A stretch of 64,000 nucleotides of DNA, taken from assembly GCF_965228795.1 (NCBI RefSeq), contig NZ_OZ245839.1, positions 1,311,908 to 1,375,907 of the forward strand, given 5' to 3'. The notes below the pieces were generated by a model. The model was given only the letters and a program-made list of their open reading frames with translations. It was not told the origin of the DNA and did no database searches. Both the position numbers and the translations under genes were made by a program. This document shows, in pieces, positions 1 through 64,000 of the stretch (position 1 is the stretch's first letter; each line of letters starts with the position of its first letter). The DNA is from Ekhidna sp. (GTDB lineage Bacteria > Bacteroidota > Bacteroidia > Cytophagales > Cyclobacteriaceae).

Positions 1-145
1 CAAGACCTTGCTCATCTGGTGTTTCATCCCTGCTGCCAATATCCAACATGATGCCCACATGGGCGATTTTGGTTTGTGGCACCTCTTTATGAATCACCCG
101 TATGCCGTTCGACAATTCTATCAGCTCGTATTCCTTCTTGCTCAT
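1..145 (-). CDS. M16 (pitrilysin) family peptidase, N-terminal part; runs off the window start; absent from the ORF track
   Basis: Manual translation from ATG at 145: MSKKEYELIELSNGIRVIHKEVPQTKIAHVGIMLDIGSRDETPDEQGL. The LSNGIRV...GSRDE...GL pattern directly precedes the HxxEH motif in M16 peptidases. Confidence 0.85.
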   Translation of the reverse strand, partial: MSKKEYELIELSNGIRVIHKEVPQTKIAHVGIMLDIGSRDETPDEQGL

Positions 146-152
146 GGGGGTG

Positions 153-160
153 CAAAGGTA
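153..160 (-). promoter_or_regulatory. Bacteroidota primary-sigma -7 element (TACCTTTG) for the M16 peptidase
   Basis: Exact TAnnTTTG match just upstream of the ATG at 145. Confidence 0.6.
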
Positions 161-172
161 GAACTTATAATG

Positions 173-637
173 TCAGAACACACTTACAAAATGTAAAAGG
201 GTGGTTGACATAAGACCTTGAATTACTAGCCAGATTTGAAACCTGTATGTAAACTTGTTGATTCTTTTTTTATTTCTATTAGCTATTTCCTCTTGTATTT
301 TAAAATACTCATCATCTTTTTTAGATAGCAGATGGTTAAACGCAACGAAATGCTGAGCGGAAGATTTTGATAATTTGATTGAGGATTTAGAAAGTAAAAT
401 AATATTCAGAATTATTGTTCCGATGAAGGATGAGTAAGCAATAGCAATTAACATAACCTCGTAGGTTTCTGAAATAGAGTAGTTAGTTAAGTTGTAGAGA
501 AAACCCAATGAAACTAAAATCAAAACTACGTCTAACCTTTTAGCATCGTCCATCGCTGCTTCATCTAGTTTTTTATAGATCTCCTTATGGATTTCAATTT
601 GATTGATTCTTTCATGTTCTTTTTTTGACGTATCCAT
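173..637 (-). CDS. Hypothetical membrane protein (2-3 hydrophobic segments), AT-rich
   Basis: 154-aa ATG ORF filling an intergenic gap; hydrophobic stretches VVLILVSLGFLY, MLIAIAYSSFIGTIILNIILL and a C-terminal one; no family recognised. Confidence 0.65.
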   Translation of the reverse strand: MDTSKKEHERINQIEIHKEIYKKLDEAAMDDAKRLDVVLILVSLGFLYNLTNYSISETYEVMLIAIAYSSFIGTIILNIILLSKSSIKLSKSSAQHFVAFNHLLSKKDDEYFKIQEEIANRNKKRINKFTYRFQIWLVIQGLMSTTLLHFVSVF

Positions 638-702
638 AATTAAAAATAAAAAGTAATTGAAAAAAATCAGTTTACTTGAGACTATTCGCTCGAACTTCAG
701 CT

Positions 703-733
703 TCCCATCCTTGCAAGGAGGGATAAAGGGAGG
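703..733. repeat. REP-like short palindrome followed by a G-rich tail
   Basis: tcctt-gc-aagga hairpin then gggataaagggagg; similar layout at 3411-3436 and 7449-7493. Confidence 0.45.
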
Positions 734-744
734 TTAATTAAAAA

Positions 745-1275
745 TTACTCCTTATCAGGCAGCTTCTTCATCGCCTTAGCAACCCCGTTCCAAATCTCTT
801 TCTTATCGTAAATCGGGTTAAGTTCCATATATTTTACAGCATTGGAGCGCCATACCAACTCAGAATTTTCCCGATCAATAACATCTATTACCAGGCTGCC
901 TTTTAAGAATTTTTGATACTCAGGATAGAGCATGGTTAGCCATTCACGCTCACCTTGGTAAGTACCATCATACAACTCTCTAACCTCGGCTGAATCTTCC
1001 TCAATGACCATGAAAAAGTTGACCATCAGGTCAGACTGATCGTCACCTTGCTGATACCCTTTTTCATACATGTTAAAAGCGATGGCGTTGGCAATCTCAT
1101 CGACTACTTTTTGATCATACAGGTAGTCAGGTCCCTGGTAAGTGACCTCACAGCCTTCCAGCCAGCACCAGGTCTCAAAATCAGTGAACGACTGATTCGG
1201 TTTTTGATAGGTTTTGACTGTTACTGCACAGGATGTTAACGTGAAAACGAGTGCGAGAAAAATGACCTTTTTCAT
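745..1275 (-). CDS. DUF4136-like lipoprotein
   Basis: Lipobox LTSC; D(F)xxFxTW/Y start, 'D(L)xVNF' and 'GSLVIDVIDRENSELVWRS' match DUF4136. Confidence 0.8.
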   Translation of the reverse strand: MKKVIFLALVFTLTSCAVTVKTYQKPNQSFTDFETWCWLEGCEVTYQGPDYLYDQKVVDEIANAIAFNMYEKGYQQGDDQSDLMVNFFMVIEEDSAEVRELYDGTYQGEREWLTMLYPEYQKFLKGSLVIDVIDRENSELVWRSNAVKYMELNPIYDKKEIWNGVAKAMKKLPDKE

Positions 1276-1367
1276 GACCTTTAATTTTCATGTAAGGTCG
1301 ATGATTGAAGGTTTAATGTGCCTGACTGGTGTCACACCAAGATGTGAATTTTGTCAACCGGAGGGTG

Positions 1368-1544
1368 TTATATCGCTTTTACCAATTTCTTAAGTGTCTT
1401 GCTGAGGTCGGGGATAAGGCATGAAATTATTGCAATAATTATCGCCAACTCAACAGAATTGGAATACATTAGGTAAAATAGGTAGCAGGCAACCCCTAGA
1501 ATAAGCACTAAATGAAAAATTGATATCACCAGTTGGTTCTTCAT
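1368..1544 (-). CDS. Small 58-aa two-helix membrane protein; absent from the ORF track
   Basis: ATG 4 nt after the sigma-factor stop; MKNQLVISIFHLVLILGVACYLFYLMYSNSVELAIIIAIISCLIPDLSKTLKKLVKAI; two hydrophobic segments and a basic C-terminus. Confidence 0.6.
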   Translation of the reverse strand: MKNQLVISIFHLVLILGVACYLFYLMYSNSVELAIIIAIISCLIPDLSKTLKKLVKAI

Positions 1545-1548
1545 GTGA

Positions 1549-2778
1549 TTAAGATATTCGATTCATCTTTAAGTAAAGATAGTTTTTCTCCCGCTTGTTT
1601 TTACAAAGCTCAATCGATTTTTCTAAAGCTAACTTGGCTTCCTCTATACCCCCCATTTTGTGAAGTATTTCACTTTTAATGGCATAGAAAAGATAATATT
1701 CCTCAAAAAACTGAGTAGCCTCCAAACGCTCCACCTCCTTTAATCCTAATAATGGTCCGTGTACTTTTTCGAGAGCTACCACCCGATTCAATTCCACAAT
1801 AGGAGTAGGCGTAAGCTGAAGTTGTAAATCATAAAGACTGAGTATGTTTTTCCAATCGGTTTGTTCAAAGTTAGCCGCACTACAATGTGTTGCGCTAATA
1901 GCTGCCTGAATGAGGTATTCATTCATGGCTCCATCTTCTGATGCTGCTTCCAAAAATCGTAAGCCTCGTTGGATTAGCTCCTGACTCCATTTGGATCGAT
2001 CCTGATCCTCCAGTGAAACAACATTCCCTTTTTGATCGACTCTGGCATCAAATCTGGAGGAATGGAAAAACATCAGTGCCATTAAAGCGTTCGCTGACGG
2101 AGTATTGCAAATTTCACTTTCAAGTAAAACTGTATTTAATCGAATCGCGTCTTCGCATAAGTCCTTTCGAATCAAATTTTCACCCTCAGCCGACTTATAC
2201 CCTTCATTGAAAAGGAGATAAACGATTTTGAGAACGATCTCGAGTCTTTTTTCAATCTCATGTGCCGGAGGCAAAATCAGTTTGATTTCTTCTTGCTTAA
2301 ATTTCTTTTTAGCTCGGGTATAGGCTTTAGCTACTGTTTCTTCTTTTTTCAGAAGCGAACTGGAAATCTCACGAACCGACAGACCACCAAGAATCTTCAG
2401 TGTTAAAATGATTTGATACTCCTGACTTAATGTAGGATGGCAGCAGGCAAACATCATACGTACCATGTCATCATTGATGGACTCTAAGGATAGCTCTTCA
2501 TTCATTTCTTCAACACGTTCCGGTACCTCCTGATGATTTATTTTTTGATCCCTCCGTAGGTGATCGATCATCTTGTTTCGTGCCACTTTAAAGATCCAAC
2601 CAGTTGGATTATCAGGAATCTGTGAGTAGGGCCAGGTCTGCATGGCTTTGATCAATGCCTCCTGCACGCTATCCTCTGCCAGCTCCAGGTTGGACGCACC
2701 AAATTTACTGGTGAGGTGAGATACTGCCTTACCGTATTCCGTTCGGAAAAAGTGATCGACGAGTTGAGAGGTTTGCAT
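1549..2778 (-). CDS. ECF sigma factor with long TPR-like C-terminal extension (ECF42-like, DUF6596)
   Basis: AEDSVQEALIKA...W...P.NP.GW...VARNKMID, 'MMFACCHP', 'VYLLFNEGY', 'YLIQAAISA.H'; follows a DGPF/YciI gene. Confidence 0.9.
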   Translation of the reverse strand: MQTSQLVDHFFRTEYGKAVSHLTSKFGASNLELAEDSVQEALIKAMQTWPYSQIPDNPTGWIFKVARNKMIDHLRRDQKINHQEVPERVEEMNEELSLESINDDMVRMMFACCHPTLSQEYQIILTLKILGGLSVREISSSLLKKEETVAKAYTRAKKKFKQEEIKLILPPAHEIEKRLEIVLKIVYLLFNEGYKSAEGENLIRKDLCEDAIRLNTVLLESEICNTPSANALMALMFFHSSRFDARVDQKGNVVSLEDQDRSKWSQELIQRGLRFLEAASEDGAMNEYLIQAAISATHCSAANFEQTDWKNILSLYDLQLQLTPTPIVELNRVVALEKVHGPLLGLKEVERLEATQFFEEYYLFYAIKSEILHKMGGIEEAKLALEKSIELCKNKREKNYLYLKMNRIS

Positions 2779-2797
2779 GAGATGAACCTAAATGAAT

Positions 2798-2860
2798 GTC
2801 CATTGCGAGCGAAGCGAAGCAATCACAATTTTAAGATCACTTCACTTCGTTCGTGATGAT
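2798..2860. repeat. REP-like imperfect inverted repeat (cattgcgag...gcaatc / gat...cgtgatg type)
   Basis: 24-nt arms 2801-2824 and 2835-2858 differ by 6 transitions from perfect complementarity. Confidence 0.75.
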
Positions 2861-2879
2861 GGTCTGATTTTTTAAAAAC

Positions 2880-2968
2880 TGTCACCCTGAGCCTGCCTAC
2901 CGTCAGGCAGGTGAAACGAAGGATCTTCATTTTTCAAGAGGAGATCCTTCACTGCGTTCAGGATGACA
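2880..2968. repeat. REP-like inverted repeat (gtca.cctga...gaaggatct / agatccttc...tcaggatgac) carrying a nested 20-nt hairpin
   Basis: Arms tgtcaccctgag...gaaggatct and agatccttcactgcgttcaggatgaca; insert cctgcct-accgtc-aggcagg at 2892-2911. Confidence 0.8.
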
Positions 2969-2989
2969 CTCACTATTGAGGGGGTTGAT

Positions 2990-3319
2990 TTAAAAATCGG
3001 TAATAATCTCTCTCACCTCTGTAGTCCCCCCAAATTCAAAAATTGGGCAGTCCTTAGAAAGTTCTACCGCATGATCCATATCCTTAGCGTCCAGATGGAC
3101 ATAACCGCCCACAATTTCTTTTCCTTCTGTAAACGGCCCATCAGTTACAATTTTTCCTCCCGGACCTACCACTTTTCCTTCAGATTGTAGTGGATAACCT
3201 TCAGCTTTTACTTTGGACATCCATTCGCCCCATCGCTGCATGTGGGCCTGCATTTCTTCAGGCGACTGATCTGCATAGCCTTCATCACCACCCCGGAATA
3301 CGTACAAATACTTTTTCAT
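2990..3319 (-). CDS. YciI/DGPF family protein
   Basis: 'VTDGPFTEGKEIVGGY', 'A.EL.K.CP', 'G..EVR'. Confidence 0.9.
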   Translation of the reverse strand: MKKYLYVFRGGDEGYADQSPEEMQAHMQRWGEWMSKVKAEGYPLQSEGKVVGPGGKIVTDGPFTEGKEIVGGYVHLDAKDMDHAVELSKDCPIFEFGGTTEVREIITDF

Positions 3320-3359
3320 TGTGTTGTAGAGTTTTAGTTAAGATAAATATTTCCCTTTA

Positions 3360-3386
3360 GACGAGGAGTACCATTGAAAATGGACA
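3360..3386 (-). promoter_or_regulatory. Putative ECF42-type autoregulatory promoter, TGTCCA-N17-CGTC
   Basis: Minus strand tgtcca-ttttcaatggtactcct-cgtc, ~40 nt upstream of the DGPF gene; resembles the TGTCGA/CGTC promoter reported for ECF42. Confidence 0.55.
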
Positions 3387-3410
3387 ATGAATAATTGATA
3401 ATTTCATTTT

Positions 3411-3436
3411 CTCCTTTGGAGGGGGTTAGTGGGAGG
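3411..3436. repeat. REP-like short palindrome followed by a G-rich tail
   Basis: ctcc-ttt-ggag then ggggttagtgggagg. Confidence 0.4.
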
Positions 3437-3451
3437 ACATACATTTGCTTT

Positions 3452-4045
3452 ATGAACCTTTCAGAAGTGCTTGACATTGACCCTGAATTATTGAATTATG
3501 TGGTCATTCCTTTACTGATCTTTTTTGCCCGTATCTGCGATGTATCCATCAATACCCTCCGGATTATTTTCATGCTTCATAGCCGTAAGTATGTGGCCAC
3601 TATCCTTGGCTTTTTTGAGGCGGCTATTTGGTTGTTGGCAATTAGTCAGATTTTCCAAAATATGGGAAGTTGGCAGACATTTTTGGCCTATGCTGGTGGC
3701 TATGCCATGGGAATTTTTGTGGGAATGATGATTGAAGAGCGTTTAGCGATTGGAAATGTAGTTGTCAGAGTAATAACTGCTAAACCAGCCGATGAGCTAA
3801 TTACATTCTTCAAAGAGAAACAAATGAGATTTACAAGCCTGGAAGGGAAGTCAGGTGATGGACCGGTGAATGTGCTGTTCACAGTCATGAAACGTGAGCG
3901 ATTGCCGGTGATCATTGAAGCGATTAAAAAATATAATCCACAAGCCCTGTATACGGTGGAGGGTGTGAAAAAAGTAGGTGATGGAGAGATAGTGGATGAT
4001 CGGGGTTTTTCGAGAAGGTTGTTTAGGTTGAGAGGGAGTAGATAA
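3452..4045 (+). CDS. DUF2179 (UPF0316) family membrane protein; ATG at 3452 preferred over 3395
   Basis: 'LIFFARICDVSINTLRIIF', 'LGFFEAAIWLLAI', 'YAGGYAMGIFVGMMIEERLAIG'. Confidence 0.85.
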   Translation: MNLSEVLDIDPELLNYVVIPLLIFFARICDVSINTLRIIFMLHSRKYVATILGFFEAAIWLLAISQIFQNMGSWQTFLAYAGGYAMGIFVGMMIEERLAIGNVVVRVITAKPADELITFFKEKQMRFTSLEGKSGDGPVNVLFTVMKRERLPVIIEAIKKYNPQALYTVEGVKKVGDGEIVDDRGFSRRLFRLRGSR

Positions 4046-4069
4046 GTCCTTTATATTATCCCGGAAATT

Positions 4070-4227
4070 TTTGTCAGGTGATGACGCTTGCGGTCACACC
4101 CTGACTTAACGTCACGGGATAACCCTGACAAAGCAGAGCTTTCGTCTGCTGATGACGCTTACGGTCACAGACAGACAAGTTTACTTCGTCCGTCCCTTCG
4201 GGCAAATTACGCCTATCGCGTAATTTG
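4070..4227. repeat. Cluster of hairpins, including two covarying 33-nt stem-loops (REP/MITE-like or structured RNA)
   Basis: Copies at 4073-4105 and 4144-4176 share tgatgacgcttRcggtcaca; outer stem 4070-4078/4124-4132; perfect 10-bp stem 4203-4227. Confidence 0.7.
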
Positions 4228-4230
4228 GGA

Positions 4231-4584
4231 TTATTCGTGTTCAATAATACCTTCATTCGTCAATTCGACAAAGCTACTTCTTTGTAGAGCCTGCTTAATG
4301 ATCGAAGCATTATTTCTAATCAAGTCAAAAAGTTGACGGTTTTTGAGATTCCCAGTAGTAATTAGAAAAAGACTTTTAGGTCTTTTTAAAGCCATGAAGG
4401 AATGATAGAAATCGAAATCTTTGGTGACGATCGTTAGGTTTTGATCATCTGCAAATTGGGTGATTTCTTTGTCTGTAGTTTCGTCTCCTTTTGGTAAGGA
4501 TTCTACATGCATCGAATCAAACCCAAGTCCATTCAATATTTCGCTGAGCTTTGTTGGAAGTTGAGCATCAACAATTTGCTTCAT
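4231..4584 (-). CDS. DUF5615 family PIN-like protein (putative toxin)
   Basis: 'IVDAQLP', 'D.EI...A......IVTKDFDF'. Confidence 0.9.
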   Translation of the reverse strand: MKQIVDAQLPTKLSEILNGLGFDSMHVESLPKGDETTDKEITQFADDQNLTIVTKDFDFYHSFMALKRPKSLFLITTGNLKNRQLFDLIRNNASIIKQALQRSSFVELTNEGIIEHE

Positions 4585-4817
4585 ATTGCAATCTTGCTGT
4601 AGCTTGTATATTTAGTCAATTTAGTGGCGTAGGCTAGACAAGCCAAAATATCCTCTTCAGTAAGACTTGGGTAGTCTTGTAATATTTCTTGATGGCTTGA
4701 TCCTGCTGAAAGAAGATCAAGTATTAAATCCACAGTATATCTTTTGTTCCTAATAGTAGGCTTGCCATGACATATTTCTGGATTGACCGTAATTCTATTT
4801 AAAAGTGAATGATCCAT
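4581..4817 (-). CDS. DUF433 family protein (putative antitoxin)
   Basis: 'RITVNPEICHGKPTIRNKR..V..IL.LL..G.S..EIL.DYP.L..EDI.ACLAYA'; 4-nt overlap with the PIN gene. Confidence 0.92.
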   Translation of the reverse strand: MDHSLLNRITVNPEICHGKPTIRNKRYTVDLILDLLSAGSSHQEILQDYPSLTEEDILACLAYATKLTKYTSYSKIAI

Positions 4818-4869
4818 GAAAGAAAGTTACAAAATGTCTTGCTAATTTGTTAGTAGTTGTTTGTGTATT

Positions 4870-6069
4870 CTAATGACTTTCCTCCCACACCACTTCCAAA
4901 CTTCCCCCTTCCCAAATCACCGTGCTGGAAGTAGCATCTTCCTTACGCTTGATTTTGATTCGTGCTTTTTTATTTCTGAGCATTTCTTTTTTGAGAATCC
5001 TCCAGTCGTCTTTATGATAAACAGCAGTATAGATGGATGGCTTTTCCATTTCCAGGGTGTAACTGTTTTTATCCACTTTGATCAATCTGGACGCAAAAGA
5101 AAGCGAGTCACCATTCAGCAGTGCTAAAGCTTTCTCTGCGTCAGGCACACCATAGCCAATATAATTGTTGGGACACGCCAGGCTTGAGGATGCTATGAGT
5201 ATATCCTTTAATTCTTGACCATCTAATGAAGGTTTTGCCTCCAGCAGACATGCAGCCAGTCCTGTAATCACTGGGGCTGAAAATGAGGTACCTAATGAAG
5301 CATATGCAGCAATTTCAGGCTTTACATACTCAAGCCATTTCGGCCCTTTCGAAGTGTATTTCATTTCGTCCCATACTTTGAATTTTGTCGCTCCCACGGT
5401 CAGGGCGCTTACGGCATCTCCAGGTGAGCCGATGATTTTCCATTTATGATTACCGTCATTTCCGGCAGCTACAATCACAAGTATTCCATATTCGGTGGAA
5501 ATGCGATCCACAGCTTGAGTGAGAATCGTACTTTTCCCATCCATTTGGTAAGGATGATAATTTTCTCTTTTATCAGAAAACCCATAGTTATACCCCAGCG
5601 AAATATTAATAATATTCACACCCTCTTTCGCCATCCATTCCATCGCTTCAATGGCGTATTCTTCCTCCTGTCGTTTTTCATAACCGCCATGATCCGTGCG
5701 AGCGAGGTAAAAGGTTGCACCTGTAGCCAGACCATATTGTACTTTTTTCTCCTTACTATGTCCGGCAACCAGTTCCCACACTTCTGTGCCGTGAGCATCA
5801 TCAAATCCTGCACTGCCGGAATAAGGCTTAGCATCCGGATATAGGTAATCTTTGTAGCCTGCCACTAGGTTGTTTTCAAACACATGCTCAAGTGATGTTG
5901 ATTTATTCGCTTTCAGAAATCCGCCATCAATGATACCCACTTTCACACCCTTACCGGACAGCCCGGCATCAATGATCGCATGTCCATTGATTTGCTCCAG
6001 GGCAAAGCCTAATTGCTGTCCAAATAACGGAGCAGAGAGAAAAAGAAATGCTAATTTTAGCCACCTCAT
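4870..6069 (-). CDS. S8 (subtilisin) family serine peptidase, secreted
   Basis: Signal peptide; triad motifs GIIDGG, HGT, GTSFSAP; AAGNDG; KPEIAA. Confidence 0.92.
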   Translation of the reverse strand: MRWLKLAFLFLSAPLFGQQLGFALEQINGHAIIDAGLSGKGVKVGIIDGGFLKANKSTSLEHVFENNLVAGYKDYLYPDAKPYSGSAGFDDAHGTEVWELVAGHSKEKKVQYGLATGATFYLARTDHGGYEKRQEEEYAIEAMEWMAKEGVNIINISLGYNYGFSDKRENYHPYQMDGKSTILTQAVDRISTEYGILVIVAAGNDGNHKWKIIGSPGDAVSALTVGATKFKVWDEMKYTSKGPKWLEYVKPEIAAYASLGTSFSAPVITGLAACLLEAKPSLDGQELKDILIASSSLACPNNYIGYGVPDAEKALALLNGDSLSFASRLIKVDKNSYTLEMEKPSIYTAVYHKDDWRILKKEMLRNKKARIKIKRKEDATSSTVIWEGGSLEVVWEESH

Positions 6070-6107
6070 CGCCTAATCGATTTTATAAATCAGAACGAAG
6101 ATAATCT

Positions 6108-7397
6108 ATGAGATACGATCCAATTGATAATCAGTTATTTATTCAGAATCGGGAAAAGCTTGCCAAACGAATGAAGCCCCAGTCAGTGGCAATTGTGCAT
6201 GCCAACGACATTATGCCTACGAACGCAGATGGCACCATGAAGTTTATGCAGAATAGCAATCTTTTTTGGCTTACAGGAGTAGATCAGGAGGAATCCATAG
6301 TGTTGATCGCACCTGATTTTCCGGATAAAAAAATGAGAGAGATTCTTTTCCTTAGGGAGACAAATGCAGAAATAGCAGTTTGGGAAGGACATAAGCTGAC
6401 AAAGGATGAGGGAACACAAACCTCCGGCATCAAAAACATCAAGTGGACTGCTGAATTTGAAAAGACTTTTTATACGATCCTTGCGGAGTGTGATCACATT
6501 TATCTGGACAGCAATGAACACATTCGGAATGCCAGCGAGGTAGAAACTCGCAATTCCAGATTCATCAAAGAATGCAAGGAAAAGTATCCATTGTATGAAT
6601 ATGAGCGATTATTTCCGATTCTTCAGGATTTAAGGTGTATCAAGTCTCAGTTTGAAATTGATGTGATGCAGCAAGCCTGCAACATCACTGAAAAAGGATT
6701 CCGAAGGATATTGGAGTTCGTTAAGCCTGGCGTGATGGAGTATGAGGTAGAGGCAGAATATCTACATGAATTTGTGAGAAATCGCTCAAAAGGGTTTGCT
6801 TATGAACCAATCATTGGCGGAGGTGGCAACTCGTGCGTGCTGCACTATCTTGATAATAATCAGGAGTTGAAAGATGGAGATATTTTGCTGATGGACGTTG
6901 GTGCTGAGTATGGAAATTATAATTCGGATATGACGCGGACTATTCCTGTCAATGGAAGATACACAGATCGTCAACGAAAAGTGTATGATGCGGTTTTGCG
7001 TGTGAAAAATGCAGCTACGGAATTATTGAAACCCGGAAATCGAATCCCTGAGTACCATGCTGAGGTAGGTAAGTTAATGGAGAAGGAATTGCTGGATTTA
7101 GGGTTGATTGACAAAACCGATATCAAAAATGAAAATCCGGACTGGCCTGCATACAAAAAGTACTTTATGCATGGCACCTCGCATCACATTGGTTTGGATG
7201 TGCACGATGTGGCATCTATTTATAAAGTGTTTGAGCCGGGCATGGTATTTACCGTCGAGCCGGGTATTTATATCCCGGAGGAAAACATTGGAGTACGAAT
7301 TGAGGATGATATTGTGATTACCGAGGATGGTCATCATAATTTGATGAGGAATATTCCAATTGAGGCGGAAGAGATTGAAGAGATAATGAATAAATAA
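6108..7397 (+). CDS. Xaa-Pro aminopeptidase (M24B)
   Basis: 'DVGAEYGNYNSDMTRT', 'HGTSHHIGLDVHD', 'TVEPGIY', 'GVRIEDD'. Confidence 0.95.
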   Translation: MRYDPIDNQLFIQNREKLAKRMKPQSVAIVHANDIMPTNADGTMKFMQNSNLFWLTGVDQEESIVLIAPDFPDKKMREILFLRETNAEIAVWEGHKLTKDEGTQTSGIKNIKWTAEFEKTFYTILAECDHIYLDSNEHIRNASEVETRNSRFIKECKEKYPLYEYERLFPILQDLRCIKSQFEIDVMQQACNITEKGFRRILEFVKPGVMEYEVEAEYLHEFVRNRSKGFAYEPIIGGGGNSCVLHYLDNNQELKDGDILLMDVGAEYGNYNSDMTRTIPVNGRYTDRQRKVYDAVLRVKNAATELLKPGNRIPEYHAEVGKLMEKELLDLGLIDKTDIKNENPDWPAYKKYFMHGTSHHIGLDVHDVASIYKVFEPGMVFTVEPGIYIPEENIGVRIEDDIVITEDGHHNLMRNIPIEAEEIEEIMNK

Positions 7398-7448
7398 CAG
7401 TCGACAGTCAATAGTTTTTTAGTCGACAGATATGTTATTTGATAATTG

Positions 7449-7493
7449 CCCCCTTGAGCCTGCCTGCGGCAAAGGCAGGGGGACTACAGGGGT
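7449..7493. repeat. REP-like cccc-ttga-gggg element interrupted by a 21-nt nested hairpin
   Basis: cccccttgag | cctgcct-gcggcaa-aggcagg (7459-7479) | gggactacaggggg. Confidence 0.65.
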
Positions 7494-7513
7494 GTATTGA
7501 AACATTAAAGCAT

Positions 7514-7933
7514 ATGACTAGTACAAAATTTGATTCAGATAAAGCGCCAGAGCCGGTAGGATTGTACCCTCATGCAAGGCAAGTAGGAAACTTACTGTTC
7601 TTATCCGGAGTGGGTCCAAGAGAAAGAGGAACCAAGAAAATCCCGGGTGTAGACCTGGATGAAAATGGAGAGATTGTCAACTATGATATTGCTGAGCAGT
7701 GCCATTCTGTTTTTAAGAACGTTCGACTGATTTTGGAAGCTTCTGGTGCGAGCTGGGAAGATCTGGTAGATGTGACGGTTTTTCTGACCAACATGAAAGA
7801 CGATTTCAAAACGTACAATAAGATTTACGCCGAGTATTTTAAAGATAATCAGCCGTGTAGAACAACTGTGGAGATCAGTTCGCTTCCCACACCTATTGCA
7901 ATTGAGTTAAAATGCATTGCCACAATTAAGTAA
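7514..7933 (+). CDS. RidA/YjgF family protein; ATG at 7514 preferred (the 7439 extension reads through a repeat)
   Basis: 'APEPVGLYPHARQVGNLLFLSG', 'F.NV..ILE..G', 'P.RTTVE...LP..IAIELKCIA'. Confidence 0.92.
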   Translation: MTSTKFDSDKAPEPVGLYPHARQVGNLLFLSGVGPRERGTKKIPGVDLDENGEIVNYDIAEQCHSVFKNVRLILEASGASWEDLVDVTVFLTNMKDDFKTYNKIYAEYFKDNQPCRTTVEISSLPTPIAIELKCIATIK

Positions 7934-7938
7934 ACATT

Positions 7939-8367
7939 ATGGAAGAAAATAATTTAGTTATAACCGGAGCTGATAAATCTAACCTCCTTGAAACCGCCAG
8001 ATGGGGCAAATTCCTTGGTATCGTTGGTTTTATTATGAGTGGACTTGTTCTATTAATTGCAATTTTTATGATCGTGGGCCTGTCATCCATGGACGGATCG
8101 TTTAATCCGGGCTGGGAGAGTGGTATAGGGTTTCTGTATTTTCCAGTAGCGTTGTTATACATTTTTCCGTCATTGTACCTCTATCGCTTTTCAGTTAGAC
8201 TGAATCAGGGCATTAAATCGATGGATCAGGAGAGCTGCTCGTCTGCCTATTTGAACCTAAAAAAGCTATTTGTCTTTATGGGTGTAATGACAATCATTGT
8301 ATTAGCACTTTATGCCCTGGCCATATTGTTTGTAATTATGGGAGGTGTAATGGGTGGAATGCTCTAA
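7939..8367 (+). CDS. DUF5362-like membrane protein
   Basis: 'L.ETARWGKFLGIVGF', 'LYIFPSLYLYRFS', 'LK.LF.FMG'. Confidence 0.8.
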   Translation: MEENNLVITGADKSNLLETARWGKFLGIVGFIMSGLVLLIAIFMIVGLSSMDGSFNPGWESGIGFLYFPVALLYIFPSLYLYRFSVRLNQGIKSMDQESCSSAYLNLKKLFVFMGVMTIIVLALYALAILFVIMGGVMGGML

Positions 8368-9095
8368 TCAGTGTTTTGCTCTATCCATCTAAACGCTTCC
8401 TTAAGTAGCTCAACATAATTACATGCTTCATAATGCGATAGTGTCTCGCTGGAAATAAATACTACTTGCTCGCTATTTTGTTGATTTCTCTCAAGAATTG
8501 CTCTAGCCCGACTGTAGCTAAATAGTTGATCTTTGACTCCATGAATAACATAAGTGGGAACTTTATAGCTTGCAGGTTTATAATATCCGGCCATTGCAAT
8601 GGCCCCATCAATCATGTCATGATGTTTAGAAGCAAAGTGAACGGCTCCAGTCGCTCCATCACTATATCCAGCCATGATCACCTTATTTACAGGCCAGTAT
8701 TCCATGATTAATTCAATCAACCGTACAAGTTGTTTTTCTTTTGGGTTTTCCCACCAAAATTGATTTTGAGATAGTGGTGAGATGATGATGTATTGTGAAG
8801 TATCAATACCGGGAATCATGAGGCAGTTTATGAATTCCTTATTTTCATTACCTGACACACCCCAATGTAGTGCAACTACCATGGGCACCTTTTCAGCTCT
8901 TACTTTACTAGGTACAGAAAGTTTCATTGGCCACTTTTCACCACTGGTAAGCGAAACAGAAATCGTTTTGTAACCAGGGTCAAGCACAATTTTTTTGATA
9001 CTTTTCCTGGTGGGTTGTCCGTTAAACTCTTGAGCACAGAGCAAGGCACTGGTCAATAAAAAGACCGTCATCATGGCGAATTGTTTAATCTGCAT
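8364..9095 (-). CDS. Secreted alpha/beta hydrolase
   Basis: Signal peptide; 'VVALH', nucleophile elbow GYSDG, 'YVIHGVKD', late His. Confidence 0.8.
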   Translation of the reverse strand: MQIKQFAMMTVFLLTSALLCAQEFNGQPTRKSIKKIVLDPGYKTISVSLTSGEKWPMKLSVPSKVRAEKVPMVVALHWGVSGNENKEFINCLMIPGIDTSQYIIISPLSQNQFWWENPKEKQLVRLIELIMEYWPVNKVIMAGYSDGATGAVHFASKHHDMIDGAIAMAGYYKPASYKVPTYVIHGVKDQLFSYSRARAILERNQQNSEQVVFISSETLSHYEACNYVELLKEAFRWIEQNTD

Positions 9096-9171
9096 GACCT
9101 TATAAAAAGTTAAAGGAGCGTATCCCTAGTTTTTAGAAGATCAAAATCACTATTTTTGAAGCACGATAATT

Positions 9172-9852
9172 ATGGAGACACTGGAATACAATACACAGCG
9201 CGTACAATTGAAATTGAGGGAGTACGGCAGAAACGTTCAAAATCTTGTAGCACACCTTAAAACAATCGACGATAAAGAGGAGCGCAATAAGAAGGCAGCC
9301 ACATTGGTGGAATTGATGAAGTTGATCAACCCTGATCTGGGTAAGGACAATGAAAGCGATCAAAAAGTATGGGATGATTTACACATCATTTCAAATTTTG
9401 AATTAGACATTGAGGGTCCTTTCCCCAAGCCTGATGCTTCTGTGCTAGATCGAAAGCCGGAGCGGTTGCAGTACTATTCAAATGAAATCAAGTACAGACA
9501 CTACGGTAGAGGTGTAGAGATTCTAATCGATCAGGCAGTGGCTATGGATGACCCCAAAGAAAAAGAGGGAGCCGTTGTTGCCATTGGTCGATTAATGAAA
9601 AGCTTTTTCCAGACCTGGAACAAGGAAAGCATCGAGGATGAGCAAATCCTTAAAAACATCAAGCGGTTATCCAATGATCAGCTTGATATCAACATTGAAA
9701 CTGTGAAAGAGCTTGGTCTTTTTGATTCGGACAGAAAGCATTCAAATCGTCGAAGCAATAATAACAACAAGGGTCGTCGCAATAATCAGGGAGGAAAAGG
9801 TCGCCGAAACAACAATCAAGGCGGCAGAGGAAACAACCGAAGACGAAATTAA
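9172..9852 (+). CDS. DUF4290 family protein
   Basis: 'LEYNT.R..L.L.EYGRNVQNLV', 'K.WD.L.IIS.F.LDI..PFP', 'YRHYGR'; N/R/G-rich tail. Confidence 0.9.
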   Translation: METLEYNTQRVQLKLREYGRNVQNLVAHLKTIDDKEERNKKAATLVELMKLINPDLGKDNESDQKVWDDLHIISNFELDIEGPFPKPDASVLDRKPERLQYYSNEIKYRHYGRGVEILIDQAVAMDDPKEKEGAVVAIGRLMKSFFQTWNKESIEDEQILKNIKRLSNDQLDINIETVKELGLFDSDRKHSNRRSNNNNKGRRNNQGGKGRRNNNQGGRGNNRRRN

Positions 9853-9953
9853 TTTCATTTTACTTTTTAAATAGTGATCAGTTGATTGTGTGAATTAGTA
9901 CGCAAGTCTTTTATTTGTTGACACGAATCCACTAATTAACTAATCACGAAAGT

Positions 9954-11258
9954 ATGTCATCTTTTCGGGTAGAAGGCGGTCATCGCCTCAATGGCGAAAT
10001 CATCCCTCAAGGAGCCAAAAACGAAGCACTTCAGATCATTTCCGCTGTATTGCTGACTGATCAGGAAGTCGTCATTCATAAAATTCCTCAGATCAGAGAT
10101 GTGTTAAAACTCATTGATCTCCTTGAGGATATGGGAGTGGAGGTTTCAAGGAACGGAGGTGAATCCTGCACCTTTAAAGCCGCCAATGTAAATCTTGATT
10201 TTCTAGATACAGAAGATTTTAAAGACAAAGCTTCTTCTCTTAGAGGTTCCATTATGATCCTGGGTCCGCTTCTCGCGCGTTTTGGGATAGGAAAAATGCC
10301 AAAACCCGGAGGAGATAAGATTGGGAGAAGGCGATTAGACACCCACTTTGTGGGTTTCCAGAACCTCGGAGCAAAATTCAATTACGATCCTAAAACTTCA
10401 TTTTACTCAGTAGATGGAAGGAATCTCAAAGGTGCCTACATGCTTCTGGATGAGGCTTCTGTAACAGGTACCGCCAACATCATTATGGCTGCCGTTATGG
10501 CTGAAGGATTAACAACCATTTACAATGCAGCTTGCGAACCCTACATTCAGCAATTATGCAAAATGTTGATTCGGATGGGTGCCAATATTGAGGGAGTCGG
10601 TTCAAACTTGCTAAGAATAGAAGGGGTAAAATCCCTGAACGGAACAGAGCACACATTACTGCCTGATATGATTGAAGTGGGTTCATTTATAGGTATGGCT
10701 GCCATGACCAAGTCTGACCTTACTATCAAGGATGCTCAGATCAAGGAGTTAGGGATTATACCCGATACATTCAAGCGACTGGGGATTAAAATGGAATTCA
10801 AGGGAGATGATATCCATATTCCTGCTCAGGATTCATACGAAATTGAATCTTACATTGATGGCTCCATCATGACCATTGCAGATGCCATTTGGCCGGGGTT
10901 AACACCTGATTTGCTAAGTGTAATCCTGGTAACAGCCACACAGGCAAAAGGGACGGTTTTGATTCATCAGAAAATGTTCGAAAGCCGCTTATTCTTCGTG
11001 GATAAACTCATAGATATGGGAGCACAGATTATTCTTTGTGATCCACACAGAGCTACTGTCATCGGCTTGGATAGAGCATATCCATTAAGAGGAATCACCA
11101 TGACTTCTCCGGATATTCGAGCTGGGGTTTCATTACTTATTGCAGCAATGTCTGCCGAGGGTGTGAGCACCATCCACAACATTGACCAAATTGATAGAGG
11201 CTATCAATTCATCGATGATCGATTAAACGCACTAGGCGCTAAGATCGAGCGGGTGTAG
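9954..11258 (+). CDS. murA: UDP-N-acetylglucosamine 1-carboxyvinyltransferase
   Basis: 'GAKNEAL', 'LRGSIMILGPLLAR', 'PGGDKIGRRRLDTH' (Asp-type active loop), 'SPDIRAG', 'IDRGY'. Confidence 0.98.
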   Translation: MSSFRVEGGHRLNGEIIPQGAKNEALQIISAVLLTDQEVVIHKIPQIRDVLKLIDLLEDMGVEVSRNGGESCTFKAANVNLDFLDTEDFKDKASSLRGSIMILGPLLARFGIGKMPKPGGDKIGRRRLDTHFVGFQNLGAKFNYDPKTSFYSVDGRNLKGAYMLLDEASVTGTANIIMAAVMAEGLTTIYNAACEPYIQQLCKMLIRMGANIEGVGSNLLRIEGVKSLNGTEHTLLPDMIEVGSFIGMAAMTKSDLTIKDAQIKELGIIPDTFKRLGIKMEFKGDDIHIPAQDSYEIESYIDGSIMTIADAIWPGLTPDLLSVILVTATQAKGTVLIHQKMFESRLFFVDKLIDMGAQIILCDPHRATVIGLDRAYPLRGITMTSPDIRAGVSLLIAAMSAEGVSTIHNIDQIDRGYQFIDDRLNALGAKIERV

Positions 11259-11263
11259 CTATT

Positions 11264-12532
11264 CTACCTTGTGATCGTGATTACTCCTTCATTACAACCA
11301 TCTAGCGGTAAGTACTTATATCCACCATCGGTAGTAAACTCCAGTGTGTATATTCCAGCTGGAATATCTGAAGGTGGTTTTATAATCAAGTAGGAGGAAT
11401 CAAAGTCTTCATAACCTTTATCTACAATCTCACCCTCAAAACTCAATGAAGAATCCACGAAAGTTACTTTTTCCGGACAACTGTAGCACCTATAGGTATA
11501 CAGCCAAGGAACAATATCAACTCTGATTTCTTCATCATAATTGTACGATGACTCTTCAGCGCAAAATTCTATATCAGAAATGGTAATAATATTGGAACTG
11601 TCGGGCAAAACACGTGTTTTACCATCTAATGCATAAACCTCCAATTCGTAATCGCCCGCTGGTATATTAGGAGGAATTTCAAATGCTTTAATGCTATTAT
11701 AACCATCTTCACTATTTATTGGATCATGATAGTATTGTCTGAGTTTTATACCATTTAAATATACATAAGACTCAAAACCACCTGACGAAATTTTAGAAAT
11801 AACCTGATTCCCCTGATAGATGAGCAATTCATTTTCAGGTACGTTGTTATAGCTAGGGGTGAAAATTTTATACTTGCCGTATATCATGAGACCCTCTAAC
11901 TCATAATAGGAATCATGATACTTGAGAAAGTAAGTTATTTCATCACCTAGGTCAGGTAAGTAACCGTCATAATAGAATGAAATAGTTTGATCAGAAATTT
12001 CTGTTATTTTAAATGAACCGTTTTCCGTAAGGCCTTGGTCAACCCCGTCTTCTATTCTTCTTTGCCAAATACTAAAAGCATCATCCAATTGCGGAGCGTT
12101 TTCCACATTGATCTGAATAGTATCGCTTGATCGTGTACCGGGATCAACAACGATTTCAGTGGTTGAGAGCCCTGTTATGGTAAAGGCGTTGTAATTAAAT
12201 GCATTTTCTTTTAATAGTAAGTCAAAACCGGATGATTCGTCAAATGCAATTCGCAAATCATGACTGCCACCTTCCAAAAATGGTACTGGAAATTGAAAAA
12301 CAGAATCATTTTCAGTAGTAATGTCAGATACTTCAGTTAATCCAAACTTAATGTATTTGATTTTTTGAGCCTTTGATAATCGAAGTGTCAATGTATCCCC
12401 CTCAATACCGGAATCGGGTGTTAAGGAAATAATGCTTGGGGGATCAGGTTCCGGAGTAGGCTCTGAAGAATTATCACATGTAGTGAGAAGGAAGGATATA
12501 GAAAGAAAGCCTAATAATTGTAGCTGTTTCAT
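11264..12532 (-). CDS. Lipoprotein with N-terminal IPT/TIG-like domain; start at 12532 preferred over 12559
   Basis: MKQLQLLGFLSISFLLTTC lipobox; 'P.I.SLTPDSG..GDTLTL'; repeated 'IP..IPAG.Y.LE' segments. Confidence 0.75.
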   Translation of the reverse strand: MKQLQLLGFLSISFLLTTCDNSSEPTPEPDPPSIISLTPDSGIEGDTLTLRLSKAQKIKYIKFGLTEVSDITTENDSVFQFPVPFLEGGSHDLRIAFDESSGFDLLLKENAFNYNAFTITGLSTTEIVVDPGTRSSDTIQINVENAPQLDDAFSIWQRRIEDGVDQGLTENGSFKITEISDQTISFYYDGYLPDLGDEITYFLKYHDSYYELEGLMIYGKYKIFTPSYNNVPENELLIYQGNQVISKISSGGFESYVYLNGIKLRQYYHDPINSEDGYNSIKAFEIPPNIPAGDYELEVYALDGKTRVLPDSSNIITISDIEFCAEESSYNYDEEIRVDIVPWLYTYRCYSCPEKVTFVDSSLSFEGEIVDKGYEDFDSSYLIIKPPSDIPAGIYTLEFTTDGGYKYLPLDGCNEGVITITR

Positions 12533-12633
12533 TATGTGCAACAAAAATATTTTAATCAAACGGCTGCAATGATAATGCTTTAAGAAGATGATAAAAAAGA
12601 GTTATCTAATATTCCTAAAGTTCATCTGATTTC

Positions 12634-12685
12634 TCAGTTCATCGATGATCTATTAGGCGCGTTAGGCGCTAAGATTGAGCGAGTG
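12634..12685 (+). repeat. Diverged duplicate of the murA 3' end (relic direct repeat of 11204-11255)
   Basis: 44/52 nt identical, ungapped, offset 1430 nt; reads QFIDDLLGALGAKIERV versus murA QFIDDRLNALGAKIERV. Confidence 0.85.
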
Positions 12686-12687
12686 AG

Positions 12688-13413
12688 TTAATTATCCGGC
12701 TTTAAAAAATTAGTTCTCTGGTGAGAATAGGCGTTCGGTGAGTTTACCTGAATCTTGTACCTCAAACTTGCTCTACAGTCATCCGCAATGATGTTATAGT
12801 ACATGTGTTTATGTCCATACATACCGGGGTAGAAAGTAATTGAATCAATTTCTTCTCCGATCTCGATAATATCAATGAAGCCGTTGTTGTAAAAATCCCT
12901 GACGACTAAATGGTATCCACCTTTGTAGGTATAATCCGGATTAACCCAACTGATAGTTAAGGCAGAGGTGTCTGATTGTATATTCACCAATCCTTTTTGA
13001 TCCAATTCTATTCTATCAATCTCATAGTGTCTGTCGCTTCCCGGCACTACAAGCGTTTTGTACTTGAATTTGCACATGATCATCCCTTTTCGTTTCAGCT
13101 GTTTGGTGAGTTCAAGATGGGTGCCGTACCATTCGTTGTGTCGAGTGCTTTCACTCCCGATATGATATATACCTGGTGCAAGCTTCATATGCATAGCTGA
13201 CTCTACATCCAGTGTAAGGTGACCTTTTTCAGCAATAAAAATGGTGTCAGTTTTAGAGAGGAAATCTCTTTTTTTTACCTTCTCTCCATTTTGCTTCTTT
13301 ACTTTTTTAGCTTCCAGCACTTCATATTGCCCTAGAGCTGCTACAGATATTAAGCAAAGGAGGATTGTTATGAAACGAAGGCTCATTACGTGCTGAACGA
13401 AATGGAAGATCAA
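12688..13413 (-). CDS. Hypothetical secreted protein (start may be the internal MSLRF Met)
   Basis: 241-aa ORF; signal-like ITILLCLISVAALG-Q; no family recognised. Confidence 0.7.
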   Translation of the reverse strand: MIFHFVQHVMSLRFITILLCLISVAALGQYEVLEAKKVKKQNGEKVKKRDFLSKTDTIFIAEKGHLTLDVESAMHMKLAPGIYHIGSESTRHNEWYGTHLELTKQLKRKGMIMCKFKYKTLVVPGSDRHYEIDRIELDQKGLVNIQSDTSALTISWVNPDYTYKGGYHLVVRDFYNNGFIDIIEIGEEIDSITFYPGMYGHKHMYYNIIADDCRASLRYKIQVNSPNAYSHQRTNFLKPDN

Positions 13414-13475
13414 ATAGATATGTCTAAAGGCAGGATATTTGACGATTTTTTTAATTTATTACCAGACCGCTGACC

Positions 13476-14666
13476 TTATAATTTTTCAATTATTTCCGAT
13501 GTTTTATCAATTTCTTCAAATGAGTTGAAATAGTGAGGAGACAATCGTACCGCCCACTCAATGTTCTTTTTGCTAAAATCAATAAATCCCCATTCCTTGC
13601 TGCTGATGCTATGAAAGACATTGTTTTCATTTAGCACTCGCTGGATTTCCTCCATTGACTTGTTCTTTTTCCTAAAAGTGAGAATGTTACTTTTTTGACT
13701 GCCTCTGTCATACAAGCTTACTTCATGAATGGATTGTAAATTATCTCTGAATCGCAGCATCAACTCACGATTATATGCTTCAATTTGCTCAATCCCGATT
13801 TGGTTTAAATAACGAATGGCTTCCGAAAGACCAACTAGCAATGCGTATGGTTTTTCCCAGGATTCAAATCTTTTGGCATCCGGCGTTAAAGAAAAATCAG
13901 CCTCCTTGTCCCAGATAGCTCCTGCTCCATCAATCATCAGCGGAAACAGGCCATCCCTGAGCGCTTTATTGGAAACATATAAGAGGCCGGTTCCTCTGGG
14001 TCCTCTAAGAAACTTTCGCCCGGTAGTCGCTAAAAAGTCACATTTGATCTCCCTTACATCCACAGCGATTTGGCCGGTGGACTGACAGGCATCCACTAAA
14101 AACAAGACTTCTTTTTCATTGCATATCTCACCGATTGATTTAATATCCTGAATCAGGCCGGAATTAGTCGGTACATGGGTGACAGATACGAGTTTGGGAC
14201 GATACGTGTCAATTTTCTCTCGAAAGTCATTGAGGTCCAAATCACCATTCTCATGATTCATGGTACGGATGATCTGAATTTGGTAGCGTTTGGCTAATGA
14301 GATGAATTGAATGTAATTGGAAGCATAGTCATCATCAGTGGTTAGGATTACATCCTTTGGCTTGAAATCAACGGATGATAACGCTTTTGCATATGCGTCA
14401 GTGGCGCTATTAGCAAAAGCAATGTTGTGAGATTTGCAACCTAACAAATGAGCAGCCTGCTGATAGAAATCTTCAATTTTCTGGTTCATCGTCTCTACAG
14501 CTTTGTATCCACCCTCCTTTTCTTCCAGATCTAAATACTCTTTGACTTTTTCATGTACCGATTTTGGAGGAAGCGAAGAACCTGCACTGTTAAGAAAGAT
14601 TTTGTCCCCGTAATTACCTATTTCCTGCTTTACCTGATCAGGATTCAACACTTGTTTTTTAGTCAT
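13476..14666 (-). CDS. Class V PLP-dependent aminotransferase (cysteine desulfurase-like)
   Basis: 'FLNSAGSSLP', 'LVDACQS.GQ', 'TGRKFLRGPRGTG', 'VRLSPHYFN'. Confidence 0.92.
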   Translation of the reverse strand: MTKKQVLNPDQVKQEIGNYGDKIFLNSAGSSLPPKSVHEKVKEYLDLEEKEGGYKAVETMNQKIEDFYQQAAHLLGCKSHNIAFANSATDAYAKALSSVDFKPKDVILTTDDDYASNYIQFISLAKRYQIQIIRTMNHENGDLDLNDFREKIDTYRPKLVSVTHVPTNSGLIQDIKSIGEICNEKEVLFLVDACQSTGQIAVDVREIKCDFLATTGRKFLRGPRGTGLLYVSNKALRDGLFPLMIDGAGAIWDKEADFSLTPDAKRFESWEKPYALLVGLSEAIRYLNQIGIEQIEAYNRELMLRFRDNLQSIHEVSLYDRGSQKSNILTFRKKNKSMEEIQRVLNENNVFHSISSKEWGFIDFSKKNIEWAVRLSPHYFNSFEEIDKTSEIIEKL

Positions 14667-15570
14667 AGGTAGTCCCTTGCTCTGCGATTTTATATCCTTT
14701 TTTCAAAACCTCACTTCTTTTCCGCTTATCAAAGAGCAGCGGGTTTGTGTGATTCAAATGAATAAAATGGATCTTTCTTTTTAAGTGTGTAGGTTCCTCG
14801 TCAAACAATGCCATCGTTTCTGACACAAAGGGGTGGGGCACCTCATTCATTGGCCGGTTAGGAAGCTCACCTGCATCGAAAAATGTAGCATCAAGAAAGG
14901 CATAGCTGATCATTGGATCGTTGACCATTTCCAAAATATCACGATCCCATTTATACCACTTGTCTATATCAGGGATAAATAAAAAACCTTTGTCTCCGGA
15001 TAGCACTTTGAATCCTGCAGTCTCAGAATATTCATCACGGTGTGGTACAGCAAAAACTTCAACGGAAACACCATCAGAAACGGTAATTGCTGAATCCTCA
15101 GTTAGGGTAATTGGTACAATGTTTTTTAGGTTAACCAGTTGGCTCCATGGCCCATTAGACTTGATAAAGTCACTCATTTTTGGAAGAGAATAAACTTTCA
15201 CACCTTGGGCTCCCAGCGCTTCTCTCCCTAGAAACATCAATCCTGTATAATGTCCAATATGAGCATGTGTAATAAAAATTCCTTCCGGAAGATAGGGATA
15301 ATCGCCATCGGTAAGTTCACGGAAATACTGTAGTTGCCTATCCATATCAGGAGAAGCTTCAAACAGCCACCATTTTTTACTATTTCGATCGACCAACGCA
15401 AGCGAGGTGACATATTTAGCTCTATTAACATTTTTATGAGCCTTCAGGCAGTCATTTTGACATCCGATGTGTGGGAATCCGCCATCTTGTGCTGTGCCGA
15501 GCACAACTACTTCCTGGGCCTTGCTGAAAAAACAACCAATCGATAATAGAATCGTCAATAATACCTTCAT
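14659..15570 (-). CDS. MBL-fold metallohydrolase, PqqB-like, with signal peptide
   Basis: 'VLGTAQDGGFPHIGC', 'THAHIGHYTGL', 'VPHRDEYSET', 'PDIDKW', 'HLNHTNP'. Confidence 0.88.
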   Translation of the reverse strand: MKVLLTILLSIGCFFSKAQEVVVLGTAQDGGFPHIGCQNDCLKAHKNVNRAKYVTSLALVDRNSKKWWLFEASPDMDRQLQYFRELTDGDYPYLPEGIFITHAHIGHYTGLMFLGREALGAQGVKVYSLPKMSDFIKSNGPWSQLVNLKNIVPITLTEDSAITVSDGVSVEVFAVPHRDEYSETAGFKVLSGDKGFLFIPDIDKWYKWDRDILEMVNDPMISYAFLDATFFDAGELPNRPMNEVPHPFVSETMALFDEEPTHLKRKIHFIHLNHTNPLLFDKRKRSEVLKKGYKIAEQGTTYD

Positions 15571-15582
15571 CCCTTTAAAACT

Positions 15583-15615
15583 AAAAAAGCCTCTCCACTA
15601 ATCGGGGAGAGGCTT
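15583..15615 (-). terminator. Intrinsic terminator of the TPR gene
   Basis: aagcctctcc/ggagaggctt stem with an A6 tract on + (U tract on -). Confidence 0.8.
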
Positions 15616-15638
15616 GAGATTTAATATTTTCTAAAGAT

Positions 15639-16949
15639 CTAATCTCTGCGTTGAATTTTTACAGATTCATTGATCCAGCAGCCAACAGTAATGGTTTCGC
15701 CTTCTTCCATCCCTTCGTTGAAGATCTCTTCAATGGAAGGAAACTGTTCTTTGGATGCAGCCATTTGAGTCGTATTTCCGGCTTTTTCATACATTTTGTA
15801 TGCTGCCAGAAAAACAGCCCTATCCATGACCTTGCTTTTATCGCCTCTGCAGTCTTCAAAACTGGTGAAATACATATTGCCTATCAAATTATAGGCTTCA
15901 GAGCTTCCTGGTTTTGCACTCAATGCTTCATAAGCAAGCGTTCGTGCTCTTGATTTATTACCAAGTTTGCTGTTTGCTACAGCTTGTCCCATCAGTGATT
16001 CAAATCTTTCTTCGTTGCTGGAGGCAAGGTTCAATGCTTCTTCATGGTACTTGAGACCTTTGCTTACTTCTCCGATAGCTAAGTATTTGTTTCCAATTGC
16101 ACTTGCTAGTGCATAGGATGGTTGCTCTTTAAAAACCGGCTCACTAGCTTCAAGGAAAAATGGCTGATCGGTACATTTTGCCTCAACTGAATACTTAAAT
16201 ATTTTCTTCGCTGTGTTAAGGTCAGAAGGATTAGCTCTGAATTTTGGCACTAACTTCTCCTCAATAAACTCACAAGTCAAAATGCCAGGTATTGAACTCA
16301 ACCATGCATCGGTTTTTGCCTGTTCTTTATTTAGCTTATCGGCATTTTCGCCGTTTTTTCTTTTAGCGTCTATGATCTCTGAAATTTGGGTGTGGATGTC
16401 CAAGACTTTCTCAGCCGGCATTTTGCTGTCATCGATTTGATGAAAATTCTTAGCCAGCAACATATAGGTGTTTAAGTTGAATGTGGAGATATCCGGGCCA
16501 TTCATTTCATACGCCTTAGCATATAGGTCTGCCAGCATCGGATATTTGGAGGGCGTTTTATAATAGAGTTTAAACGCTTCATAGGCTTTGCGATCCATCG
16601 TAGCTGCATCATTATCGAAATACTTGATGCGCATATCGTACATCCAAAGTAAAGAATCCTGCAGACGTTCTTTCCGAGCCTTATCTGTAGTCTTTTTCAG
16701 CATGTCTTCTATGCAATCCACTCCTTGTATATAGATAGATGGGTTTAGTTCCGGGTTGTTTTCATATAGCCAATTCAGCGGATCCATCGCCTCTTTAAAT
16801 TTACTTTGGGCAATAAGAAGCTTATAATACGCTTGTTTTTCCATAGCCTGAGTTTTCATATCAGGGTCGTCAGGCCAGCTCCAGCCATTTTGAGCATATG
16901 AAAAAGAAGCTAATAGCACCATAAGTGCTAAAAAAATAGATTTTATCAT
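15639..16949 (-). CDS. Secreted TPR-repeat protein
   Basis: Signal peptide (SYA-Q); helical repeats such as 'A.A.SKLGNKSRARTLAYEAL...P....AYNLIGNMY'. Confidence 0.8.
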   Translation of the reverse strand: MIKSIFLALMVLLASFSYAQNGWSWPDDPDMKTQAMEKQAYYKLLIAQSKFKEAMDPLNWLYENNPELNPSIYIQGVDCIEDMLKKTTDKARKERLQDSLLWMYDMRIKYFDNDAATMDRKAYEAFKLYYKTPSKYPMLADLYAKAYEMNGPDISTFNLNTYMLLAKNFHQIDDSKMPAEKVLDIHTQISEIIDAKRKNGENADKLNKEQAKTDAWLSSIPGILTCEFIEEKLVPKFRANPSDLNTAKKIFKYSVEAKCTDQPFFLEASEPVFKEQPSYALASAIGNKYLAIGEVSKGLKYHEEALNLASSNEERFESLMGQAVANSKLGNKSRARTLAYEALSAKPGSSEAYNLIGNMYFTSFEDCRGDKSKVMDRAVFLAAYKMYEKAGNTTQMAASKEQFPSIEEIFNEGMEEGETITVGCWINESVKIQRRD

Positions 16950-16996
16950 GTCCTATTGATTTGAATTTCGGTTTTGCCTTTTATTTTGATTCATTC

Positions 16997-17012
16997 TGCT
17001 AAAACAATGCCA
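16997..17012 (-). promoter_or_regulatory. Possible sigma-54 (-24/-12) promoter TGGCATTGTTTTAGCA
   Basis: GG and GC separated by exactly 10 nt, ~48 nt upstream of the TPR gene; one mismatch in the TTGC box. Confidence 0.35.
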
Positions 17013-17120
17013 TTAGTCCTTTTGGCATGATCGAAAATGTCTGCAAATTGAATAATTTTTTATGCTAATACGGGTGTCATTCACATTAGTTTTGTGTTAA
17101 ATATCATCTAAAATTTTCAG

Positions 17121-17690
17121 ATGTTGAATTTCAAGGAAATAATTAGTGTCTCTCTTATCCTATTCTCAGTGATCGATATCCTAGGCAGTGTACCAATAAT
17201 CATCGATTTGCGGAAAAAATTCGGACATGTTCAATCTGAAAAAGCAACCATCGTTTCGGGGGTGATCATGGTTATTTTCCTTTTCCTTGGGGAGAGTATT
17301 TTAAACCTGTTTGGTATCGATATCAATTCTTTTGCCGTAGCTGGTGCCATCGTTATGTTTCTTCTAGGAATGGAAATGATCCTAGGAAGGCAGTTTTTCA
17401 GGTCAGATCCTGAGGAAATGAAAAGTGCTTCTATCGTACCTCTTGCTTTTCCACTTATCGCTGGTGCCGGGACCATGACAACCTTGGTTTCATTAAAGGC
17501 AGAATTTTCCACCGTTAATATTTTGGTTGGCGTTGCTCTCAACCTGGTGTTTGTCTATGTCGTTTTGAAAACCTGCGGATGGCTCGAAAAAAAAATTGGA
17601 ACAGCGGGGTTTAATATACTTCGGAAAGTGTTTGGAATTGTATTATTGGCTATTTCCATTAAAATCTTTAAAAATCACCTTCTCGCATGA
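17121..17690 (+). CDS. MarC family membrane protein
   Basis: 'LF.VID.LG..P', 'F..AG.IV.F', 'VPLAFPLIAGAG', 'G.VLLAI.I'. Confidence 0.92.
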   Translation: MLNFKEIISVSLILFSVIDILGSVPIIIDLRKKFGHVQSEKATIVSGVIMVIFLFLGESILNLFGIDINSFAVAGAIVMFLLGMEMILGRQFFRSDPEEMKSASIVPLAFPLIAGAGTMTTLVSLKAEFSTVNILVGVALNLVFVYVVLKTCGWLEKKIGTAGFNILRKVFGIVLLAISIKIFKNHLLA

Positions 17691-18142
17691 TCATGATGTT
17701 TACAGACGGAGCTGCGAAAGGCAACCCGGGCCCTGGTGGGTATGGTACGATACTTCGTTATGGGGAAAAGGAAAAAGAACTGTCTGATGGATTTCGTAAT
17801 ACTACTAATAATCGGATGGAGCTATTGGCAGTTATTGCCGGTTTAGAGGCAATTAAAAAGCCGGGTTGGAAAGTGCTGGTTGTTTCTGATAGTAAGTATG
17901 TGGTAGATGCTGTGACTAAGGGCTGGCTTAAAAGCTGGGTGGTAAAAGACTTTAAGGGAAAGAAAAACAGAGATCTTTGGGAACGCTACCTGAAAGCATC
18001 AGCACCACATGATGTAAGGTTTAAGTGGGTAAAGGGGCATGCCGGTCATCCGGAGAATGAGCGATGTGATCAACTGGCTGTAGCTGCTGCTGAACGAAAA
18101 AATCTAAAAGTAGACGAAGCTTTTGAGGCTGGAAACACGTAA
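17687..18142 (+). CDS. rnhA: Ribonuclease HI
   Basis: 'FTDGAAKGNPGPGGYG', 'TTNNRMEL.A', 'DSKYV', 'WVKGHAGHPENERCD'. Confidence 0.97.
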   Translation: MIMMFTDGAAKGNPGPGGYGTILRYGEKEKELSDGFRNTTNNRMELLAVIAGLEAIKKPGWKVLVVSDSKYVVDAVTKGWLKSWVVKDFKGKKNRDLWERYLKASAPHDVRFKWVKGHAGHPENERCDQLAVAAAERKNLKVDEAFEAGNT

Positions 18143-18178
18143 ACGATTAATTTAGTATAAGTCAATTCCCCGAAAAAT

Positions 18179-18808
18179 ATGAAAATCAGTAAAGGCGTCT
18201 ATTATTTTCTTTTTGCAGCCACTGTAATTGGCTCGATGGCTATCTACTTCAAATATGAACGTGAGCAAAAATTAAAAAATCCGCAATTGACTGATGTAGC
18301 TATAGAACCGGATTTACTTATGTCTACTGCTGATAGAAGCTTTCAGGACAATAAATCATTCGCTGCGATTGATTATTTGGAGGACGCGATTAAAACGATG
18401 AAGCTTCTTGAAAAAGATGGGGACAGTGTGAGCAGAACGGCGATTGAAATAGCAATAAGTGATTTGCAGGCAGTTGAAAGACATATAAAAGCCGAAGATA
18501 TCAACGAAGATCTAATGTATGAGGCATTTGCAGATGCAATGAATTCATTAGCGTTTGCTTCACTACGGGTTTCAGAGCAATTCATTAAGGAGGGGAAGAT
18601 GGAGGAAGCACGCGTGACCATCAACCATGCCATGGATCATTTACAAAACTCCATTTACTTCGCAAGAGGTGAGCAAAAAGAAGATGAAATAAAAATAGCA
18701 GGTCACCTTCAGCGTCTCATTGATAAACATCTTGAAAATGATATTTCTCAAATTGACATGGTGATGAGTGAGATTGACTCTGTAATTAAGGCTCACGTAA
18801 TTGAGTGA
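18179..18808 (+). CDS. Hypothetical membrane-anchored helical protein
   Basis: N-terminal TM segment then an all-helical, two-repeat-like body; loosely YfdX-like, unverified. Confidence 0.7.
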   Translation: MKISKGVYYFLFAATVIGSMAIYFKYEREQKLKNPQLTDVAIEPDLLMSTADRSFQDNKSFAAIDYLEDAIKTMKLLEKDGDSVSRTAIEIAISDLQAVERHIKAEDINEDLMYEAFADAMNSLAFASLRVSEQFIKEGKMEEARVTINHAMDHLQNSIYFARGEQKEDEIKIAGHLQRLIDKHLENDISQIDMVMSEIDSVIKAHVIE

Positions 18809-18810
18809 TC

Positions 18811-20157
18811 TTAATAAAAAGTAGGCTCTACTTCACGTTCCTTAAATTCTAATCCAGTATTGGTAAGCTCTTTGAGAACAGGTTCATAAATCTCCTTTTT
18901 AATCGGCACATGCACGCCGCTTAGTTTTATTTTTTCTTGTAGAATCAGCTTTGCGGCGATAGCCAAAGGCATTCCAACAGTCTTAGACATAGCAGTATTG
19001 ACTTCATCGTCACCCAATGCCACCATGCTGGATTCAATCTGACGTGGCTTTCCATTGTCATTAAAGTTGAACTTATGCCACATTACAATCATGTCTTTAT
19101 CTTCAGGATTTAATGTCCATTTCTTTTTAAGAATGTGTTCTAAAATTTGAGCCGGAGTTCCTTGATTAAGCCCTACCGGTTCGTCATCAAACATGCCCAG
19201 CCACTTAAGCTTGAACATGATTCCATTATCCAGGTCAAGGTTTAGGTAGTGCGCCAGTTTTAGCTCTACTGAATCGTTGGGGTTATATGTCAAAAACGAA
19301 TTTATGAACTGTCGATGAGTCATTTCAGATACATTCTCCATCTGATAGGTATCGTCGGTGGCTCCAAGTTGAACAAAGACGTCCCACGCAGCACAATATC
19401 CCGGTTTTCTAAGCGTACCTCTGTAAAGCGTTCGAATTCCTCGCAGGTTATATACATCTAAGTAGGATAATGAATCCCTGTTGGCGTATCCTTCAAAATA
19501 TCCATAATCAGGAATGTAAATAGCTTCTGTACGCTTAAACAGCTTTTGATAGGGGATGTACTTGTATCTACCTTCCTGGATGAACTTGCAAGTGCCCTGA
19601 CCAGCTAAAACAACATTTCTCGGATTCCAGGTGAATTTATATTTCCAGGGATTGTCACCCACAGACTCTTCAGCTACCAATCCCCCGGTGAAGGTTTCAA
19701 AGCCGGTCAATTCATGCCCCTGTTCGCGTAGCTCGTCCAGAACTTTCATCGCAGACATATGATCAATTCCCGGGTCAAGACCCATTTCCATGATCATGAG
19801 TTTTCCTGCATTTTCAAACTGTCCTGACAATGCCTTTATTTCATTATTAAGATAAGATGCTGTTAAGAAATGTTTTTTAAGTTCTGCACATTTTCTTGCT
19901 ACATGGATGTGCAGTGAGGCCGGTAGCATCGAGATGATTAAATCACTGGAGCCGACCAGATTGCTTAATAACTCGGCATCAAATACATCAAACGTTACTG
20001 CTGTAGCTCTCGGGTGCCCCTTAATCTTGGATTCTGCTAGAGCAACATCTTTTTCAGCAATGGTCAATTGCCACGCTTCTTTCTCTGCATTATCAAGCAG
20101 GTAGTTGATGAGTGCGGTAGATGATTTACCCGCGCCAATGATCAGGATATTTTGCAT
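18811..20157 (-). CDS. Saccharopine dehydrogenase family protein
   Basis: 'ILIIGAGKS', 'MGLDPGIDHMSAM', 'YKFTWNPRNVV', 'AMSKTVG.P'. Confidence 0.93.
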   Translation of the reverse strand: MQNILIIGAGKSSTALINYLLDNAEKEAWQLTIAEKDVALAESKIKGHPRATAVTFDVFDAELLSNLVGSSDLIISMLPASLHIHVARKCAELKKHFLTASYLNNEIKALSGQFENAGKLMIMEMGLDPGIDHMSAMKVLDELREQGHELTGFETFTGGLVAEESVGDNPWKYKFTWNPRNVVLAGQGTCKFIQEGRYKYIPYQKLFKRTEAIYIPDYGYFEGYANRDSLSYLDVYNLRGIRTLYRGTLRKPGYCAAWDVFVQLGATDDTYQMENVSEMTHRQFINSFLTYNPNDSVELKLAHYLNLDLDNGIMFKLKWLGMFDDEPVGLNQGTPAQILEHILKKKWTLNPEDKDMIVMWHKFNFNDNGKPRQIESSMVALGDDEVNTAMSKTVGMPLAIAAKLILQEKIKLSGVHVPIKKEIYEPVLKELTNTGLEFKEREVEPTFY

Positions 20158-20198
20158 CCGGCAAATATGTGTTTATCGCAAATCTTTCGAAAAGACTA

Positions 20199-20948
20199 TT
20201 AACTTTTTTTATTCACAATCGTGCTGCTGGCCTGATCAGTAGGTAAGATCAGTAAGTCTCCGATCATGACATGGGCCGGACGACTTATAACAAACTCGAT
20301 TGTTTCTGCTACATCATGAGCCGTAAGTGGTGTGTAGTTTTGATAGACTTGCTTGGCTTTTTCAGAATTTCCTTTGAATCGAACCTCACTAAACTCTGTT
20401 TCTACCAGTCCGGGATCAATTGACGTAACCTTGATGCCATGCTCATTCAAATCCATGCGCATGCCCTTTGTTAGCGCATCCACTGCGTGTTTTGATGCAC
20501 AGTAGACGTTTCCTTTAGGATAAACCTCAAGCCCGGCAATAGAGCTGATGTTCACAATATGACCTTGCTGTCGATCCACCATTTGTGGGAGTACTGCCTT
20601 GCTCACATACAACAATCCTTTAACATTGATATCCATCATCGCATCCCAATCATCCGTATTTCCTTCATGAATCAAGTCCAATCCATGTGCATTTCCTGCG
20701 TTATTTATTAGGATATCTACTTTCTGCCAATCTTCTGGCAGGGAATTAATGGAGTCGAAAACCGCTTTCTTGTCTCTCACATCAAATGAAAGAGTTTGAA
20801 CATCACCCCCTAGTTCTTTTTTCAAACCTTCCAAACGCTCTTTTCTTCTTCCACAGATAATTAGACGATAGTTATCGGCAAGTAGTCTTGTAGTTGCTTC
20901 TCCTATGCCACTGGTAGCTCCTGTAATAAGAACAATTCGTTTACTCAT
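20199..20948 (-). CDS. SDR oxidoreductase (YdfG-like)
   Basis: 'TGATSGIG', 'NNAGNAHGL', 'YCASKHAV', 'PGLVETEFS'. Confidence 0.93.
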   Translation of the reverse strand: MSKRIVLITGATSGIGEATTRLLADNYRLIICGRRKERLEGLKKELGGDVQTLSFDVRDKKAVFDSINSLPEDWQKVDILINNAGNAHGLDLIHEGNTDDWDAMMDINVKGLLYVSKAVLPQMVDRQQGHIVNISSIAGLEVYPKGNVYCASKHAVDALTKGMRMDLNEHGIKVTSIDPGLVETEFSEVRFKGNSEKAKQVYQNYTPLTAHDVAETIEFVISRPAHVMIGDLLILPTDQASSTIVNKKS

Positions 20949-21766
20949 TGCTTCAAACGTTTTTTCTGTCGCGCTTTTATTTGACCAGCGCCTTTCGTTT
21001 TACCTCCAAGTTTTCTTTTTCCGCTAGGCCCCCCTTCAAAAGTGATGAAAATGCCAAGATTCTGGCGGGTTAATCGATCCAAGCCAATACTGAAATCATT
21101 TTGATTGTCTGATAGCATGTTTCTCATTCCATAGGAATATCTGATTTCGGGAGAGAATTTGAAGTAAGCAAAGTACATGTCGAGACCTACACCTACATCT
21201 ATAGAAACGTCCCAATTTCTAAGCTCTAGTTTTTGCCCCACATCTTGTTCATCCCCTTTTCCTGATGCCTCCAATGATGGATTTATTCCAGCGAGCATGT
21301 ACATCGCCAGGTTTCCTCTTCGAGCAGATTTATATTTTATCAGCATAGGTAGTTCTACCATGGTAGCATCCTTAAGCTCCCGCTGTGTGGTTCCATTGGT
21401 AAACCGATAGCTAAGGTCGTTTTCATAAAATCCGACCGTAGGTAAAATTCTAAAGTCGGTATAGGTGCCTAACTTCATATTGATAACAAAGCCAAGCTTA
21501 AATCCTCCCAGATTACCGGGTACGATCGAGTGCACGGTATCCATTGCCGGAGAGGTGAAATAATCTGAATGTTTAATGACGTATTTGGAGGAATGGACAC
21601 CAATCAAAAATCCATAGTGTATCCATTGATCCTCATAATTGATGAGATTATCAGAGGGGTTATTTTGGGCATAAGAGTTATATCCCAACCCAAAAATGAG
21701 CAAACTTGCAAGAGCTATTTTTCTCCCACGTAGATAGAGCTGATGCCTAAGGTTAATGGTTTGCAT
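20945..21766 (-). CDS. porT: T9SS outer-membrane protein PorT
   Basis: 'YE...HYGFLIG', 'GF.LGFV.N', 'P.L.KYKS.R', 'YF.YFKFSPEIRYSYG..N'; overlaps the 3' end of ubiE. Confidence 0.85.
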   Translation of the reverse strand: MQTINLRHQLYLRGRKIALASLLIFGLGYNSYAQNNPSDNLINYEDQWIHYGFLIGVHSSKYVIKHSDYFTSPAMDTVHSIVPGNLGGFKLGFVINMKLGTYTDFRILPTVGFYENDLSYRFTNGTTQRELKDATMVELPMLIKYKSARRGNLAMYMLAGINPSLEASGKGDEQDVGQKLELRNWDVSIDVGVGLDMYFAYFKFSPEIRYSYGMRNMLSDNQNDFSIGLDRLTRQNLGIFITFEGGPSGKRKLGGKTKGAGQIKARQKKRLKQ

Positions 21767-22437
21767 TTAGTCTTTTTATATCCTGTTTTTTCCAGAATTT
21801 TAAGAAAATCATTGCCAAACGGGAATTCATTTACAGACTCTGGTAAATAGGTATAGGCAGCATTGTCTTTTGAAACTACCTTACCAATCTTCGGTAATAT
21901 CCAACGAAAATAAAAATTATATAATTGTTTGAATGGAAATACAGTAGGTTTCGAAAATTCAAGAATGACTGCACGACCTCCAGGTCGCAAGACACGATTC
22001 ATTTCCGAGAGTCCTTTTTCCAGATTTTCAAAGTTTCTCACACCAAATGCAACGATCACAGCATCAAAGCTATTGTCCTCAAACTGAAGGTTTTCAGAAT
22101 CTCCGGATTGCATGTCGATGATATCAGAGTAGCCTCTTTTCTTCATTTTCTGACGACCCACATTGAGCATTCCTTCAGAGATATCCACACCTACAACTTT
22201 TTCAGGGTTCAGCTTCAATGATTCTATAGCAAAATCGCCTGTTCCCGTTGCAATATCAAGGATTCTTTTAGGCTGTAGATCTCTCAACATCTTGATCGCC
22301 TTTTTTCGCCATCGTATGTCTATACCCAGACTTAAGAAATGATTAAGAAAGTCATATTTACCGGAGATGCTGTCAAACATTTCCGCTACCTGCTTCTTCT
22401 TAGCATCCGACTTATCTTTGTATGGAAGTACCGTCAT
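21715..22437 (-). CDS. ubiE: UbiE/MenG demethylmenaquinone methyltransferase
   Basis: 'QVA.MFD.IS..YD.LN..LS.GID..WR', 'LDIATGTGD', 'FGVRNF', 'Y.YLPES'. Confidence 0.96.
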   Translation of the reverse strand: MTVLPYKDKSDAKKKQVAEMFDSISGKYDFLNHFLSLGIDIRWRKKAIKMLRDLQPKRILDIATGTGDFAIESLKLNPEKVVGVDISEGMLNVGRQKMKKRGYSDIIDMQSGDSENLQFEDNSFDAVIVAFGVRNFENLEKGLSEMNRVLRPGGRAVILEFSKPTVFPFKQLYNFYFRWILPKIGKVVSKDNAAYTYLPESVNEFPFGNDFLKILEKTGYKKTKCKPLTLGISSIYVGEK

Positions 22438-22499
22438 AATTGCCGCAATATTAGTGGATTAAACCCTTGTGAGGTCCAAATGTTATCAGTTTCTTCTCC

Positions 22500-23099
22500 A
22501 TGGATGTAAAATCAGCAGAATTTGTAAAAAGTAGCCCAAAGGTGACGGACTGTCCGGACCCCACCATCCCGGAATATGCCTTTATTGGCAGGTCTAATGT
22601 AGGTAAGTCGAGTCTTATCAATCATCTGACCAATCGGAAAAAGCTTGCAAAAACTTCTTCCACGCCCGGGAAGACCCAACTGATCAACCATTTCCTGATT
22701 AATGATCAATGGTATTTGGTGGATTTACCTGGCTATGGATGGGCGCAGACAAGTAAAACCAATAAAGCTGAATGGAAGAAAATGATCCACACCTACCTGG
22801 AAGAACGTCAAAATCTTGCGTGTGTATTCTTACTTGTGGATTTGCGCCATGATCCACAAAAAATCGATCTCGATTTTATGGAGTGGTTAGGCACAGAAGG
22901 AATTCCATTCAGTATTGTATTTACGAAAGCGGACAAGCTTGGAAAAACTCAGGTTCAATCCAATGTAGCGTCTTATAAAAAAGAAATGCGAAAGACATGG
23001 GAAGAGTTGCCACCTACATTCGTAACATCCTCTGCAGAGCGAGTGGGAGGGAAAGAAATTATGGATTTTATAGAAAACATTAACGCTGCTATATTGTAG
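22500..23099 (+). CDS. yihA: Ribosome biogenesis GTPase YihA/EngB
   Basis: 'GRSNVGKSSLIN', 'S.TPGKTQ.IN', 'DLPGYG', 'TKADK'. Confidence 0.97.
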   Translation: MDVKSAEFVKSSPKVTDCPDPTIPEYAFIGRSNVGKSSLINHLTNRKKLAKTSSTPGKTQLINHFLINDQWYLVDLPGYGWAQTSKTNKAEWKKMIHTYLEERQNLACVFLLVDLRHDPQKIDLDFMEWLGTEGIPFSIVFTKADKLGKTQVQSNVASYKKEMRKTWEELPPTFVTSSAERVGGKEIMDFIENINAAIL

Positions 23100-23103
23100 C
23101 GAA

Positions 23104-24870
23104 ATGAGGATTGTCTTTCAATTAATTTTTGCTGTTAATCTCTTCTCAACCTATGCGCAGGATCCAATAGAAGAACATCTTAGCGTAATTAGGCATGCTG
23201 AAAACCCAAAGGATATTTATTACGCTTATTCAGAGATTGTAGAGTATTATTCACTTTTCTCTATTGATTCTGCAATTTTTTACTCGCAACAATTCGTTGA
23301 TTACACAGACTCTCAATCGGATGTCAATAACCAGATAATCAGTAGGTGTCTTTTGTCATCTTTTTATGAGGATGCTAGCATGTACAACATTGCATTAGAG
23401 GTTAGTCTAGAAGCAATGGATCTGATGAATGCCAGGAAAAGCAGTGTTAGCCCAAAGACAGAGGGTGCTTTATACACAGAGCTAGGTTGGATTTACGATA
23501 ATCTAGATGATCATGAGAAATCACTTAACTATTTTAGGAATTCATTAAAGATTGGAAGTATTAACAATGATTCTTCCTTGATGGGATATGGGAATTACTG
23601 CATTGGTAGTTTCTATCTTTTTTCTGAGAATCCATTATTCTACGATTCTGCCATCACTTATTTAGAAACTGCAAATCGCCTAATCCAAGAAAGTGCAGCA
23701 TCTTTTGATAGCATTATAAATATTGAAACTGAATTAGCCTATGCGTATGCATATCTTGGTCTGCTTGATCAAGCAAGGTCAGCAATCCAAACCCTTGATC
23801 AGAAGTTTGAAAAAATGGGGCCTTACCATCAAGCGTACACAGATGGTGCAAGGTATCTGGTTTTTAAGAGTGAAGGTAAATATCAACAGGCCCTTGCTGG
23901 ATTTAATCGTCTTTTAGATTTCACCATTGAGATGGGTATTGGTACAACAGAGGAGTCCGTCAATCTGACAAAAGAAATTTTGGAGTTAGCTAAAATGATG
24001 AATGATTCAGAGCTAGCTCTTGCCACTTATGAAGAGCTCAGAAAAAGAGAGAATGAATGGCTTGAAATTCAAAAGGTAAACCGAACCAATGAGCTGCAAA
24101 TTCAATATGAAACTGCACAAAAGGAGCAAGAATTAATATATCAAGCCAATCAGATTAAGCAGAAAAATGTAATTATTTACATTACCAGTATCTCATCCCT
24201 ACTCATTCTTCTCGCATTATCAGTTACGTTGATTCTATTTAAAAAAATAAAGCGTAAAAACCAGCAAATTGAAACGCTGATGCGTGAGTTGCACCATCGA
24301 GTAAAAAACAATCTTCAGGTGATATCAAGTTTATTGGGATTACAATCATCTAAGCTTAAAGATGAGTCTGCTCAGAAAGCGGTAGAGGAGGGAAAGGAGC
24401 GCATAAGAGCCATGTCTTTAATTCACCAGAAGTTGTACCAGCAGAGTGATGTATCCTCAGTAAATCTGAAAGAGTACCTGGAAACACTCGTTAAGGAGAT
24501 TGCAGACTCTTATGGATATGGTCGAAAGGTAGGATTACAACTTGAAATCCCTGAAATTCCCATGGATGTAGATACGACCATGCCCATTGGGTTAATCGTA
24601 AATGAGCTAGTCAGCAATTCGTTTAAATATGCCTATCAGGATATCGATCAACCATTTTTAAAACTATCAGTTATTGAACAACAATCGAACAGCTTTCAGC
24701 TTTCAATAAAAGACAATGGTAAAGGCCTTCCTTCAAGTTTCAATTTTGAAAAGGCTACATCCTTTGGATTGAAGCTAGTGAGGTTGCTTGTTAAGCAACT
24801 GGGAGCTAAATTAGAAATCAATCAAACAGAAGGTCTGGAATACAAAATCGAATTTCAACCGGCTCGGTAA
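23104..24870 (+). CDS. TPR-domain sensor histidine kinase (HisKA_2 type)
   Basis: Signal/TM, TPR-like periplasmic region, TM helix, 'ELHHRVKNNLQ', 'NELVSNSFKY', 'DNGKG', 'SFGLKLV'. Confidence 0.93.
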   Translation: MRIVFQLIFAVNLFSTYAQDPIEEHLSVIRHAENPKDIYYAYSEIVEYYSLFSIDSAIFYSQQFVDYTDSQSDVNNQIISRCLLSSFYEDASMYNIALEVSLEAMDLMNARKSSVSPKTEGALYTELGWIYDNLDDHEKSLNYFRNSLKIGSINNDSSLMGYGNYCIGSFYLFSENPLFYDSAITYLETANRLIQESAASFDSIINIETELAYAYAYLGLLDQARSAIQTLDQKFEKMGPYHQAYTDGARYLVFKSEGKYQQALAGFNRLLDFTIEMGIGTTEESVNLTKEILELAKMMNDSELALATYEELRKRENEWLEIQKVNRTNELQIQYETAQKEQELIYQANQIKQKNVIIYITSISSLLILLALSVTLILFKKIKRKNQQIETLMRELHHRVKNNLQVISSLLGLQSSKLKDESAQKAVEEGKERIRAMSLIHQKLYQQSDVSSVNLKEYLETLVKEIADSYGYGRKVGLQLEIPEIPMDVDTTMPIGLIVNELVSNSFKYAYQDIDQPFLKLSVIEQQSNSFQLSIKDNGKGLPSSFNFEKATSFGLKLVRLLVKQLGAKLEINQTEGLEYKIEFQPAR

Positions 24871-25605
24871 ATGTCAGATCAAAAAATAAACGTCCTCATA
24901 GTAGAAGATGAATGGATTACCTCGGAAGAGATCAAGGAGGTACTTGAGGAAAAACAAATCAATGTCACTGGTCAGGTTGATAATGCGGAAGAGGCACTTG
25001 AGATTGTTCAAAATGAAACAATAGATGTAGCTATTCTGGATATCAATATCAAAGGGGATAACGATGGAATCTGGCTGGCTAGTCAAATAAATAAGATTCG
25101 TACAACTGCCATCATTTTTCTGACTGCCTTTGAGGACGATGAGTATGTGGAGCGTGCTAAAAAAGTAGTTCCGGCAGCTTATATGGTCAAGCCATTTCAG
25201 GCAAAGAACCTCATCATTTCCGTAGAAATGGCCTTCAGCAGTTTGTTACAAGATCGAGAAAGCGAAGAACAACTTCCATCTGAGTTTATTCTGGCGGATC
25301 GCATATTCATAAAAGAAAATCAACTTTTAAAGAAAATCCTCCTTGAAGACATCCTGTATGTAGAAGCAGTAGGTAGCTATTCGAAAATTCACACAAAGAA
25401 ATCAAATCATACACTTGCAATCAATCTTAAAACCTTCAGTAGTAAGTTGAGTCATGACTCTTTTGTAAGGGTTCATCGATCGTATTTGGTCAATTCCACA
25501 CAAATTGATGCCATCAATGGCAACATCATCTATCTTCAAGAAGCTTCCATTCCAATTGGAGCCGCACAGCGCTCAGAAGTGCTCAAACGCTTACGCGTAA
25601 TTTAA
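24871..25605 (+). CDS. Response regulator, REC plus LytTR DNA-binding domain
   Basis: 'LIVEDE', 'ILDI', 'KPF'; 'DILYVEA.GSY', 'FVRVHRSYLVN'. Confidence 0.95.
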   Translation: MSDQKINVLIVEDEWITSEEIKEVLEEKQINVTGQVDNAEEALEIVQNETIDVAILDINIKGDNDGIWLASQINKIRTTAIIFLTAFEDDEYVERAKKVVPAAYMVKPFQAKNLIISVEMAFSSLLQDRESEEQLPSEFILADRIFIKENQLLKKILLEDILYVEAVGSYSKIHTKKSNHTLAINLKTFSSKLSHDSFVRVHRSYLVNSTQIDAINGNIIYLQEASIPIGAAQRSEVLKRLRVI

Positions 25606-25693
25606 AATATACCCCCAATTAGGTATTGATAATGGAGGCTTTTGTTTCCTAATTTAGGATTAAACAAAGAATCAAACTCCTTTTCAATGGATA

Positions 25694-25723
25694 AGTCACA
25701 AAAAAATATCACTAGCTCACAAA
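25694..25723 (+). promoter_or_regulatory. Putative LytTR binding site (direct repeat with 21-nt period)
   Basis: agtcacaaa (25694-25702) and gctcacaaa (25715-25723), ~85 nt upstream of the fibre gene. Confidence 0.45.
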
Positions 25724-25807
25724 GTATTTAACCATACTCGTGAAGATTGTTTTTTTGTCATCACTCAATGAAGGAATTTGAAATGATAAACTAAACTACC
25801 AAAAAAC

Positions 25808-28800
25808 ATGAAAACACTTCGCCTCCTATTTTTACTATGCTTTGTCACCATTGGAGTTTTTGCTCAAAATACCGGTGATGGTGGGAAAATGACTTTTCAA
25901 GGGTCACTATTCCAAAATGGTGAGCCAGTGAATGGCACAGTTGAATTAACCTTTAGTATACCATTACCCAATGGGGAGTGGACGGAAACCATTAGCGGTG
26001 TTTCTGTAGCTAACGGGCTTTATTCGGTAGTCTTGGGAAATACTAATCCTATACCGAACGACTTATTTATGGATGCTGCTCAGCGTTCGGTCACTGTAAC
26101 AGTTGATGGGACTTCACTCGGACAGGTAAATATCTATCCTTCGTTCGTTCCCGGGATAATAAAAGTAGATTCACTTCTATCTAATCGACTGATTATAGAA
26201 AATGATCAGGGAAACTATGTAGAGGTAACGAATAACTTTTATAGAATTAGAAACAGATCTGAAGGAGCCTCAAGTGTATATCTAACAAATGGAGGAACAT
26301 CCAGGCTTCAGCTTGCAGATTTTGACTCATTGGGAGCAACCAGAAGTTTAAGCTTCTTCACAGCCAGACCGGATGGTACTAGTAATATCACTATGGAGCG
26401 CTTCAGTGATGCTGGTGATCGAAACCTTTTACTAGAACTTTACTCCACAGATCGATTCATTGACGGAACGGTTTTAAGAGATGGATATGCTCGAGGAGGA
26501 GTTGATTTTTATAATAACCGAGGTGAACAAACAAGCTGGTTTACTTCCATGCCTGGTGACGAGAATGGAGGAGATCCGGATGGATGGTCTGCCGGAATGG
26601 GGCTGTACGGTACGAACAGCATCAATTTCATCATGGAGGGAAAGAAATGGGAGAATAACGACTTAGGATCTTTTCAGATGTATGGTGAGCACGGCAATGG
26701 CGATGGTTGGTACCACAGAAATATAGCTATGAATGTCAACTCTGACGGAACCAATAACTGGGGTCAGATTGAACTATTTAATTCAGTAGAAGGAGCAGGT
26801 GGAGAGGTCCAAACAGTAAATATTGACGGTCAGTCTGGCAACATGTATATCGCAGGTGATTTGACTGTAGACGGAGTGATCAATAGCAGTATTAACGTTG
26901 ATTTCAATTCAAGCTTATATACTCTTCAAAATCCGAATGATGGACAGCAAATTGGTGATATCATCGCCAGAGATAATGGGACTCAATTGAATCTAATGGG
27001 CTTCATAGACGGTCTTCAAAATGGTGGAGGCGTGTCGATGGGTACTAAGTGGTTCAACTTCGATCCTGCTCAAACACAACTAGGCTATTTCCATCTTAGG
27101 GGAACAGTAAATCCAGCGAATTATTTTGATGCCAATATGAAGGTCGCCATTGAGGCCACAAGAAGAGGTGATGGCGAGGAAGCAGCTAACATTTTAATGT
27201 ATGGCAATATTCTAGATGGAGATTCAAAAGCGCTTCCTGTGATGAAAATGGAAACAGTACCAAACGGTGATTACTCGGCATGGGGTGCTCAAATATCCAT
27301 GTCAAGTGTTGATGGAGCTGGAGAAAGCCAAACTGTGAATTTTAACAGTATTGATGGTTCTGGCTACTTTTCAGGAGACCTTGTTGTAGATGGAAACTTG
27401 AGTGCAAATGTTACTCCAATTGATGGGAATGAGTTCAATGTAAATTATGGAGATGGAACCAATTTCGTGAAAGCTGACCCAAACACCAGTTCCGGTCGAT
27501 TTACTGTCTTTAGTCCAGCAGGTACTCAAGCAGCCCGAATATTCAGCTCAGGAGGTAATTTCGGACGATTCAGATTGTATTCTCCAAATGGCCAAAATGA
27601 TACCCGATTAGAGTTAGGAGTTGATTCAAATGAAGGTGGATATGCACAGTTTTTGGATGCGGGTTTAAGCACCACAATAAACCTAACCGGAGCAAATGGC
27701 TCAGGCTACTTCGCTGGCGACCTAACAGTTGATGGAAACCTAAATGCTAATATCAATCCAAATTTTGACGGTATATCAGTCAACTCGGCAGGCTTGAACA
27801 TTTTCGGAGAATTCAGTCGAATGAATATCTGGAATAGTTCTGACAGTAGCTATCAAGTAGTGGAGGCCTTTGAAGAAAATAATTATGGTATTATTGATCT
27901 AAGAGATGAGAACGGAAATGTTTCAATCTCCCTACAAGGGTCGACCGGTGCTGCTTCTTATATTGCTGGTGATCTTACTGTGGATGGAAACCTAAATGCC
28001 AATATCAATCCAAATTTTGACGGTACATCAGTCAACTCTGCTGGTTTAAATATCTTCGGTGATTTTAGTCGAATGAATATCTGGAATAGTACGGATAGTA
28101 GCTATCAGGTAGTAGAAGCTTTTGAGGAAAATGATTATGGTATCGTCGATTTGAGAGATGAAGCAGGTGATGTTTCTATATCCCTTCAAGGATCAACAGG
28201 AGCTGCTTCTAATTTTACTGGAGACTTAAATGTTAACGGGAATCTTTACGGAAATAACACAAATGCAAATCAATTCTCTTTGAGCAATGGTAGAGCTAAC
28301 ATCACATCCGGAAATCAAGGAAATGGTGATTTCGGACAATTGAATTTGAATTCTACAGTTGGTGATGGTAGCAATCGAATAAGCATGGGATTTGCTGATC
28401 TTAATGAAACAGCTGGTTTTTTCAGCTTATGGAATTCAAATAATGAACTAGCTCTGATGAATGTTGTGCTTGATGGAGGAGGAAATTATGGTGCTCTATC
28501 TCTTGGAGGTCCTGGTTCTGTTACATTAAGTGGCCAGGGAAATATTGACGCCTCTGGTTATATCAGTGCTAGCGACCTATACTTTAGTGGTGCAAGTCCA
28601 GTTTCATTCAATAATGACGTAGGTATCATTTCAACTAATGAAGCGAGACTCAATACTAACGTTTTAGTTGGTGATCAAGGGGATAATGCAGTAGACATCA
28701 ATAATAATATGATCTCAATTACTGCAGGAGGCACTGGTAGTGATGATGGTACAAATACTATAAGCATCGACGGTGCAACAAGAGTCATTGATATCAATAG

Positions 28801-29473
28801 CTCAGATGCAACTTACAATGCAGTATCGATTCAGGATGCTTCCAGTGGAGGAGAAATCTTAGTAAGTGACAATACAGGTCAATTATGGGCTCATTTTCAA
28901 AGTGCTAATAGACAGTTAGTTGTATCGAATGATGGTGGAACTAATGGAGCATTTGTAACAGCTACAGGCATGTTTGGTGGTGACGGAACAGGCTCTTATA
29001 ACATTGGGTATGATGGTAATGCAACTTTCAGTGGAACTGTAACGGCAACATCCTTCCCTACTTCATCTGACAAGCGGTTCAAGGATAATATTGAGCCGCT
29101 AACGAATTCCTTATCAAATACTTTAAAAATAAGTGGTTATACATATAAGTGGAATGATGTTGCAAAAGAAGTGAAAGGAATTAGCGATGAAAAAGAGCAA
29201 ATTGGAGTTCTAGCACAAGAATTGGAAAAGGTTTATCCTCAATTAGTAAAAACTGATGCTGAAGGTTACAAGTCTGTGAATTATCCTGCTCTTACAACCG
29301 TACTCATCGAAGCAATCAAAGAACTGAATGCCGAAGTGAAAACACTGAAAGCAGAGAACGAGGAATTGAAATCAAATGCCTTGAAAACAGCCGAGCTTTC
29401 CAAACGCATCGAAACCATTGAAAAGCTCCTGGAGCTAAAGGCCGAATCTTCCACCTCAAGTGCTAAAAATTAA
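25808..29473 (+). CDS. Secreted tail-fibre-like protein with C-terminal S74 intramolecular chaperone domain
   Basis: Sec signal (VFA-Q); G/N/D-rich beta body with GDLxVxG motifs; 'SSDKRFKDNI', 'IGVLAQELEKVYP.LV', 'KSVNY..L..VLIEAIKEL' then a coiled coil. Confidence 0.9.
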   Translation: MKTLRLLFLLCFVTIGVFAQNTGDGGKMTFQGSLFQNGEPVNGTVELTFSIPLPNGEWTETISGVSVANGLYSVVLGNTNPIPNDLFMDAAQRSVTVTVDGTSLGQVNIYPSFVPGIIKVDSLLSNRLIIENDQGNYVEVTNNFYRIRNRSEGASSVYLTNGGTSRLQLADFDSLGATRSLSFFTARPDGTSNITMERFSDAGDRNLLLELYSTDRFIDGTVLRDGYARGGVDFYNNRGEQTSWFTSMPGDENGGDPDGWSAGMGLYGTNSINFIMEGKKWENNDLGSFQMYGEHGNGDGWYHRNIAMNVNSDGTNNWGQIELFNSVEGAGGEVQTVNIDGQSGNMYIAGDLTVDGVINSSINVDFNSSLYTLQNPNDGQQIGDIIARDNGTQLNLMGFIDGLQNGGGVSMGTKWFNFDPAQTQLGYFHLRGTVNPANYFDANMKVAIEATRRGDGEEAANILMYGNILDGDSKALPVMKMETVPNGDYSAWGAQISMSSVDGAGESQTVNFNSIDGSGYFSGDLVVDGNLSANVTPIDGNEFNVNYGDGTNFVKADPNTSSGRFTVFSPAGTQAARIFSSGGNFGRFRLYSPNGQNDTRLELGVDSNEGGYAQFLDAGLSTTINLTGANGSGYFAGDLTVDGNLNANINPNFDGISVNSAGLNIFGEFSRMNIWNSSDSSYQVVEAFEENNYGIIDLRDENGNVSISLQGSTGAASYIAGDLTVDGNLNANINPNFDGTSVNSAGLNIFGDFSRMNIWNSTDSSYQVVEAFEENDYGIVDLRDEAGDVSISLQGSTGAASNFTGDLNVNGNLYGNNTNANQFSLSNGRANITSGNQGNGDFGQLNLNSTVGDGSNRISMGFADLNETAGFFSLWNSNNELALMNVVLDGGGNYGALSLGGPGSVTLSGQGNIDASGYISASDLYFSGASPVSFNNDVGIISTNEARLNTNVLVGDQGDNAVDINNNMISITAGGTGSDDGTNTISIDGATRVIDINSSDATYNAVSIQDASSGGEILVSDNTGQLWAHFQSANRQLVVSNDGGTNGAFVTATGMFGGDGTGSYNIGYDGNATFSGTVTATSFPTSSDKRFKDNIEPLTNSLSNTLKISGYTYKWNDVAKEVKGISDEKEQIGVLAQELEKVYPQLVKTDAEGYKSVNYPALTTVLIEAIKELNAEVKTLKAENEELKSNALKTAELSKRIETIEKLLELKAESSTSSAKN
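27713..28216 (+). repeat. Tandem 252-nt (84-aa) intragenic duplication
   Basis: 27713-27964 versus 27965-28216; 75/84 aa identical; about 30 synonymous codon differences. Confidence 0.92.
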
Positions 29474-29484
29474 TATTCAAGATC

Positions 29485-32400
29485 ATGAAAACGATCATGA
29501 ATAAACTCATAGCAACGTGCATTCTGAGTCTCCTTGTAGGAGCACTTTGTGCACAGGATACATTAAGCAGATCCAATGTCTCCAACGGAGGTGCATGGCT
29601 CACTAAGAGTAGCTACACCCTCTTTGGAACCTTCGGTCAGCCTGGTGTTGCGACCAATATTACATCAGAAGATGGTGTGTTATCCGGCTCTGTTGGATTC
29701 ATCGGTCCTGTGAATAATATCGGACAAAACAACCCGCCAGTAGCTTCTACAACTTCGTTAACCGTTTTTGTAGAAGATAGTATAATTGAACTTTCAGGAT
29801 TTGATCCCGATGGGGATGAGATATTCTTTGAAATCGTTGCAGAACCTCAATTTGGCACCCTTACGCAGGTACAGGGAGGTCAGTTTGAGTTTCTACCAAA
29901 TGCGGGACTCAATCCTGGTCAATTATACACCGATGAATTAACGTTCAGGGTTAATGATGGAAGTCTAAATTCAGAAGATGCGGTCTTTAACTTCCAGTTT
30001 ATCATGGAAGATGCTCCTCATGAGATTACCGGAGTAACATTTGATGGAACCAACATGTCCCTTTCATGGGAAGATGTGGTGCCAAATGATTCGTATGCAG
30101 TTGAATTAGACTATTACGATCTATCTGATGCAACAAACCCGGGCTTCAAATTTTTGATTAATCAATCATTTAATGCAGCAGATCTAATACCAGAGAATGG
30201 ACTATACAGTGTTTCTACTGCGGTTTCTGCCACTGAGCACCCTTACGTCTTTGATGGTGATCAGGTGTTTATAACGGCATCAGTCACTACCCCAAATGGA
30301 GTAGGAGCTTTTGAGGCAATTGTTTTGGACAATACGACAGGTGCGAGAACGACAGCATCTTCAGATGGTGAGTTCTTTGCGTTTGGGAGTAGTCAAACCG
30401 TACGTGAAAATGGCAAGGTAGAACTTAGTTTCTATAGTGTAGAACTCAGTGATTTTGATGCGGCTACCACCATTATAGAACTACTTGACGAAGGATCGAA
30501 AGGAAACATTTCCGATCTCACTGTAAAGGAGTCTACGGATGTGCTTAAAGAGTGGTCGGTTACTTATGAGTCAACACAACAAGTGGGAGGTAAGGATTCG
30601 ATAGAGTTTAGGGTGTTTAATCAGGATCGTCAGTTATTTGATACAGCTTACGTAAGGATTGATATCATCGATGTAAATGATCCTCCAAAGTTGGCAAGAA
30701 TCGCTAATCAGGTGACAGAGGAAGATGTGCCTTTACAGGTAAACATTACTCCAACCGATCCGGACAATGAAGTTTCAGTAATCGTAGAATCCAACGAAGC
30801 AACCTTAGCTCCGGCTACTTATGAAAACGGTGTAATCACTGTCTCTCCACAAAATAATTTCAGCGGCAGAGTTTCTGTCAACGTCATTGTGGAAGAGGTA
30901 GATACCGATGAAAACTACGTGGCTTATCGAAAATTTGACGTTGAAGTATTGGATGTGGATGATAGTCCTGTTGTAAATGCCATTCCCAATACAACGATTG
31001 ATGAGGATAATACTTTAACCTTTATTGCCTCGGCTACAGACGTTGATGCTACCTTGGCAGTATTCACTTACAGTGCTGAGGTAAATGATCCATCTGCTAT
31101 TGATGTAGAGGTTGATGGGAGTACCATCCAGCTGATACCTAAGCCTAACGTAAATGGTACATACACCGTGAGTGTATTTGCTGACGATGGACTTGGTAAA
31201 CCTACGTCAGTATCGGAAGCTGAGGTCTTCGAATTGGTGATCAATCCAATCAACGATGAACCTGAGATTTTGAAGTCATTCTCAACTCAGCAAATCATTA
31301 CCGGATTGCCAGACTACACCATCAATTTAGGCGCTTATTTTACGGATGTTGAAAATGGTTCCGACCTTACCTATACGTTTGCCGGCAATTCAGAAATTGG
31401 ATTAAGCATCTCAAATACAATCCTTACAGTATCACCTTCAGAATCATTTAATTCAATTGAGGAAGTTACCGTGACAGCTTCAGATGGGGAAAATGAGGTC
31501 AGTCAGACGGTATCGTTTGTGTACATTCAATCAGATCCTAACGTAGTGATTGTGAATGCAGTAGCGGATTTTACCTTGGAAGAAGATTTTGGCACATCAA
31601 CGTTAGATGTATCCAATGTCTTTGCAAATACCAATGATCCCAATGCTGTATTTGAATTCAACTTAACTGGAGGTGGCTTTACCTCTGCTTCCATTAACGA
31701 AGAAGGTTTAATCACATTCGAATCAGATGAAAACTTCAATGGAACAGAGACCTTTTATCTTTTTGGTTCTGTAGATGGACAGGCCAATTATACATCATTC
31801 ACACTGGAAGTGACCCCTGTTAATGATCCGCCTGTTGTTTCTCAGGTTTCTGCTAAGGAAATGATAGAGGATCAAATACTTTCAGGGGTATTTCTATCAG
31901 TTGCAGATGTGGATAATTCCTTATCTGAATTGACCATAACAGCTAGCTCTTCTGATACTAACATCATTGATAATGTTGGCATCACCAATAATATTTTAAG
32001 TAGTGGCTTTTCTTTCAGTTTTACACCTATAGCTAATGCAAATGGAAGTACGACCATTGAAATAAGTATCAGCGATGGTGGGGATCCGGAAGTGGTTTCC
32101 TTTGATTTGAACGTGCTGCCGGTAAATGATGCTCCATTCATCAAGTCAGCATCCATAGGACCTGCTACTGAGGATGTTAGCTATTCTTTGAACATGACCG
32201 AATTATTTGGAGATGTAGATGGCGATGCACTTAGTTTTTCATCAACTGAAAAGCCCGAATGGTTAACTCAGACAGGAAATATATTGTCTGGGACTCCAGC
32301 GAATAGTGATGTAGGTGTTGAGCCGCTCAAGATACGTGTGGATGATTCCAAAGGAGGCACAGTGGTTCAGATGTACGACATAGAAGTGCTGAATGTCAAT

Positions 32401-33198
32401 GATGCTCCAACATTAGTAAGTGAAATAGCTCCATTAGAGTTATTGGAGGATTTTGGAACTTCCACCTTGCTGTTAGATAATAAGTTTGAAGATATCGATG
32501 GCGATGTATTGATATATACTGCGTCTTCTGATAATGAAGCGGTTGTAACTGTTTCAGTTTCAGGAAGTGAATTGATTCTAACCGAGGTTTCAAATGGTTC
32601 ATCAACCATTATAGTTTCAGCTGATGATGGGAATGGAGGAAATGTGGAAACCTCATTTGCTGTGACTGTAAATAATGTAAATGATGCACCGGTGGCGGTA
32701 TCTGGAATTGTGGATCAAGAGATCAAGAAGGGTTTTAGTAATTCTACCATTGATTTAGCCAATGCTTTTGAGGATGAGGATGGCGATCAGATACGTTTGT
32801 CTGCCGCTTCATCAAATGTGGAAGTAGTAGCCGTAACAGTTAGCGGAACCACGCTTTCCATCCTGGAAAGAGGCGAAGGAGTCGCTACAATCACTGTTAC
32901 AGGTTCCGATGGAAATGGCGGAGAGGCTTCATTCGAATTTGATTTCACTGTAATTCCTTTGGGCGTCAATGCTGTTGAGGACTATCACATTTATCCTAAT
33001 CCTGTTTCTAAGCAGTTGTACATCAAAGGGACTTTTAGCGAAGTAGGATGGAGAATGATTGATACTTCCGGAAGGATTATTAAATCGGATCGTTTATCTA
33101 ATGGAGAAGCGATAGATGTTTCAAATATGAATACAGGAATTTATTACTTAAGGATTGATGGGACGAATCAAACCCTGAAGGTGATCATTCGCAGATAA
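29485..33198 (+). CDS. Large T9SS-secreted protein with ~10 cadherin-like/tandem-95 repeats and a type A CTD
   Basis: Signal peptide; recurring 'VND.P...' and 'D.DGD.L' motifs; C-terminal 'IYPNPVSKQLYI...G.Y.L......KVII'. Confidence 0.92.
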   Translation: MKTIMNKLIATCILSLLVGALCAQDTLSRSNVSNGGAWLTKSSYTLFGTFGQPGVATNITSEDGVLSGSVGFIGPVNNIGQNNPPVASTTSLTVFVEDSIIELSGFDPDGDEIFFEIVAEPQFGTLTQVQGGQFEFLPNAGLNPGQLYTDELTFRVNDGSLNSEDAVFNFQFIMEDAPHEITGVTFDGTNMSLSWEDVVPNDSYAVELDYYDLSDATNPGFKFLINQSFNAADLIPENGLYSVSTAVSATEHPYVFDGDQVFITASVTTPNGVGAFEAIVLDNTTGARTTASSDGEFFAFGSSQTVRENGKVELSFYSVELSDFDAATTIIELLDEGSKGNISDLTVKESTDVLKEWSVTYESTQQVGGKDSIEFRVFNQDRQLFDTAYVRIDIIDVNDPPKLARIANQVTEEDVPLQVNITPTDPDNEVSVIVESNEATLAPATYENGVITVSPQNNFSGRVSVNVIVEEVDTDENYVAYRKFDVEVLDVDDSPVVNAIPNTTIDEDNTLTFIASATDVDATLAVFTYSAEVNDPSAIDVEVDGSTIQLIPKPNVNGTYTVSVFADDGLGKPTSVSEAEVFELVINPINDEPEILKSFSTQQIITGLPDYTINLGAYFTDVENGSDLTYTFAGNSEIGLSISNTILTVSPSESFNSIEEVTVTASDGENEVSQTVSFVYIQSDPNVVIVNAVADFTLEEDFGTSTLDVSNVFANTNDPNAVFEFNLTGGGFTSASINEEGLITFESDENFNGTETFYLFGSVDGQANYTSFTLEVTPVNDPPVVSQVSAKEMIEDQILSGVFLSVADVDNSLSELTITASSSDTNIIDNVGITNNILSSGFSFSFTPIANANGSTTIEISISDGGDPEVVSFDLNVLPVNDAPFIKSASIGPATEDVSYSLNMTELFGDVDGDALSFSSTEKPEWLTQTGNILSGTPANSDVGVEPLKIRVDDSKGGTVVQMYDIEVLNVNDAPTLVSEIAPLELLEDFGTSTLLLDNKFEDIDGDVLIYTASSDNEAVVTVSVSGSELILTEVSNGSSTIIVSADDGNGGNVETSFAVTVNNVNDAPVAVSGIVDQEIKKGFSNSTIDLANAFEDEDGDQIRLSAASSNVEVVAVTVSGTTLSILERGEGVATITVTGSDGNGGEASFEFDFTVIPLGVNAVEDYHIYPNPVSKQLYIKGTFSEVGWRMIDTSGRIIKSDRLSNGEAIDVSNMNTGIYYLRIDGTNQTLKVIIRR

Positions 33199-33221
33199 TT
33201 AAGATAAGCAATACTAAGGTG

Positions 33222-33261
33222 GGGCTGCATTGATAAATAGTTTATTGTGCGGCCCTTTTTT
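33222..33261 (+). terminator. Intrinsic terminator of the fibre/T9SS operon
   Basis: gggctgca/tgcggccc stem followed by T6. Confidence 0.7.
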
Positions 33262-33293
33262 ATTAGAAAATACTATTAATCCGCCAGGCTGAA

Positions 33294-33301
33294 TATCTTT
33301 G
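33294..33301 (+). promoter_or_regulatory. Bacteroidota -7 element TATCTTTG
   Basis: Exact TAnnTTTG match 19 nt before the ATG at 33321. Confidence 0.6.
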
Positions 33302-33320
33302 CGACCTCAAAAAATAACAT

Positions 33321-33785
33321 ATGGAATTCAGCGATATAGCATCAGTTTCAGGAAAAGGAACCTTATTCAAAATAATTCAACCAACACGTACAGGTGTGAT
33401 ATTGGAAAGCCTGGATGAGCACAAGAAGAAAATGGTAGCTACCATGCACAATAAAGTGAGCATTCTTTCGGAAATATCCATTTATACTACTGATACAGAA
33501 GGAGCAGTTCCTTTGGAGGATGTGATGAGAAAAATCCATAAGGAATTTGATGGTGATACTGATTTAGATAAAAATAGTAGCCCGGAGGAGCTGAAAGCAT
33601 TTTTAAAGTTTGTGCTACCAGACTATGATGAAGCAAGAGTGTATGTTTCTGATATAAAGAAGGTAGTAAGTTGGTACGATCAATTAGTAAAGCAGGCTCC
33701 TGATGTTTTAGCAGAAAAAAAAGAAGAAGCCAAGAAAACGAAAAAAGGATCGGCTAAGAAAAAAGAGGAAGCCAAAGGTGAGTGA
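33321..33785 (+). CDS. DUF5606 family protein
   Basis: 'IASVSGKG.LFK', 'VS.L.EISIYT', 'LP.YDE.RVY.SDIKK...WY'. Confidence 0.88.
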   Translation: MEFSDIASVSGKGTLFKIIQPTRTGVILESLDEHKKKMVATMHNKVSILSEISIYTTDTEGAVPLEDVMRKIHKEFDGDTDLDKNSSPEELKAFLKFVLPDYDEARVYVSDIKKVVSWYDQLVKQAPDVLAEKKEEAKKTKKGSAKKKEEAKGE

Positions 33786-34230
33786 GGTTAAGTATAAATT
33801 CAGGGTACGTTGGGCAGATCTGGATCCAAACGGGCATATGAGGCACACTGCGTATAATGACTATTGTGCGCAGGCACGTTTAATGTACTTTGAGGATATC
33901 AATATGTCTTTCGGCAAATTGATAAAAATGGGTGTGGGGCCAATCCTTTTCCGAGAAGACACCAGATTTTTCAAAGAAGTCCGTATGAATGAAGAATTCG
34001 AAGTGGGATTTACCATTTCGAAACTTCGAAAAGATGGGTCAAAATGGTCATTCAGGCATAATATTTATACTAATGATGGCAGCCTTTCGGCAAAAGTAGA
34101 TGTTGATGGAGCGTGGTTGGATCTGGTAAAGCGTCGAACAACAGTTCCGCCAACGGAGCTGAGCGGTTTGTTGCTGGATGCTGTAAAATCAGATGATTTT
34201 GAGTGGATTCCGGATAAAGTCAAGGCTTAA
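33778..34230 (+). CDS. Acyl-CoA thioesterase (4HBT-like)
   Basis: 'VRWADLDPNGHMRHTAY', 'GPILFRE...F.KE'. Confidence 0.9.
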   Translation: MSEVKYKFRVRWADLDPNGHMRHTAYNDYCAQARLMYFEDINMSFGKLIKMGVGPILFREDTRFFKEVRMNEEFEVGFTISKLRKDGSKWSFRHNIYTNDGSLSAKVDVDGAWLDLVKRRTTVPPTELSGLLLDAVKSDDFEWIPDKVKA

Positions 34231-34693
34231 ACTCATCCGGTATTTCACAATTTTCTTTGCGACGTGTATCTACAAGATGAAAGATCTTCCAGCCATCTTC
34301 ACGTTTGATTAAATGGAATGCATCCACACCACAGTGTGAGAATTGATCGTCTACATAAAATGCATAATCGACCCAAACGGAAGCTAAATTATCATCTATC
34401 TCTACTTTTTCATTCCAAATTGGTTCGTTCCATACCTGCTCTTTGGGCTGTCCAACAGCATCTTTGAATCGCTTGAATTCACCTGATACCAACGTAGAAT
34501 TTCCATCATTATCATAGAAAGCAGTAAACGTATTAGGGTTTTCTACAAAGCTTTGCTTTAGGAGGGTGCTGTCGTTGGTACGCATTGCTTCAAAAACCTG
34601 GTTAATCACTTCCATGATTTCATCTTTATCCTGACCTTGTCCTATGGATAGCAATGGAGAAGCTAGTAGAAGTGCTATTAATAGTTTTTTCAT
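34220..34693 (-). CDS. NTF2/SnoaL-like secreted protein
   Basis: Signal peptide; 'LASVWVDYAFY....SHCGVDAFHL.K...GWKI....DTRR'. Confidence 0.88.
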   Translation of the reverse strand: MKKLLIALLLASPLLSIGQGQDKDEIMEVINQVFEAMRTNDSTLLKQSFVENPNTFTAFYDNDGNSTLVSGEFKRFKDAVGQPKEQVWNEPIWNEKVEIDDNLASVWVDYAFYVDDQFSHCGVDAFHLIKREDGWKIFHLVDTRRKENCEIPDEFKP

Positions 34694-34752
34694 GTGGGGG
34701 TTTTTTATAGTCAGATAAAATACCTGATAATTGCCTAATTCAATGTTATACT

Positions 34753-35073
34753 ATGGATGAAGTTACACTTCTGAGGCAGAGTTATCAACTGATCCACAAG
34801 GATTTAGGATTAGAGGATCAATTAGAATTTGAGGATACAAAAAACGATTTTGATCGGTTAGTGGATTTCCTTACAAAGCAGGTAAACCACCTCTTGGATC
34901 ATGACTTAAACAGGCTTCTGAACGCACTTTACCGTATAGATATACCGGAAAATGAAGTAAAACGTCTACTTCATTACTCCGATCAGGGTAAAATTGCCCA
35001 AAACATGGCTTTAGCAATTATAGAAAGGGAAAAGAAGAAAGTAATTACTAGGCAACAGTACCAGTCTTCATAA
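34753..35073 (+). CDS. Conserved hypothetical protein
   Basis: '[14 protein letters not shown]', 'IIERE..KV..R..Y' pattern typical of a small Bacteroidota family. Confidence 0.75.
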
Positions 35074-36052
35074 AAGAAGTGGCGTGTTTGACCATGTTAG
35101 CCGACCCGATGTACAACGGAGAACGTTGATGAAACGAGGTAGGCTGAATATCCAAAATACGCTCTTTACCACTAGTAGCAACTCCTCCTGATTGCTCAGC
35201 GATGAATGCCAGGGCGTTACACTCATATAGTAACCTTAGTTTACCATTTGGTGCCTTTTCTGTGTTTGGATAAAGATAGAGTCCACCCTTCATCATATTT
35301 CTATGAAAATCTGCAACAAGCGAACCGATATATCTGGCAGTCATGCCTTTTTTCTTACAATCATCGATGTATTCTCTCACCCATTCGTCAAAAGCATAAT
35401 AGTTACCCTCATTGATCGAATAGATTTTTCCGTCTTTAGGACACTTCATTTGATTGTGAGAAAGCACGAATTCTCCAAGGCTTGGCTCTAACGTAAATCC
35501 ATGAACACCTCTGCCTGTCGTATAAACCAGCATGGTAGAAGAGCCATATAAAATATATCCTGCAGCAACTTGCTCTGTACCTTTCTGGAGTACATCTTCT
35601 TCCTGCACAGGTCCACCTACCGGGGAAATTCGCTTGTAAATAGAGAAAATAGTACCAATCGATACATTCACATCAATATTGGAGCTTCCATCTAAAGGAT
35701 CAATTGCTACAACATACCTACAATTAGGATTGAGGTGGATGATTTCTTGCTCCTCTTCGGAAACAACCGCGCAAGTCATACCTCCATTTCGCAATGCTCT
35801 TGTAAATCGAATATCAGCTACAACATCGAGTTTTTGCTGATCCTCTCCCTGAACGTTTTTTTCTCCAAAACCACCAGTGATATCAAGTAGTCCTGATTTA
35901 TTTACCTCCTTATTGATAATTTTTCCTGCAAGCGCGATATCTCTCAAAAGTTGAGACAATTCACCAGTTGCTGAGGAAAATTCATCCTCTTTTTGTTTAA
36001 TAAAGCGGTCTAAGGTTGTTCCTATCGGCAGGCCAAGCTTACTTTTGTTCAT
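35048..36052 (-). CDS. fbp: Fructose-1,6-bisphosphatase class 1
   Basis: '[12 protein letters not shown]', 'SEE', '[21 protein letters not shown]', '[12 protein letters not shown]', 'KLRLLYECN'. Confidence 0.97.
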
Positions 36053-36130
36053 AAGGGGTTTATATTCGAGATTGTTTATTGGGTTTCAAACCACGAAATT
36101 AATTCATTCAGTATTTATAACGTTTGCATA

Positions 36131-37369
36131 ATGCAGATTTTCAAGTTTGGAGGTGCGTCAGTCAAAGATGCTGCCGGGGTAAAAAATTTAGGAGAAATTG
36201 TTGCTTCATTCGGTTCGCAACGTCTGGTGATTGTAGTTTCTGCAATGGGTAAGACCACTAATAAACTTGAAGACTTAGTCAAACAGGCACATACAGGTCA
36301 GGATTATGCAGCAACACTTGGTGAGCTAAAAGACTATCATCATGAGATTGCACAGGAGCTTTTTGGTGAAATACCAGAAAGTTATCTTCACTTTGAGCGT
36401 TCTTTAGAAAACGAACTTAAAGACTTGGGAGAATGTGAGTCTATGCTTGCTTATGACAAAATTGTTCCCTACGGAGAATTGATGTCCACCTCAATCATAG
36501 CAGAGTACTTAAATAAGCAGGTTAACTGTAAATGGTTTGATGCCAGAACCATTATCCGCACAGATCAGTATTTTACAGAAGCCAATGTGGATTGGGTAGT
36601 GACTGAAAAGCAAGTGATAAACTTGTTGAAGCCTGTTGCTGAGGAGTCTGTGGTGGTTACACAGGGATTTATTGGTTCAGATGTAGAAGGTAATTCCACC
36701 ACCCTGGGGAGAGAGGGGTCGGATTATACAGGCGCCATTTTAGCGTATTGCTTAAATGCGGAAGGATTCACTGTTTGGAAAGATGTACCGGGCATCCTTA
36801 ATGCAGACCCCAGAATACTGGAAGGAGCGGAACAATACGAAAAGCTCAGCTACCGTGAGGTGACAGAAATGACCTATTATGGAGCTCAGGTAATTCACCC
36901 CAAAACATTAAAGCCGATCGCTCAAAAAAGTATCCCGTTGATGGTTCGTTCGTTTCAGGATAAAGCAAAAAGTGGGACTACCATATCCACAGATAACACT
37001 ACGAAGATGATTCCATGCTTCGTATTTAAAGGGAATCAGCTGCTAGTGACAGCACAGGTAAAAGATCACAGTTTTATGGATGAGAAAAAATTAGGTTTGA
37101 TCCTTCAGGTACTTGATTTGTTAAATATAAAAATCAACCTGATGCAGAATTCAGCCCTAACCTTTTCTTTCTGTATTGACAATAAGGAATTTAAGTCGAA
37201 GCGGATAAAGGAGCTTTTAAATAGGGATTTCATCCTTTCATTTGAAAGCCCATTAAACCTGGCGACCATTAAAAATTACACACCTGATGCATTCAATAAA
37301 CTACCTTGGAACAGGACGGTAATCATGGAGCAAAAGACCGCTAATAATTATCAGGTACTATATCGGTAA
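36131..37369 (+). CDS. Aspartate kinase (monofunctional)
   Basis: 'FKFGGASV', 'VVSAMGKTT', 'GE..S', 'TTLGREGSDY', 'KDV.G...ADP', 'GA.V.HP'. Confidence 0.95.
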   Translation: MQIFKFGGASVKDAAGVKNLGEIVASFGSQRLVIVVSAMGKTTNKLEDLVKQAHTGQDYAATLGELKDYHHEIAQELFGEIPESYLHFERSLENELKDLGECESMLAYDKIVPYGELMSTSIIAEYLNKQVNCKWFDARTIIRTDQYFTEANVDWVVTEKQVINLLKPVAEESVVVTQGFIGSDVEGNSTTLGREGSDYTGAILAYCLNAEGFTVWKDVPGILNADPRILEGAEQYEKLSYREVTEMTYYGAQVIHPKTLKPIAQKSIPLMVRSFQDKAKSGTTISTDNTTKMIPCFVFKGNQLLVTAQVKDHSFMDEKKLGLILQVLDLLNIKINLMQNSALTFSFCIDNKEFKSKRIKELLNRDFILSFESPLNLATIKNYTPDAFNKLPWNRTVIMEQKTANNYQVLYR

Positions 37370-37385
37370 TACACCAATCTTCATG

Positions 37386-38246
37386 TCATGTAAATCTTCT
37401 TAAAGTCTGAATTATACCTGATAGATAGGATGATCCAAAGAGATTGACATGTACAAGAAGAGGGTAGAGGTTGTGAATATCTACTCGATCTTCAAATTCA
37501 GGCTCAAGAGGATATTCATTTTCATAATACCGATACAAATCACTTGAAAAGCCACCGAATAGTTTGGTGAATGACAGCTCTGTTTCTCTGTGACCATAAT
37601 GAACAGCAGGGTCAAATACGGCAGCATTTCCATGGGCAGCAATCATATAGTTACCACTCCATAAGTCTCCGTGCAGAAGGGCAGGCCTTTCATCAGGTAC
37701 CAGCTGAGGCAGGTGATTCATCAGGGTATCAAATTGTTTTAAGAGGTTATTGTCCATTAATCCTTTTGATTTAGCTAGGTCTAACTGAGGGTTTAGTCTT
37801 TCCTCTATGAAAAATTGATCCCAGGATGCATGCTGAGAGTTGGACTGAGGTAAACTACCAATGTAATTATCATGATCAAGTCCAAACTGATCGGATGAAT
37901 TTTTATGTTGACGTGCCAGGTTTATACCAAAATTTCTCCAAAAATCGGTGTGAGGAGCCCCTTGATCAATCCACTCTGTCAGCAGATACGATCTGTTTTC
38001 AATCACCCCAGCATCGATAACCTCAGGAGAAAAAATAGGGGAATGCTTGTTGAGAAGGTTTAGTCCTTTGGATTCTGACTCGAACATTCCAATGAGATCA
38101 GAACGATTCCATTTGAGAAAATATCGATTTTCGTCAGTTTCAACCTTAATGGCATTATTGATGCATCCGCCTGATACATTTTGCGTCGTATCTACTTGTT
38201 GATCGGGAAAGTTTATTTCAATGATTTTGGCAACAAAACCACTCAT
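37386..38246 (-). CDS. Fructosamine kinase family protein
   Basis: 'GGCIN', 'FGL..DNYIG', 'LLHGDLWSGN', 'DPA..YGHRE.EL', 'LVHVNLFG'. Confidence 0.92.
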   Translation of the reverse strand: MSGFVAKIIEINFPDQQVDTTQNVSGGCINNAIKVETDENRYFLKWNRSDLIGMFESESKGLNLLNKHSPIFSPEVIDAGVIENRSYLLTEWIDQGAPHTDFWRNFGINLARQHKNSSDQFGLDHDNYIGSLPQSNSQHASWDQFFIEERLNPQLDLAKSKGLMDNNLLKQFDTLMNHLPQLVPDERPALLHGDLWSGNYMIAAHGNAAVFDPAVHYGHRETELSFTKLFGGFSSDLYRYYENEYPLEPEFEDRVDIHNLYPLLVHVNLFGSSYLSGIIQTLRRFT

Positions 38247-38713
38247 AAATTATGCTCCTTTTTTAGAAAATGGATGAATTTGTCCAATGATCGATCTAAA
38301 ATCTGATATACATTTTCAAATCCATTAACACCCCCATAGTATGGATCAGGTACATCTTCACCCTTTCCGTAAGGATCAAAATCCCGCATTAAAATCAGTT
38401 TGCTTGGTTCATTACCCATCTCTGAAACCATATTTCCATAGTTAGAACTATCCATTGCCAGCAAGTAATCATACTCTATTGCATGATTTTTTTTAAACTG
38501 CTGCCCTTTATGGTTAACAGGAACACCATGTTTTTTTGCAATTTCTATGGTTCGAGGATCAGGATTTTCTCCAACATGATAGTTGGCAGTGCCAGCAGAA
38601 TTTGCGCTTATTTTGCTGTTTAAGCCTTGTTCTAGCAGTTTTTTATTGAAAATGGCTTCAGCTAAAGGGGATCTGCATATGTTTCCTAAACAAACAAATA
38701 AAACTTTTATCAT
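38243..38713 (-). CDS. Low-molecular-weight protein-tyrosine phosphatase
   Basis: 'VCLGNICRSP', 'SAGT', 'VPDPYYG'. Confidence 0.96.
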   Translation of the reverse strand: MIKVLFVCLGNICRSPLAEAIFNKKLLEQGLNSKISANSAGTANYHVGENPDPRTIEIAKKHGVPVNHKGQQFKKNHAIEYDYLLAMDSSNYGNMVSEMGNEPSKLILMRDFDPYGKGEDVPDPYYGGVNGFENVYQILDRSLDKFIHFLKKEHNL

Positions 38714-38793
38714 AATAGGTGGTTACTTTTTTTGATTAGATAGTATATATCTAATGCATAACACAAATTTATTCATACACCTGTTTGACAAGT

Positions 38794-38834
38794 AAAAAAG
38801 AAAGTCCCGTTTTTGACGGGACTTTTCTTTTTTT
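38794..38834. terminator. Bidirectional-type intrinsic terminator
   Basis: aaagtcccgt-ttttg-acgggacttt flanked by A and T tracts. Confidence 0.85.
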
Positions 38835-38846
38835 ATGCGGTTCTAA

Positions 38847-39896
38847 TTACCTGATGCTCAGACCCAAACCTGCAGTGAATGTATTGTACTTCTGGATGGT
38901 GTATTCAGTATGAATAGTAAGTATCAATAGTTTCATTCTTAGTCCCAGGTTTACTCTAGGTGAACTACCACCGGAAAAATCCAGTGCTACAGGATCTGTT
39001 ACGGTAGCACTTTGTCCACTTGATGTGTCTGTGTATGTGAAATCACCAGCTACATCCATGGAACTGCTAGCTATATTGTAGCCAATGCCCATGTAAGGGG
39101 TGAAGATCGCTAGTTTTTTGGATACGATACCTTGAACTGTAAATGAAGAGGCTTTTAGTGTAGCCAAGCCATCAGCCTGAAACTCTGGAGATGTTTCATC
39201 AATGACATATTCAGCTTTTAATCTGTTGAAAGCAGCAAATCCTGAAAAGTCAAACGGAATTTGTTTTAACCCTGGAACCCATTGCTTCAGATCATGCTTT
39301 ACACCTAGTCCAAAAATGTTGAAGCTGCCATCATCTCCTGCTGCACCAAAATCACTGGCATATCTAACGACTAGTTCTGTGCCTTTCGGCAGGCCAATGC
39401 CAAGTTGCACAGCCGGCACTGGGAAGCCAACAATTGGAAAATCTTCTACATCAAATCCCGGAGGGGCATTGAATGTAACATCATTCTCATAGGTAACACC
39501 AGGTGCTACTTCAGTACTTGCAGGGATTCTCAAAACGGATGAAGTTTCGCCACCTACAGCAGTTGGTAAAATATTTGACCCTGAAGCTAGTTCCAGGTTT
39601 TCCCAGGTTCTACTGTTAAAGTCAAAAAACCTATCATCATCAGGAATATTCGCAACATTAACACTTGCTGTGATATCAAATCCGAGCAATTTATGTGGTT
39701 TTGCTGTGTTATACCAACCACTGCTCAACCCATTATTGAATGATAGCATCATTGATTTGGTGTATGCACCAAGGTATTGGTTAGCATCAGCTGCACCACT
39801 TCGGAATATCTCACCAAACTCCTGTGAACTTGCGGAATGACTCATTGAGATCATCCCTGCTACTGATAAAATAATATACTTTATATGCTTTTTCAT
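38847..39896 (-). CDS. DUF6588-like outer-membrane protein (paralog 1)
   Basis: Signal peptide; 'GWYNTAKPHKLLGFDIT', 'P.VQLGIGLP.GT', 'G.GVKHD', amphipathic C-terminal strands. Confidence 0.75.
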   Translation of the reverse strand: MKKHIKYIILSVAGMISMSHSASSQEFGEIFRSGAADANQYLGAYTKSMMLSFNNGLSSGWYNTAKPHKLLGFDITASVNVANIPDDDRFFDFNSRTWENLELASGSNILPTAVGGETSSVLRIPASTEVAPGVTYENDVTFNAPPGFDVEDFPIVGFPVPAVQLGIGLPKGTELVVRYASDFGAAGDDGSFNIFGLGVKHDLKQWVPGLKQIPFDFSGFAAFNRLKAEYVIDETSPEFQADGLATLKASSFTVQGIVSKKLAIFTPYMGIGYNIASSSMDVAGDFTYTDTSSGQSATVTDPVALDFSGGSSPRVNLGLRMKLLILTIHTEYTIQKYNTFTAGLGLSIR

Positions 39897-40029
39897 TACT
39901 GATAAATTTTAGTCTCTATGATGTGGAATTAGTTGTTTGCGCAATTAACCAAGATTCTTTGAAAATACGAATTGAGTCATCCTGAATTATCCGTGGATTA
40001 ATCGAAATTACCGAATCTTAGAGGGTAAT

Positions 40030-40057
40030 AAAAAAGGCCAACGCAATGTTGGCCTTT
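40030..40057 (-). terminator. Intrinsic terminator between the two DUF6588-like genes
   Basis: aaaggccaac-gcaat-gttggccttt with an A tract on +. Confidence 0.8.
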
Positions 40058-40082
40058 AGAATGTAGGTTAGAGAATGTTTTG

Positions 40083-41114
40083 TTACCTGATATTGATTCC
40101 GGCACCTAATGTCAATGTATTATACTTTTGAATGGCATAATCAGCGTGCAATGTCATAATCAACAGTTTTAATCTAAAGCCAACATTTATTCGTGGGCCA
40201 GTGGATAAATATTTGAAGCTAATTGGATCTACATATGTACCCGTTGGGTTTTCATCAGAAATTTCAGTCTCATATGTACCTTCCAAATCAAAGTTTGTAG
40301 TGGTTGTAGCAACGCCAACACCCCCGAATAACGTTAAAATTGAAAGCTCTTTAGAAATCAACCCTTGCAGAGTAAATGAACTAATATTTAAGATGGCCAT
40401 TTGATCCGGATTATTTTCAGGATCTACAAAGAGCTTTGCATTAATGTTATTCCATCCAACAAACCCTGAGACATCCCAAGGAATTTGCTTGAATCCGGGA
40501 ACCCATTGTTTCAGGTCGTGCATAAAACCCACACCAAACATTCCAAATTCAAAATCTTCTTCTTTAATGGCAGGAATAAACCTGATTTTAAGATCCGTAT
40601 TCTTGAATAAACCAAGTCCTACTTGTATCATTCCGGATGGGACTGCATTGATTGGGATTACCTCCTTCAAGCCCAATCCTGTCGGCGAACTGATAGAAAT
40701 GGTCTGTTCCTCCCCATTTAACTCTGATGTATAGTCAAGAAGTGGTAATTCATCTGCCGGAAGATTAGGGCCAAACAGAGTTGGTGCCTGATCAGTTGGG
40801 CTGTCTGGGTTCAACGAAATGTTATCATAATCATTGGGATTAAAGGTAAAAAACTCTCCTTTTGATGGAACCATAGCCAGAGTAGTGGTAGGTGTTATGT
40901 CAAAACCCAAAAGTTTATGAGGTTTTGCAGTATTGTACCATCCGCTATTAATACCATAACCAAAACCCAAAAATGCAGGTTCTAAATAGCTTTCCATTAA
41001 TCTTTCAGCATCTCCAGCTCCTGCTTCTAAAAATGTTCCAATATCTTGTGCTTTTGTGCTTGAGATAGTAGCTGCAAAAAATAAAGTTATTATTAGTCTA
41101 TAGTTTAGTTTCAT
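40083..41114 (-). CDS. DUF6588-like outer-membrane protein (paralog 2)
   Basis: Same motifs: 'GWYNTAKPHKLLGFDIT', 'HDLKQWVPG.KQIP.D.SGF', 'H..Y.IQKYNT.T.G.G..IR'. Confidence 0.75.
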   Translation of the reverse strand: MKLNYRLIITLFFAATISSTKAQDIGTFLEAGAGDAERLMESYLEPAFLGFGYGINSGWYNTAKPHKLLGFDITPTTTLAMVPSKGEFFTFNPNDYDNISLNPDSPTDQAPTLFGPNLPADELPLLDYTSELNGEEQTISISSPTGLGLKEVIPINAVPSGMIQVGLGLFKNTDLKIRFIPAIKEEDFEFGMFGVGFMHDLKQWVPGFKQIPWDVSGFVGWNNINAKLFVDPENNPDQMAILNISSFTLQGLISKELSILTLFGGVGVATTTTNFDLEGTYETEISDENPTGTYVDPISFKYLSTGPRINVGFRLKLLIMTLHADYAIQKYNTLTLGAGINIR

Positions 41115-41131
41115 GTGTGTGGTTGTTGAGA

Positions 41132-41656
41132 TTATTGATTTTCATCCACTTGTACAGTAGCGAAAGCTGTTATTGCTAATTCAATATCAAAGTTGTTGTC
41201 ACCAAAAGGTTCGTCAGCATTAACTTCCAGGGCGATACTAACATCGCCGTTTTTTAATCTATTACTTAAATTATTGAAGTTTGATTGATTGGCTTGAAGG
41301 GGGATAATAGCACCATTGGAAAGTTCAACAGGGCCGGAATTGAATTCAATATTATTTGCCTCAATTATAATTTCTCCTGTAATAGAGTTCTGATTTTCTC
41401 GGAAATCGCGCATCGTTATTACTAGCGAAGTAACCTCTAACTCGAGTATTCTATCGCCAAAGTCTTTGATTTCTGAATTTACAGAGGTAGAGGCAGACTC
41501 ATTGAAATTTTGTAGCAATTCAAGTCCAGCCTGGTTAGCACCAAAATCGGTATCATATTCCCCTCCAACTTTGACTTGTATGCCAGCATCTCCACAGCTA
41601 GTTAGGAGATATAGGCAACAAAGTAATGCTAGGCTTAAAATTTTAGCTTGTTTCAT
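41132..41656 (-). CDS. Hypothetical lipoprotein
   Basis: Lipobox LLTSC; predicted beta-rich body. Confidence 0.75.
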   Translation of the reverse strand: MKQAKILSLALLCCLYLLTSCGDAGIQVKVGGEYDTDFGANQAGLELLQNFNESASTSVNSEIKDFGDRILELEVTSLVITMRDFRENQNSITGEIIIEANNIEFNSGPVELSNGAIIPLQANQSNFNNLSNRLKNGDVSIALEVNADEPFGDNNFDIELAITAFATVQVDENQ

Positions 41657-41787
41657 TGTGTGATGTATTATTCAATTGGTTAGAGTAAAGCTAAGAAAGA
41701 ATCACTAATTAATTTCAGTCATTGATGGCCTCTCATAATTCTTTAGTCTAAAAGTTTGGGTTGAGAATCTAATTATGCTAACTTCGC

Positions 41788-41808
41788 ATTTGAGAATAAT
41801 TCCTAAAT
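41788..41808. promoter_or_regulatory. Putative Fur/PerR-family operator overlapping the start codon
   Basis: Imperfect palindrome atttgagaat-a-attcctaaat directly after a TAACTTCG -7-like element. Confidence 0.45.
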
Positions 41809-42250
41809 GGAAATTGTTAGTCAAATAAAAGAACAGTTAAGCGATGCAGGCCTAAAAGCCACTCATCCGAGAATAGTGGTGCTTAAAGAGTTGATGATTT
41901 CTAATGATCACCCAACTGCTGAGAGCATTCACGAAACAATTAAAGAGGACAATCCTTCTATTTCGTTAGGAAGTGTTTATCGTGTATTGGATGTTCTGGT
42001 TGATTCGGGCTTGATTCAAAGAGTGTCAGTAAGATCCGGATCCAAAAGGTATGACGCTAATATGAGCCCTCATGGTCATATTTATTGTCTTAAGACGAAC
42101 AAAATTCAAGACTTCTACGATGAAGAGTTATATGGTTTAATCAATGATTTTTTCAGAAAGAAGCGAATTAGGAATTTTAAAATCAACGAAATAAAGCTTC
42201 AGGTCAACGGAGAACGTATTGATCCTGAGGCAGATGTAACAATAATTTAA
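41807..42250 (+). CDS. Fur family regulator, PerR-like
   Basis: 'GLKAT.PR', 'HPTAE', 'S.G.VYR.L', 'RYD.N..PHGH.YC'; immediately upstream of ahpC. Confidence 0.9.
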   Translation: MEIVSQIKEQLSDAGLKATHPRIVVLKELMISNDHPTAESIHETIKEDNPSISLGSVYRVLDVLVDSGLIQRVSVRSGSKRYDANMSPHGHIYCLKTNKIQDFYDEELYGLINDFFRKKRIRNFKINEIKLQVNGERIDPEADVTII

Positions 42251-42278
42251 ATTTTAAAACTTAAAACAAACGTAAAAC

Positions 42279-42908
42279 ATGTCATTAGTAGGAAAAAGAG
42301 CACCTATAGTAAATGCACCAGCTGTAATCAACGGAGAAGAGATTGTAGAGAACTTCTCACTTGACCAGTACATTGGTAAGAAAGAAGTAATGTTCTTCTT
42401 CTATCCAAAAGATTTCACTTTCGTGTGCCCTACAGAAATTCACGCATTTCAAGAGAAATTAGAAGAGTTTGAGAAAAGAGGTGTAGCTGTAGTGGGAGCA
42501 TCTTGTGATACTGAAGAGACTCACCTGGCTTGGTTAATGACTGACAAGGATAAAGGTGGAATCTCAGGTGTTACATACCCATTAGTTGCTGATCCATCAA
42601 AAACTGTAGCATCTAATTTCGGAGTTTTGGCCGGAGATTGGTCATACGACGAAGAAGGAAATCTTGAGTTTGATGGAGCACCCGTAGCTTTCAGAGGTAC
42701 TTTCTTCATTGACAAAGAAGGAATCGTAAGACACGAGACCATCAATGACCTTCCTCTAGGAAGAAACATTGATGAAATGCTACGAATTGTAGATGCTTGG
42801 AAGCACGTAGAAAAGCATGGAGAAGTTTGTCCTGCAAACTGGGAAGAAGGTAAAACTGCTATGAACGCAACAAGAGAAGGTGTAGCAGAATATCTTTCAA
42901 GTAACTAA
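42279..42908 (+). CDS. ahpC: 2-Cys peroxiredoxin
   Basis: 'FYPKDFTFVCPTE', 'GRNIDE.LR', 'GEVCPANW'. Confidence 0.96.
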   Translation: MSLVGKRAPIVNAPAVINGEEIVENFSLDQYIGKKEVMFFFYPKDFTFVCPTEIHAFQEKLEEFEKRGVAVVGASCDTEETHLAWLMTDKDKGGISGVTYPLVADPSKTVASNFGVLAGDWSYDEEGNLEFDGAPVAFRGTFFIDKEGIVRHETINDLPLGRNIDEMLRIVDAWKHVEKHGEVCPANWEEGKTAMNATREGVAEYLSSN

Positions 42909-42928
42909 GAATTAATACTGCATGATTG

Positions 42929-42960
42929 AAGGCTGATCATTTTTATGATCAGCCTTTTTT
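42929..42960 (+). terminator. Intrinsic terminator after ahpC
   Basis: aaggctgatcat/atgatcagcctt stem plus T tract. Confidence 0.88.
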
Positions 42961-43010
42961 ATTTCAATCAATTGCATTGTCTTAGTATTGTACATTAAAA
43001 TCAATCGTTT

Positions 43011-43925
43011 TTGAAAGCACTCGTTACTAAATCTACCGGACTATGGTATGAAGTTCAATCCGGGCAGGAACGCCTTGTAGCAAGGTTGCGTGGTAAGTTT
43101 AAGCTGGATGATAAAAAATTAACGAATCCAATTGCTGTTGGTGATTTTGTCGAAGTAGAAGACAATCAACAAGTAGAAGGTGAGTGGGTGATTACCAAAA
43201 TCTATCCTCGTGAGAATTATGTACTGAGAGAAAGTCCGCGAAAAAAGGGACACGATCATTTAATTGCGAGTAATATTGATCTTGGAGTTTTAATTGTGAC
43301 ACTTAAAAAGCCTCGAACTTCTATAGGTTTCATAGACCGTTTTCTGATTACCTTGGAAGCCTTTAGAATTCCTGGTGTAATCTTATTCAATAAAAAAGAC
43401 ATTTATTCAGCCAAAGATTTTGATAAGTACGAGGAGCTAAAAAAGATCTATACCGAGATAGGATATCAGGTATTTCTTTGTCAGTTTGATAAGGAAGTTG
43501 AGACGGAAGTACAATCGTTATTTCAAAATCGAATAAGTCTGCTTTCTGGTCATAGTGGAGCGGGTAAATCAACATTGATCAATCAAATCATTCCAAATGC
43601 AAAGCAGGAGGTTAGTGAAATTTCTGACTTTGCTAATAAAGGTGTTCATACCACCACCTTTGCTGAGTTATTCTGGCTTAATGATAAATCTGCAATCATT
43701 GATACACCGGGTATTAAAGAGTTGGGATTGTCCGAAATTGAAGATGAAGAACTTTCTCATTATTTTCCTGAAATGAGGCAATATTTAGGAGAATGCAAGT
43801 TTCATAATTGCTTACATGAGAATGAGCCGGGATGCAAAATCAAAGAAGCAGTGGGTGAAAGCATCTCAGTGTCTAGGTATGAAAGTTATTTGTCTATTTT
43901 AAGGACAGAGGATAACAGAAGGTGA
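43011..43925 (+). CDS. rsgA: Ribosome small subunit-dependent GTPase A
   Basis: 'AVGD.V', 'NKKD', 'GHSGAGKSTLIN', 'G.HTTT', 'DTPG', 'CKFHNCLH.NEPGC'. Confidence 0.97.
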   Translation: MKALVTKSTGLWYEVQSGQERLVARLRGKFKLDDKKLTNPIAVGDFVEVEDNQQVEGEWVITKIYPRENYVLRESPRKKGHDHLIASNIDLGVLIVTLKKPRTSIGFIDRFLITLEAFRIPGVILFNKKDIYSAKDFDKYEELKKIYTEIGYQVFLCQFDKEVETEVQSLFQNRISLLSGHSGAGKSTLINQIIPNAKQEVSEISDFANKGVHTTTFAELFWLNDKSAIIDTPGIKELGLSEIEDEELSHYFPEMRQYLGECKFHNCLHENEPGCKIKEAVGESISVSRYESYLSILRTEDNRR

Positions 43926-43963
43926 GAGCTACATTCAATAGATTTGAAATTAAAATCCAGGTT

Positions 43964-44767
43964 ATGAAAAATTATAGACGATTATTGTTGGTTACGTTAC
44001 TTGCTCTAAGTAGCATTTTGGTGTCATGCGAGCTTTTTGAGGATGCAACGAATCCGCTATCTGAGGCTGAAATAGTTGAGGGACTGAAAGAAGCGTTAAA
44101 TATCGGATTGGAAAACTCGGTTACCAGTGCTTCCTCTACCGGAGGATATTTACAAAATGAAGTAATCAAGATTCTTTTGCCAGAAGAAGTTAATAACCTG
44201 CAAAGTAAAATTCAAACGGAAAGCATTGGTGGAGTAGTGCCATTATCCGTAGTTTATGACGCCTATATCAATTTAGAAAATAACGGAAATGATCTGTTCG
44301 AAGAGTTGATCACAGCGATGAATCGAGGAGCTGAATCAGCTGCCACAAAAGCATTACCAATATTCGGAAATGCCATACGGAATATGTCTTTTGATGACGC
44401 AAGAGGTATTCTTAATGGTGGCGAAACAGCAGCGACAGACTTTTTTTACAGAACAACGAGTGATGCGCTTTTTACAGCTTTTAATCCGGACGTAAAAGAA
44501 GCTCTGGATGCAACGGGGGCAAATCAGGTGTATACGGATGTTGCATCATTTTTAAGTTATGAGTATGACCCTACAGGTTTGGGACTCACCACGGTAAGTC
44601 CAAGCGACGTTTTAAATGTACAGCTTCCATCCAGTATTGATGAATATGCCACTACCAGAGCGATTGATGGACTTTTTCACTTAGTGGGTGAAGAAGAAAA
44701 GAAGATTCGGGAAGATCCTTTCGCTTGGGGAAGCTCGATCATTGAGCGAGTATTTGGTAATAATTAA
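43964..44767 (+). CDS. DUF4197 family lipoprotein; ATG at 43964 preferred over GTG 43922
   Basis: Lipobox LVSC; 'GLKEAL..G', 'MNRGAE.A', 'I..MSF.DA.GIL.GG..AAT', 'A.DGLF.L...EE..IR.DP'. Confidence 0.9.
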   Translation: MKNYRRLLLVTLLALSSILVSCELFEDATNPLSEAEIVEGLKEALNIGLENSVTSASSTGGYLQNEVIKILLPEEVNNLQSKIQTESIGGVVPLSVVYDAYINLENNGNDLFEELITAMNRGAESAATKALPIFGNAIRNMSFDDARGILNGGETAATDFFYRTTSDALFTAFNPDVKEALDATGANQVYTDVASFLSYEYDPTGLGLTTVSPSDVLNVQLPSSIDEYATTRAIDGLFHLVGEEEKKIREDPFAWGSSIIERVFGNN

Positions 44768-44780
44768 GCTAGCCTGCTCA

Positions 44781-44813
44781 AAATAAAAAGGGGTCACTCG
44801 AGCGAGCGACCCC
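44781..44813 (-). terminator. Minus-strand intrinsic terminator with no adjacent minus-strand gene
   Basis: Minus strand GGGGUCGCUC-GCUC-GAGUGACCCC followed by UUUUUAUUUU. Confidence 0.75.
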
Positions 44814-44919
44814 ATCACACAACCAACCTAACTCACACTATTGCTAGTGTAAGATATTAACACCATCCGCTTGAATAGTGTTCGGTCTTTCTTCAATAAT
44901 TTCATTGCTGACTTTTTTC

Positions 44920-44982
44920 AATACTACATTTAGGAAATTCATGAAACTTTTATAGGTTTGTTTACGAATACTACATTTAGGA
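44920..44982. promoter_or_regulatory. Two perfect 16-nt direct repeats aatactacatttagga (likely PadR operators)
   Basis: Copies at 44920-44935 and 44967-44982; core CTA-N4-TAG dyad. Confidence 0.6.
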
Positions 44983-44990
44983 GATTGAAT

Positions 44991-45329
44991 ATGAAAAAAT
45001 ATCAATTAGGAGAATTTGAAGAAATCGTACTCCTCACAGTGGGGGTACTTTATAATGAAGCTTATGGAGTAGCTATAAAGCATGAAATAGAGAACAGGTT
45101 AAATCGAAAGGTTAGTGTAGGCGCGTTACAATCAGCTCTTCGAAGGATGGAGAAGAAAGGTTATTTGGATAGTCGTCAGGGGGATTCTAGTGAAAAAAGA
45201 GGAGGGAAACCAAAACGATTTTTCACTATCACTGCATATGGTAAGGAAGCTTTAAAATATTCGAAAGATGTACGATCCCAGTTGTGGGATGCAATCCCTG
45301 AAGTGGCGCTGGACTTGAAAGTAGTATGA
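44991..45329 (+). CDS. PadR family transcriptional regulator; ATG at 44991 preferred
   Basis: 'LGEFEEIVLL', 'AYGV.I', 'GAL...L.R.E.KG', 'RGG..KR.F.IT'. Confidence 0.93.
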   Translation: MKKYQLGEFEEIVLLTVGVLYNEAYGVAIKHEIENRLNRKVSVGALQSALRRMEKKGYLDSRQGDSSEKRGGKPKRFFTITAYGKEALKYSKDVRSQLWDAIPEVALDLKVV

Positions 45330-47953
45330 TTAAAAAAACAGCAGATACATTTTTCAAGTGGTTTTGTCACCCTGAATATTACCCCGACATCAAGGGTGAT
45401 CTGGAAGAATTATATGCTGATCATTTAGCATCCGGGTCAAGATTTCCACAATGGAAATATTTGATGGATGTAGTAATGCTATTGAGGCTTTCATTACTTA
45501 AACCCATTTTCAAAAACTCATTAATAAAGGACACAGGCATGTTTAAAAACTATTTCAAAATCAGCTTTAGAAATCTTCTAAAGCACAAAGGTTATACTGC
45601 CATTAATGTAATTGGTGTGGCGGTTGGCTTAGCAGCCTTCTTATTGATCAATCAGTATATTTCTTTTGAGAGGAGCTATGATTCTTTTCATAAAGATGCT
45701 GAGAATATTTACCGGCTCACTACTGATCAGATCGTTGACGGACAGGTTGGTGTAAGAGACGCTATGTCTTTTAATCCATCCGGCAAAATCATTACCGAGG
45801 AAATCCCGGAAGTGAGTGCTTACACAGTGACATACAATATTGGGAATGTTACAGTAAAAAAAGGAGAGACTTTGATCAATGAGGAGATGGTCAAAATGGG
45901 AGATGAGCACTTCGTTGAATTTTTTGGTCATAAAGTGATATCCGGAGATAAACAGACCATGCTTATAGAGCCTAATTCCATTGTGCTCACCCAATCCAAA
46001 GCTGAGTTCTATTTTGGTGAACAAGACCCTGTTGGCAAAACCTTACATCTCTTCTCTGGGTTTGACCAGGATTTTAAAATAACTGGTGTCATTGAGGATG
46101 TACCACTTAATACACACTTCAAGTTTGATTTCCTTATTTCTATTTCTACCATTCAGGAAAGACTGGATAATGAAGGATGGCGAGCATTTAATTATTACAC
46201 GTATTTAAGGATTGATGAAGGTGCAGATATTACTGCATTAGAGGAGAAAATGATTCCTATAAAAAATAAGCACCTGGATGAGGAAAGTACGCTTTTCTTT
46301 AACCTTCAGCCTATTCAGGATATTCATCTTTATTCAGAAATGACTTTTGAGCCAGAAGTGGCTGGAAGTAAAAAATCTGTCGATTTTCTTGAGATTATTT
46401 CCATTTTCATATTGGTGATTGCATGGGTGAACTACATCAATTTATCTACTGCCAAAGCAGTTGATCGCGCAAAAGAGGTGGGATTGAGAAAAGTGATTGG
46501 TGCTGGTAAGAGGCAGCTAAGAATACAATTCTTAGTAGAGGCGCTTCTGATCAATTTATTAGGTGCCATAATTGCCTTATTAATTGCACAGTTGGTTACA
46601 CCATCTTTCAATGCACTAGTGGAAACTCAAATATTAAATGATGTTTGGAAAGATACCGGCTTTCTGTTGATGCTGGGCATGTTCACATTGGTTGGCACAT
46701 TTATATCCGGGTTCTACCCGGCTATTTTCCTCTCCAATTTCAAAATCATAAGTGTACTTAAAGGGAAATTCCGAAATTCCAAGAGTGGAGTAGGTTTAAG
46801 AAAAACACTTGTAGTACTTCAATTTGCTACTTCCATCGTACTTATTGCCTGCACATTGATTGTGATAAAGCAAGTTGATTTTATGCGAAATATGGATATG
46901 GGGATGGATACAGCCCACGTTGTTTCATTCAGGAATCCACGCCCGACAGGTAATGACAGACAGCAGTTGGTAGATAAAATGATGGTGTTTTTAGACCGGC
47001 TTGAAAAGAATTCGAATGTTATTGGCACTTCCACAACCACATCAGTACCAGGGGGTGAGAGCGATGAAATCGCATCAACAAGTGGTGGGGTGAAGATAGT
47101 GGGACTAACTGATAGATTAGACGCAACCACATATATTCAAAGCATTGATGAAAGGTATTTTGAGTTATTAGATATTCAATTGCTAGATGGACGAAATTTC
47201 GAAAAAGACCTGGCTTCTGATAGTTCAGCTGTTATTGTCAACCAGGCATTTTTGGATCGCTTCAATCTTTCCGAATCAAGCGTAATCAATGAAAAAATAC
47301 AGTTTGGTCGAGATCCTGAAAATGATAAGTATCACATAATAGGAGTGATCGAAAATGTAAATCGAACCACCTTAAAAAAATCGACAGAACCGACCTGTTA
47401 TTTTCATGATCCAGTATTACATCATTCGTTAGTTAAACTTTCTTCTGGTTCCCTGAAAGAAGGTCTGGATCTTATCGAATCGACATGGGCTGAAATGTTT
47501 CCTACGTCTACGCTGGAATATACCTTTATTGATGATCGTTTTGATCGGCTTTATAAAGAGGATCGAAAATTCGGATCTGTTTTTAGTATTTTTTCTGGTT
47601 TTGCCTTACTCGTGGCAATATTGGGTTTGTTTGGTCTTATTTCATTCATTGCTTCTCAGCGAACGAAAGAAGTTGGAGTACGAAAAGTATTGGGTGCCTC
47701 AGAAGCACACATCGTATCACTTTTTTATCGAGAGTTCATCGTATTGATTGGTATTGCTACAGTTATTGGATTACCAATCGTTTTTTTCGGGATGAATAAC
47801 TGGCTGGATAACTATGCTTATCGCATTAATTTTCCATGGGCTGTACTGGCTATTTCTTTAGCTGTTGTGGTAGTATGCTCTCTTATTACCGTAAGTGTCA
47901 GGGTCTTGAAGGTTGCCTCTCTTAATCCGGCAAATACGCTAAAATATGAGTAA
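45326..47953 (+). CDS. ABC transporter permease (duplicated MacB/FtsX type) with N-terminal permease-prefix domain
   Basis: 'I.GDLEELY', 'NYFKI.FRNL', 'NY.NL.TA....R.KEVGLRKV.GA', 'RTKEVG.RKVLGA', 'NP..TLKYE'. Confidence 0.93.
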   Translation: MIKKTADTFFKWFCHPEYYPDIKGDLEELYADHLASGSRFPQWKYLMDVVMLLRLSLLKPIFKNSLIKDTGMFKNYFKISFRNLLKHKGYTAINVIGVAVGLAAFLLINQYISFERSYDSFHKDAENIYRLTTDQIVDGQVGVRDAMSFNPSGKIITEEIPEVSAYTVTYNIGNVTVKKGETLINEEMVKMGDEHFVEFFGHKVISGDKQTMLIEPNSIVLTQSKAEFYFGEQDPVGKTLHLFSGFDQDFKITGVIEDVPLNTHFKFDFLISISTIQERLDNEGWRAFNYYTYLRIDEGADITALEEKMIPIKNKHLDEESTLFFNLQPIQDIHLYSEMTFEPEVAGSKKSVDFLEIISIFILVIAWVNYINLSTAKAVDRAKEVGLRKVIGAGKRQLRIQFLVEALLINLLGAIIALLIAQLVTPSFNALVETQILNDVWKDTGFLLMLGMFTLVGTFISGFYPAIFLSNFKIISVLKGKFRNSKSGVGLRKTLVVLQFATSIVLIACTLIVIKQVDFMRNMDMGMDTAHVVSFRNPRPTGNDRQQLVDKMMVFLDRLEKNSNVIGTSTTTSVPGGESDEIASTSGGVKIVGLTDRLDATTYIQSIDERYFELLDIQLLDGRNFEKDLASDSSAVIVNQAFLDRFNLSESSVINEKIQFGRDPENDKYHIIGVIENVNRTTLKKSTEPTCYFHDPVLHHSLVKLSSGSLKEGLDLIESTWAEMFPTSTLEYTFIDDRFDRLYKEDRKFGSVFSIFSGFALLVAILGLFGLISFIASQRTKEVGVRKVLGASEAHIVSLFYREFIVLIGIATVIGLPIVFFGMNNWLDNYAYRINFPWAVLAISLAVVVVCSLITVSVRVLKVASLNPANTLKYE

Positions 47954-48796
47954 CTAAAGCAGTTTGATGAAGGATGGTATTAGGCTGAAATTCCCTTGTC
48001 TTACACACTGCTTTATCTCGTAAATGCATCTAGCTCTAAGAGCTGAACGTTCTTCTTTGGTTTCGTTCAGCTCTTTTATTTTTTGACAAACCTTTAGGGT
48101 TGATTCCTGATGTTTGGTGCCAAATTGAAACTGTAGATCTGACAATGATCCTTTGATAATCCTCTTTTTTACCAGCACTTCATCTGTAAAAGCGTATTTC
48201 CACTTTCGTGAAGATCGAATCCAGAAATCAAAGTCTTCATAACTTAAAGACTCATCATACCCCCCCAGGTCTTCCAGTACTTCACGTTTGATCATCATTG
48301 AGGGTGGAGATATGAAATAGTTCTTAATCAAATCAATATATAAATCACCTTCAGGCACCTTTTCAATTAGATGGCCTTTTTTGTCACGTTTATAATGGTT
48401 GTCAATGATCTGGCCATTCGGTTTTATTTTGAGAACATCGCAAAAGATGACTCCTGCATCTCTACTCAAAAAAGTATTTATTCCTCTTAATATACGCTCG
48501 GGCATTAAGATGTCGTCACCCGCCAGATCGATGATATAGTCTCCTGATGATTTTTTAAATCCCTTGTTAAATGCAGCACAGTTTCCAATCGCTTGCGGAA
48601 TGTCAATGAATGCAATCTTCCGCTCTGCAATGATATTTTCAATCTCCTCCTTGGTACCATCGGTACTCCCATCATCTACAATGATCAATTCTACATTCGT
48701 ATACGTTTGTTTTAAAACCGACTGGATGGCCTCTTTTATGAAGGGTTGATGATTGTGAGATAAACAAACGACTGAAACCAATGGCAATTGATTCAT
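47954..48796 (-). CDS. Glycosyltransferase family 2; ATG at 48796 preferred
   Basis: 'PLVSVV...HN', 'IVDDGSTD', 'DL.GDD', 'YEDFDFWIR'. Confidence 0.92.
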   Translation of the reverse strand: MNQLPLVSVVCLSHNHQPFIKEAIQSVLKQTYTNVELIIVDDGSTDGTKEEIENIIAERKIAFIDIPQAIGNCAAFNKGFKKSSGDYIIDLAGDDILMPERILRGINTFLSRDAGVIFCDVLKIKPNGQIIDNHYKRDKKGHLIEKVPEGDLYIDLIKNYFISPPSMMIKREVLEDLGGYDESLSYEDFDFWIRSSRKWKYAFTDEVLVKKRIIKGSLSDLQFQFGTKHQESTLKVCQKIKELNETKEERSALRARCIYEIKQCVRQGNFSLIPSFIKLL

Positions 48797-48876
48797 GCTG
48801 GTAATTTCATATTTGAGATCGTTTTTACCAATTAAACTAAGATGAAAGTTGATGTGCACGAGTTAAATTCGGGGCA

Positions 48877-50049
48877 ATGAAGCTTTTTGTCATTCCATCG
48901 TGGTATCCATCTGAGTCCAATCCTTCCTATGGAATTTTTATAAAAGAGCAAATTATGATGATGGCTCAACAAAGACCCGAGTGGAAGATAGGAGTGAGCA
49001 CCTGGGGCCAAGGAGATGCAGAAAAATTGATTTGGGTGAAAGATCACTTTAAGAACCTTTCAAAAATTAAAAAACATCAAAAGGATGCATCAAAAGTTCG
49101 AGAGAGAAATGGCGTCATAGAATACTATCAGCCTGCTCTAAGCTGGACCAAGCGGTTCAAAAAAGGAAATTTGAAAGATATAATTAGATGCAATGAGTTA
49201 AACTTTCAAGCTTTTGTGACTGACAATGATAAGCCGGATCTGATACTTGTTCAAGGCACTTATCCCGGCATTTTGGTGGGTGAGTATTTATCCGATAAAT
49301 ATGATGTGCCTTACCATCTACACATCAGGCTTGGGGGCTTTATGTTTGAACACCTTCTGAATGACCTTGGTGGTATTAAGGGTGAGACCCTATCAGCTAT
49401 AGAAAGAGCAAGAAAAGTGACTGTGACCAGTCATTTTCAGCAGAATGAGTTGCAAAATTGGGTGCCTCAAGCAGAAGTAATATACAATCCGGTTGATACT
49501 GATTTCTTTGATCTGAGTAATGAGAACGGGCAATACGTTTTGGCTATTGGTAGGTTGGAACATGAAAAAGGGTTTGACCTATTATTGGAAGCTATCCAAA
49601 ATCTACCAGATGTTAAGTTGAAAATAATAGGTGAGGGATCTCAAAAAGAAAACCTTCTTGAGAAATCTAGTCGATTAAAACTGGATGATCGGGTTGAGTT
49701 TATCGGTGAAAAAACCAGAGAAGAAGTAAGGAGATATATTCATAAGTGTCAATTTCTAGTACTCCCAAGCAGATACGAAACGTTTGGAAATGTGGTACTA
49801 GAAGCAATGGCTTGTGGTAAGCCTGTTGTGGCTACAAGGTGTGGCGGTCCGGAGGAGATTCTCACTGAATATTCAGGAGTACTATGTGATAAGGATGTGA
49901 CTGATTTAGGATCAGCCATTCATGAAATGGTTAAAACTTACAGCGAATATTCACCAGAAAAGGTCAGAGAAGAAGCTGTTTCACGGTTTGGAGTCACAGA
50001 ATGGTTCAGGCAGTTGGAACAGATTTTTAAAGAAGGAATTTCAAAGTAG
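48877..50049 (+). CDS. Glycosyltransferase family 4
   Basis: 'IPSWYP', 'GRL..EKG.D.L', 'PSRYETFG.V.LEAMACGKPVV'. Confidence 0.93.
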   Translation: MKLFVIPSWYPSESNPSYGIFIKEQIMMMAQQRPEWKIGVSTWGQGDAEKLIWVKDHFKNLSKIKKHQKDASKVRERNGVIEYYQPALSWTKRFKKGNLKDIIRCNELNFQAFVTDNDKPDLILVQGTYPGILVGEYLSDKYDVPYHLHIRLGGFMFEHLLNDLGGIKGETLSAIERARKVTVTSHFQQNELQNWVPQAEVIYNPVDTDFFDLSNENGQYVLAIGRLEHEKGFDLLLEAIQNLPDVKLKIIGEGSQKENLLEKSSRLKLDDRVEFIGEKTREEVRRYIHKCQFLVLPSRYETFGNVVLEAMACGKPVVATRCGGPEEILTEYSGVLCDKDVTDLGSAIHEMVKTYSEYSPEKVREEAVSRFGVTEWFRQLEQIFKEGISK

Positions 50050-50914
50050 GCTTGGTCGTTGAAACGCCTCCCATTCGTTCCTTAAATATTTTCAACGTTT
50101 CCTGCGTCCTACCTTCAATAGATGAGACACCTAAATCCAGGTATTTATACCCTTCATCACGATAGTGCTCCACCATACCAGCTATTAGCATTACCATTGG
50201 GCTTTGATTTCTGAACATTGGGCTGGTGGCCGGCAGATAGTAGTACGCAACATCTTCCGTTACATTAACGGAAATGCACAATGCAGATATTTTACCTTCT
50301 CTAAACACCCCAAAACATTCATACTTACCGGGTAGTTTTTCACTGAGTTTTTGCAAGTGCTCCCAGCCAATGTTGATCTGAAGGCCTTGTGTTTGACGGC
50401 AGACGGCTAAAAACTTATAGGCAGTTTCAAGCTCGTCCTTTTCCATTTTTCTAAACGTAAATCCCTCATCCTGTAGTGCTTTTAGTTTTCGAACCTGCAT
50501 CTGATGGATAGTGTCCTCCCACTTTTCATTCAGAAGTATGTGCTGATTAGAGTCATTGAAAAGAAGTTGAGCTCCTAATTTTTCTAAAACATTGACCGCA
50601 GGATAGTCTTTGTAAATTTCACATGGGTGATGAATAACCAATTCGGAGACACCTTTTTCTTTCAAATCCTTTTTCACCTCACTTATGAAGGTTTGCAGGT
50701 CTGCTGCATGATCTATCAATACAACAGATCCAAAAGGACTTTTAGGTATGCTAATTGCGGATTCTCCAATAATATCTAAGGGTAGAAATAGCTGTTCGGT
50801 TGAATAGGCGGTGAATTGGTTATATGTCTGTGATTGAAAGTAGGCACTTTGATAGTAGGTGAGACTTTTTTCGAAAGCAATTCGTTCTGGAGATGTGTAA
50901 ATGTTTAGCATCAT
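50027..50914 (-). CDS. GNAT/FemAB-like acyltransferase
   Basis: 'PKSPFGS', 'YYY.PAT', 'LDLG.SS.EG', 'L..FKE..GG'. Confidence 0.75.
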   Translation of the reverse strand: MMLNIYTSPERIAFEKSLTYYQSAYFQSQTYNQFTAYSTEQLFLPLDIIGESAISIPKSPFGSVVLIDHAADLQTFISEVKKDLKEKGVSELVIHHPCEIYKDYPAVNVLEKLGAQLLFNDSNQHILLNEKWEDTIHQMQVRKLKALQDEGFTFRKMEKDELETAYKFLAVCRQTQGLQINIGWEHLQKLSEKLPGKYECFGVFREGKISALCISVNVTEDVAYYYLPATSPMFRNQSPMVMLIAGMVEHYRDEGYKYLDLGVSSIEGRTQETLKIFKERMGGVSTTKPTLKFLL

Positions 50915-51013
50915 AATTGACTCAAAATTAAAACGGATAGCTACTTTTTAAAGCTCGGTACCAACGTTATCTTGCATTCCTGTTTCTACAATTAGCACTT
51001 AATCGTTTCACAT

Positions 51014-52126
51014 TTGAAGAAAATAATCACCACATTTCTTTTAATCACTTGCTTACAGTCAGTAGGACAGGTTTTCAATCCAGGCCCTGTTCAAAATCTT
51101 GTCAAAAAAGCTTCCGATCATATTTATAATGCTAAACCTGATTCGGCTGAATACTATATCTCCAAAGCTGAAAGGTACTTACCAGAGCATCCTGTGATTC
51201 CGTTAATGCGTGCAATGTCGATTTTATGGTCAGAAATACCATTAATTTCTGAAGAAGAATTTGCGAAAATGGAATTTCAATTAGACTCTGCTATATCCTT
51301 GGCTCGGTTTAGAGATCCAGATTTGGAACAACCGGAAATGATTTTTTTTGCCATGGCATCTTATGGATTACTGGCCGAGTATTATGCAGATCAGGGCTAT
51401 ATGATGAAGGCTGTGTCAGAGGCTAATCGAGCATATGGCTTAATGAAAAAAGGGTTTGATATTGTCGATGATTATCCTGAGTTTTTATTGACTACTGGTC
51501 TTTATAACTACTTCCGAGAAAAATATCCTGAAAAACATCCCATGTATAAGCCGCTACTTTGGTTTTTTAGAAGTGGAGATATGGAAAAAGGCCTTAAGCA
51601 ATTAGAACAGGCTTGCAATGAATCTTTTCTTACAAAAGTGGAAGCCTATGTTTACCTGAGTTATATCTATTTACGCTATGAGTATAAGCCTGATCTTGCA
51701 CAAAACTACCTTTCTGCTTTATGTGAAATGTATCCCAACAACTTTTATGCAAAGGCAAAGTATCTCGAATCAATGGCCAACCCTGAAGATTTCAAAGACG
51801 CACCATTAGATGATATTCACGCGCTTATCACACATGAAAGTCCATACTATAAGCTAGCTGGATATGTGTTCCTGGGTTACTTTGAAGAGAAGATCATTAA
51901 GAATGATAAAAAAGCAGAACATGCTTATCGAACTGCTTTGAAGTATGCTGAAGAAATACCTAACCATGGAGAGTTTTTTAAGAGTTTCGGATATCTGGGC
52001 TTAAGTCGTATTCTTGTAAAAACGAATCGTAAGGAGGAGGCTAGAGTCAATTTAGAAAAAGCCCTGACCTATGCTGAAACGGAACAAATAGAAAGTGAAG
52101 CTGAAAAATTGCTGTCTGTACTTTGA
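51014..52126 (+). CDS. Secreted TPR-like protein
   Basis: Signal peptide; helical repeats; 'GLYNY', 'GL..LE', 'YP.N'. Confidence 0.72.
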   Translation: MKKIITTFLLITCLQSVGQVFNPGPVQNLVKKASDHIYNAKPDSAEYYISKAERYLPEHPVIPLMRAMSILWSEIPLISEEEFAKMEFQLDSAISLARFRDPDLEQPEMIFFAMASYGLLAEYYADQGYMMKAVSEANRAYGLMKKGFDIVDDYPEFLLTTGLYNYFREKYPEKHPMYKPLLWFFRSGDMEKGLKQLEQACNESFLTKVEAYVYLSYIYLRYEYKPDLAQNYLSALCEMYPNNFYAKAKYLESMANPEDFKDAPLDDIHALITHESPYYKLAGYVFLGYFEEKIIKNDKKAEHAYRTALKYAEEIPNHGEFFKSFGYLGLSRILVKTNRKEEARVNLEKALTYAETEQIESEAEKLLSVL

Positions 52127-52725
52127 GTGCTTACTATACCATTAAATCAGAAGTTGAAGGCTTGTATAAGGAGAAGGGGAGTAAGTTCATTGCTCGCGCA
52201 TTCCCGGTTCATACAGAAGAAGAAATCAAACAAGTCCAGGATCAGCTTAGAAAAGAGTTCTATGATGCCAGGCACCATTGCTTTGCTTGGGTTTTAGGGC
52301 TGGATGATCAGTCTTGGAGGGCAAATGATGATGGTGAGCCGGCCCACTCGGCAGGAGATCCAATTTTAGGACAGATCAGATCATTTGAGCTAACGAATGT
52401 ACTCGTTGTTGTAATCAGGTACTTTGGAGGTACGAAGCTTGGTGTCGGTGGGTTGATTCAGGCCTATAAAGCCGCTACAGATCATGCATTATCAAAAGCA
52501 AAGCGTATTGAGATTTTTGAGACAAGAAAAGTCTCCATCAAGTTCGAGTATGATATGATGAGTCAAGCCGAAAGGCTTATCAATGACTTTGAATTAGAAG
52601 TAATTGAACGGGATTTTAAAACTTCGTGTAAAATACACTGCCTTATAAAAAAAGATCAAATGACTACCTTTAAAGAAAGAACAGGTGATCTTTATAATAT
52701 GGAATTTCAATTTGAAGAGGAATGA
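52123..52725 (+). CDS. YigZ/IMPACT family protein
   Basis: 'KEKGSKF', 'A.HHCFA', 'DDGEP..SAG', 'VV.RYFGGTKLG.GGL..AY'. Confidence 0.93.
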   Translation: MSAYYTIKSEVEGLYKEKGSKFIARAFPVHTEEEIKQVQDQLRKEFYDARHHCFAWVLGLDDQSWRANDDGEPAHSAGDPILGQIRSFELTNVLVVVIRYFGGTKLGVGGLIQAYKAATDHALSKAKRIEIFETRKVSIKFEYDMMSQAERLINDFELEVIERDFKTSCKIHCLIKKDQMTTFKERTGDLYNMEFQFEEE

Positions 52726-53163
52726 TTGCTTCTGAATTTAAAAAAACTATTTCTCAGGGATCTTGATAAGTTAAAAACGGAGTTGGATGCTTATTCTGAC
52801 GAAAATGCCTTATGGATTAAGAAAGAAGGCATAAATAATTCGTCGGGAAACCTATTTATGCACTTGTGTGGTAATCTTCAACATTTCATTGGTGCTGTTT
52901 TGGCAAAAAGCGGATACGAACGAAAAAGAGATTTTGAATTCAATGGAAGAATGACCGTCTCTGAGATCCTTGAAGAAATAGAAACTACAAAGCGGATTCT
53001 TTCCGACTTTTTTGATAAAGCTCAAGCCACAGACCTGGATGCAGTATATCCATTACAGCCTTTTGACTACCCAATGACCGTTAGATACTTCTTAAATCAC
53101 CTACTAGGGCATTTAAACTATCATTTGGGTCAAATTAATTACCACAGGAGGATTCTTTCTTAA
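52726..53163 (+). CDS. DinB/DUF1572-like protein; start ambiguous (see the A7 finding)
   Basis: 'LF.RDL.KL..E...Y', 'NS.GNL..HLCGNL.HFIGA', 'Y.R.RD.EF', 'HL.YHLGQINYHRR'. Confidence 0.88.
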   Translation: MLLNLKKLFLRDLDKLKTELDAYSDENALWIKKEGINNSSGNLFMHLCGNLQHFIGAVLAKSGYERKRDFEFNGRMTVSEILEEIETTKRILSDFFDKAQATDLDAVYPLQPFDYPMTVRYFLNHLLGHLNYHLGQINYHRRILS

Positions 53164-53371
53164 ATAAGAATAATACAATTAAATATAGATTTAGTAATGT
53201 TTAAGCCTATGTGCTCACTGAATATTTCAATGGACGTTTTCTTTAATCGTGTATAAACATAGGTTTATCTAATATTTGGCTTATGTAAACGAATCGACCC
53301 ATTTCGTTACGAAAATCTTAGCTAATCTTGAACTAAAGAAATTCAAAACAATCCATAGCTGGTTGAATTAG

Positions 53372-53411
53372 AACGGAGTTGCTTTGGTGAGGGCGCTCCG
53401 TTTGCTTTTTT
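53372..53411 (+). terminator. Intrinsic terminator
   Basis: aacggag/ctccgtt stem with a paired interior, followed by tgctttttt. Confidence 0.65.
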
Positions 53412-53430
53412 ACCCCACTTTTCCTTTTTT

Positions 53431-54261
53431 TTATCTGATTTCAACTGAATCAGCACTAATCGCCGCAGCGCCAAAGTACCCTAATACCCTTTTTTCATCA
53501 TCTTCAACGTAGAACAGATTACCATCTACTATAGCAGGTGTTGTGCCGCTGGAGGTACCAAGAGTAGTGATTTGAGAGCGTAGTAATGCAAGATACCTAT
53601 GGCCTTGCGGTGAGATTGATTGAAGCTGTATGGTAATTTCATCACCCGGATCATAACCAAATGCCCTGAAATTGTTAGGGATTAAATTCCCATTAAACAA
53701 CCGATCATTTTGAACTGTAATAGGATCAGGCTCGGTATAAATGACATCATTTTTATAGAAAATCCATCGATAGTAATTCTCGCTATCCACTGGATCAACC
53801 ACATTTACTTTTGGGTAGTAGACTGTAATTTGTTGTCCCGGGTTATTTGGATCATTTTCCAGAAAAGATTGAACCTGAATAGACTGTATCTGGACTTTTT
53901 CAGGAATCATATCCCAATCAGAACGAATTTCAAATGTGTCTACAATTGCTAAAACACGATATTCGTTTCCAGTTATCCCCCGATATGCATTATTAGCCCG
54001 GTAAAAACCATTTTCATGATAAGTATACTGAAATACCTCTCCTGTACGAGCCTGAACCAATACTTGTGCATCTTCAATAGGTGGTACCGGATTTTGACTT
54101 GCAAATGATCCTGATCTTGTAATCCTGATTGGGTGATTGCTAAGCGAGTCTGTTACCCACCCTTCAATTACCACGAGATTTTGAGGTTGTGGAAGGTCTA
54201 CAATCACCACCTCTTCACATGCCAGTGCCAATAATAGTGATATGTAAACAAGCTTTTTCAA
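53431..54261 (-). CDS. DUF4249 family lipoprotein
   Basis: Lipobox ALAC-EE; 'LVVIEG', 'D..F.G', 'GNL', 'LGYF.A'; follows a TonB-dependent receptor. Confidence 0.88.
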   Translation of the reverse strand: MKKLVYISLLLALACEEVVIVDLPQPQNLVVIEGWVTDSLSNHPIRITRSGSFASQNPVPPIEDAQVLVQARTGEVFQYTYHENGFYRANNAYRGITGNEYRVLAIVDTFEIRSDWDMIPEKVQIQSIQVQSFLENDPNNPGQQITVYYPKVNVVDPVDSENYYRWIFYKNDVIYTEPDPITVQNDRLFNGNLIPNNFRAFGYDPGDEITIQLQSISPQGHRYLALLRSQITTLGTSSGTTPAIVDGNLFYVEDDEKRVLGYFGAAAISADSVEIR

Positions 54262-56891
54262 ATTCTGAAATTGTAGGTGATTGCCGGTATTATCGTTCCA
54301 AATATTGAGTATTTGACCACTTCTGCTACTGCAGGATTTGTTTCAGATTCTCTAAAAAAGTACGAATACGCATTCTTCCTCGCATAGACATTGTAAATGG
54401 TAAGCGTCCAGTAATCTCTGTTTTTTCTTCTTGAACCATCTTTTTTGAATTCCTTCCCTTCCCATTTAAATGAAAGATCAAGTCTGTGATAGTCAGGAAG
54501 CCTTGCGTTGTTTCTAAACTGAAAATGTGGAACTAAATTACCTTCAAACACATACTTGTCTGTGGGTAGTGTCACAGGTATTCCGGTATTGTAAACAAAG
54601 TTTGCAGAGGCACTCCATCTTTCGTTTAGCTCCATGCTCCATGAGGTTGAAAAGTCATGTGTTTTGTCATGATTCTCAGCTACGTATCTCTCACTTTCAA
54701 ATTCCAATATGCTACTTTCAGCTCTTGAAAGTGTATAACTAATCCATCCCTTTAAACGACCAATTTTTTTCTTAGCATATATTTCTAATCCATATGCGCG
54801 AGCCTTGCTTAGGAGTAGCTCAGTTTCGATGTTCTCATTGAAGACCAAGTCAGCTCCATTCTTATATTGAATGTTATTGTCAATGTCCTTATAGTAGACC
54901 TCTGACGATAGCTCCCAGGTATTGTCTTTTAGGTTCTTATACAGCCCTAACGTGTACTGATTAGTGGTGGTAGGGGGGATGTATTGATCACTTAACTTCC
55001 AGATATCTGTCGGTGCAGGCGAAATTGTGTTAGAAATGAGGTGTAGATATTGGGCGGTTCTTGTGTAAGATGCCTTAATCGATGTTTTTTGATTTAATTG
55101 ATAGTTGAAGGATGCTCGAGGTTCAAAATTGATATCTGTATTGATTACCTCATACCTTTCAAACTTCACAGTGTCAACAATGGCTGAATCTGCTGTTGGT
55201 GTATTGTTTTCATATTTAAAAACAGTTCCCGGACCAAGGGTTAAAAGACTACTGGCTCTGAAGCCATAGTGTAATGAAAGCTTCCCGATACTTGTTTCAT
55301 GGCCTATATGCGCTGCTGATTCAAGGCCCTGCTCGTTCTCTAAACGAATACTATTTGTATTTGAGTTTTGATCCAGAGGCTCACGTGTTCCAGGTAAAAG
55401 CCGATGATAAATGTTACTAATTCCAAAAGTCAGTTCATTATTCGGATCGATGGTGTAGGTCATATTGATCTTTGTGCTGTAATCAGCAATTTTTGATCTA
55501 CCCACAAAAGCGCCCGGTGCTTCAGTGCTCTCAATTCGGTAATTGTATTCGGATACAAAAGCTGAAATGTTGGAGAAGAGCCTGGGAGTAAAAAGGTAAT
55601 TCCATCTAAAATTGAGCATACGATTTCCCCAATTCCTGGTTGAATTTAAACCCACCAGGTTGCGATCATTACCTAAATAACCTGATAAGTAATAGGTGCT
55701 CGATTTACTGTACTTAAAGTTTAGTTTAACATTTAAATCCTGGAATCTAATTCGATTCCTGAGAACCGAGTTACTTGCAAAATCATCTATTGATAGATTA
55801 AGGAGGCTTTGTCTTCCGGAGATCAGGTATGAGCTTTTTCCTTTGGTGATAGGCCCTTCAAGCAGCGCTCGGGCCGATATGACTCCAATACCACCTGAAA
55901 AATGCGTTTCGTTTGCATTGCCTTCCTTTTGTCTTACCTCAATAATAGAAGAGGTACGTCCACCATAAGATGGAGGAATGTATCCTTTCATTATTCGAAC
56001 GTTATTTACAGCCTCAGGATTAAAAACAGAGATTAATCCGTAAAAATGGTTGGGGTTGTAGATGGTTGCCTCGTCCAGTAAGGTAAGGTTTTGATCCACT
56101 CCACCACCTCTTACATGAATGCCACTGGCATCTTCTCCGATGGCCCGAATACCTGGTTTTAATAGCGCATTTTGGATTACATCAACTTCCCCGAGAAGAT
56201 ACGGTATCTGGCCATCAGCACCGGCAATGGAGATGCGATTGATAGATGGAATGTTTTCTGTAAGGTTGATGTCATTTGATAGCGAACTCACTTCTACTTC
56301 TTCAAGCTCTGTAATTCGTGGAGTTACAGATATATCCAGGTAAGTATTTCTGTACAGTGAAACCTGAACTTCTTTTTGTTGGTAGTTTATGTGAGAGAAC
56401 TTAACACGATATTCTCCCTCTTTCAGTGTTATTGAATAATAGCCATATCCATTCGAGGTGGTACCTACCGAAGTTCCTACAATTTGTAGCGTAGCTCCAA
56501 TGATATGCTCTCCGGATTCTACGTTTCTCAGCACTCCGTGAATCGTGTAGTATTTAGGTATATGCGGCGAAACAATGATTTGTTCTTTGCTGTATTTTAT
56601 ATCAGCAATTAACTCATCTTGTAAGTAGTCAAGGAATTCTTTGACAGACATATTACGCTTCACTGTCAGGATTTGATTCGTTAGCTTATTTGTGCTGTAG
56701 GCGACTGGAATTCCCATCGATCGCAAGGAATCCAAGGATTTGAACAAGCTTAATTCGCCCGAAAAGATAAGGTTACTTTGAAGGGCTGTCTGTTGGGAAT
56801 ATGCAAAGAAGGCACCTAGCAACAAAAAAATGGCTAGAATCTTACGAATTGATATCTGGTAGGCGCATAACACGCCTCCAAAAGTAATCAA
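54258..56891 (-). CDS. TonB-dependent receptor with N-terminal extension and carboxypeptidase-like domain; start uncertain
   Basis: 'G..IIGAT', 'SNGYGYYSI', 'GE.DV', 'VRGG..DQNL.LLD', 'YGGR.SS', 'RLPDYHRLD', terminal 'YNFRI'. Confidence 0.93.
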   Translation of the reverse strand: MITFGGVLCAYQISIRKILAIFLLLGAFFAYSQQTALQSNLIFSGELSLFKSLDSLRSMGIPVAYSTNKLTNQILTVKRNMSVKEFLDYLQDELIADIKYSKEQIIVSPHIPKYYTIHGVLRNVESGEHIIGATLQIVGTSVGTTSNGYGYYSITLKEGEYRVKFSHINYQQKEVQVSLYRNTYLDISVTPRITELEEVEVSSLSNDINLTENIPSINRISIAGADGQIPYLLGEVDVIQNALLKPGIRAIGEDASGIHVRGGGVDQNLTLLDEATIYNPNHFYGLISVFNPEAVNNVRIMKGYIPPSYGGRTSSIIEVRQKEGNANETHFSGGIGVISARALLEGPITKGKSSYLISGRQSLLNLSIDDFASNSVLRNRIRFQDLNVKLNFKYSKSSTYYLSGYLGNDRNLVGLNSTRNWGNRMLNFRWNYLFTPRLFSNISAFVSEYNYRIESTEAPGAFVGRSKIADYSTKINMTYTIDPNNELTFGISNIYHRLLPGTREPLDQNSNTNSIRLENEQGLESAAHIGHETSIGKLSLHYGFRASSLLTLGPGTVFKYENNTPTADSAIVDTVKFERYEVINTDINFEPRASFNYQLNQKTSIKASYTRTAQYLHLISNTISPAPTDIWKLSDQYIPPTTTNQYTLGLYKNLKDNTWELSSEVYYKDIDNNIQYKNGADLVFNENIETELLLSKARAYGLEIYAKKKIGRLKGWISYTLSRAESSILEFESERYVAENHDKTHDFSTSWSMELNERWSASANFVYNTGIPVTLPTDKYVFEGNLVPHFQFRNNARLPDYHRLDLSFKWEGKEFKKDGSRRKNRDYWTLTIYNVYARKNAYSYFFRESETNPAVAEVVKYSIFGTIIPAITYNFRI

Positions 56892-56906
56892 TGAATTAGG
56901 CGGAAA

Positions 56907-57791
56907 TTAGCAGCCCGGGCCGGAAATTTTTACAGTTTTATCTTTAGTTGAGGTCTTAAGCTCTAACAGTGAGCTCAATGTGGATAATACCTCATTCAAT
57001 GGTTGTCGGTTAAATGTTACCGAAATTTTGCACGACTTCAGCTTTTCATTGGACAACTTGAATTCTACCTCATAGTATTCGGATAGTTCTTCCAGCGCTT
57101 CATTAAGTGGAGTGTTATCAAAGTTGAAAACACCATTTCTCCAACTCATTATATTGTCAGATGGCAATTCTTTAAGCTCTACTGAGTCATCAATTCTACT
57201 GAAAATGGCCTCTTTCCCTGCAGGTACTTTGGTTTGTTCTCCATTTTTCTCGAAAGCGACTAATCCTCTATCTACGTATAGCTTCACATCATCATTACTT
57301 GAGATTAGATTAAATGCAGTTCCAAGGACTTTTACATTTACTCCATTTACATCAATAATAAATGGTTTTTCGCTTTTCTTAATATCAAAATATGCTTCTC
57401 CGGTGAAGGAGACGTTTCTCACTTCTTCAAATTGTTCAGGGTAAGAAAATGATGAATTTGTATTGAGTATTCCTGTAGAGCCATCGGGGAAAGTAACACT
57501 GACCTTTTGATCAGTAGATGAAACCTGAATCTGATTGACTTCAGGATTATACATATAAACTGTTACAGAAAGAACTGCTAAGATGACAACTGCTGCTGCA
57601 ATTTTCATCCAGGCGAAAGACTGATTCGGATTATGAATTTTTTTATTCAGTGCATCCCAAGCTTTGGATTCATCTATCTCAGGAGCATCCATTTCGGAAT
57701 GTTGAAATAAGAACTCAACGAACTTATCCTCTTCTCCGGAAGGCTTTTCCTTGTAGTTCAGGTGGTTATATGCTTTCAGGTCGTTTGCCAT
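56907..57791 (-). CDS. FecR family anti-sigma/signal transducer
   Basis: TM helix; 'V..PDGS...LN', 'GEAYFD', 'V.VLGT.FN', 'F..TPL..AL..L...Y'. Confidence 0.93.
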   Translation of the reverse strand: MANDLKAYNHLNYKEKPSGEEDKFVEFLFQHSEMDAPEIDESKAWDALNKKIHNPNQSFAWMKIAAAVVILAVLSVTVYMYNPEVNQIQVSSTDQKVSVTFPDGSTGILNTNSSFSYPEQFEEVRNVSFTGEAYFDIKKSEKPFIIDVNGVNVKVLGTAFNLISSNDDVKLYVDRGLVAFEKNGEQTKVPAGKEAIFSRIDDSVELKELPSDNIMSWRNGVFNFDNTPLNEALEELSEYYEVEFKLSNEKLKSCKISVTFNRQPLNEVLSTLSSLLELKTSTKDKTVKISGPGC

Positions 57792-57845
57792 CTCATTTGT
57801 CTGTCAATTGGGGGAACGCTTACCCCCAATATTTCTTAGATTTTT

Positions 57846-58415
57846 TTAGGACATATTTTCCTTATAATGTTTGTACACATGATCGAGCGATTCTCTCAAT
57901 TTTTTTAATGCGATTCCCATCTGATTTTCCACTGTTTTTTTGGAGAGATCCAGCTCTTCAGCTATTTCTTCATAGGTCATACCAGCATTTCTACTCAGTA
58001 TGAATATCCTCCTGCATTTTTTAGGTAAGGCATCAATAGCGGACTGAATGTATTTTTTCAATCGTTCATTTTCCCCTTCATCCTTTTTGGGCATACTCAC
58101 ACTCAACAAAACTTCGCTTACATCAGCCATGGATTGCTGTTTTGGCAGCTCCAGTTTGATGTAGTTCAGGCATTTATTTTTTACCGCAGAGTACAGATAA
58201 GTTTTTAATGTTGTTTGTATTTCAATATTGCCTCGCTTTTCCCAGATATATAGAAATACCTCTTGAGCCACTTCTTCAGCTATTGTGGAATCTCTTACAT
58301 ACGTAAATGCAAATCGGTATAATTCTTTGTAATAGCGCTTAAAAATGACCTCATAAGCAGAGAAGTCATTACTCTTCACTTGTTGGAAAAGTAAAAGGTC
58401 ATTGTCAGAACTCAT
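57846..58415 (-). CDS. ECF sigma-70 factor (FecI-like Bacteroidota type)
   Basis: 'AEEVAQEVF..IWEKR', 'YLY.AV.N.CLN', 'LP.KCR.IF.LSR..G..Y.EIA..L..S.KTVE.QM..AL'. Confidence 0.95.
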   Translation of the reverse strand: MSSDNDLLLFQQVKSNDFSAYEVIFKRYYKELYRFAFTYVRDSTIAEEVAQEVFLYIWEKRGNIEIQTTLKTYLYSAVKNKCLNYIKLELPKQQSMADVSEVLLSVSMPKKDEGENERLKKYIQSAIDALPKKCRRIFILSRNAGMTYEEIAEELDLSKKTVENQMGIALKKLRESLDHVYKHYKENMS

Positions 58416-58545
58416 GCTGGTCGAAGCGTATGTTTGATTATGGTGATAATCACTGAAAATTCAGTGTTTGATTAGGTGCGAATTTAAAATAACATGTGAT
58501 ACTGACACAAGAATAGTACAATCGGTTGCTTTTTGATGAGCTGGA

Positions 58546-59229
58546 TTAGGTGAATAAGGTATAGTTTCCGTGTTGGTCGGAAGCTGGGGCCGGTTTGATA
58601 AACGAACTGTCATTTCCATCAATATCTTTGATTTTGGGTGAAACGGTATGCGATATCAATTCATCTTTCAGCTCCTGATTTAGCAATGCCTGTAGTTCAT
58701 CCTGATCGTCAGATTCAAGCCACCTTCTGGTTGATGCAGTATCCATGACAGCTGGCATGTCGTCTTGAAATTCAAGCATTTGTTCGTTCGATGGTTTGGT
58801 AATCATAATGAATGAATGGGTGCCGTTTTCACCTTCTTCCCATAGCCCTGCTACCGAAAAAACCTTCTTGTCAGGGTAGAAAAAGTAGTGTGGTACTTGT
58901 TGTTTTTTAGCCACTTGTTTCCATAAGTAGAAACCATCCATTGGGATTACACATCGGTGAGTAGCTAATTTTTTGAGGTAACTGGCTTTATTAATGACAG
59001 AGTCGGTAGGGAGATTAAAAAATTTAGGACTCATTGCCCGGTTATTAGACCACATAGCCATCAACCCCCAGTTGAAGAATGAAACCTTATCCGGTTCATT
59101 GCTTGTAATAGTAGGTAAAATTTTTGTTGGAGCTGCGTTATATTGTGGTTTATACATTTCAGGAACTTCGGCTCCCAAAACAAGCGCAAGCTCATCTGGT
59201 TTTAAGGTTATGGTGTATCGATCCAACAT
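58546..59229 (-). CDS. SRAP (YedK/HMCES) family protein lacking the catalytic residues; ATG at 59229 preferred
   Basis: 'YNAAPT', 'WGL', 'RCVIP.DGFY.W', 'AGLW', 'MP'; N-terminus MLDRY instead of MCGRY. Confidence 0.85.
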   Translation of the reverse strand: MLDRYTITLKPDELALVLGAEVPEMYKPQYNAAPTKILPTITSNEPDKVSFFNWGLMAMWSNNRAMSPKFFNLPTDSVINKASYLKKLATHRCVIPMDGFYLWKQVAKKQQVPHYFFYPDKKVFSVAGLWEEGENGTHSFIMITKPSNEQMLEFQDDMPAVMDTASTRRWLESDDQDELQALLNQELKDELISHTVSPKIKDIDGNDSSFIKPAPASDQHGNYTLFT

Positions 59230-59342
59230 TTTTGGCAATTTAACACGAGAACACGGGTAACTCAATGATCATTTTGTGCCGAAACCAAATTTTTATTTTC
59301 ATGTATGGGTTAATTTTGACTTAGAATTAAAAGATGAACTAA

Positions 59343-60998
59343 ATGGCTGAAGTAATAAGAATGCCCAAGATGAGTGATACCATGGAGGAAGGCGTGATCG
59401 CATCATGGTTGAAAGAAGAGGGTGATGAGGTAAGCTCCGGCGATGTACTGGCGGAAGTGGAAACAGATAAAGCGACGATGGAACTTGAATCATATCAAGA
59501 TGGCGTACTCCTGCATATTGGTGTGAAAGAAAAAGAGTCCGTTCCGGTCGATGGCATTCTTGCAGTTATTGGTGAAAAAGGAGAGGATTATAAACATCTC
59601 CTGGAAGAAGCAAAAAATGGTGAGTCTGATGATGATTCAGATGATAGTGATAAGAAAGAAGAAAAATCAGAGAAAAAATCCTCAGAGAAGATAGATACCA
59701 GCGATATCAACGCATCTATCATTCGAATGCCAAAAATGAGTGATACCATGGAGGAAGGCATCATTGCTTCATGGCTAAAGAAAAAAGGAGACAAAGTAGA
59801 ATCAGGGGATATCCTTGCAGAAGTAGAGACTGATAAAGCCACTATGGAGTTAGAGGCCTACGAGGATGGAACATTGCTATACACAGCAGTTGAGGAAGGA
59901 AGTGGTGTACCTGTTGATGGGGTTATTGCTATCATAGGTGAAGAAGGCGCTGATTATGAGGCTTTGCTTAAAGCTGAAGAGCAGGGTGGAGATGACTCAA
60001 AAGAAAAAGAAAAAGAGGAGGAGAAAGAGCAAAAATCAGAAAAAAGTACAAGCGATTCCTCAAGTTCAGAATCATCTCAGCAAAGTACCTCGAGTGCGAG
60101 TTCAGGTAGTTCATCAGATAATGGACGTGTGAAAGCTTCGCCTCTTGCTAAAAAGATTGCCTCAGAAAAAGGCATTGATATTGCTCAGGTGAATGGCAGT
60201 GGCCCGGACGGTAGAATTGTAAAAGCAGATGTAGAAAACTTCACTCCTTCAAAAGCACAAGAGCAAAAATCTGATGGAGATCAGCCATCGATCAATATAC
60301 CACAGGTAGTTGGAGAAGAGAAGTCAGAAAAAGTTGAGCTTTCTCAAATGCGTAAAACCATCGCTAAACGACTTAGCGATAGCAAGTTTACAGCTCCGCA
60401 TTTCTATTTAACAATGGAGATAAACATGGATAAGGCAATCGAAGCTCGTAAGTCCATGAATGAAGTAGCCCCTGTCAAAATCTCCTTCAATGACATGGTA
60501 GTGAAAGCAGCAGCTGCTGCATTGCGTCAGCATCCGGATGTGAATGTTAGCTGGAAAGGTGATCATATTATGAAACACCAGCATATCCATATGGGAGTGG
60601 CTGTGGCAATTCCTGAGGGATTGATTGTTCCGGTAGTACGATTTGCTGATAGTAAGTCACTGTCTCATATTTCTGCAGAGGTTAGAGATTTAGCTCAAAA
60701 GGCAAAAGACAAAAAACTGCAGCCGGAGGAGTTTTCGGGCAATACATTTACGATTTCTAACCTGGGGATGTTCGGAATTGAAGAATTTACTGCCATCATC
60801 AACCCGCCGGATGCTTGCATCATGGCAGTGGGAGGTATAAAAGAAACCGTTATTGTGAAAAATGGTGAGATGAAGCCGGGTAATGTGATGAAAGTGACGC
60901 TTTCTTGCGATCATAGAGCGGTAGATGGAGCAGTTGGTTCCGCATTTCTCAAAACGTTCAAGGAGCTATTAGAAGACCCGGTTAGAATTTTGATTTAA
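59343..60998 (+). CDS. pdhC: Pyruvate dehydrogenase E2, two lipoyl domains
   Basis: 2x 'MPKMSDTMEEG...ETDKATME', 'ASPLAKK', 'HRAVDGA'. Confidence 0.96.
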   Translation: MAEVIRMPKMSDTMEEGVIASWLKEEGDEVSSGDVLAEVETDKATMELESYQDGVLLHIGVKEKESVPVDGILAVIGEKGEDYKHLLEEAKNGESDDDSDDSDKKEEKSEKKSSEKIDTSDINASIIRMPKMSDTMEEGIIASWLKKKGDKVESGDILAEVETDKATMELEAYEDGTLLYTAVEEGSGVPVDGVIAIIGEEGADYEALLKAEEQGGDDSKEKEKEEEKEQKSEKSTSDSSSSESSQQSTSSASSGSSSDNGRVKASPLAKKIASEKGIDIAQVNGSGPDGRIVKADVENFTPSKAQEQKSDGDQPSINIPQVVGEEKSEKVELSQMRKTIAKRLSDSKFTAPHFYLTMEINMDKAIEARKSMNEVAPVKISFNDMVVKAAAAALRQHPDVNVSWKGDHIMKHQHIHMGVAVAIPEGLIVPVVRFADSKSLSHISAEVRDLAQKAKDKKLQPEEFSGNTFTISNLGMFGIEEFTAIINPPDACIMAVGGIKETVIVKNGEMKPGNVMKVTLSCDHRAVDGAVGSAFLKTFKELLEDPVRILI

Positions 60999-61016
60999 GA
61001 AATCTTATTTTTTACA

Positions 61017-61043
61017 TGTCATGCTGAACGAAGTGAGGCATCT
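61017..61043. repeat. Single arm of a gtcatgctga...gcatct REP-like element
   Basis: tgtcatgctgaacgaagtgaggcatct; related to the arms at 2880-2968 and to 62259-62284. Confidence 0.6.
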
Positions 61044-61072
61044 TTTCCTTTAATGAGGCAGACTATTATTCT

Positions 61073-61612
61073 ATGGAAAAAATAAAATCAACAACCGTCC
61101 TGGCAATTAAGCATAATGGTAAAGTGGCTATTGGTGCAGATGGTCAGGCCACTCTGGGTAATACTGTTGCTAAATCAAATGTGAAGAAAATCAGAAAGCT
61201 GGGAGACGGTAAGATCGTGACTGGTTTTGCCGGATCTACTGCAGATGCTTTTACACTGCTAGACAGGTTTGATGAAAAACTAAGTAACTATTCGGGTAAC
61301 TTAAAGCGAGCTGCAGTAGAACTGGCCAAGGATTGGAGAACAGACCGATACTTGCGTAAGCTTGAAGCAATGATGATTGTGGCAGATAAGAGTGAGGTAC
61401 TTGTTATATCGGGGACCGGAGACGTATTAGAACCCGATAATGACATAGCTTCTATTGGCTCAGGAAGCATGTATGCGCGTTCAGCTGCTTTGGCACTTAA
61501 GAAGCATGCTTCTAACCTCACCGCTGAAGAGATGGTACGTGAAGGACTTACAATCGCTGCGGACATTTGCATTTACACCAACCATAACCTGGTGGTGGAA
61601 GTAGTGGAATAA
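61073..61612 (+). CDS. hslV: ATP-dependent protease subunit HslV
   Basis: 'STTVLA', 'DGQATLG', 'GFAGSTADA', '[11 protein letters not shown]', 'IGSG', 'ICIYTN'. Confidence 0.97.
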
Positions 61613-61619
61613 TTCAAAT

Positions 61620-62243
61620 TTAAAATACGGGGACGTAGATGATTTTCTTCGTTTCAAAAAAGGCCTCTTCGAAGTATTCGGGGAGGTCTTTTTCTATGTA
61701 CCTCCGACCAAATTCTTTCATCTCTTGGGTTAGGTCGCCACCTTTCAATAGAATCATTCCATTATCCAGGTCGTTTCTTTGCTCTTTAGTCACTTTTTGA
61801 TGTGCCCAGATGTAGAGTTGTTTGGTTTGAGCCACAGCCCTGGAAACAATAAAATCATATTTCCCTTTCACTTTTTCCATTCGTTGATGCTCTGCAGTAA
61901 GATTTTCTAAACCTATGGCTGCCGCTACCTCCTTTACTACGGTTATTTTTTTCCCAATCGAGTCCACCAGGTTAAAGTGGCATTCAGGAAATAGTATAGC
62001 CAACGGAATACCCGGAAAACCGCCTCCGGTACCTACATCTAATATTTTCGAATCCGGGGAGAATGAAATAAACTTTGCTATTGACAGGCTGTGAAGAACA
62101 TGTCTTTCGTACAATTGATCAATGTCTTTTCTGCTGATTACATTGATTTTTGAATTCCAATCCTCATAAAGTGAATGCAACTGATCAAATTGCTTTTTTT
62201 GGGATTCGGAAAGCTCGGGGAAATATTTCTTTATGATTTCGAT
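61620..62243 (-). CDS. rsmG: 16S rRNA m7G527 methyltransferase; N-terminus probably extends to 62243 with a non-ATG start
   Basis: 'WN.KINVISR', 'H.LHSL', 'DVGTGGGFPGIPL', 'SRAV', 'LKGG'; the frame stays open upstream as IEIIKKYFPELSESQKKQFDQL. Confidence 0.9.
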   Translation of the reverse strand: MEIIKKYFPELSESQKKQFDQLHSLYEDWNSKINVISRKDIDQLYERHVLHSLSIAKFISFSPDSKILDVGTGGGFPGIPLAILFPECHFNLVDSIGKKITVVKEVAAAIGLENLTAEHQRMEKVKGKYDFIVSRAVAQTKQLYIWAHQKVTKEQRNDLDNGMILLKGGDLTQEMKEFGRRYIEKDLPEYFEEAFFETKKIIYVPVF

Positions 62244-62258
62244 GACCTTTATTCTTTA

Positions 62259-62284
62259 GTCATGCTGAACTTGTTTCAGCATCT
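62259..62284. repeat. Short REP-like hairpin gtcatgctgaacttgtttcagcatct
   Basis: atgctgaa-cttgt-ttcagcat stem. Confidence 0.75.
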
Positions 62285-62337
62285 ACTTACAAAGATTCCG
62301 AAAAAGTGTGAAAATAGCTCTGGAGTATTCGATTTAA

Positions 62338-62949
62338 TCAAATATGCTTCTTCTTATCCTTCACCAGCTCGTACATTAGTTCTCTAGCACGATGAAGTTG
62401 AGCCTTTACCGTTCCTAAAGGTGCCTCCAGCTCTTTTGCTATTTCATCATAAGAAAGTTCATCGAAGTATCTAAGCTTAACGAGACGTTGGTACTTGGCG
62501 GGCAGCTTATCCACAAACATACGAACCAACTCTATTTTTTGATCTTTGATGGTTTCCTGATCTGGAGTCAGGTTCTTGTCCTGAACATCAATGTTTACAG
62601 ATTCTCCGCTATCATCAGTGAATGTACTGTTTAGACTAAAGGTGTTGAGTTTTTTCTTTCGAATAAAGTCAATGGCATTGTTGGTAGCTATACGAAAAAG
62701 CCAGGTACTGAATGTATAATCTTTCTTAAATCTTCCGAGGTTTTTAAATGCCTTGGCAAAAGCTTCAATGGTTAAATCTTCCGCATCATCAACGTTTCTG
62801 ACCATCTTCAAAATCATGTGATAGACAGGTTTTTTGTAACGCTGCATGAGCTCCGCATAAGCAGCCTGATCTTTGCCTTCAGTGGCTAGATCAATCAACT
62901 TAAAGTCACGCAGTGCCTTATCAGAAAACTGACGATTTAGTTCTTCCAT
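62338..62949 (-). CDS. ECF sigma-70 factor
   Basis: 'DAEDLT.E.F.KAF', 'FSTWLFRIA.N..IDF', 'LSY.EIA..L..PLGTVK..L.RAR'. Confidence 0.95.
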   Translation of the reverse strand: MEELNRQFSDKALRDFKLIDLATEGKDQAAYAELMQRYKKPVYHMILKMVRNVDDAEDLTIEAFAKAFKNLGRFKKDYTFSTWLFRIATNNAIDFIRKKKLNTFSLNSTFTDDSGESVNIDVQDKNLTPDQETIKDQKIELVRMFVDKLPAKYQRLVKLRYFDELSYDEIAKELEAPLGTVKAQLHRARELMYELVKDKKKHI

Positions 62950-64000
62950 GTAATGTCCTTTACGAGTTTTGACCGCAATGCAATAAACGGAGTAAGCACC
63001 GCATATAGCATGTCAACGAGAGGGAGCAACATATAGTTGATACCAAATCCCATTTTAATCGCAGCAAATCTATAACTCACTAATTTAATAAATAGGTAAA
63101 AAAGAAGAAGTACAATCAAATTTCTAAGAGAATTAAAAGGGAGAATGGTAAGAAATAGCAGCTGACTGGTATGAAAAAGCGTTAAAAAAGCCTGGTCTTT
63201 GCTCGAGTATCGATGACCAACAGATAGATGCCTCAATTTTTGATTGATATATGATTGCCATGTTTGCTTTGGATAGGTCAGTACAAGAGATTCTTCTCCC
63301 AGCAGAACTTTGGAATTGGATGGTGTCACATTTTTTTGGATAAAAAGATCATCATCCCCACCTTTAACTGATTTGATACTCTCGTATCCGCCCACCTGAT
63401 TGAAAAAAGACTCTCTAATGGCAAGATTTCTACCAACAGCCATGTACGGTTTGTACAATATTGCTTTCGAAGTATACAAAAATGCCGTCACGAAGGACTC
63501 GAATCGTATGTACTTACTTAAAAATGAATTTCCGGATAGGTAGGGGGAAGTGCCAATGATAATATCCGTTGCTGCACCTGTTTGATTAGCAATTTCATTT
63601 AACCAATTATTTGATTGTGGAATGCAATCAGCGTCCGTCATGACAAGCCAGTCACCATTTGCTTGCTCTATTGCCTGATTAAGAGCATGCTTCTTCGGAT
63701 TCCAATCTTCAGGTACCTGATCTATTACTATTGGAGTTATTTTCTTGCTTTGAAAAGATCGGAGCAGAGCCTCACTTTCATCTGTGCACCTATCCAGGGC
63801 GATGACTATTTCAAAATCTGAGTAAGACTGATTGAGTAATTCATGAATTAGCTTTTTTAAGTTTTGCTCCTCATCTCGCGCAGCAATAATCACTGAAATA
63901 GATGGCGCAGTTTGCACTTCAGCTGGCTTTTGGGATTTGGCAAATGCACTGGTCAAATACACAATAATTCCAAGGTGTGTAAAAGCAAACACGCAGGTGA
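62937..64000 (-). CDS. Glycosyltransferase family 2 (membrane-bound); 5' end probably beyond the window
   Basis: 'SVIIAARDEE', 'DRCTD', 'KK.AL', 'TDADC.P', 'GGDDDL', 'Q..RH'; no in-frame stop upstream of 63992 within the window. Confidence 0.9.
   Translation of the reverse strand, partial: TCVFAFTHLGIIVYLTSAFAKSQKPAEVQTAPSISVIIAARDEEQNLKKLIHELLNQSYSDFEIVIALDRCTDESEALLRSFQSKKITPIVIDQVPEDWNPKKHALNQAIEQANGDWLVMTDADCIPQSNNWLNEIANQTGAATDIIIGTSPYLSGNSFLSKYIRFESFVTAFLYTSKAILYKPYMAVGRNLAIRESFFNQVGGYESIKSVKGGDDDLFIQKNVTPSNSKVLLGEESLVLTYPKQTWQSYINQKLRHLSVGHRYSSKDQAFLTLFHTSQLLFLTILPFNSLRNLIVLLLFYLFIKLVSYRFAAIKMGFGINYMLLPLVDMLYAVLTPFIALRSKLVKDITWKN

What the first reader, a model, noticed from the sequence alone, without database searches (positions are those of the whole stretch)
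11204..12690. Lipoprotein gene bracketed by a duplicated murA 3' end: an integrase-less insertion scar
Seen: 11204-11255 (last 17 codons of murA) recurs at 12634-12685 with 44/52 identity, ungapped. The copy still reads QFIDDLLGALGAKIERV-S-stop; five changed codons are synonymous and two are not. Both copies contain the palindrome CATCGATG. The 1.43 kb between them carries only an AT-rich IPT/TIG-type lipoprotein gene on the opposite strand. Inference: DNA carrying its own murA tail recombined in and replaced the gene end (attL/attR-like). The mainly synonymous divergence suggests the two tails came from different lineages' functional murA alleles rather than from neutral decay. The murA 3' end may be a cassette-exchange hotspot.
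Basis: partly seen in the sequence, partly recalled or inferred. Interest (0 to 1): 0.7.

Follow-up and report, generated by a model that had tools for sequence, protein, structure and literature searches.

The report
Displaced murA end beside inserted gene
A single orphan lipoprotein gene was inserted just after the essential cell-wall gene murA in one Ekhidna genome, pushing the gene's original last 52 bases downstream, where they survive as a decaying relic; this is a clean but ordinary scar of recombination, not a mobile element with its own integrase.

Summary
The repeat is real: 11204-11255 and 12634-12685 match 44/52 ungapped, with only these two copies in the 4.39 Mb genome. The downstream copy is the displaced ancestral murA end. 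It keeps the genus-typical ...IERV-S-stop. Its stop overlaps the stop of the 232-aa gene with the same 2-nt geometry seen in 7 of 8 relatives tested where murA abuts that gene. It also carries R>L and N>G changes at genus-invariant residues.

The 1.38 kb between the copies holds one Ig-like-fold lipoprotein gene. That gene is absent from 40 of 41 congeners; the one homolog (33% identity) lies at another locus.

No integrase lies within 84 kb. No inverted-repeat termini or second copy of the insert were found. No second murA tail occurs in 40 congeners or 80 other Bacteroidota loci.

Best model: homology-driven "C-terminal displacement", either one-sided homologous plus illegitimate recombination or single crossover of a circle, not att-site integration.

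The claim that the tails come from different lineages is not supported. At third positions they are each other's closest relatives, and the divergence fits one constrained copy and one neutral copy.

The slot after murA is hypervariable (8 gene arrangements in 19 genomes). A murA 3' patch was also exchanged with a sister-group species.

This is a new member of a known kind, of modest interest.

The parts
9954..11258 (+). murA (UDP-N-acetylglucosamine 1-carboxyvinyltransferase), 434 aa, ends ...KIERV-TAG. It is one residue shorter than in nearly all congeners.
   Evidence: Pfam EPSP_synthase, E 7e-62. It is 84-96% aa identical to congeners. C-termini are compared.
10824..11255 (+). murA 3' patch that is 91% identical to species G006, against 79% for the 5' part and <=81% to 39 other congeners. 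It is most parsimoniously a patch passed from this lineage to G006.
   Evidence: Max chi-square 32 at nt 871, permutation p<1/2000. It is the top signal among 210 species pairs. The sister species G438 shows deep third-position divergence from G006 only in this patch.
11204..11255 (+). Copy 1 of the repeat: the in-use last 17 codons of murA, followed directly by TAG (11256-11258).
11256..12633 (.). Lineage-specific DNA (1378 nt): murA stop, a 5-nt spacer, the lipoprotein gene and its 101-nt upstream region. It is single-copy in the genome.
   Evidence: It is absent from all congeners at this site. There is no paralogous copy in the genome. GC dips to 0.34-0.38.
11264..12532 (-). Orphan lipoprotein gene. 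It is 422 aa from ATG 12532; the mechanical ORF runs to TTG 12559 (431 aa). The signal peptide ends in the lipobox LLTTC. The fold is multi-Ig-like.
   Evidence: Only 3 distant homologs (36-38% identity) among 5.8e9 proteins, none next to murA. One 33% homolog occurs in congener G441 at another locus. 110 columns are invariant in the 4-sequence alignment.
12533..12633 (-). Upstream region of the lipoprotein gene. It carries TATTTTTG (fits the Bacteroidetes -7 motif TAnnTTTG, recalled from general knowledge) about 10 nt before the ATG. Its right edge (12633|12634) is the novel joint to the relic.
   Evidence: Sequence. It shows no similarity to murA upstream of the repeat (30/101 identical, chance level).
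12634..12691 (+). Copy 2: the relic of the ancestral murA 3' end (17 codons, then the Ser codon AGT and TAA), now non-coding and decaying.
   Evidence: It keeps the genus-typical V-X-stop end. Its stop overlaps the stop of the next gene at offset -1, exactly as in 7 of 8 empty sites. R>L and N>G hit residues invariant in the genus.
12688..13386 (-). Conserved 232-aa secreted protein of unknown function ('p241'), convergent with murA. It is the ancestral neighbour of murA.
   Evidence: There are 35 homologs, nearly all from Ekhidna, the best at 79%. It abuts murA in many congeners.

Best explanation
The structure is the scar of a homology-driven 'C-terminal displacement'.

Shown steps. In an ancestor of this Ekhidna lineage, murA and the convergent 232-aa gene abutted with overlapping stop codons. 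Any gene landing between them would therefore destroy an essential gene end unless a replacement end came with it. The resident last 52 nt plus Ser-TAA were pushed 1.43 kb downstream. They remain attached to the 232-aa gene, free of selection, and have since accumulated about 0.1 substitutions per site.

Inferred steps. DNA from a closely related donor carried a murA 3' end (ending V-TAG), immediately followed by the convergent lipoprotein gene with its own promoter. It recombined into the resident murA using murA homology on the left. The right end joined illegitimately at resident murA nt 1250. This would be homology-facilitated illegitimate recombination, or equivalently a single crossover of a small circle carrying a short piece of the murA tail. 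No integrase or att site is involved, and the event is not recurrent.
For: - Empty sites with identical stop-overlap geometry occur in 7 of 8 relatives tested.
- Joining the flanks restores a 435-aa murA ending VS*, like the congeners.
- The relic carries non-synonymous changes at invariant residues, while the in-use copy does not.
- The cargo is absent from this site in 41 congeners, is an orphan in 5.8e9 proteins, and is single-copy in the genome.
- The murA stop and the lipoprotein stop are only 5 nt apart. Tight or overlapping convergent junctions are also native in relatives' slots.
- The in-use tail lacks the terminal Ser codon that the relic and most congeners keep.
- No tyrosine recombinase lies within 84 kb.
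- The same slot holds 8 different gene arrangements in 19 congeners. A murA 3' patch has crossed between lineages, so recombination with crossovers inside murA does occur here.
- The mechanism has precedents: Rhs C-terminal displacement (PMC2935791), T6SS effector-immunity displacement attributed to HFIR (PMC5361080), and HFIR itself defined in PMC3240628.
Against: - The donor arrangement (murA followed by the lipoprotein gene) was not found anywhere, so the donor origin of copy 1 is inferred, not shown.
- The mosaic murA patch first looked like the homologous anchor of this event. It is more parsimoniously a transfer into G006, so there is no direct trace of an anchor tract.
- Microhomology at the right joint cannot be assessed without the donor.
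- The two tails are each other's closest relatives. That fits a simple local duplication equally well.
- HFIR is documented experimentally mainly in naturally competent species (PMC3240628). Competence in Ekhidna is unknown to me.
Confidence: 0.58

Rival explanations
1. Purely illegitimate insertion of foreign DNA into the murA end, accompanied by a local 52-bp target duplication (for example fill-in of a staggered break or template switching). Both tails then derive from the resident gene, and the foreign DNA happened to supply an immediate TAG.
For: The two copies are each other's nearest relatives at third positions (4/18 differences against 6 to G006 and 8-14 to most others). The divergence pattern fits identical copies at the time of the event: first and second positions 3/35, third positions 5/17. 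No donor with a murA-lipoprotein junction was found.
Against: No known bacterial process gives 52-bp target duplications. The insert has no terminal inverted repeats, no transposase and no other copies. The model needs a chance in-frame stop directly at the joint and a chance 5-nt convergent junction. From general knowledge, integration without homology is orders of magnitude rarer than homology-anchored integration.
Confidence: 0.2
2. Remnant of a site-specific integrative element (phage 21/e14-at-icd type) that carried its own murA 3' end as part of attP. Its integrase and other genes were later deleted, or the cassette is mobilised in trans.
For: The geometry is that of attL/attR around an element that restores the target gene's end. 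The copies share identical runs of 13 and 14 nt that could hold a core.
Against: No recombinase gene lies in the insert or within 84 kb. No second murA tail occurs anywhere in 40 congeners or within 3 kb in 80 other Bacteroidota murA loci. The CATCGATG palindrome is not conserved. The cargo is one gene packed 5 nt from murA, leaving no room for element ends. This model also needs an extra deletion step.
Confidence: 0.12
3. The in-use tail came from a distinct lineage (G006-like donor), together with the 431-nt murA 3' patch and the lipoprotein gene, in a single event. The relic would then be the deeply diverged native tail.
For: A murA 3' patch of 431 nt directly adjoining the insert is 91% identical to G006, against a 76-79% background.
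Against: G006's sister G438 shares its flanks (third-position divergence 0.27-0.35) but is at the deep level (0.556) from G006 in this patch. That equals its distance to this genome (0.549). One transfer into G006 therefore explains everything. The relic differs from copy 1 at only 8/52 sites, 3 of which are post-event decay. Only 4-8% of 52-nt windows at the deep divergence level have <=5-7 differences.
Confidence: 0.08
4. Chance similarity or an assembly artefact.
For: None. Reads could not be examined.
Against: P is about 1e-11. The copy is in frame, carries the ancestral Ser-stop and has the ancestral junction to the next gene. The copies are 85% identical, so this is not a collapsed or duplicated repeat. 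The genome is closed and 99.5% complete.
Confidence: 0.01

Closest known systems
C-terminal displacement at rhs loci (Jackson et al. 2009, PMC2935791) and T6SS effector-immunity arrays in Vibrio cholerae (Kirchberger et al. 2017, PMC5361080)
   Same: An incoming module brings a replacement 3' end for a conserved resident gene. The resident 3' end is pushed downstream and kept as an orphan fragment. No integrase is involved. The mechanism proposed there is homologous recombination with a circular intermediate, or homology-facilitated illegitimate recombination.
   Different: Here the resident gene is an essential housekeeping enzyme (murA), not a polymorphic toxin. The replaced end is functionally identical rather than a new toxin tip. 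The displaced piece is only 58 nt. There is a single event, not an array, and the cargo is a lipoprotein gene on the opposite strand.
Homology-facilitated illegitimate recombination (HFIR), as defined experimentally in Streptococcus pneumoniae, Acinetobacter baylyi, Pseudomonas stutzeri and E. coli (summarised in PMC3240628)
   Same: There is one homologous end and one illegitimate end. Foreign DNA is captured next to a conserved gene without mobile-element machinery.
   Different: Experimental HFIR usually deletes recipient DNA. Here the illegitimate joint lies upstream of the end of homology, so 52 nt are duplicated instead. The donor, the anchor tract and any joint microhomology are not observable here.
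Phage 21 / e14 integration into the 3' end of icd in E. coli (recalled from general knowledge; the original papers were not retrieved)
   Same: The inserted DNA carries an alternative 3' end of a housekeeping gene, so the gene stays intact, and the old end persists at the other junction with mostly synonymous differences.
   Different: Those are prophages with an integrase and a defined att core, found recurrently at the site. Here there is no integrase, one cargo gene and no recurrence.

Membership tests
Site-specific integrative element using a gene 3' end as att site | Tyrosine or serine recombinase encoded in or beside the element | tested here: not met
   The only ORF in the insert is the lipoprotein gene. 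The nearest PF00589 hit is about 84 kb away. Serine recombinases were not searched genome-wide.
Site-specific integrative element using a gene 3' end as att site | The same site is occupied recurrently, with duplicated target ends, in related genomes | tested here: not met
   There is no second murA tail in 40 congeners genome-wide, in 21 loci with 8 kb downstream, or in 80 other Bacteroidota loci.
Site-specific integrative element using a gene 3' end as att site | Identical core sequence shared by attL and attR | tested here: inconclusive
   Identical runs of 13 and 14 nt exist, but both are explained by coding constraint. The CATCGATG palindrome is not conserved in the genus.
Site-specific integrative element using a gene 3' end as att site | Excision to a circular form | not testable with these tools
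   This needs PCR or reads.
Homology-driven gene-end displacement (HFIR / rhs-type C-terminal displacement) | The resident 3' end is retained downstream of the insert in its ancestral context | tested here: met
   The relic keeps VS-stop and the -1 offset stop overlap with the next gene, as in 7 of 8 empty sites.
Homology-driven gene-end displacement (HFIR / rhs-type C-terminal displacement) | The insert is absent from relatives, and empty sites are colinear with the joined flanks | tested here: met
   The joined flanks give a 435-aa murA.
Homology-driven gene-end displacement (HFIR / rhs-type C-terminal displacement) | A donor-derived tract is detectable in the homologous anchor | tested here: inconclusive
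   A 431-nt mosaic patch adjoins the insert. Comparison with G438 makes G006 the likelier recipient. If the donor was near-identical, the anchor would be invisible.
Homology-driven gene-end displacement (HFIR / rhs-type C-terminal displacement) | Microhomology at the illegitimate joint | not testable with these tools
   The donor sequence beyond 12633 is unknown. No donor was found.
Transposon / insertion sequence | Terminal inverted repeats, a transposase, multiple copies and a short target duplication | tested here: not met
   No inverted repeats at the insert ends. No transposase ORF. The insert is single-copy. The duplication is 52 nt.
IPT/TIG-domain lipoprotein (the cargo) | Match to the Pfam TIG/IPT model | tested here: not met
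   Only a sub-threshold DUF4625 hit appeared (E 7.8e-4, 20.2 bits against a cut-off of 27).
IPT/TIG-domain lipoprotein (the cargo) | Tandem Ig-like beta-sandwich fold behind a lipoprotein signal peptide | tested here: met
   The AF2 model is all-beta with mean pLDDT 67.6. Foldseek top hits are plexin IPT ectodomains and B. ovatus SGBP-B, at low TM-scores as expected for a flexible multi-domain chain. The lipobox LLTTC is visible in the sequence.

The most novel reading that the evidence does not exclude
The 1.43 kb unit is an integrase-less gene cassette whose attachment site is the last 52 nt of murA. A recombinase encoded elsewhere would mobilise it in trans as a small circle. The hypervariable slot after murA in Ekhidna (8 arrangements in 19 genomes) would then be a cassette-exchange site of a previously undescribed kind.
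Probability: 0.06. Interest if true: 0.65.

Novelty: new member of a known kind. Interest (0 to 1): 0.3.

Why it matters
This is a clean natural example of how a foreign gene can be wedged between two convergent genes with overlapping stops, one of them essential, without damaging either. The insert brings a spare gene end, and the old end is left behind.

It shows that duplicated gene ends around an insert should not automatically be read as att sites. A scar made by homologous plus illegitimate recombination looks the same.

The relic also gives an internal clock: about 0.1 substitutions per site since insertion. The locus illustrates a small, hypervariable accessory slot beside a core gene in a marine Cytophagales genus.

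None of this changes current understanding. Its value is as a well-documented case and as a caution for annotation.

Tried and rejected
1. Mosaic patch as the anchor. I first took the mosaic murA 3' patch (91% to G006) to be the homologous anchor of a single HFIR event from a G006-like donor. I rejected this as the leading version. G006's sister G438 shares both of G006's flanks and the DinB-HxlR slot, yet it is at deep divergence from G006 in just this patch. The relic is also too similar to copy 1 for a deeply diverged native tail.

2. Search for the donor. Protein search (3 distant homologs, none beside murA), 400 genomes of the order, 42 genomes of the genus and an exact-pattern scan of metagenome contigs for the relic junction all failed to find one.

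3. Search for a closer relative with an undecayed native tail, via homologs of the 232-aa gene. The best is only 79% identical, and its murA tail is no closer.

4. A relic between HxlR and the 232-aa gene in G441, where DinB-HxlR sits in the same slot: none found.

5. Extension of the relic upstream of 12634: chance-level identity, 30/101.

6. Terminator or promoter function of the relic: no terminator-like site, and promoter-like hits at chance level.

7. Tandem duplication followed by deletion: rejected because it needs a second lipoprotein copy, and none exists.

9. de Vries & Wackernagel 2002 (PMC122324) is not held. The icd/e14 papers were not retrieved.
Full report
OBSERVATION

The window lies in a closed 4.39 Mb genome (G000:C1:1311908-1375907). 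The genus is Ekhidna (Cytophagales), judged from source names on homologs of the neighbouring gene and from a same-genus MAG labelled Roseivirgaceae.

murA (9954-11258, +; Pfam EPSP_synthase, E 7e-62) ends ...QFIDDRLNALGAKIERV-TAG. Its last 52 nt (11204-11255) recur at 12634-12685 with 44/52 identity, ungapped. This is far beyond chance, at about 1e-11 after correction. These are the only two copies in the genome.

Copy 2 reads QFIDDLLGALGAKIERVS-TAA.

Between the copies lie:
- the murA stop and a 5-nt spacer;
- one minus-strand gene (11264-12532, 422 aa from the ATG);
- 101 nt of its upstream region.

WHAT EACH PIECE IS

The cargo has a signal peptide ending in the lipobox LLTTC. It has no Pfam family above threshold. 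An AlphaFold model (mean pLDDT 67.6) is an all-beta string of Ig-like domains. Its best structural matches are plexin IPT ectodomains and Bacteroides SGBP-B surface lipoproteins.

The gene is an orphan.
- Only three homologs at 36-38% identity exist among 5.8e9 proteins, and none is beside murA.
- None was found in 400 genomes of the order.
- One 33% homolog occurs in congener G441, 1.4 Mb from its murA.
- The alignment has 110 invariant columns, so it is a real gene.
- The 1375-nt insert is single-copy in the genome.

The gene to the right (12688-13386, -, 232 aa, unknown function) is a conserved Ekhidna gene.

WHICH COPY IS THE ORIGINAL

Nearly all congeners end murA with ...IER(V/I)-X-stop, one residue longer than the in-use murA here. 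Copy 2 keeps that extra codon (Ser) and its stop.

In ten other records murA abuts the 232-aa gene directly. These are G012, G016, G008, G023, G437, G428, G440, G430, a 3.9 Mb Ekhidna genome and a 1-kb contig. In 7 of the 8 tested, the two convergent stop codons overlap at offset -1. That is exactly the geometry of the relic and the 232-aa gene in the window.

Joining 9954-11203 to 12634-12691 in silico gives an uninterrupted 435-aa murA ending VS*.

Copy 2 carries R>L and N>G at residues invariant across the genus, while copy 1 carries none.

Copy 2 is therefore the displaced ancestral murA end, now decaying. Copy 1 is the end that came with, or was made by, the insertion.

IS IT A MOBILE ELEMENT?

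The evidence says no.
- No recombinase lies in the insert, and no PF00589 hit lies within 84 kb.
- There are no inverted-repeat ends and no second copy of the insert.
- No second murA tail occurs anywhere in 40 congeners, in 8 kb downstream of murA in 21 of them, or within 3 kb in 80 other Bacteroidota.
- The CATCGATG palindrome merely encodes F-I-D-D and is not conserved.

THE SLOT

Gene content between murA and a conserved metallo-beta-lactamase-fold gene is hypervariable. There are eight arrangements in 19 genomes:
- lipoprotein, relic, 232-aa gene and aminotransferase (this genome only);
- DinB, HxlR and aminotransferase (G006, G438);
- DinB, HxlR and the 232-aa gene (G441);
- a BLUF gene (G024, G013, G019);
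- the 232-aa gene alone (G012, G008, G023, G437, G430);
- the 232-aa gene and aminotransferase (G016, G428, G440);
- aminotransferase alone (G436);
- nothing (G022, G010).

All of these genes are convergent with murA and packed against, or overlapping, its stop. None of the other arrangements has a relic, including G441.

THE MOSAIC murA

murA nt 871-1302 is 8.6% divergent from G006, against 21.1% for nt 1-870. The maximum chi-square is 32 with permutation p<1/2000, and third-position divergence is 25% against 52%.

The background over 41 kb of synteny is 75.8% identity, and this patch is the maximum at 91.2%. No other species exceeds 81% in the patch or 80% in the 5' part. It is the strongest signal among 210 species pairs.

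I first read this as the homologous anchor of the insertion event. G438 changes that reading. It is G006's sister: its flanks have third-position divergence of 0.27-0.35, and it shares the DinB-HxlR slot at 89-94% aa identity. Yet in this patch G438 is at 0.556 from G006, equal to its 0.549 from this genome.

One transfer of a patch from this lineage into G006 explains all three numbers. The opposite direction needs an extra event.

The tails point the same way.
- At 18 third positions copy 1 and copy 2 differ at 4 sites, and each differs from G006 at 6.
- Most other species differ at 8-14.
- Only 4-8% of 52-nt windows at the deep divergence level have as few as 5-7 differences.

The two tails therefore appear to come from the same gene pool. 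The 5 synonymous plus 3 non-synonymous nucleotide changes fit one constrained and one neutral copy since an event about 0.1 substitutions per site ago. With only 52 nt it is also not excluded.

MECHANISM

Shown:
- there was an insertion into an ancestral murA / 232-aa-gene junction;
- the resident tail was displaced and is decaying;
- no element machinery is present.

Inferred: the incoming DNA carried a murA 3' end natively followed by the lipoprotein gene. Two points suggest this. The 5-nt convergent junction resembles the tight or overlapping native junctions in relatives' slots. The in-use tail ends V-TAG rather than VS-TAA.

On this model the DNA recombined through murA homology, with an illegitimate right joint at resident nt 1250. 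That is HFIR as defined in PMC3240628. A single crossover of a small circle, as proposed for rhs tips (PMC2935791), would give the same product. The same logic was invoked for T6SS effector-immunity displacement (PMC5361080).

My confidences:
- homology-driven displacement: about 0.58;
- purely illegitimate insertion with a 52-bp local duplication: about 0.2;
- degraded or trans-mobilised site-specific element: about 0.12;
- single event from a G006-like donor: about 0.08;
- artefact or chance: about 0.01.

NOVELTY AND VERDICT

The att-like, different-lineage and hotspot parts are not, or only weakly.

The phenomenon belongs to a known kind: gene-end displacement by homology-driven capture. 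It is seen here at an essential housekeeping gene with a non-toxin cargo. Interest is modest, at 0.3.

LIMITS

No donor or near-conspecific genome exists in the searched collections.

Noticed in passing
window 10824-11255, against G006:C31:132812-133242 (L002/L033): A 431-nt inter-species recombination patch in the murA 3' part. It is 91% identical to G006, against a 76-79% background. G006's sister G438 is at deep divergence from G006 only in this patch, so the transfer most likely went from this lineage into G006.
   Followed up: yes
window 11259-15570 and the equivalent regions of L033-L042, L160-L173: The slot between murA and the metallo-beta-lactamase-fold gene has 8 different gene arrangements in 19 Ekhidna genomes (lipoprotein; DinB+HxlR; BLUF; 232-aa gene; class-V aminotransferase; combinations; empty). 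All genes are convergent with murA and abut or overlap its stop.
   Followed up: partly
L158:3687-4520 (-) = L159:10687-11520; ENA ERZ25074695 contig ctg334457_2x_l: A 277-aa ORF fuses an Ada/AraC-type HTH N-terminal part in frame to the last ~125 codons of murA (ending ...IERVS*). It sits directly beside the 232-aa gene, with no full murA within 9 kb. The murA part shows no amino-acid decay despite ~21% nt divergence. It is either a very recent second case of a displaced murA 3' end or a chimeric 2x-coverage assembly.
   Followed up: partly
L172 (G441:C1, murA locus) 2808-3756: In congener G441 the DinB-HxlR pair sits between murA and the 232-aa gene, the same position as the lipoprotein gene here, but without any murA-tail relic. 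Cargo can therefore enter or leave this slot without leaving a scar.
   Followed up: yes
L033 (G006) 2786-3367 and L160 (G438) 2789-3358: The DinB-family gene overlaps the last 14-22 nt of murA on the opposite strand. The murA tail sequence there is thus constrained by two reading frames.
   Followed up: no
window 12541-12550 (minus strand): TATTTTTG, which fits the Bacteroidetes -7 promoter motif TAnnTTTG (recalled from general knowledge), lies about 10 nt upstream of the lipoprotein ATG. This suggests a very short or absent 5' leader.
   Followed up: no
window 23075-33292, against G006: About 10 kb of the window has no counterpart in the syntenic G006 region. The alignment jumps from window 23074 to 33293 while G006 positions are nearly contiguous. 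This coincides with the surface-fibre / T9SS gene cluster flagged by another first-stage note, so that cluster is also lineage-specific relative to G006.
   Followed up: no

Follow-up and report, generated by a model that had tools for sequence, protein, structure and literature searches.

A MAT-like fiber gene paired with a T9SS cargo gene in Ekhidna sp.: a candidate two-gene surface-fiber module

Mosaic adhesive trimer (MAT) fibers of Bdellovibrio bacteriovorus are displayed on the cell surface with their C-termini outward, and their N-domain was proposed to bind a surface element, the anchor being explicitly unknown (Caulton et al. 2024, PMC10769870). Phage fibers and tailspikes with a C-terminal chaperone, such as K1F endosialidase, the T5 L-shaped fiber, and the long-tail-fiber distal subunit 6f45, are a second point of comparison for the locus described here, and T9SS cargo of type A (gingipains, with PorU/PorV attachment) and type B (SprB-type adhesins) is a third. 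Trimeric autotransporter adhesins and two-partner secretion are functional analogues, in which long trimeric or repetitive fibers have a separate export or anchor module. LytTR two-component regulators (AgrA, ComE, AlgR, BtsR) bind paired direct repeats ∼21 bp apart. In a window of 64,000 nt from Ekhidna sp. (NZ_OZ245839.1, positions 1,311,908 to 1,375,907), we analyzed a MAT-like fiber gene that is followed by a T9SS cargo gene. We consider it probable that the locus is a two-gene surface-fiber module under a dedicated two-component system, in which the first gene encodes a MAT-type fiber, built of a Sec signal peptide, an N-terminal β-sandwich that is conserved, and a long modular body, and the partner would supply the sorting signal in trans. 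Four ORFs, all on the + strand, lie exactly at the coordinates given here, with 11 nt between the fiber and partner genes.

23104..24870, + strand: sensor histidine kinase with TPR (domain search; orthologues at the same position in L014, L046, and L005/L006)
24871..25605, + strand: response regulator, receiver and LytTR DNA-binding domains (Response_reg, 4e-21; LytTR, 1e-17)
25696..25724, + strand: candidate LytTR operator, direct repeat (sequence and conservation in orthologous loci)
25808..29473, + strand: MAT-like fiber protein P0003, 1221 aa (domain, PHROG, and PDB searches and sequence reading)
25808..25864, + strand: fiber signal peptide, residues 1-19 (read from sequence; predicted cleavage after VFA, no lipobox)
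25889..26134, + strand: conserved fiber N-domain, ∼residues 28-109 (AF2; family model)
27716..28219, + strand: two tandem 84-residue body modules, residues 637-720 and 721-804 (sequence)
29066..29251, + strand: Peptidase_S74 intramolecular chaperone, residues 1087-1148 (Pfam 3e-16, above cut-off)
29252..29470, + strand: helical coiled-coil-like tail, residues 1149-1221 (sequence; kept in all close homologues)
29485..33198, + strand: partner protein P0004, 1237 aa (domain search)
29581..29703, + strand: partner N-terminal motif, residues 33-73, SNGGAWLTKSSYTLFGTFGQPGVATNITSEDGVLSGSVGFI (motif model, alignment)
29722..32988, + strand: stalk of Big_9, Cadherin_4/5, and tandem-95 repeats (domain search, sequence)
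32989..33189, + strand: type-A T9SS C-terminal sorting domain (CTD), residues 1169-1235 (Por_Secre_tail/TIGR04183 above cut-off)
33215..33263, + strand: intrinsic-terminator-like hairpin, then UUUUUUAUU (RNA folding)

The first-pass annotation had described four co-oriented genes closed by a terminator, and the ORFs together with a hairpin and U-run bear this out. A consensus terminator scan did not detect the terminator after the partner gene; it was found by folding 33199-33265, which gives a 20-bp hairpin of -20 kcal/mol (z = -2.75) that 0 of 200 shuffles equal. The regulator and fiber genes are separated by 202 nt, so that kinase-regulator and fiber-partner are probably two transcription units rather than a single four-gene operon. 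The ten flanking genes are housekeeping genes (including saccharopine dehydrogenase, SDR, OMP barrel, UbiE, GTPase, DUF5606, thioesterase, FBPase, and amino-acid kinase), and a PHROG search of these ten gave 0 matches, in agreement with the earlier statement that no phage genes are nearby. The flanks are syntenic with loci L005/L006, G+C content is uniform at the locus, and conservation of the locus extends to several families. The gene pair is chromosomal, and the locus does not belong to a prophage. Reading it as what remains of a prophage or tailocin, with the fiber as a leftover phage tail-fiber gene without a cellular role, would account for the match of the C-terminal ∼400 residues of the fiber to phage tail-fiber PHROGs and to phage chain 6f45. 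However, this explanation is contradicted by the genomic setting, in which the 10 kb to either side contain no further phage genes, as well as by the Sec signal peptide and non-phage N-domain of the fiber, and we put its probability close to nil.

The domain search and the sequence confirm the earlier description of P0003 as a fiber with a Sec signal and S74, and no T9SS CTD, lipobox, or barrel was found in it, that is, no recognizable outer-membrane export signal. From the N-terminus, it comprises a signal peptide (assigned by sequence reading, with no predictor), a β-sandwich, a modular β-rich body, the S74 chaperone, and the helical tail. AF2, with a 42-sequence alignment, models the N-domain as a six-strand β-sandwich with pLDDT above 90, and we regard it as a candidate docking or anchoring domain. 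Each tandem body module begins with a GDLTVDG hinge, and five GDLxVxG hinges are present in total (residues 350, 523, 637, 721, and 805). The sole Pfam match is Peptidase_S74, whose catalytic motif SDxxxK reads S1087-D-K-R-F-K1092 and which aligns to phage long-tail-fiber chain 6f45, SD..K motif included. By analogy with phage fibers and Bdellovibrio MATs, the chaperone would drive trimerization and then cleave itself off at Ser1087; such cleavage, if it occurs, would release the helical tail along with the chaperone. A C-terminus that is consumed and cleaved off in this manner could not bear a T9SS sorting domain of its own.

Like phage Peptidase_S74 fibers, P0003 has a C-terminal S74 domain with SDxxxK and helices after it, and its β-rich body ahead of S74 matches several tail-fiber PHROGs. 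Its PHROG and PDB matches are concentrated in the C-terminal third and are strongest over residues ∼1000-1190. Unlike phage fibers, it has a Sec signal peptide, an N-terminus that is no virion-attachment domain, a chromosomal housekeeping context, and a T9SS cargo gene as its pair. The proposal of a domesticated tail fiber stands for the C-terminal part with its PHROG and PDB matches, but not for the N-domain, for which structure comparison gave no PDB or viral relative below E = 0.001. An N-domain with no structural relative in the PDB is also a trait of MATs, with which the fiber shares a signal peptide, an immediately conserved β-rich N-domain, a long variable body, and several paralogues per genome. 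MATs include members with the S74 chaperone (SDxxxK) and members without it, and the genome of the window has both. The body of P0003 had no sequence match to solved MAT structures; only two phage fiber chains were matched. The N-domain family model matches 103 of 301 Bacteroidota genomes, with four copies in the genome of the window, and 22 of 35 Bdellovibrionaceae genomes. The earlier reading as an undescribed surface-fiber system therefore does not hold in full, since the fiber is no orphan: it has the published MAT architecture (PMC10769870), and its ∼85-residue N-terminal β-sandwich is found in Bdellovibrionaceae fiber proteins as well. Unlike MATs, this fiber is found in a Bacteroidota genome and not in a predator, and each fiber gene is coupled to a T9SS-sorted partner with a conserved N-terminal peptide, none being described for MATs.

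The partner P0004 proved to be the T9SS cadherin-repeat cargo that had been read 11 nt downstream, with Big_9/Cadherin_5 repeats and a CTD above cut-off. A Sec-type signal peptide (residues 1-23, no lipobox) is followed by the N-terminal motif, ∼9-10 Big_9/cadherin-like repeats, and the type-A CTD. Domain matches comprise Big_9 in 8 stretches, Cadherin_5 in 3, and tandem-95 in 7, and seven inter-repeat linkers of the form (V/I)(N/D)D(A/P/E/S)P resemble cadherin calcium-binding linkers, from which we infer that the stalk may bind calcium. The genome encodes T9SS machinery (SprA and two PorU sortases) and contains 56 CTD matches. P0004 resembles type-A cargo in its signal peptide and Por_Secre_tail CTD; unlike known T9SS cargo, which is exported in cis, it is proposed to convey or anchor another protein, one without a CTD, via its N-terminal peptide. 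This motif is the only stretch of P0004 common to the partners of other fibers, and it aligns with 28 of them. A motif model trained without the genome of the window gave a single match among 6,959 ORFs, residues 33-73 of P0004 (E 2.5e-5); the genome's other three partners scored below significance. Modeled alone, the motif has a pLDDT of 42-62 (AF2), and the next domain is above 90. Such low confidence would be expected of a peptide that folds on binding, and just as much of a flexible leader.

All three S74 genes of the genome are followed by a same-strand CTD gene (gap of 11 or 14 nt, or a 4-nt overlap), for which the chance is ∼3e-6, based on 56 CTD genes among ∼3,700 genes, the latter total being an estimate. 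A fourth N-domain fiber, without S74 (G000:C1 127074-131150), is preceded by a 163-aa partner that consists of signal peptide, motif, and CTD and nothing else. In a survey of loci from 80 other species, with 44 N-domain S74 fibers and 36 N-domain-negative fibers, an adjacent same-strand CTD gene was present at 28 of the 44 complete N-domain S74 fibers versus ∼6% expected (P = 4e-23), with a median gap of 15.5 nt. Of 39 partner tails, 37 were confirmed by Pfam as Por_Secre_tail. Pairing was far rarer for the N-domain-negative fibers (6/36), and the 16 N-domain fibers with no adjacent CTD gene are mostly from non-Bacteroidota genomes and tandem fiber arrays. In an independent set chosen by N-domain alone, comprising 20 loci and as many genera, 17-18 loci had an adjacent motif-bearing sorted partner, mostly of 160-250 aa. 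Co-occurrence across genomes was one of the points on which the first-pass annotation had staked its reading in advance, and we find it in both samples.

The bodies of the partners are unrelated (cadherin/Big_9, LRR, Fn3-like, LamG, or none). Common to them are only the ∼45-residue motif, directly after the signal peptide whatever the body, and a C-terminal sorting signal; many partners, and those of most genomes, consist of these two elements alone. The sorting signal is interchangeable and may be a type-A CTD, a type-B CTD with PorP/SprF encoded adjacent, as in SprB-type cargo, or an IPTL-CTERM-like tail. Subtypes co-vary, in that FQG-type N-domains accompany large downstream partners and FNYQAV-type N-domains accompany ∼170-aa partners, mostly upstream, which could merely reflect joint inheritance of both genes as a cassette. 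All 30 significant motif matches among the 2,176 ORFs of the first survey adjoin an S74 fiber, the one in L058 within ∼1.2 kb. These comparisons strongly support fiber and T9SS cargo gene as a conserved functional pair. The two proteins might nevertheless be physically independent, co-regulated adhesins, with the motif serving otherwise, for example as a pro-peptide or T9SS-related handling signal; T9SS cargo genes are numerous in this genome and often near LytTR regulators, and the motif is predicted to be disordered. We judge this quite unlikely, because within the loci examined the motif is seen only beside N-domain fibers, it is absent from the genome's other 52 CTD proteins, minimal partners lack any adhesin body, and the two genes either overlap or lie very close together.

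We favor a mechanism in which the second gene encodes a type-A cargo that provides the fiber's sorting signal in trans. The N-terminal peptide of the partner would be the docking site of the fiber N-domain, and the CTD of the partner would direct its passage through SprA, whereupon PorU would cleave this domain off and attach the partner to the cell surface. With about ten cadherin-like repeats between peptide and sorting signal, the fiber of this locus would be positioned on the tip of a long stalk. In contrast to trimeric autotransporters and two-partner secretion, neither a YadA-type anchor nor a TpsB/Omp85 partner is present, and the pair is unrelated to them in sequence. The fiber would be exported together with the partner. 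Docking could instead follow export, with the T9SS anchoring the partner and the fiber crossing the outer membrane otherwise to bind the peptide at the surface. Bdellovibrio is not known to possess a T9SS; MATs are surface displayed there, and nine Bdellovibrionaceae loci yielded no motif partner, so that a T9SS-independent export route may exist. Two Thiotrichaceae loci (L058, L080) have motif-bearing partners with no T9SS signal beside N-domain fibers, and the searchable literature yielded no description of a T9SS cargo carrying a CTD-less protein in trans. However, the fiber lacks a recognizable outer-membrane export signal, a surface-sorting signal is the one constant of Bacteroidota partners besides the motif, and folded proteins reportedly pass through SprA (review PMC9251779). 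We therefore regard docking after export as possible but on the unlikely side, and export of the fiber with its partner as the preferred reading.

Upstream of the pair, the kinase has an N-terminal signal-like segment, an extracytoplasmic TPR region (∼residues 22-340), a single TM segment (∼355-378), HisKA_2 (395-470, E 5e-28), and HATPase_c (495-584). It is a HisKA_2/HWE-type enzyme with a TPR sensor, unlike AgrC/ComD-type peptide receptors. The start codon of the regulator immediately follows the kinase stop codon, and it combines a receiver with a LytTR domain, as do AgrA, ComE, AlgR, and BtsR. Adjacency of a LytTR gene is by itself weak evidence (p ∼0.01) because such genes are common, this regulator being one of 31 in the genome. 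The candidate operator consists of TCACAAAA (25696-25703) and TCACAAAG (25717-25724), 21 nt start to start, and ends 83 nt upstream of the fiber start codon; as in LytTR targets, it is an imperfect direct repeat with 21-nt periodicity just upstream of a putative promoter. The repeat is also present upstream of the fiber gene in L005/L006, L013, L014, and L046, with identical repeat-to-ATG spacing in L013 and L014, and was found in none of the other ∼80 loci scanned. A loose version of the pattern occurs 5 times genome-wide versus 1.65 expected, and the operator argument thus rests on conservation and not on occurrence. The conserved repeat plausibly fits LytTR control, and kinase and regulator would probably activate the fiber-partner promoter through it. 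The annotation's "own two-component system" is therefore a plausible regulator of this pair, but it lies outside the general module: such a system is present only at the close orthologues and at one further fiber pair of the same genome, the fourth, which a second TPR-kinase/LytTR pair adjoins.

That fiber and partner recur as a pair across the phylum points to, but does not prove, a role of the partner in carrying the fiber or anchoring it on the cell surface.

Four ORFs had been placed at this locus by the first-pass annotation, and ORF calling returned all four with the same boundaries:

23104-24870, + strand: sensor kinase with a signal-like N-terminus, a TPR region, one membrane segment, and HisKA_2 and HATPase_c domains
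24871-25605, + strand: receiver-LytTR regulator, whose first base directly follows the kinase stop codon
25808-29473, + strand: fibre protein P0003, 1221 residues, with Peptidase_S74 at residues 1087-1148 as its sole Pfam match
29485-33198, + strand: partner protein P0004, 1237 residues, with eight Big_9 stretches, three Cadherin_5 matches, seven tandem-95 matches, and a C-terminal T9SS sorting domain (CTD)

Both large proteins begin with a Sec-type signal peptide that lacks a lipobox, as read from the sequence, and the spacing between their genes is 11 nt. In agreement with the same annotation, a terminator follows the partner gene: the stretch 33199-33265 folds into a 20-bp hairpin (-20 kcal/mol, z = -2.75) that leads into a U-run, and a consensus scan listed no terminator 3' of this gene. 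The regulator and fibre genes are 202 nt apart, and because of this gap two transcription units are likelier than one. The claim that no phage genes lie nearby also stood up to analysis, as the ten flanking genes have no PHROG match and carry Pfam domains of housekeeping or metabolic families; a prophage or tailocin reading was rejected on these grounds. The G+C content is even throughout the region.

The C-terminal Peptidase_S74 match of P0003 (E 3e-16, 59.8 bits vs a cut-off of 22) contains an SDxxxK motif, S1087...K1092, that aligns with the motif of the phage long-tail-fibre chain 6f45. Given its C-terminal position, a score above the curated cut-off, and the Ser-Lys dyad, the domain is predicted to be an intramolecular chaperone of the Peptidase_S74 type. 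Similarity to phage proteins falls mostly in the C-terminal third of P0003 and is strongest near the S74 region. The fibre body includes a near-identical tandem duplication of 84 residues (637-720 and 721-804; window 27716-28219) and five GDLxVxG hinge motifs, at residues 350, 523, 637, 721, and 805. The conserved N-terminal domain (N-domain) is predicted by AF2 to be a confident beta-sandwich (pLDDT > 90). A structure search with it against the PDB and a viral library gave no relative at E < 0.001.

The closest described counterparts are the mosaic adhesive trimer (MAT) fibres of Bdellovibrio bacteriovorus, which were introduced in 2024 as prey-recognition adhesins and comprise 21 proteins, 13 of them ending in S74 with SDxxxK and 8 in other tips (PMC10769870). 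All MATs have a conserved beta-rich N-domain of ~130 aa directly after the signal peptide, and they are reported to be displayed at the surface of the cell, the C-terminus pointing outward; their attachment to the cell and their crossing of the outer membrane were left open, and the supplements make no mention of Bacteroidota (PMC10769870). P0003 resembles the MATs in that its signal peptide is followed by an N-domain beta-sandwich, and it corresponds to their S74 group; the same genome also holds a member of the type without S74 (NS74), which ends in Lcl_C. BLASTP matches P0003 to a Bdellovibrionales fibre (E 1e-4). In the genome of that fibre our N-domain model, which was trained almost wholly on Bacteroidota sequences, picks up 11 long ORFs, and across Bdellovibrionaceae it has matches in 22 of 35 genomes. 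We file P0003 as a MAT-type fibre, a placement made by architecture and N-domain match. In Bdellovibrionaceae loci, the genes of MAT-like N-domain fibres are directly preceded by a small ORF (113-243 aa):

L115, 9823-10515: small ORF upstream of fibre gene
L116, 9140-9871: small ORF upstream of fibre gene
L117, 9180-9803: small ORF upstream of fibre gene
L119, 6173-6514: small ORF upstream of fibre gene
L120, 19443-19988: small ORF upstream of fibre gene
L122, 5796-6299: small ORF upstream of fibre gene

Several of these have a lipobox-like Cys, and an ACFxVNV-like stretch is common to three. The small upstream protein is a candidate MAT anchor.

P0004 is a predicted type-A cargo of the T9SS. 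It has a signal peptide, its residues 1169-1236 score above the cut-offs of both PF18962 (47.0 bits, cut-off 27) and TIGR04183 (41.2 bits, cut-off 23), and the genome encodes a translocon and a sortase (SprA_N, E 1e-150; two full-length PorU matches, > 1200 bits). The tandem Ig-like repeats of its stalk, joined by DxNDxP-type linkers (seven of the xNDxP type), class the stalk as a putative series of cadherin-like calcium-binding repeats.

That such a fibre and such a partner belong together, as had been proposed, is borne out by their recurrence across genomes. The first survey used an alignment of the S74 C-terminus and one genome per species and gave 80 loci, mostly from Bacteroidota. Its genes are simple ORF calls of our own, some with wrong starts (e.g., L021), and the models for N-domain, S74 tail, CTD, and partner motif (an N-terminal peptide) were home-made, with the CTD calls checked with Pfam. 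A same-strand CTD gene adjoins 28 of the 44 complete N-domain S74 fibres, and a motif-bearing gene adjoins 26 of the 44. For secreted S74 proteins negative for the N-domain, an adjoining CTD gene was seen in 6 of 36; for the background, 718 other gene-like ORFs included 23 CTD genes (P = 4e-23). Of 39 partner tails checked with Pfam, 37 matched Por_Secre_tail, and the median spacing of the pairs is 15.5 nt, with several overlaps. Because this survey had been selected through S74, a second sample of 20 loci from 20 genera was drawn with the N-domain as the only selector. The N-domain model matches 103 of 301 Bacteroidota genomes and 65 of 144 genera, in 1-13 copies each, and in the second sample 17-18 of the 20 loci have an adjoining sorted partner with the motif, usually of 160-250 aa. 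Two of these partners end in a type-B CTD and are followed by a PorP/SprF gene (L098 6487-8437, L107 5324-6744), and one has an IPTL-CTERM-like tail (L099 2234-2920); judged by sequence, the sorting signal of the partner is interchangeable.

The pairing also holds within this genome and among its close relatives. In the closest fibre homologues, the gene of a cadherin/CTD protein of ~1240 aa begins 9-14 nt after the fibre gene; the pair of the loci L005/L006 lies in the same synteny, with kinase and regulator upstream, and that of L004 is at a different chromosomal place and without them. Two further loci from Roseivirgaceae/Cyclobacteriaceae, L014 (50-14163) and L013, carry fibre-partner pairs on both sides of the kinase-regulator pair, with a further N-domain fibre gene and another CTD gene upstream. 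The window's genome contains three S74 genes, each followed by a same-strand CTD gene, with partners of 392 aa, 1237 aa (cadherin), and 2630 aa (LamG/DUF285); with 56 CTD matches genome-wide, chance would pair three of three about three times in a million. A fourth pair lies elsewhere in this genome (L088, contig positions G000:C1 123814-131150). Its partner, of 163 aa, has no parts besides a signal peptide, the motif, and a type-A CTD, and 11 nt later begins a 1358-aa fibre with N-domain, decapeptide repeats, and an Lcl_C tip in place of S74. The N-domain of this fourth fibre was missed by a model built only from the three S74 fibres; the wider model scores it as significant (E 1.7e-27).

Upstream of the third S74 fibre, of 710 aa (L090, G000:C1 3216729-3230111), a Kre9-like membrane protein is encoded. 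Downstream come the 2630-aa CTD partner, with its LamG, DUF285, and DUF5018 domains, then a caspase-like Peptidase_C14 protein and a DUF4384 protein. At L007, which has a homologous fibre, there are a giant LamG protein, a Peptidase_C14 protein, a sigma-70 factor, and a DUF4384 protein, and the association may be recurrent.

Alignment of 29 partner N-termini brought out a single common element of ~45 residues directly after the signal peptide, with a consensus of roughly x-S-x-G-G-x5-G-x-Y-x3-G-x2-G-Q-x10-15-G-F. Beyond this motif the partners differ, some having a body of the cadherin/Big_9, leucine-rich-repeat, or Fn3-like kind and others passing directly to the CTD. A motif model built without sequences from the window's genome matched one of 6,959 ORFs there, and the match is P0004 residues 33-73 (E 2.5e-5). 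With this foreign-trained model the other three partners of the genome fell below significance, and their membership is assigned by architecture and visual alignment only. Leave-one-out models from the four partners of this genome did not recover the left-out motif. Wider alignments were needed for both the motif relationship and that of the fourth-fibre N-domain. Throughout the 80-locus survey, all significant motif matches begin at residue 23-60, directly after the signal peptide. The gene of an S74 fibre adjoins each of them except in L058, where it lies within ~1.2 kb; four of the matches come from outside the training set. Fibre type and partner type go together, fibres that open with xFQGxL having large downstream partners and fibres that open with FNYQAVxRD having ~170-aa partners that are mostly upstream (this genome, Balneolaceae, and a Bacteroidales MAG). 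When the first 168 mature residues of P0004 were modeled with AF2, the motif received a pLDDT of 42-62 and the next domain > 90; the low values are compatible with folding on binding, though they prove nothing. By cassette we mean here the gene of an N-domain fibre whose immediate neighbour, on the same strand, encodes a protein with N-terminal motif and C-terminal sorting signal; the window's pair is one, given its 11-nt gap, the match of the foreign-trained model, and the CTD.

Large motif-bearing proteins that have no T9SS signal occur near N-domain S74 fibres in Thiotrichaceae/Thioploca (L058 8099-15390, with LamG, DUF11, and VWA domains; L080 4986-11211), and a small ORF on a Pirellulales contig (L062 3410-3817) carries a motif much like it, GGGG..GG.Y.L.GTIGQP...GGYW. 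Members of the motif family are thus not confined to Bacteroidota.

The S74 domain must be C-terminal and is predicted to remove itself, and the T9SS CTD must be C-terminal too, so that a fibre of this kind could not keep a CTD of its own past maturation. Two parts of the partner are invariant, the peptide at its N-terminal end and the surface-sorting signal at its C-terminal end, and many partners consist of these alone. In the simplest reading, the peptide would bind the fibre N-domain, and the sorting signal would bring the partner to the surface and fix it there. Type-A cargo, once its CTD has been removed, has its C-terminus proximal to the cell. The N-terminal peptide of the partner would then be distal, which matches a fibre held by its N-domain with the C-terminal tip outward, and with ~10 cadherin-like repeats between peptide and CTD the fibre of the window would sit on a long stalk. 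The fibre might cross the outer membrane together with its partner, as a piggyback passenger, or dock with it afterwards. Docking after export, by a fibre that does not ride on the T9SS, draws its support from the MATs, which are displayed by Bdellovibrio, an organism not known to possess a T9SS, and from the nine Bdellovibrionaceae loci, where no motif partner was found. Piggyback export is attractive because the fibre is without an export signal and because folded proteins reportedly pass through SprA (PMC9251779). Tentatively, and while thinking it somewhat likelier to be wrong than right, we propose that the partner peptide is a surface receptor for the MAT-type N-domain and, in Bacteroidota, also a trans-acting T9SS adaptor: a CTD-less folded trimer, having lost its own C-terminus when the S74 domain cleaved itself off, would pass through SprA on a small protein with a CTD, and this protein would also anchor it to the surface. 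If true, this would be the first case of T9SS piggyback export, and the peptide would be a general plug-and-socket fibre mount, combined with type-A, type-B, or other sorting signals and with any stalk length. A 362-aa "tail fiber domain-containing protein" was detected in the vesicle proteome of Tannerella forsythia and classed as outer membrane (PMC10682907), possibly an experimental sign that, in an organism with a T9SS, proteins of this kind get to the outer membrane.

By their Pfam domains, the first two genes of the window have the composition of a two-component system, a histidine kinase and a receiver-LytTR regulator. Such a pair stands beside the fibre and partner genes only in the close orthologues (L005/L006, L014, L046), and kinase/LytTR neighbours elsewhere are at about chance level; the two-component system was thus rejected as a general part of the cassette. 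Upstream of the fibre gene there is a direct repeat, TCACAAA(G/A)nA, with a 20-21-nt periodicity (window 25696-25724). It is shared by L005/L006, L013, L014, and L046 (threefold in L046), stands at an equal distance from the start codon in the window, L013, and L014, and was found in none of the other surveyed loci. LytTR sites are usually paired repeats ~21 bp apart. A second pair of TPR-kinase (614 aa) and LytTR regulator (241 aa) genes divergently adjoins the fourth fibre pair, and for two of four pairs to adjoin a LytTR system, given 31 LytTR genes, p is ~0.01. The adjacent two-component system is likely to control the pair, with the repeat as its putative operator. A loose form of the repeat pattern is not unique in the genome, with 5 sites vs 1.65 expected. 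At one of the five (G000:C1 2138016-2146542), CACAAA-N15-CACAAAG lies ~300 nt upstream of a gene for a 1488-aa T9SS cargo, after which come a 714-aa kinase and a LytTR regulator, and several of the 31 LytTR genes have a CTD gene no more than a few kb away, which suggests that local LytTR control of T9SS cargo is a general habit of this genome. At L004, where the pair is without a two-component system, a different 21-nt-spaced direct repeat, made of two copies of CATTTTTATCGA, lies upstream (9875-9915) and hints at another regulator with the same binding geometry.

Each component is already described: the S74 chaperone, the T9SS cargo, the LytTR system, and the MAT fibre. Literature searches on S74 with the T9SS, on T9SS piggyback or hitchhiking, and on tail-fibre-domain proteins with the T9SS returned nothing relevant, and a MAT-type fibre coupled to a motif-bearing, surface-sorted partner was not found in the searchable literature. 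The locus had been called a candidate undescribed system, which fits the coupling of fibre and partner and does not fit the fibre itself, which is MAT-type, or the components, which are known. MAT-like fibres are common in Bacteroidota, in about one-third of the sampled genomes, and nearly always have as gene neighbour a protein that amounts to a conserved peptide plus a signal for cell-surface sorting. The partner is a concrete candidate for the missing MAT anchor or exporter. The window contributes two variants, a partner expanded to a cadherin-like stalk and a dedicated sensor kinase/LytTR pair with a putative operator, the latter offering a handle for inducing the system. Should the T9SS carry a CTD-less trimer in trans, its known scope would be widened, and this would explain how a C-terminal sorting pathway can serve a protein whose C-terminus is lost by self-cleavage.
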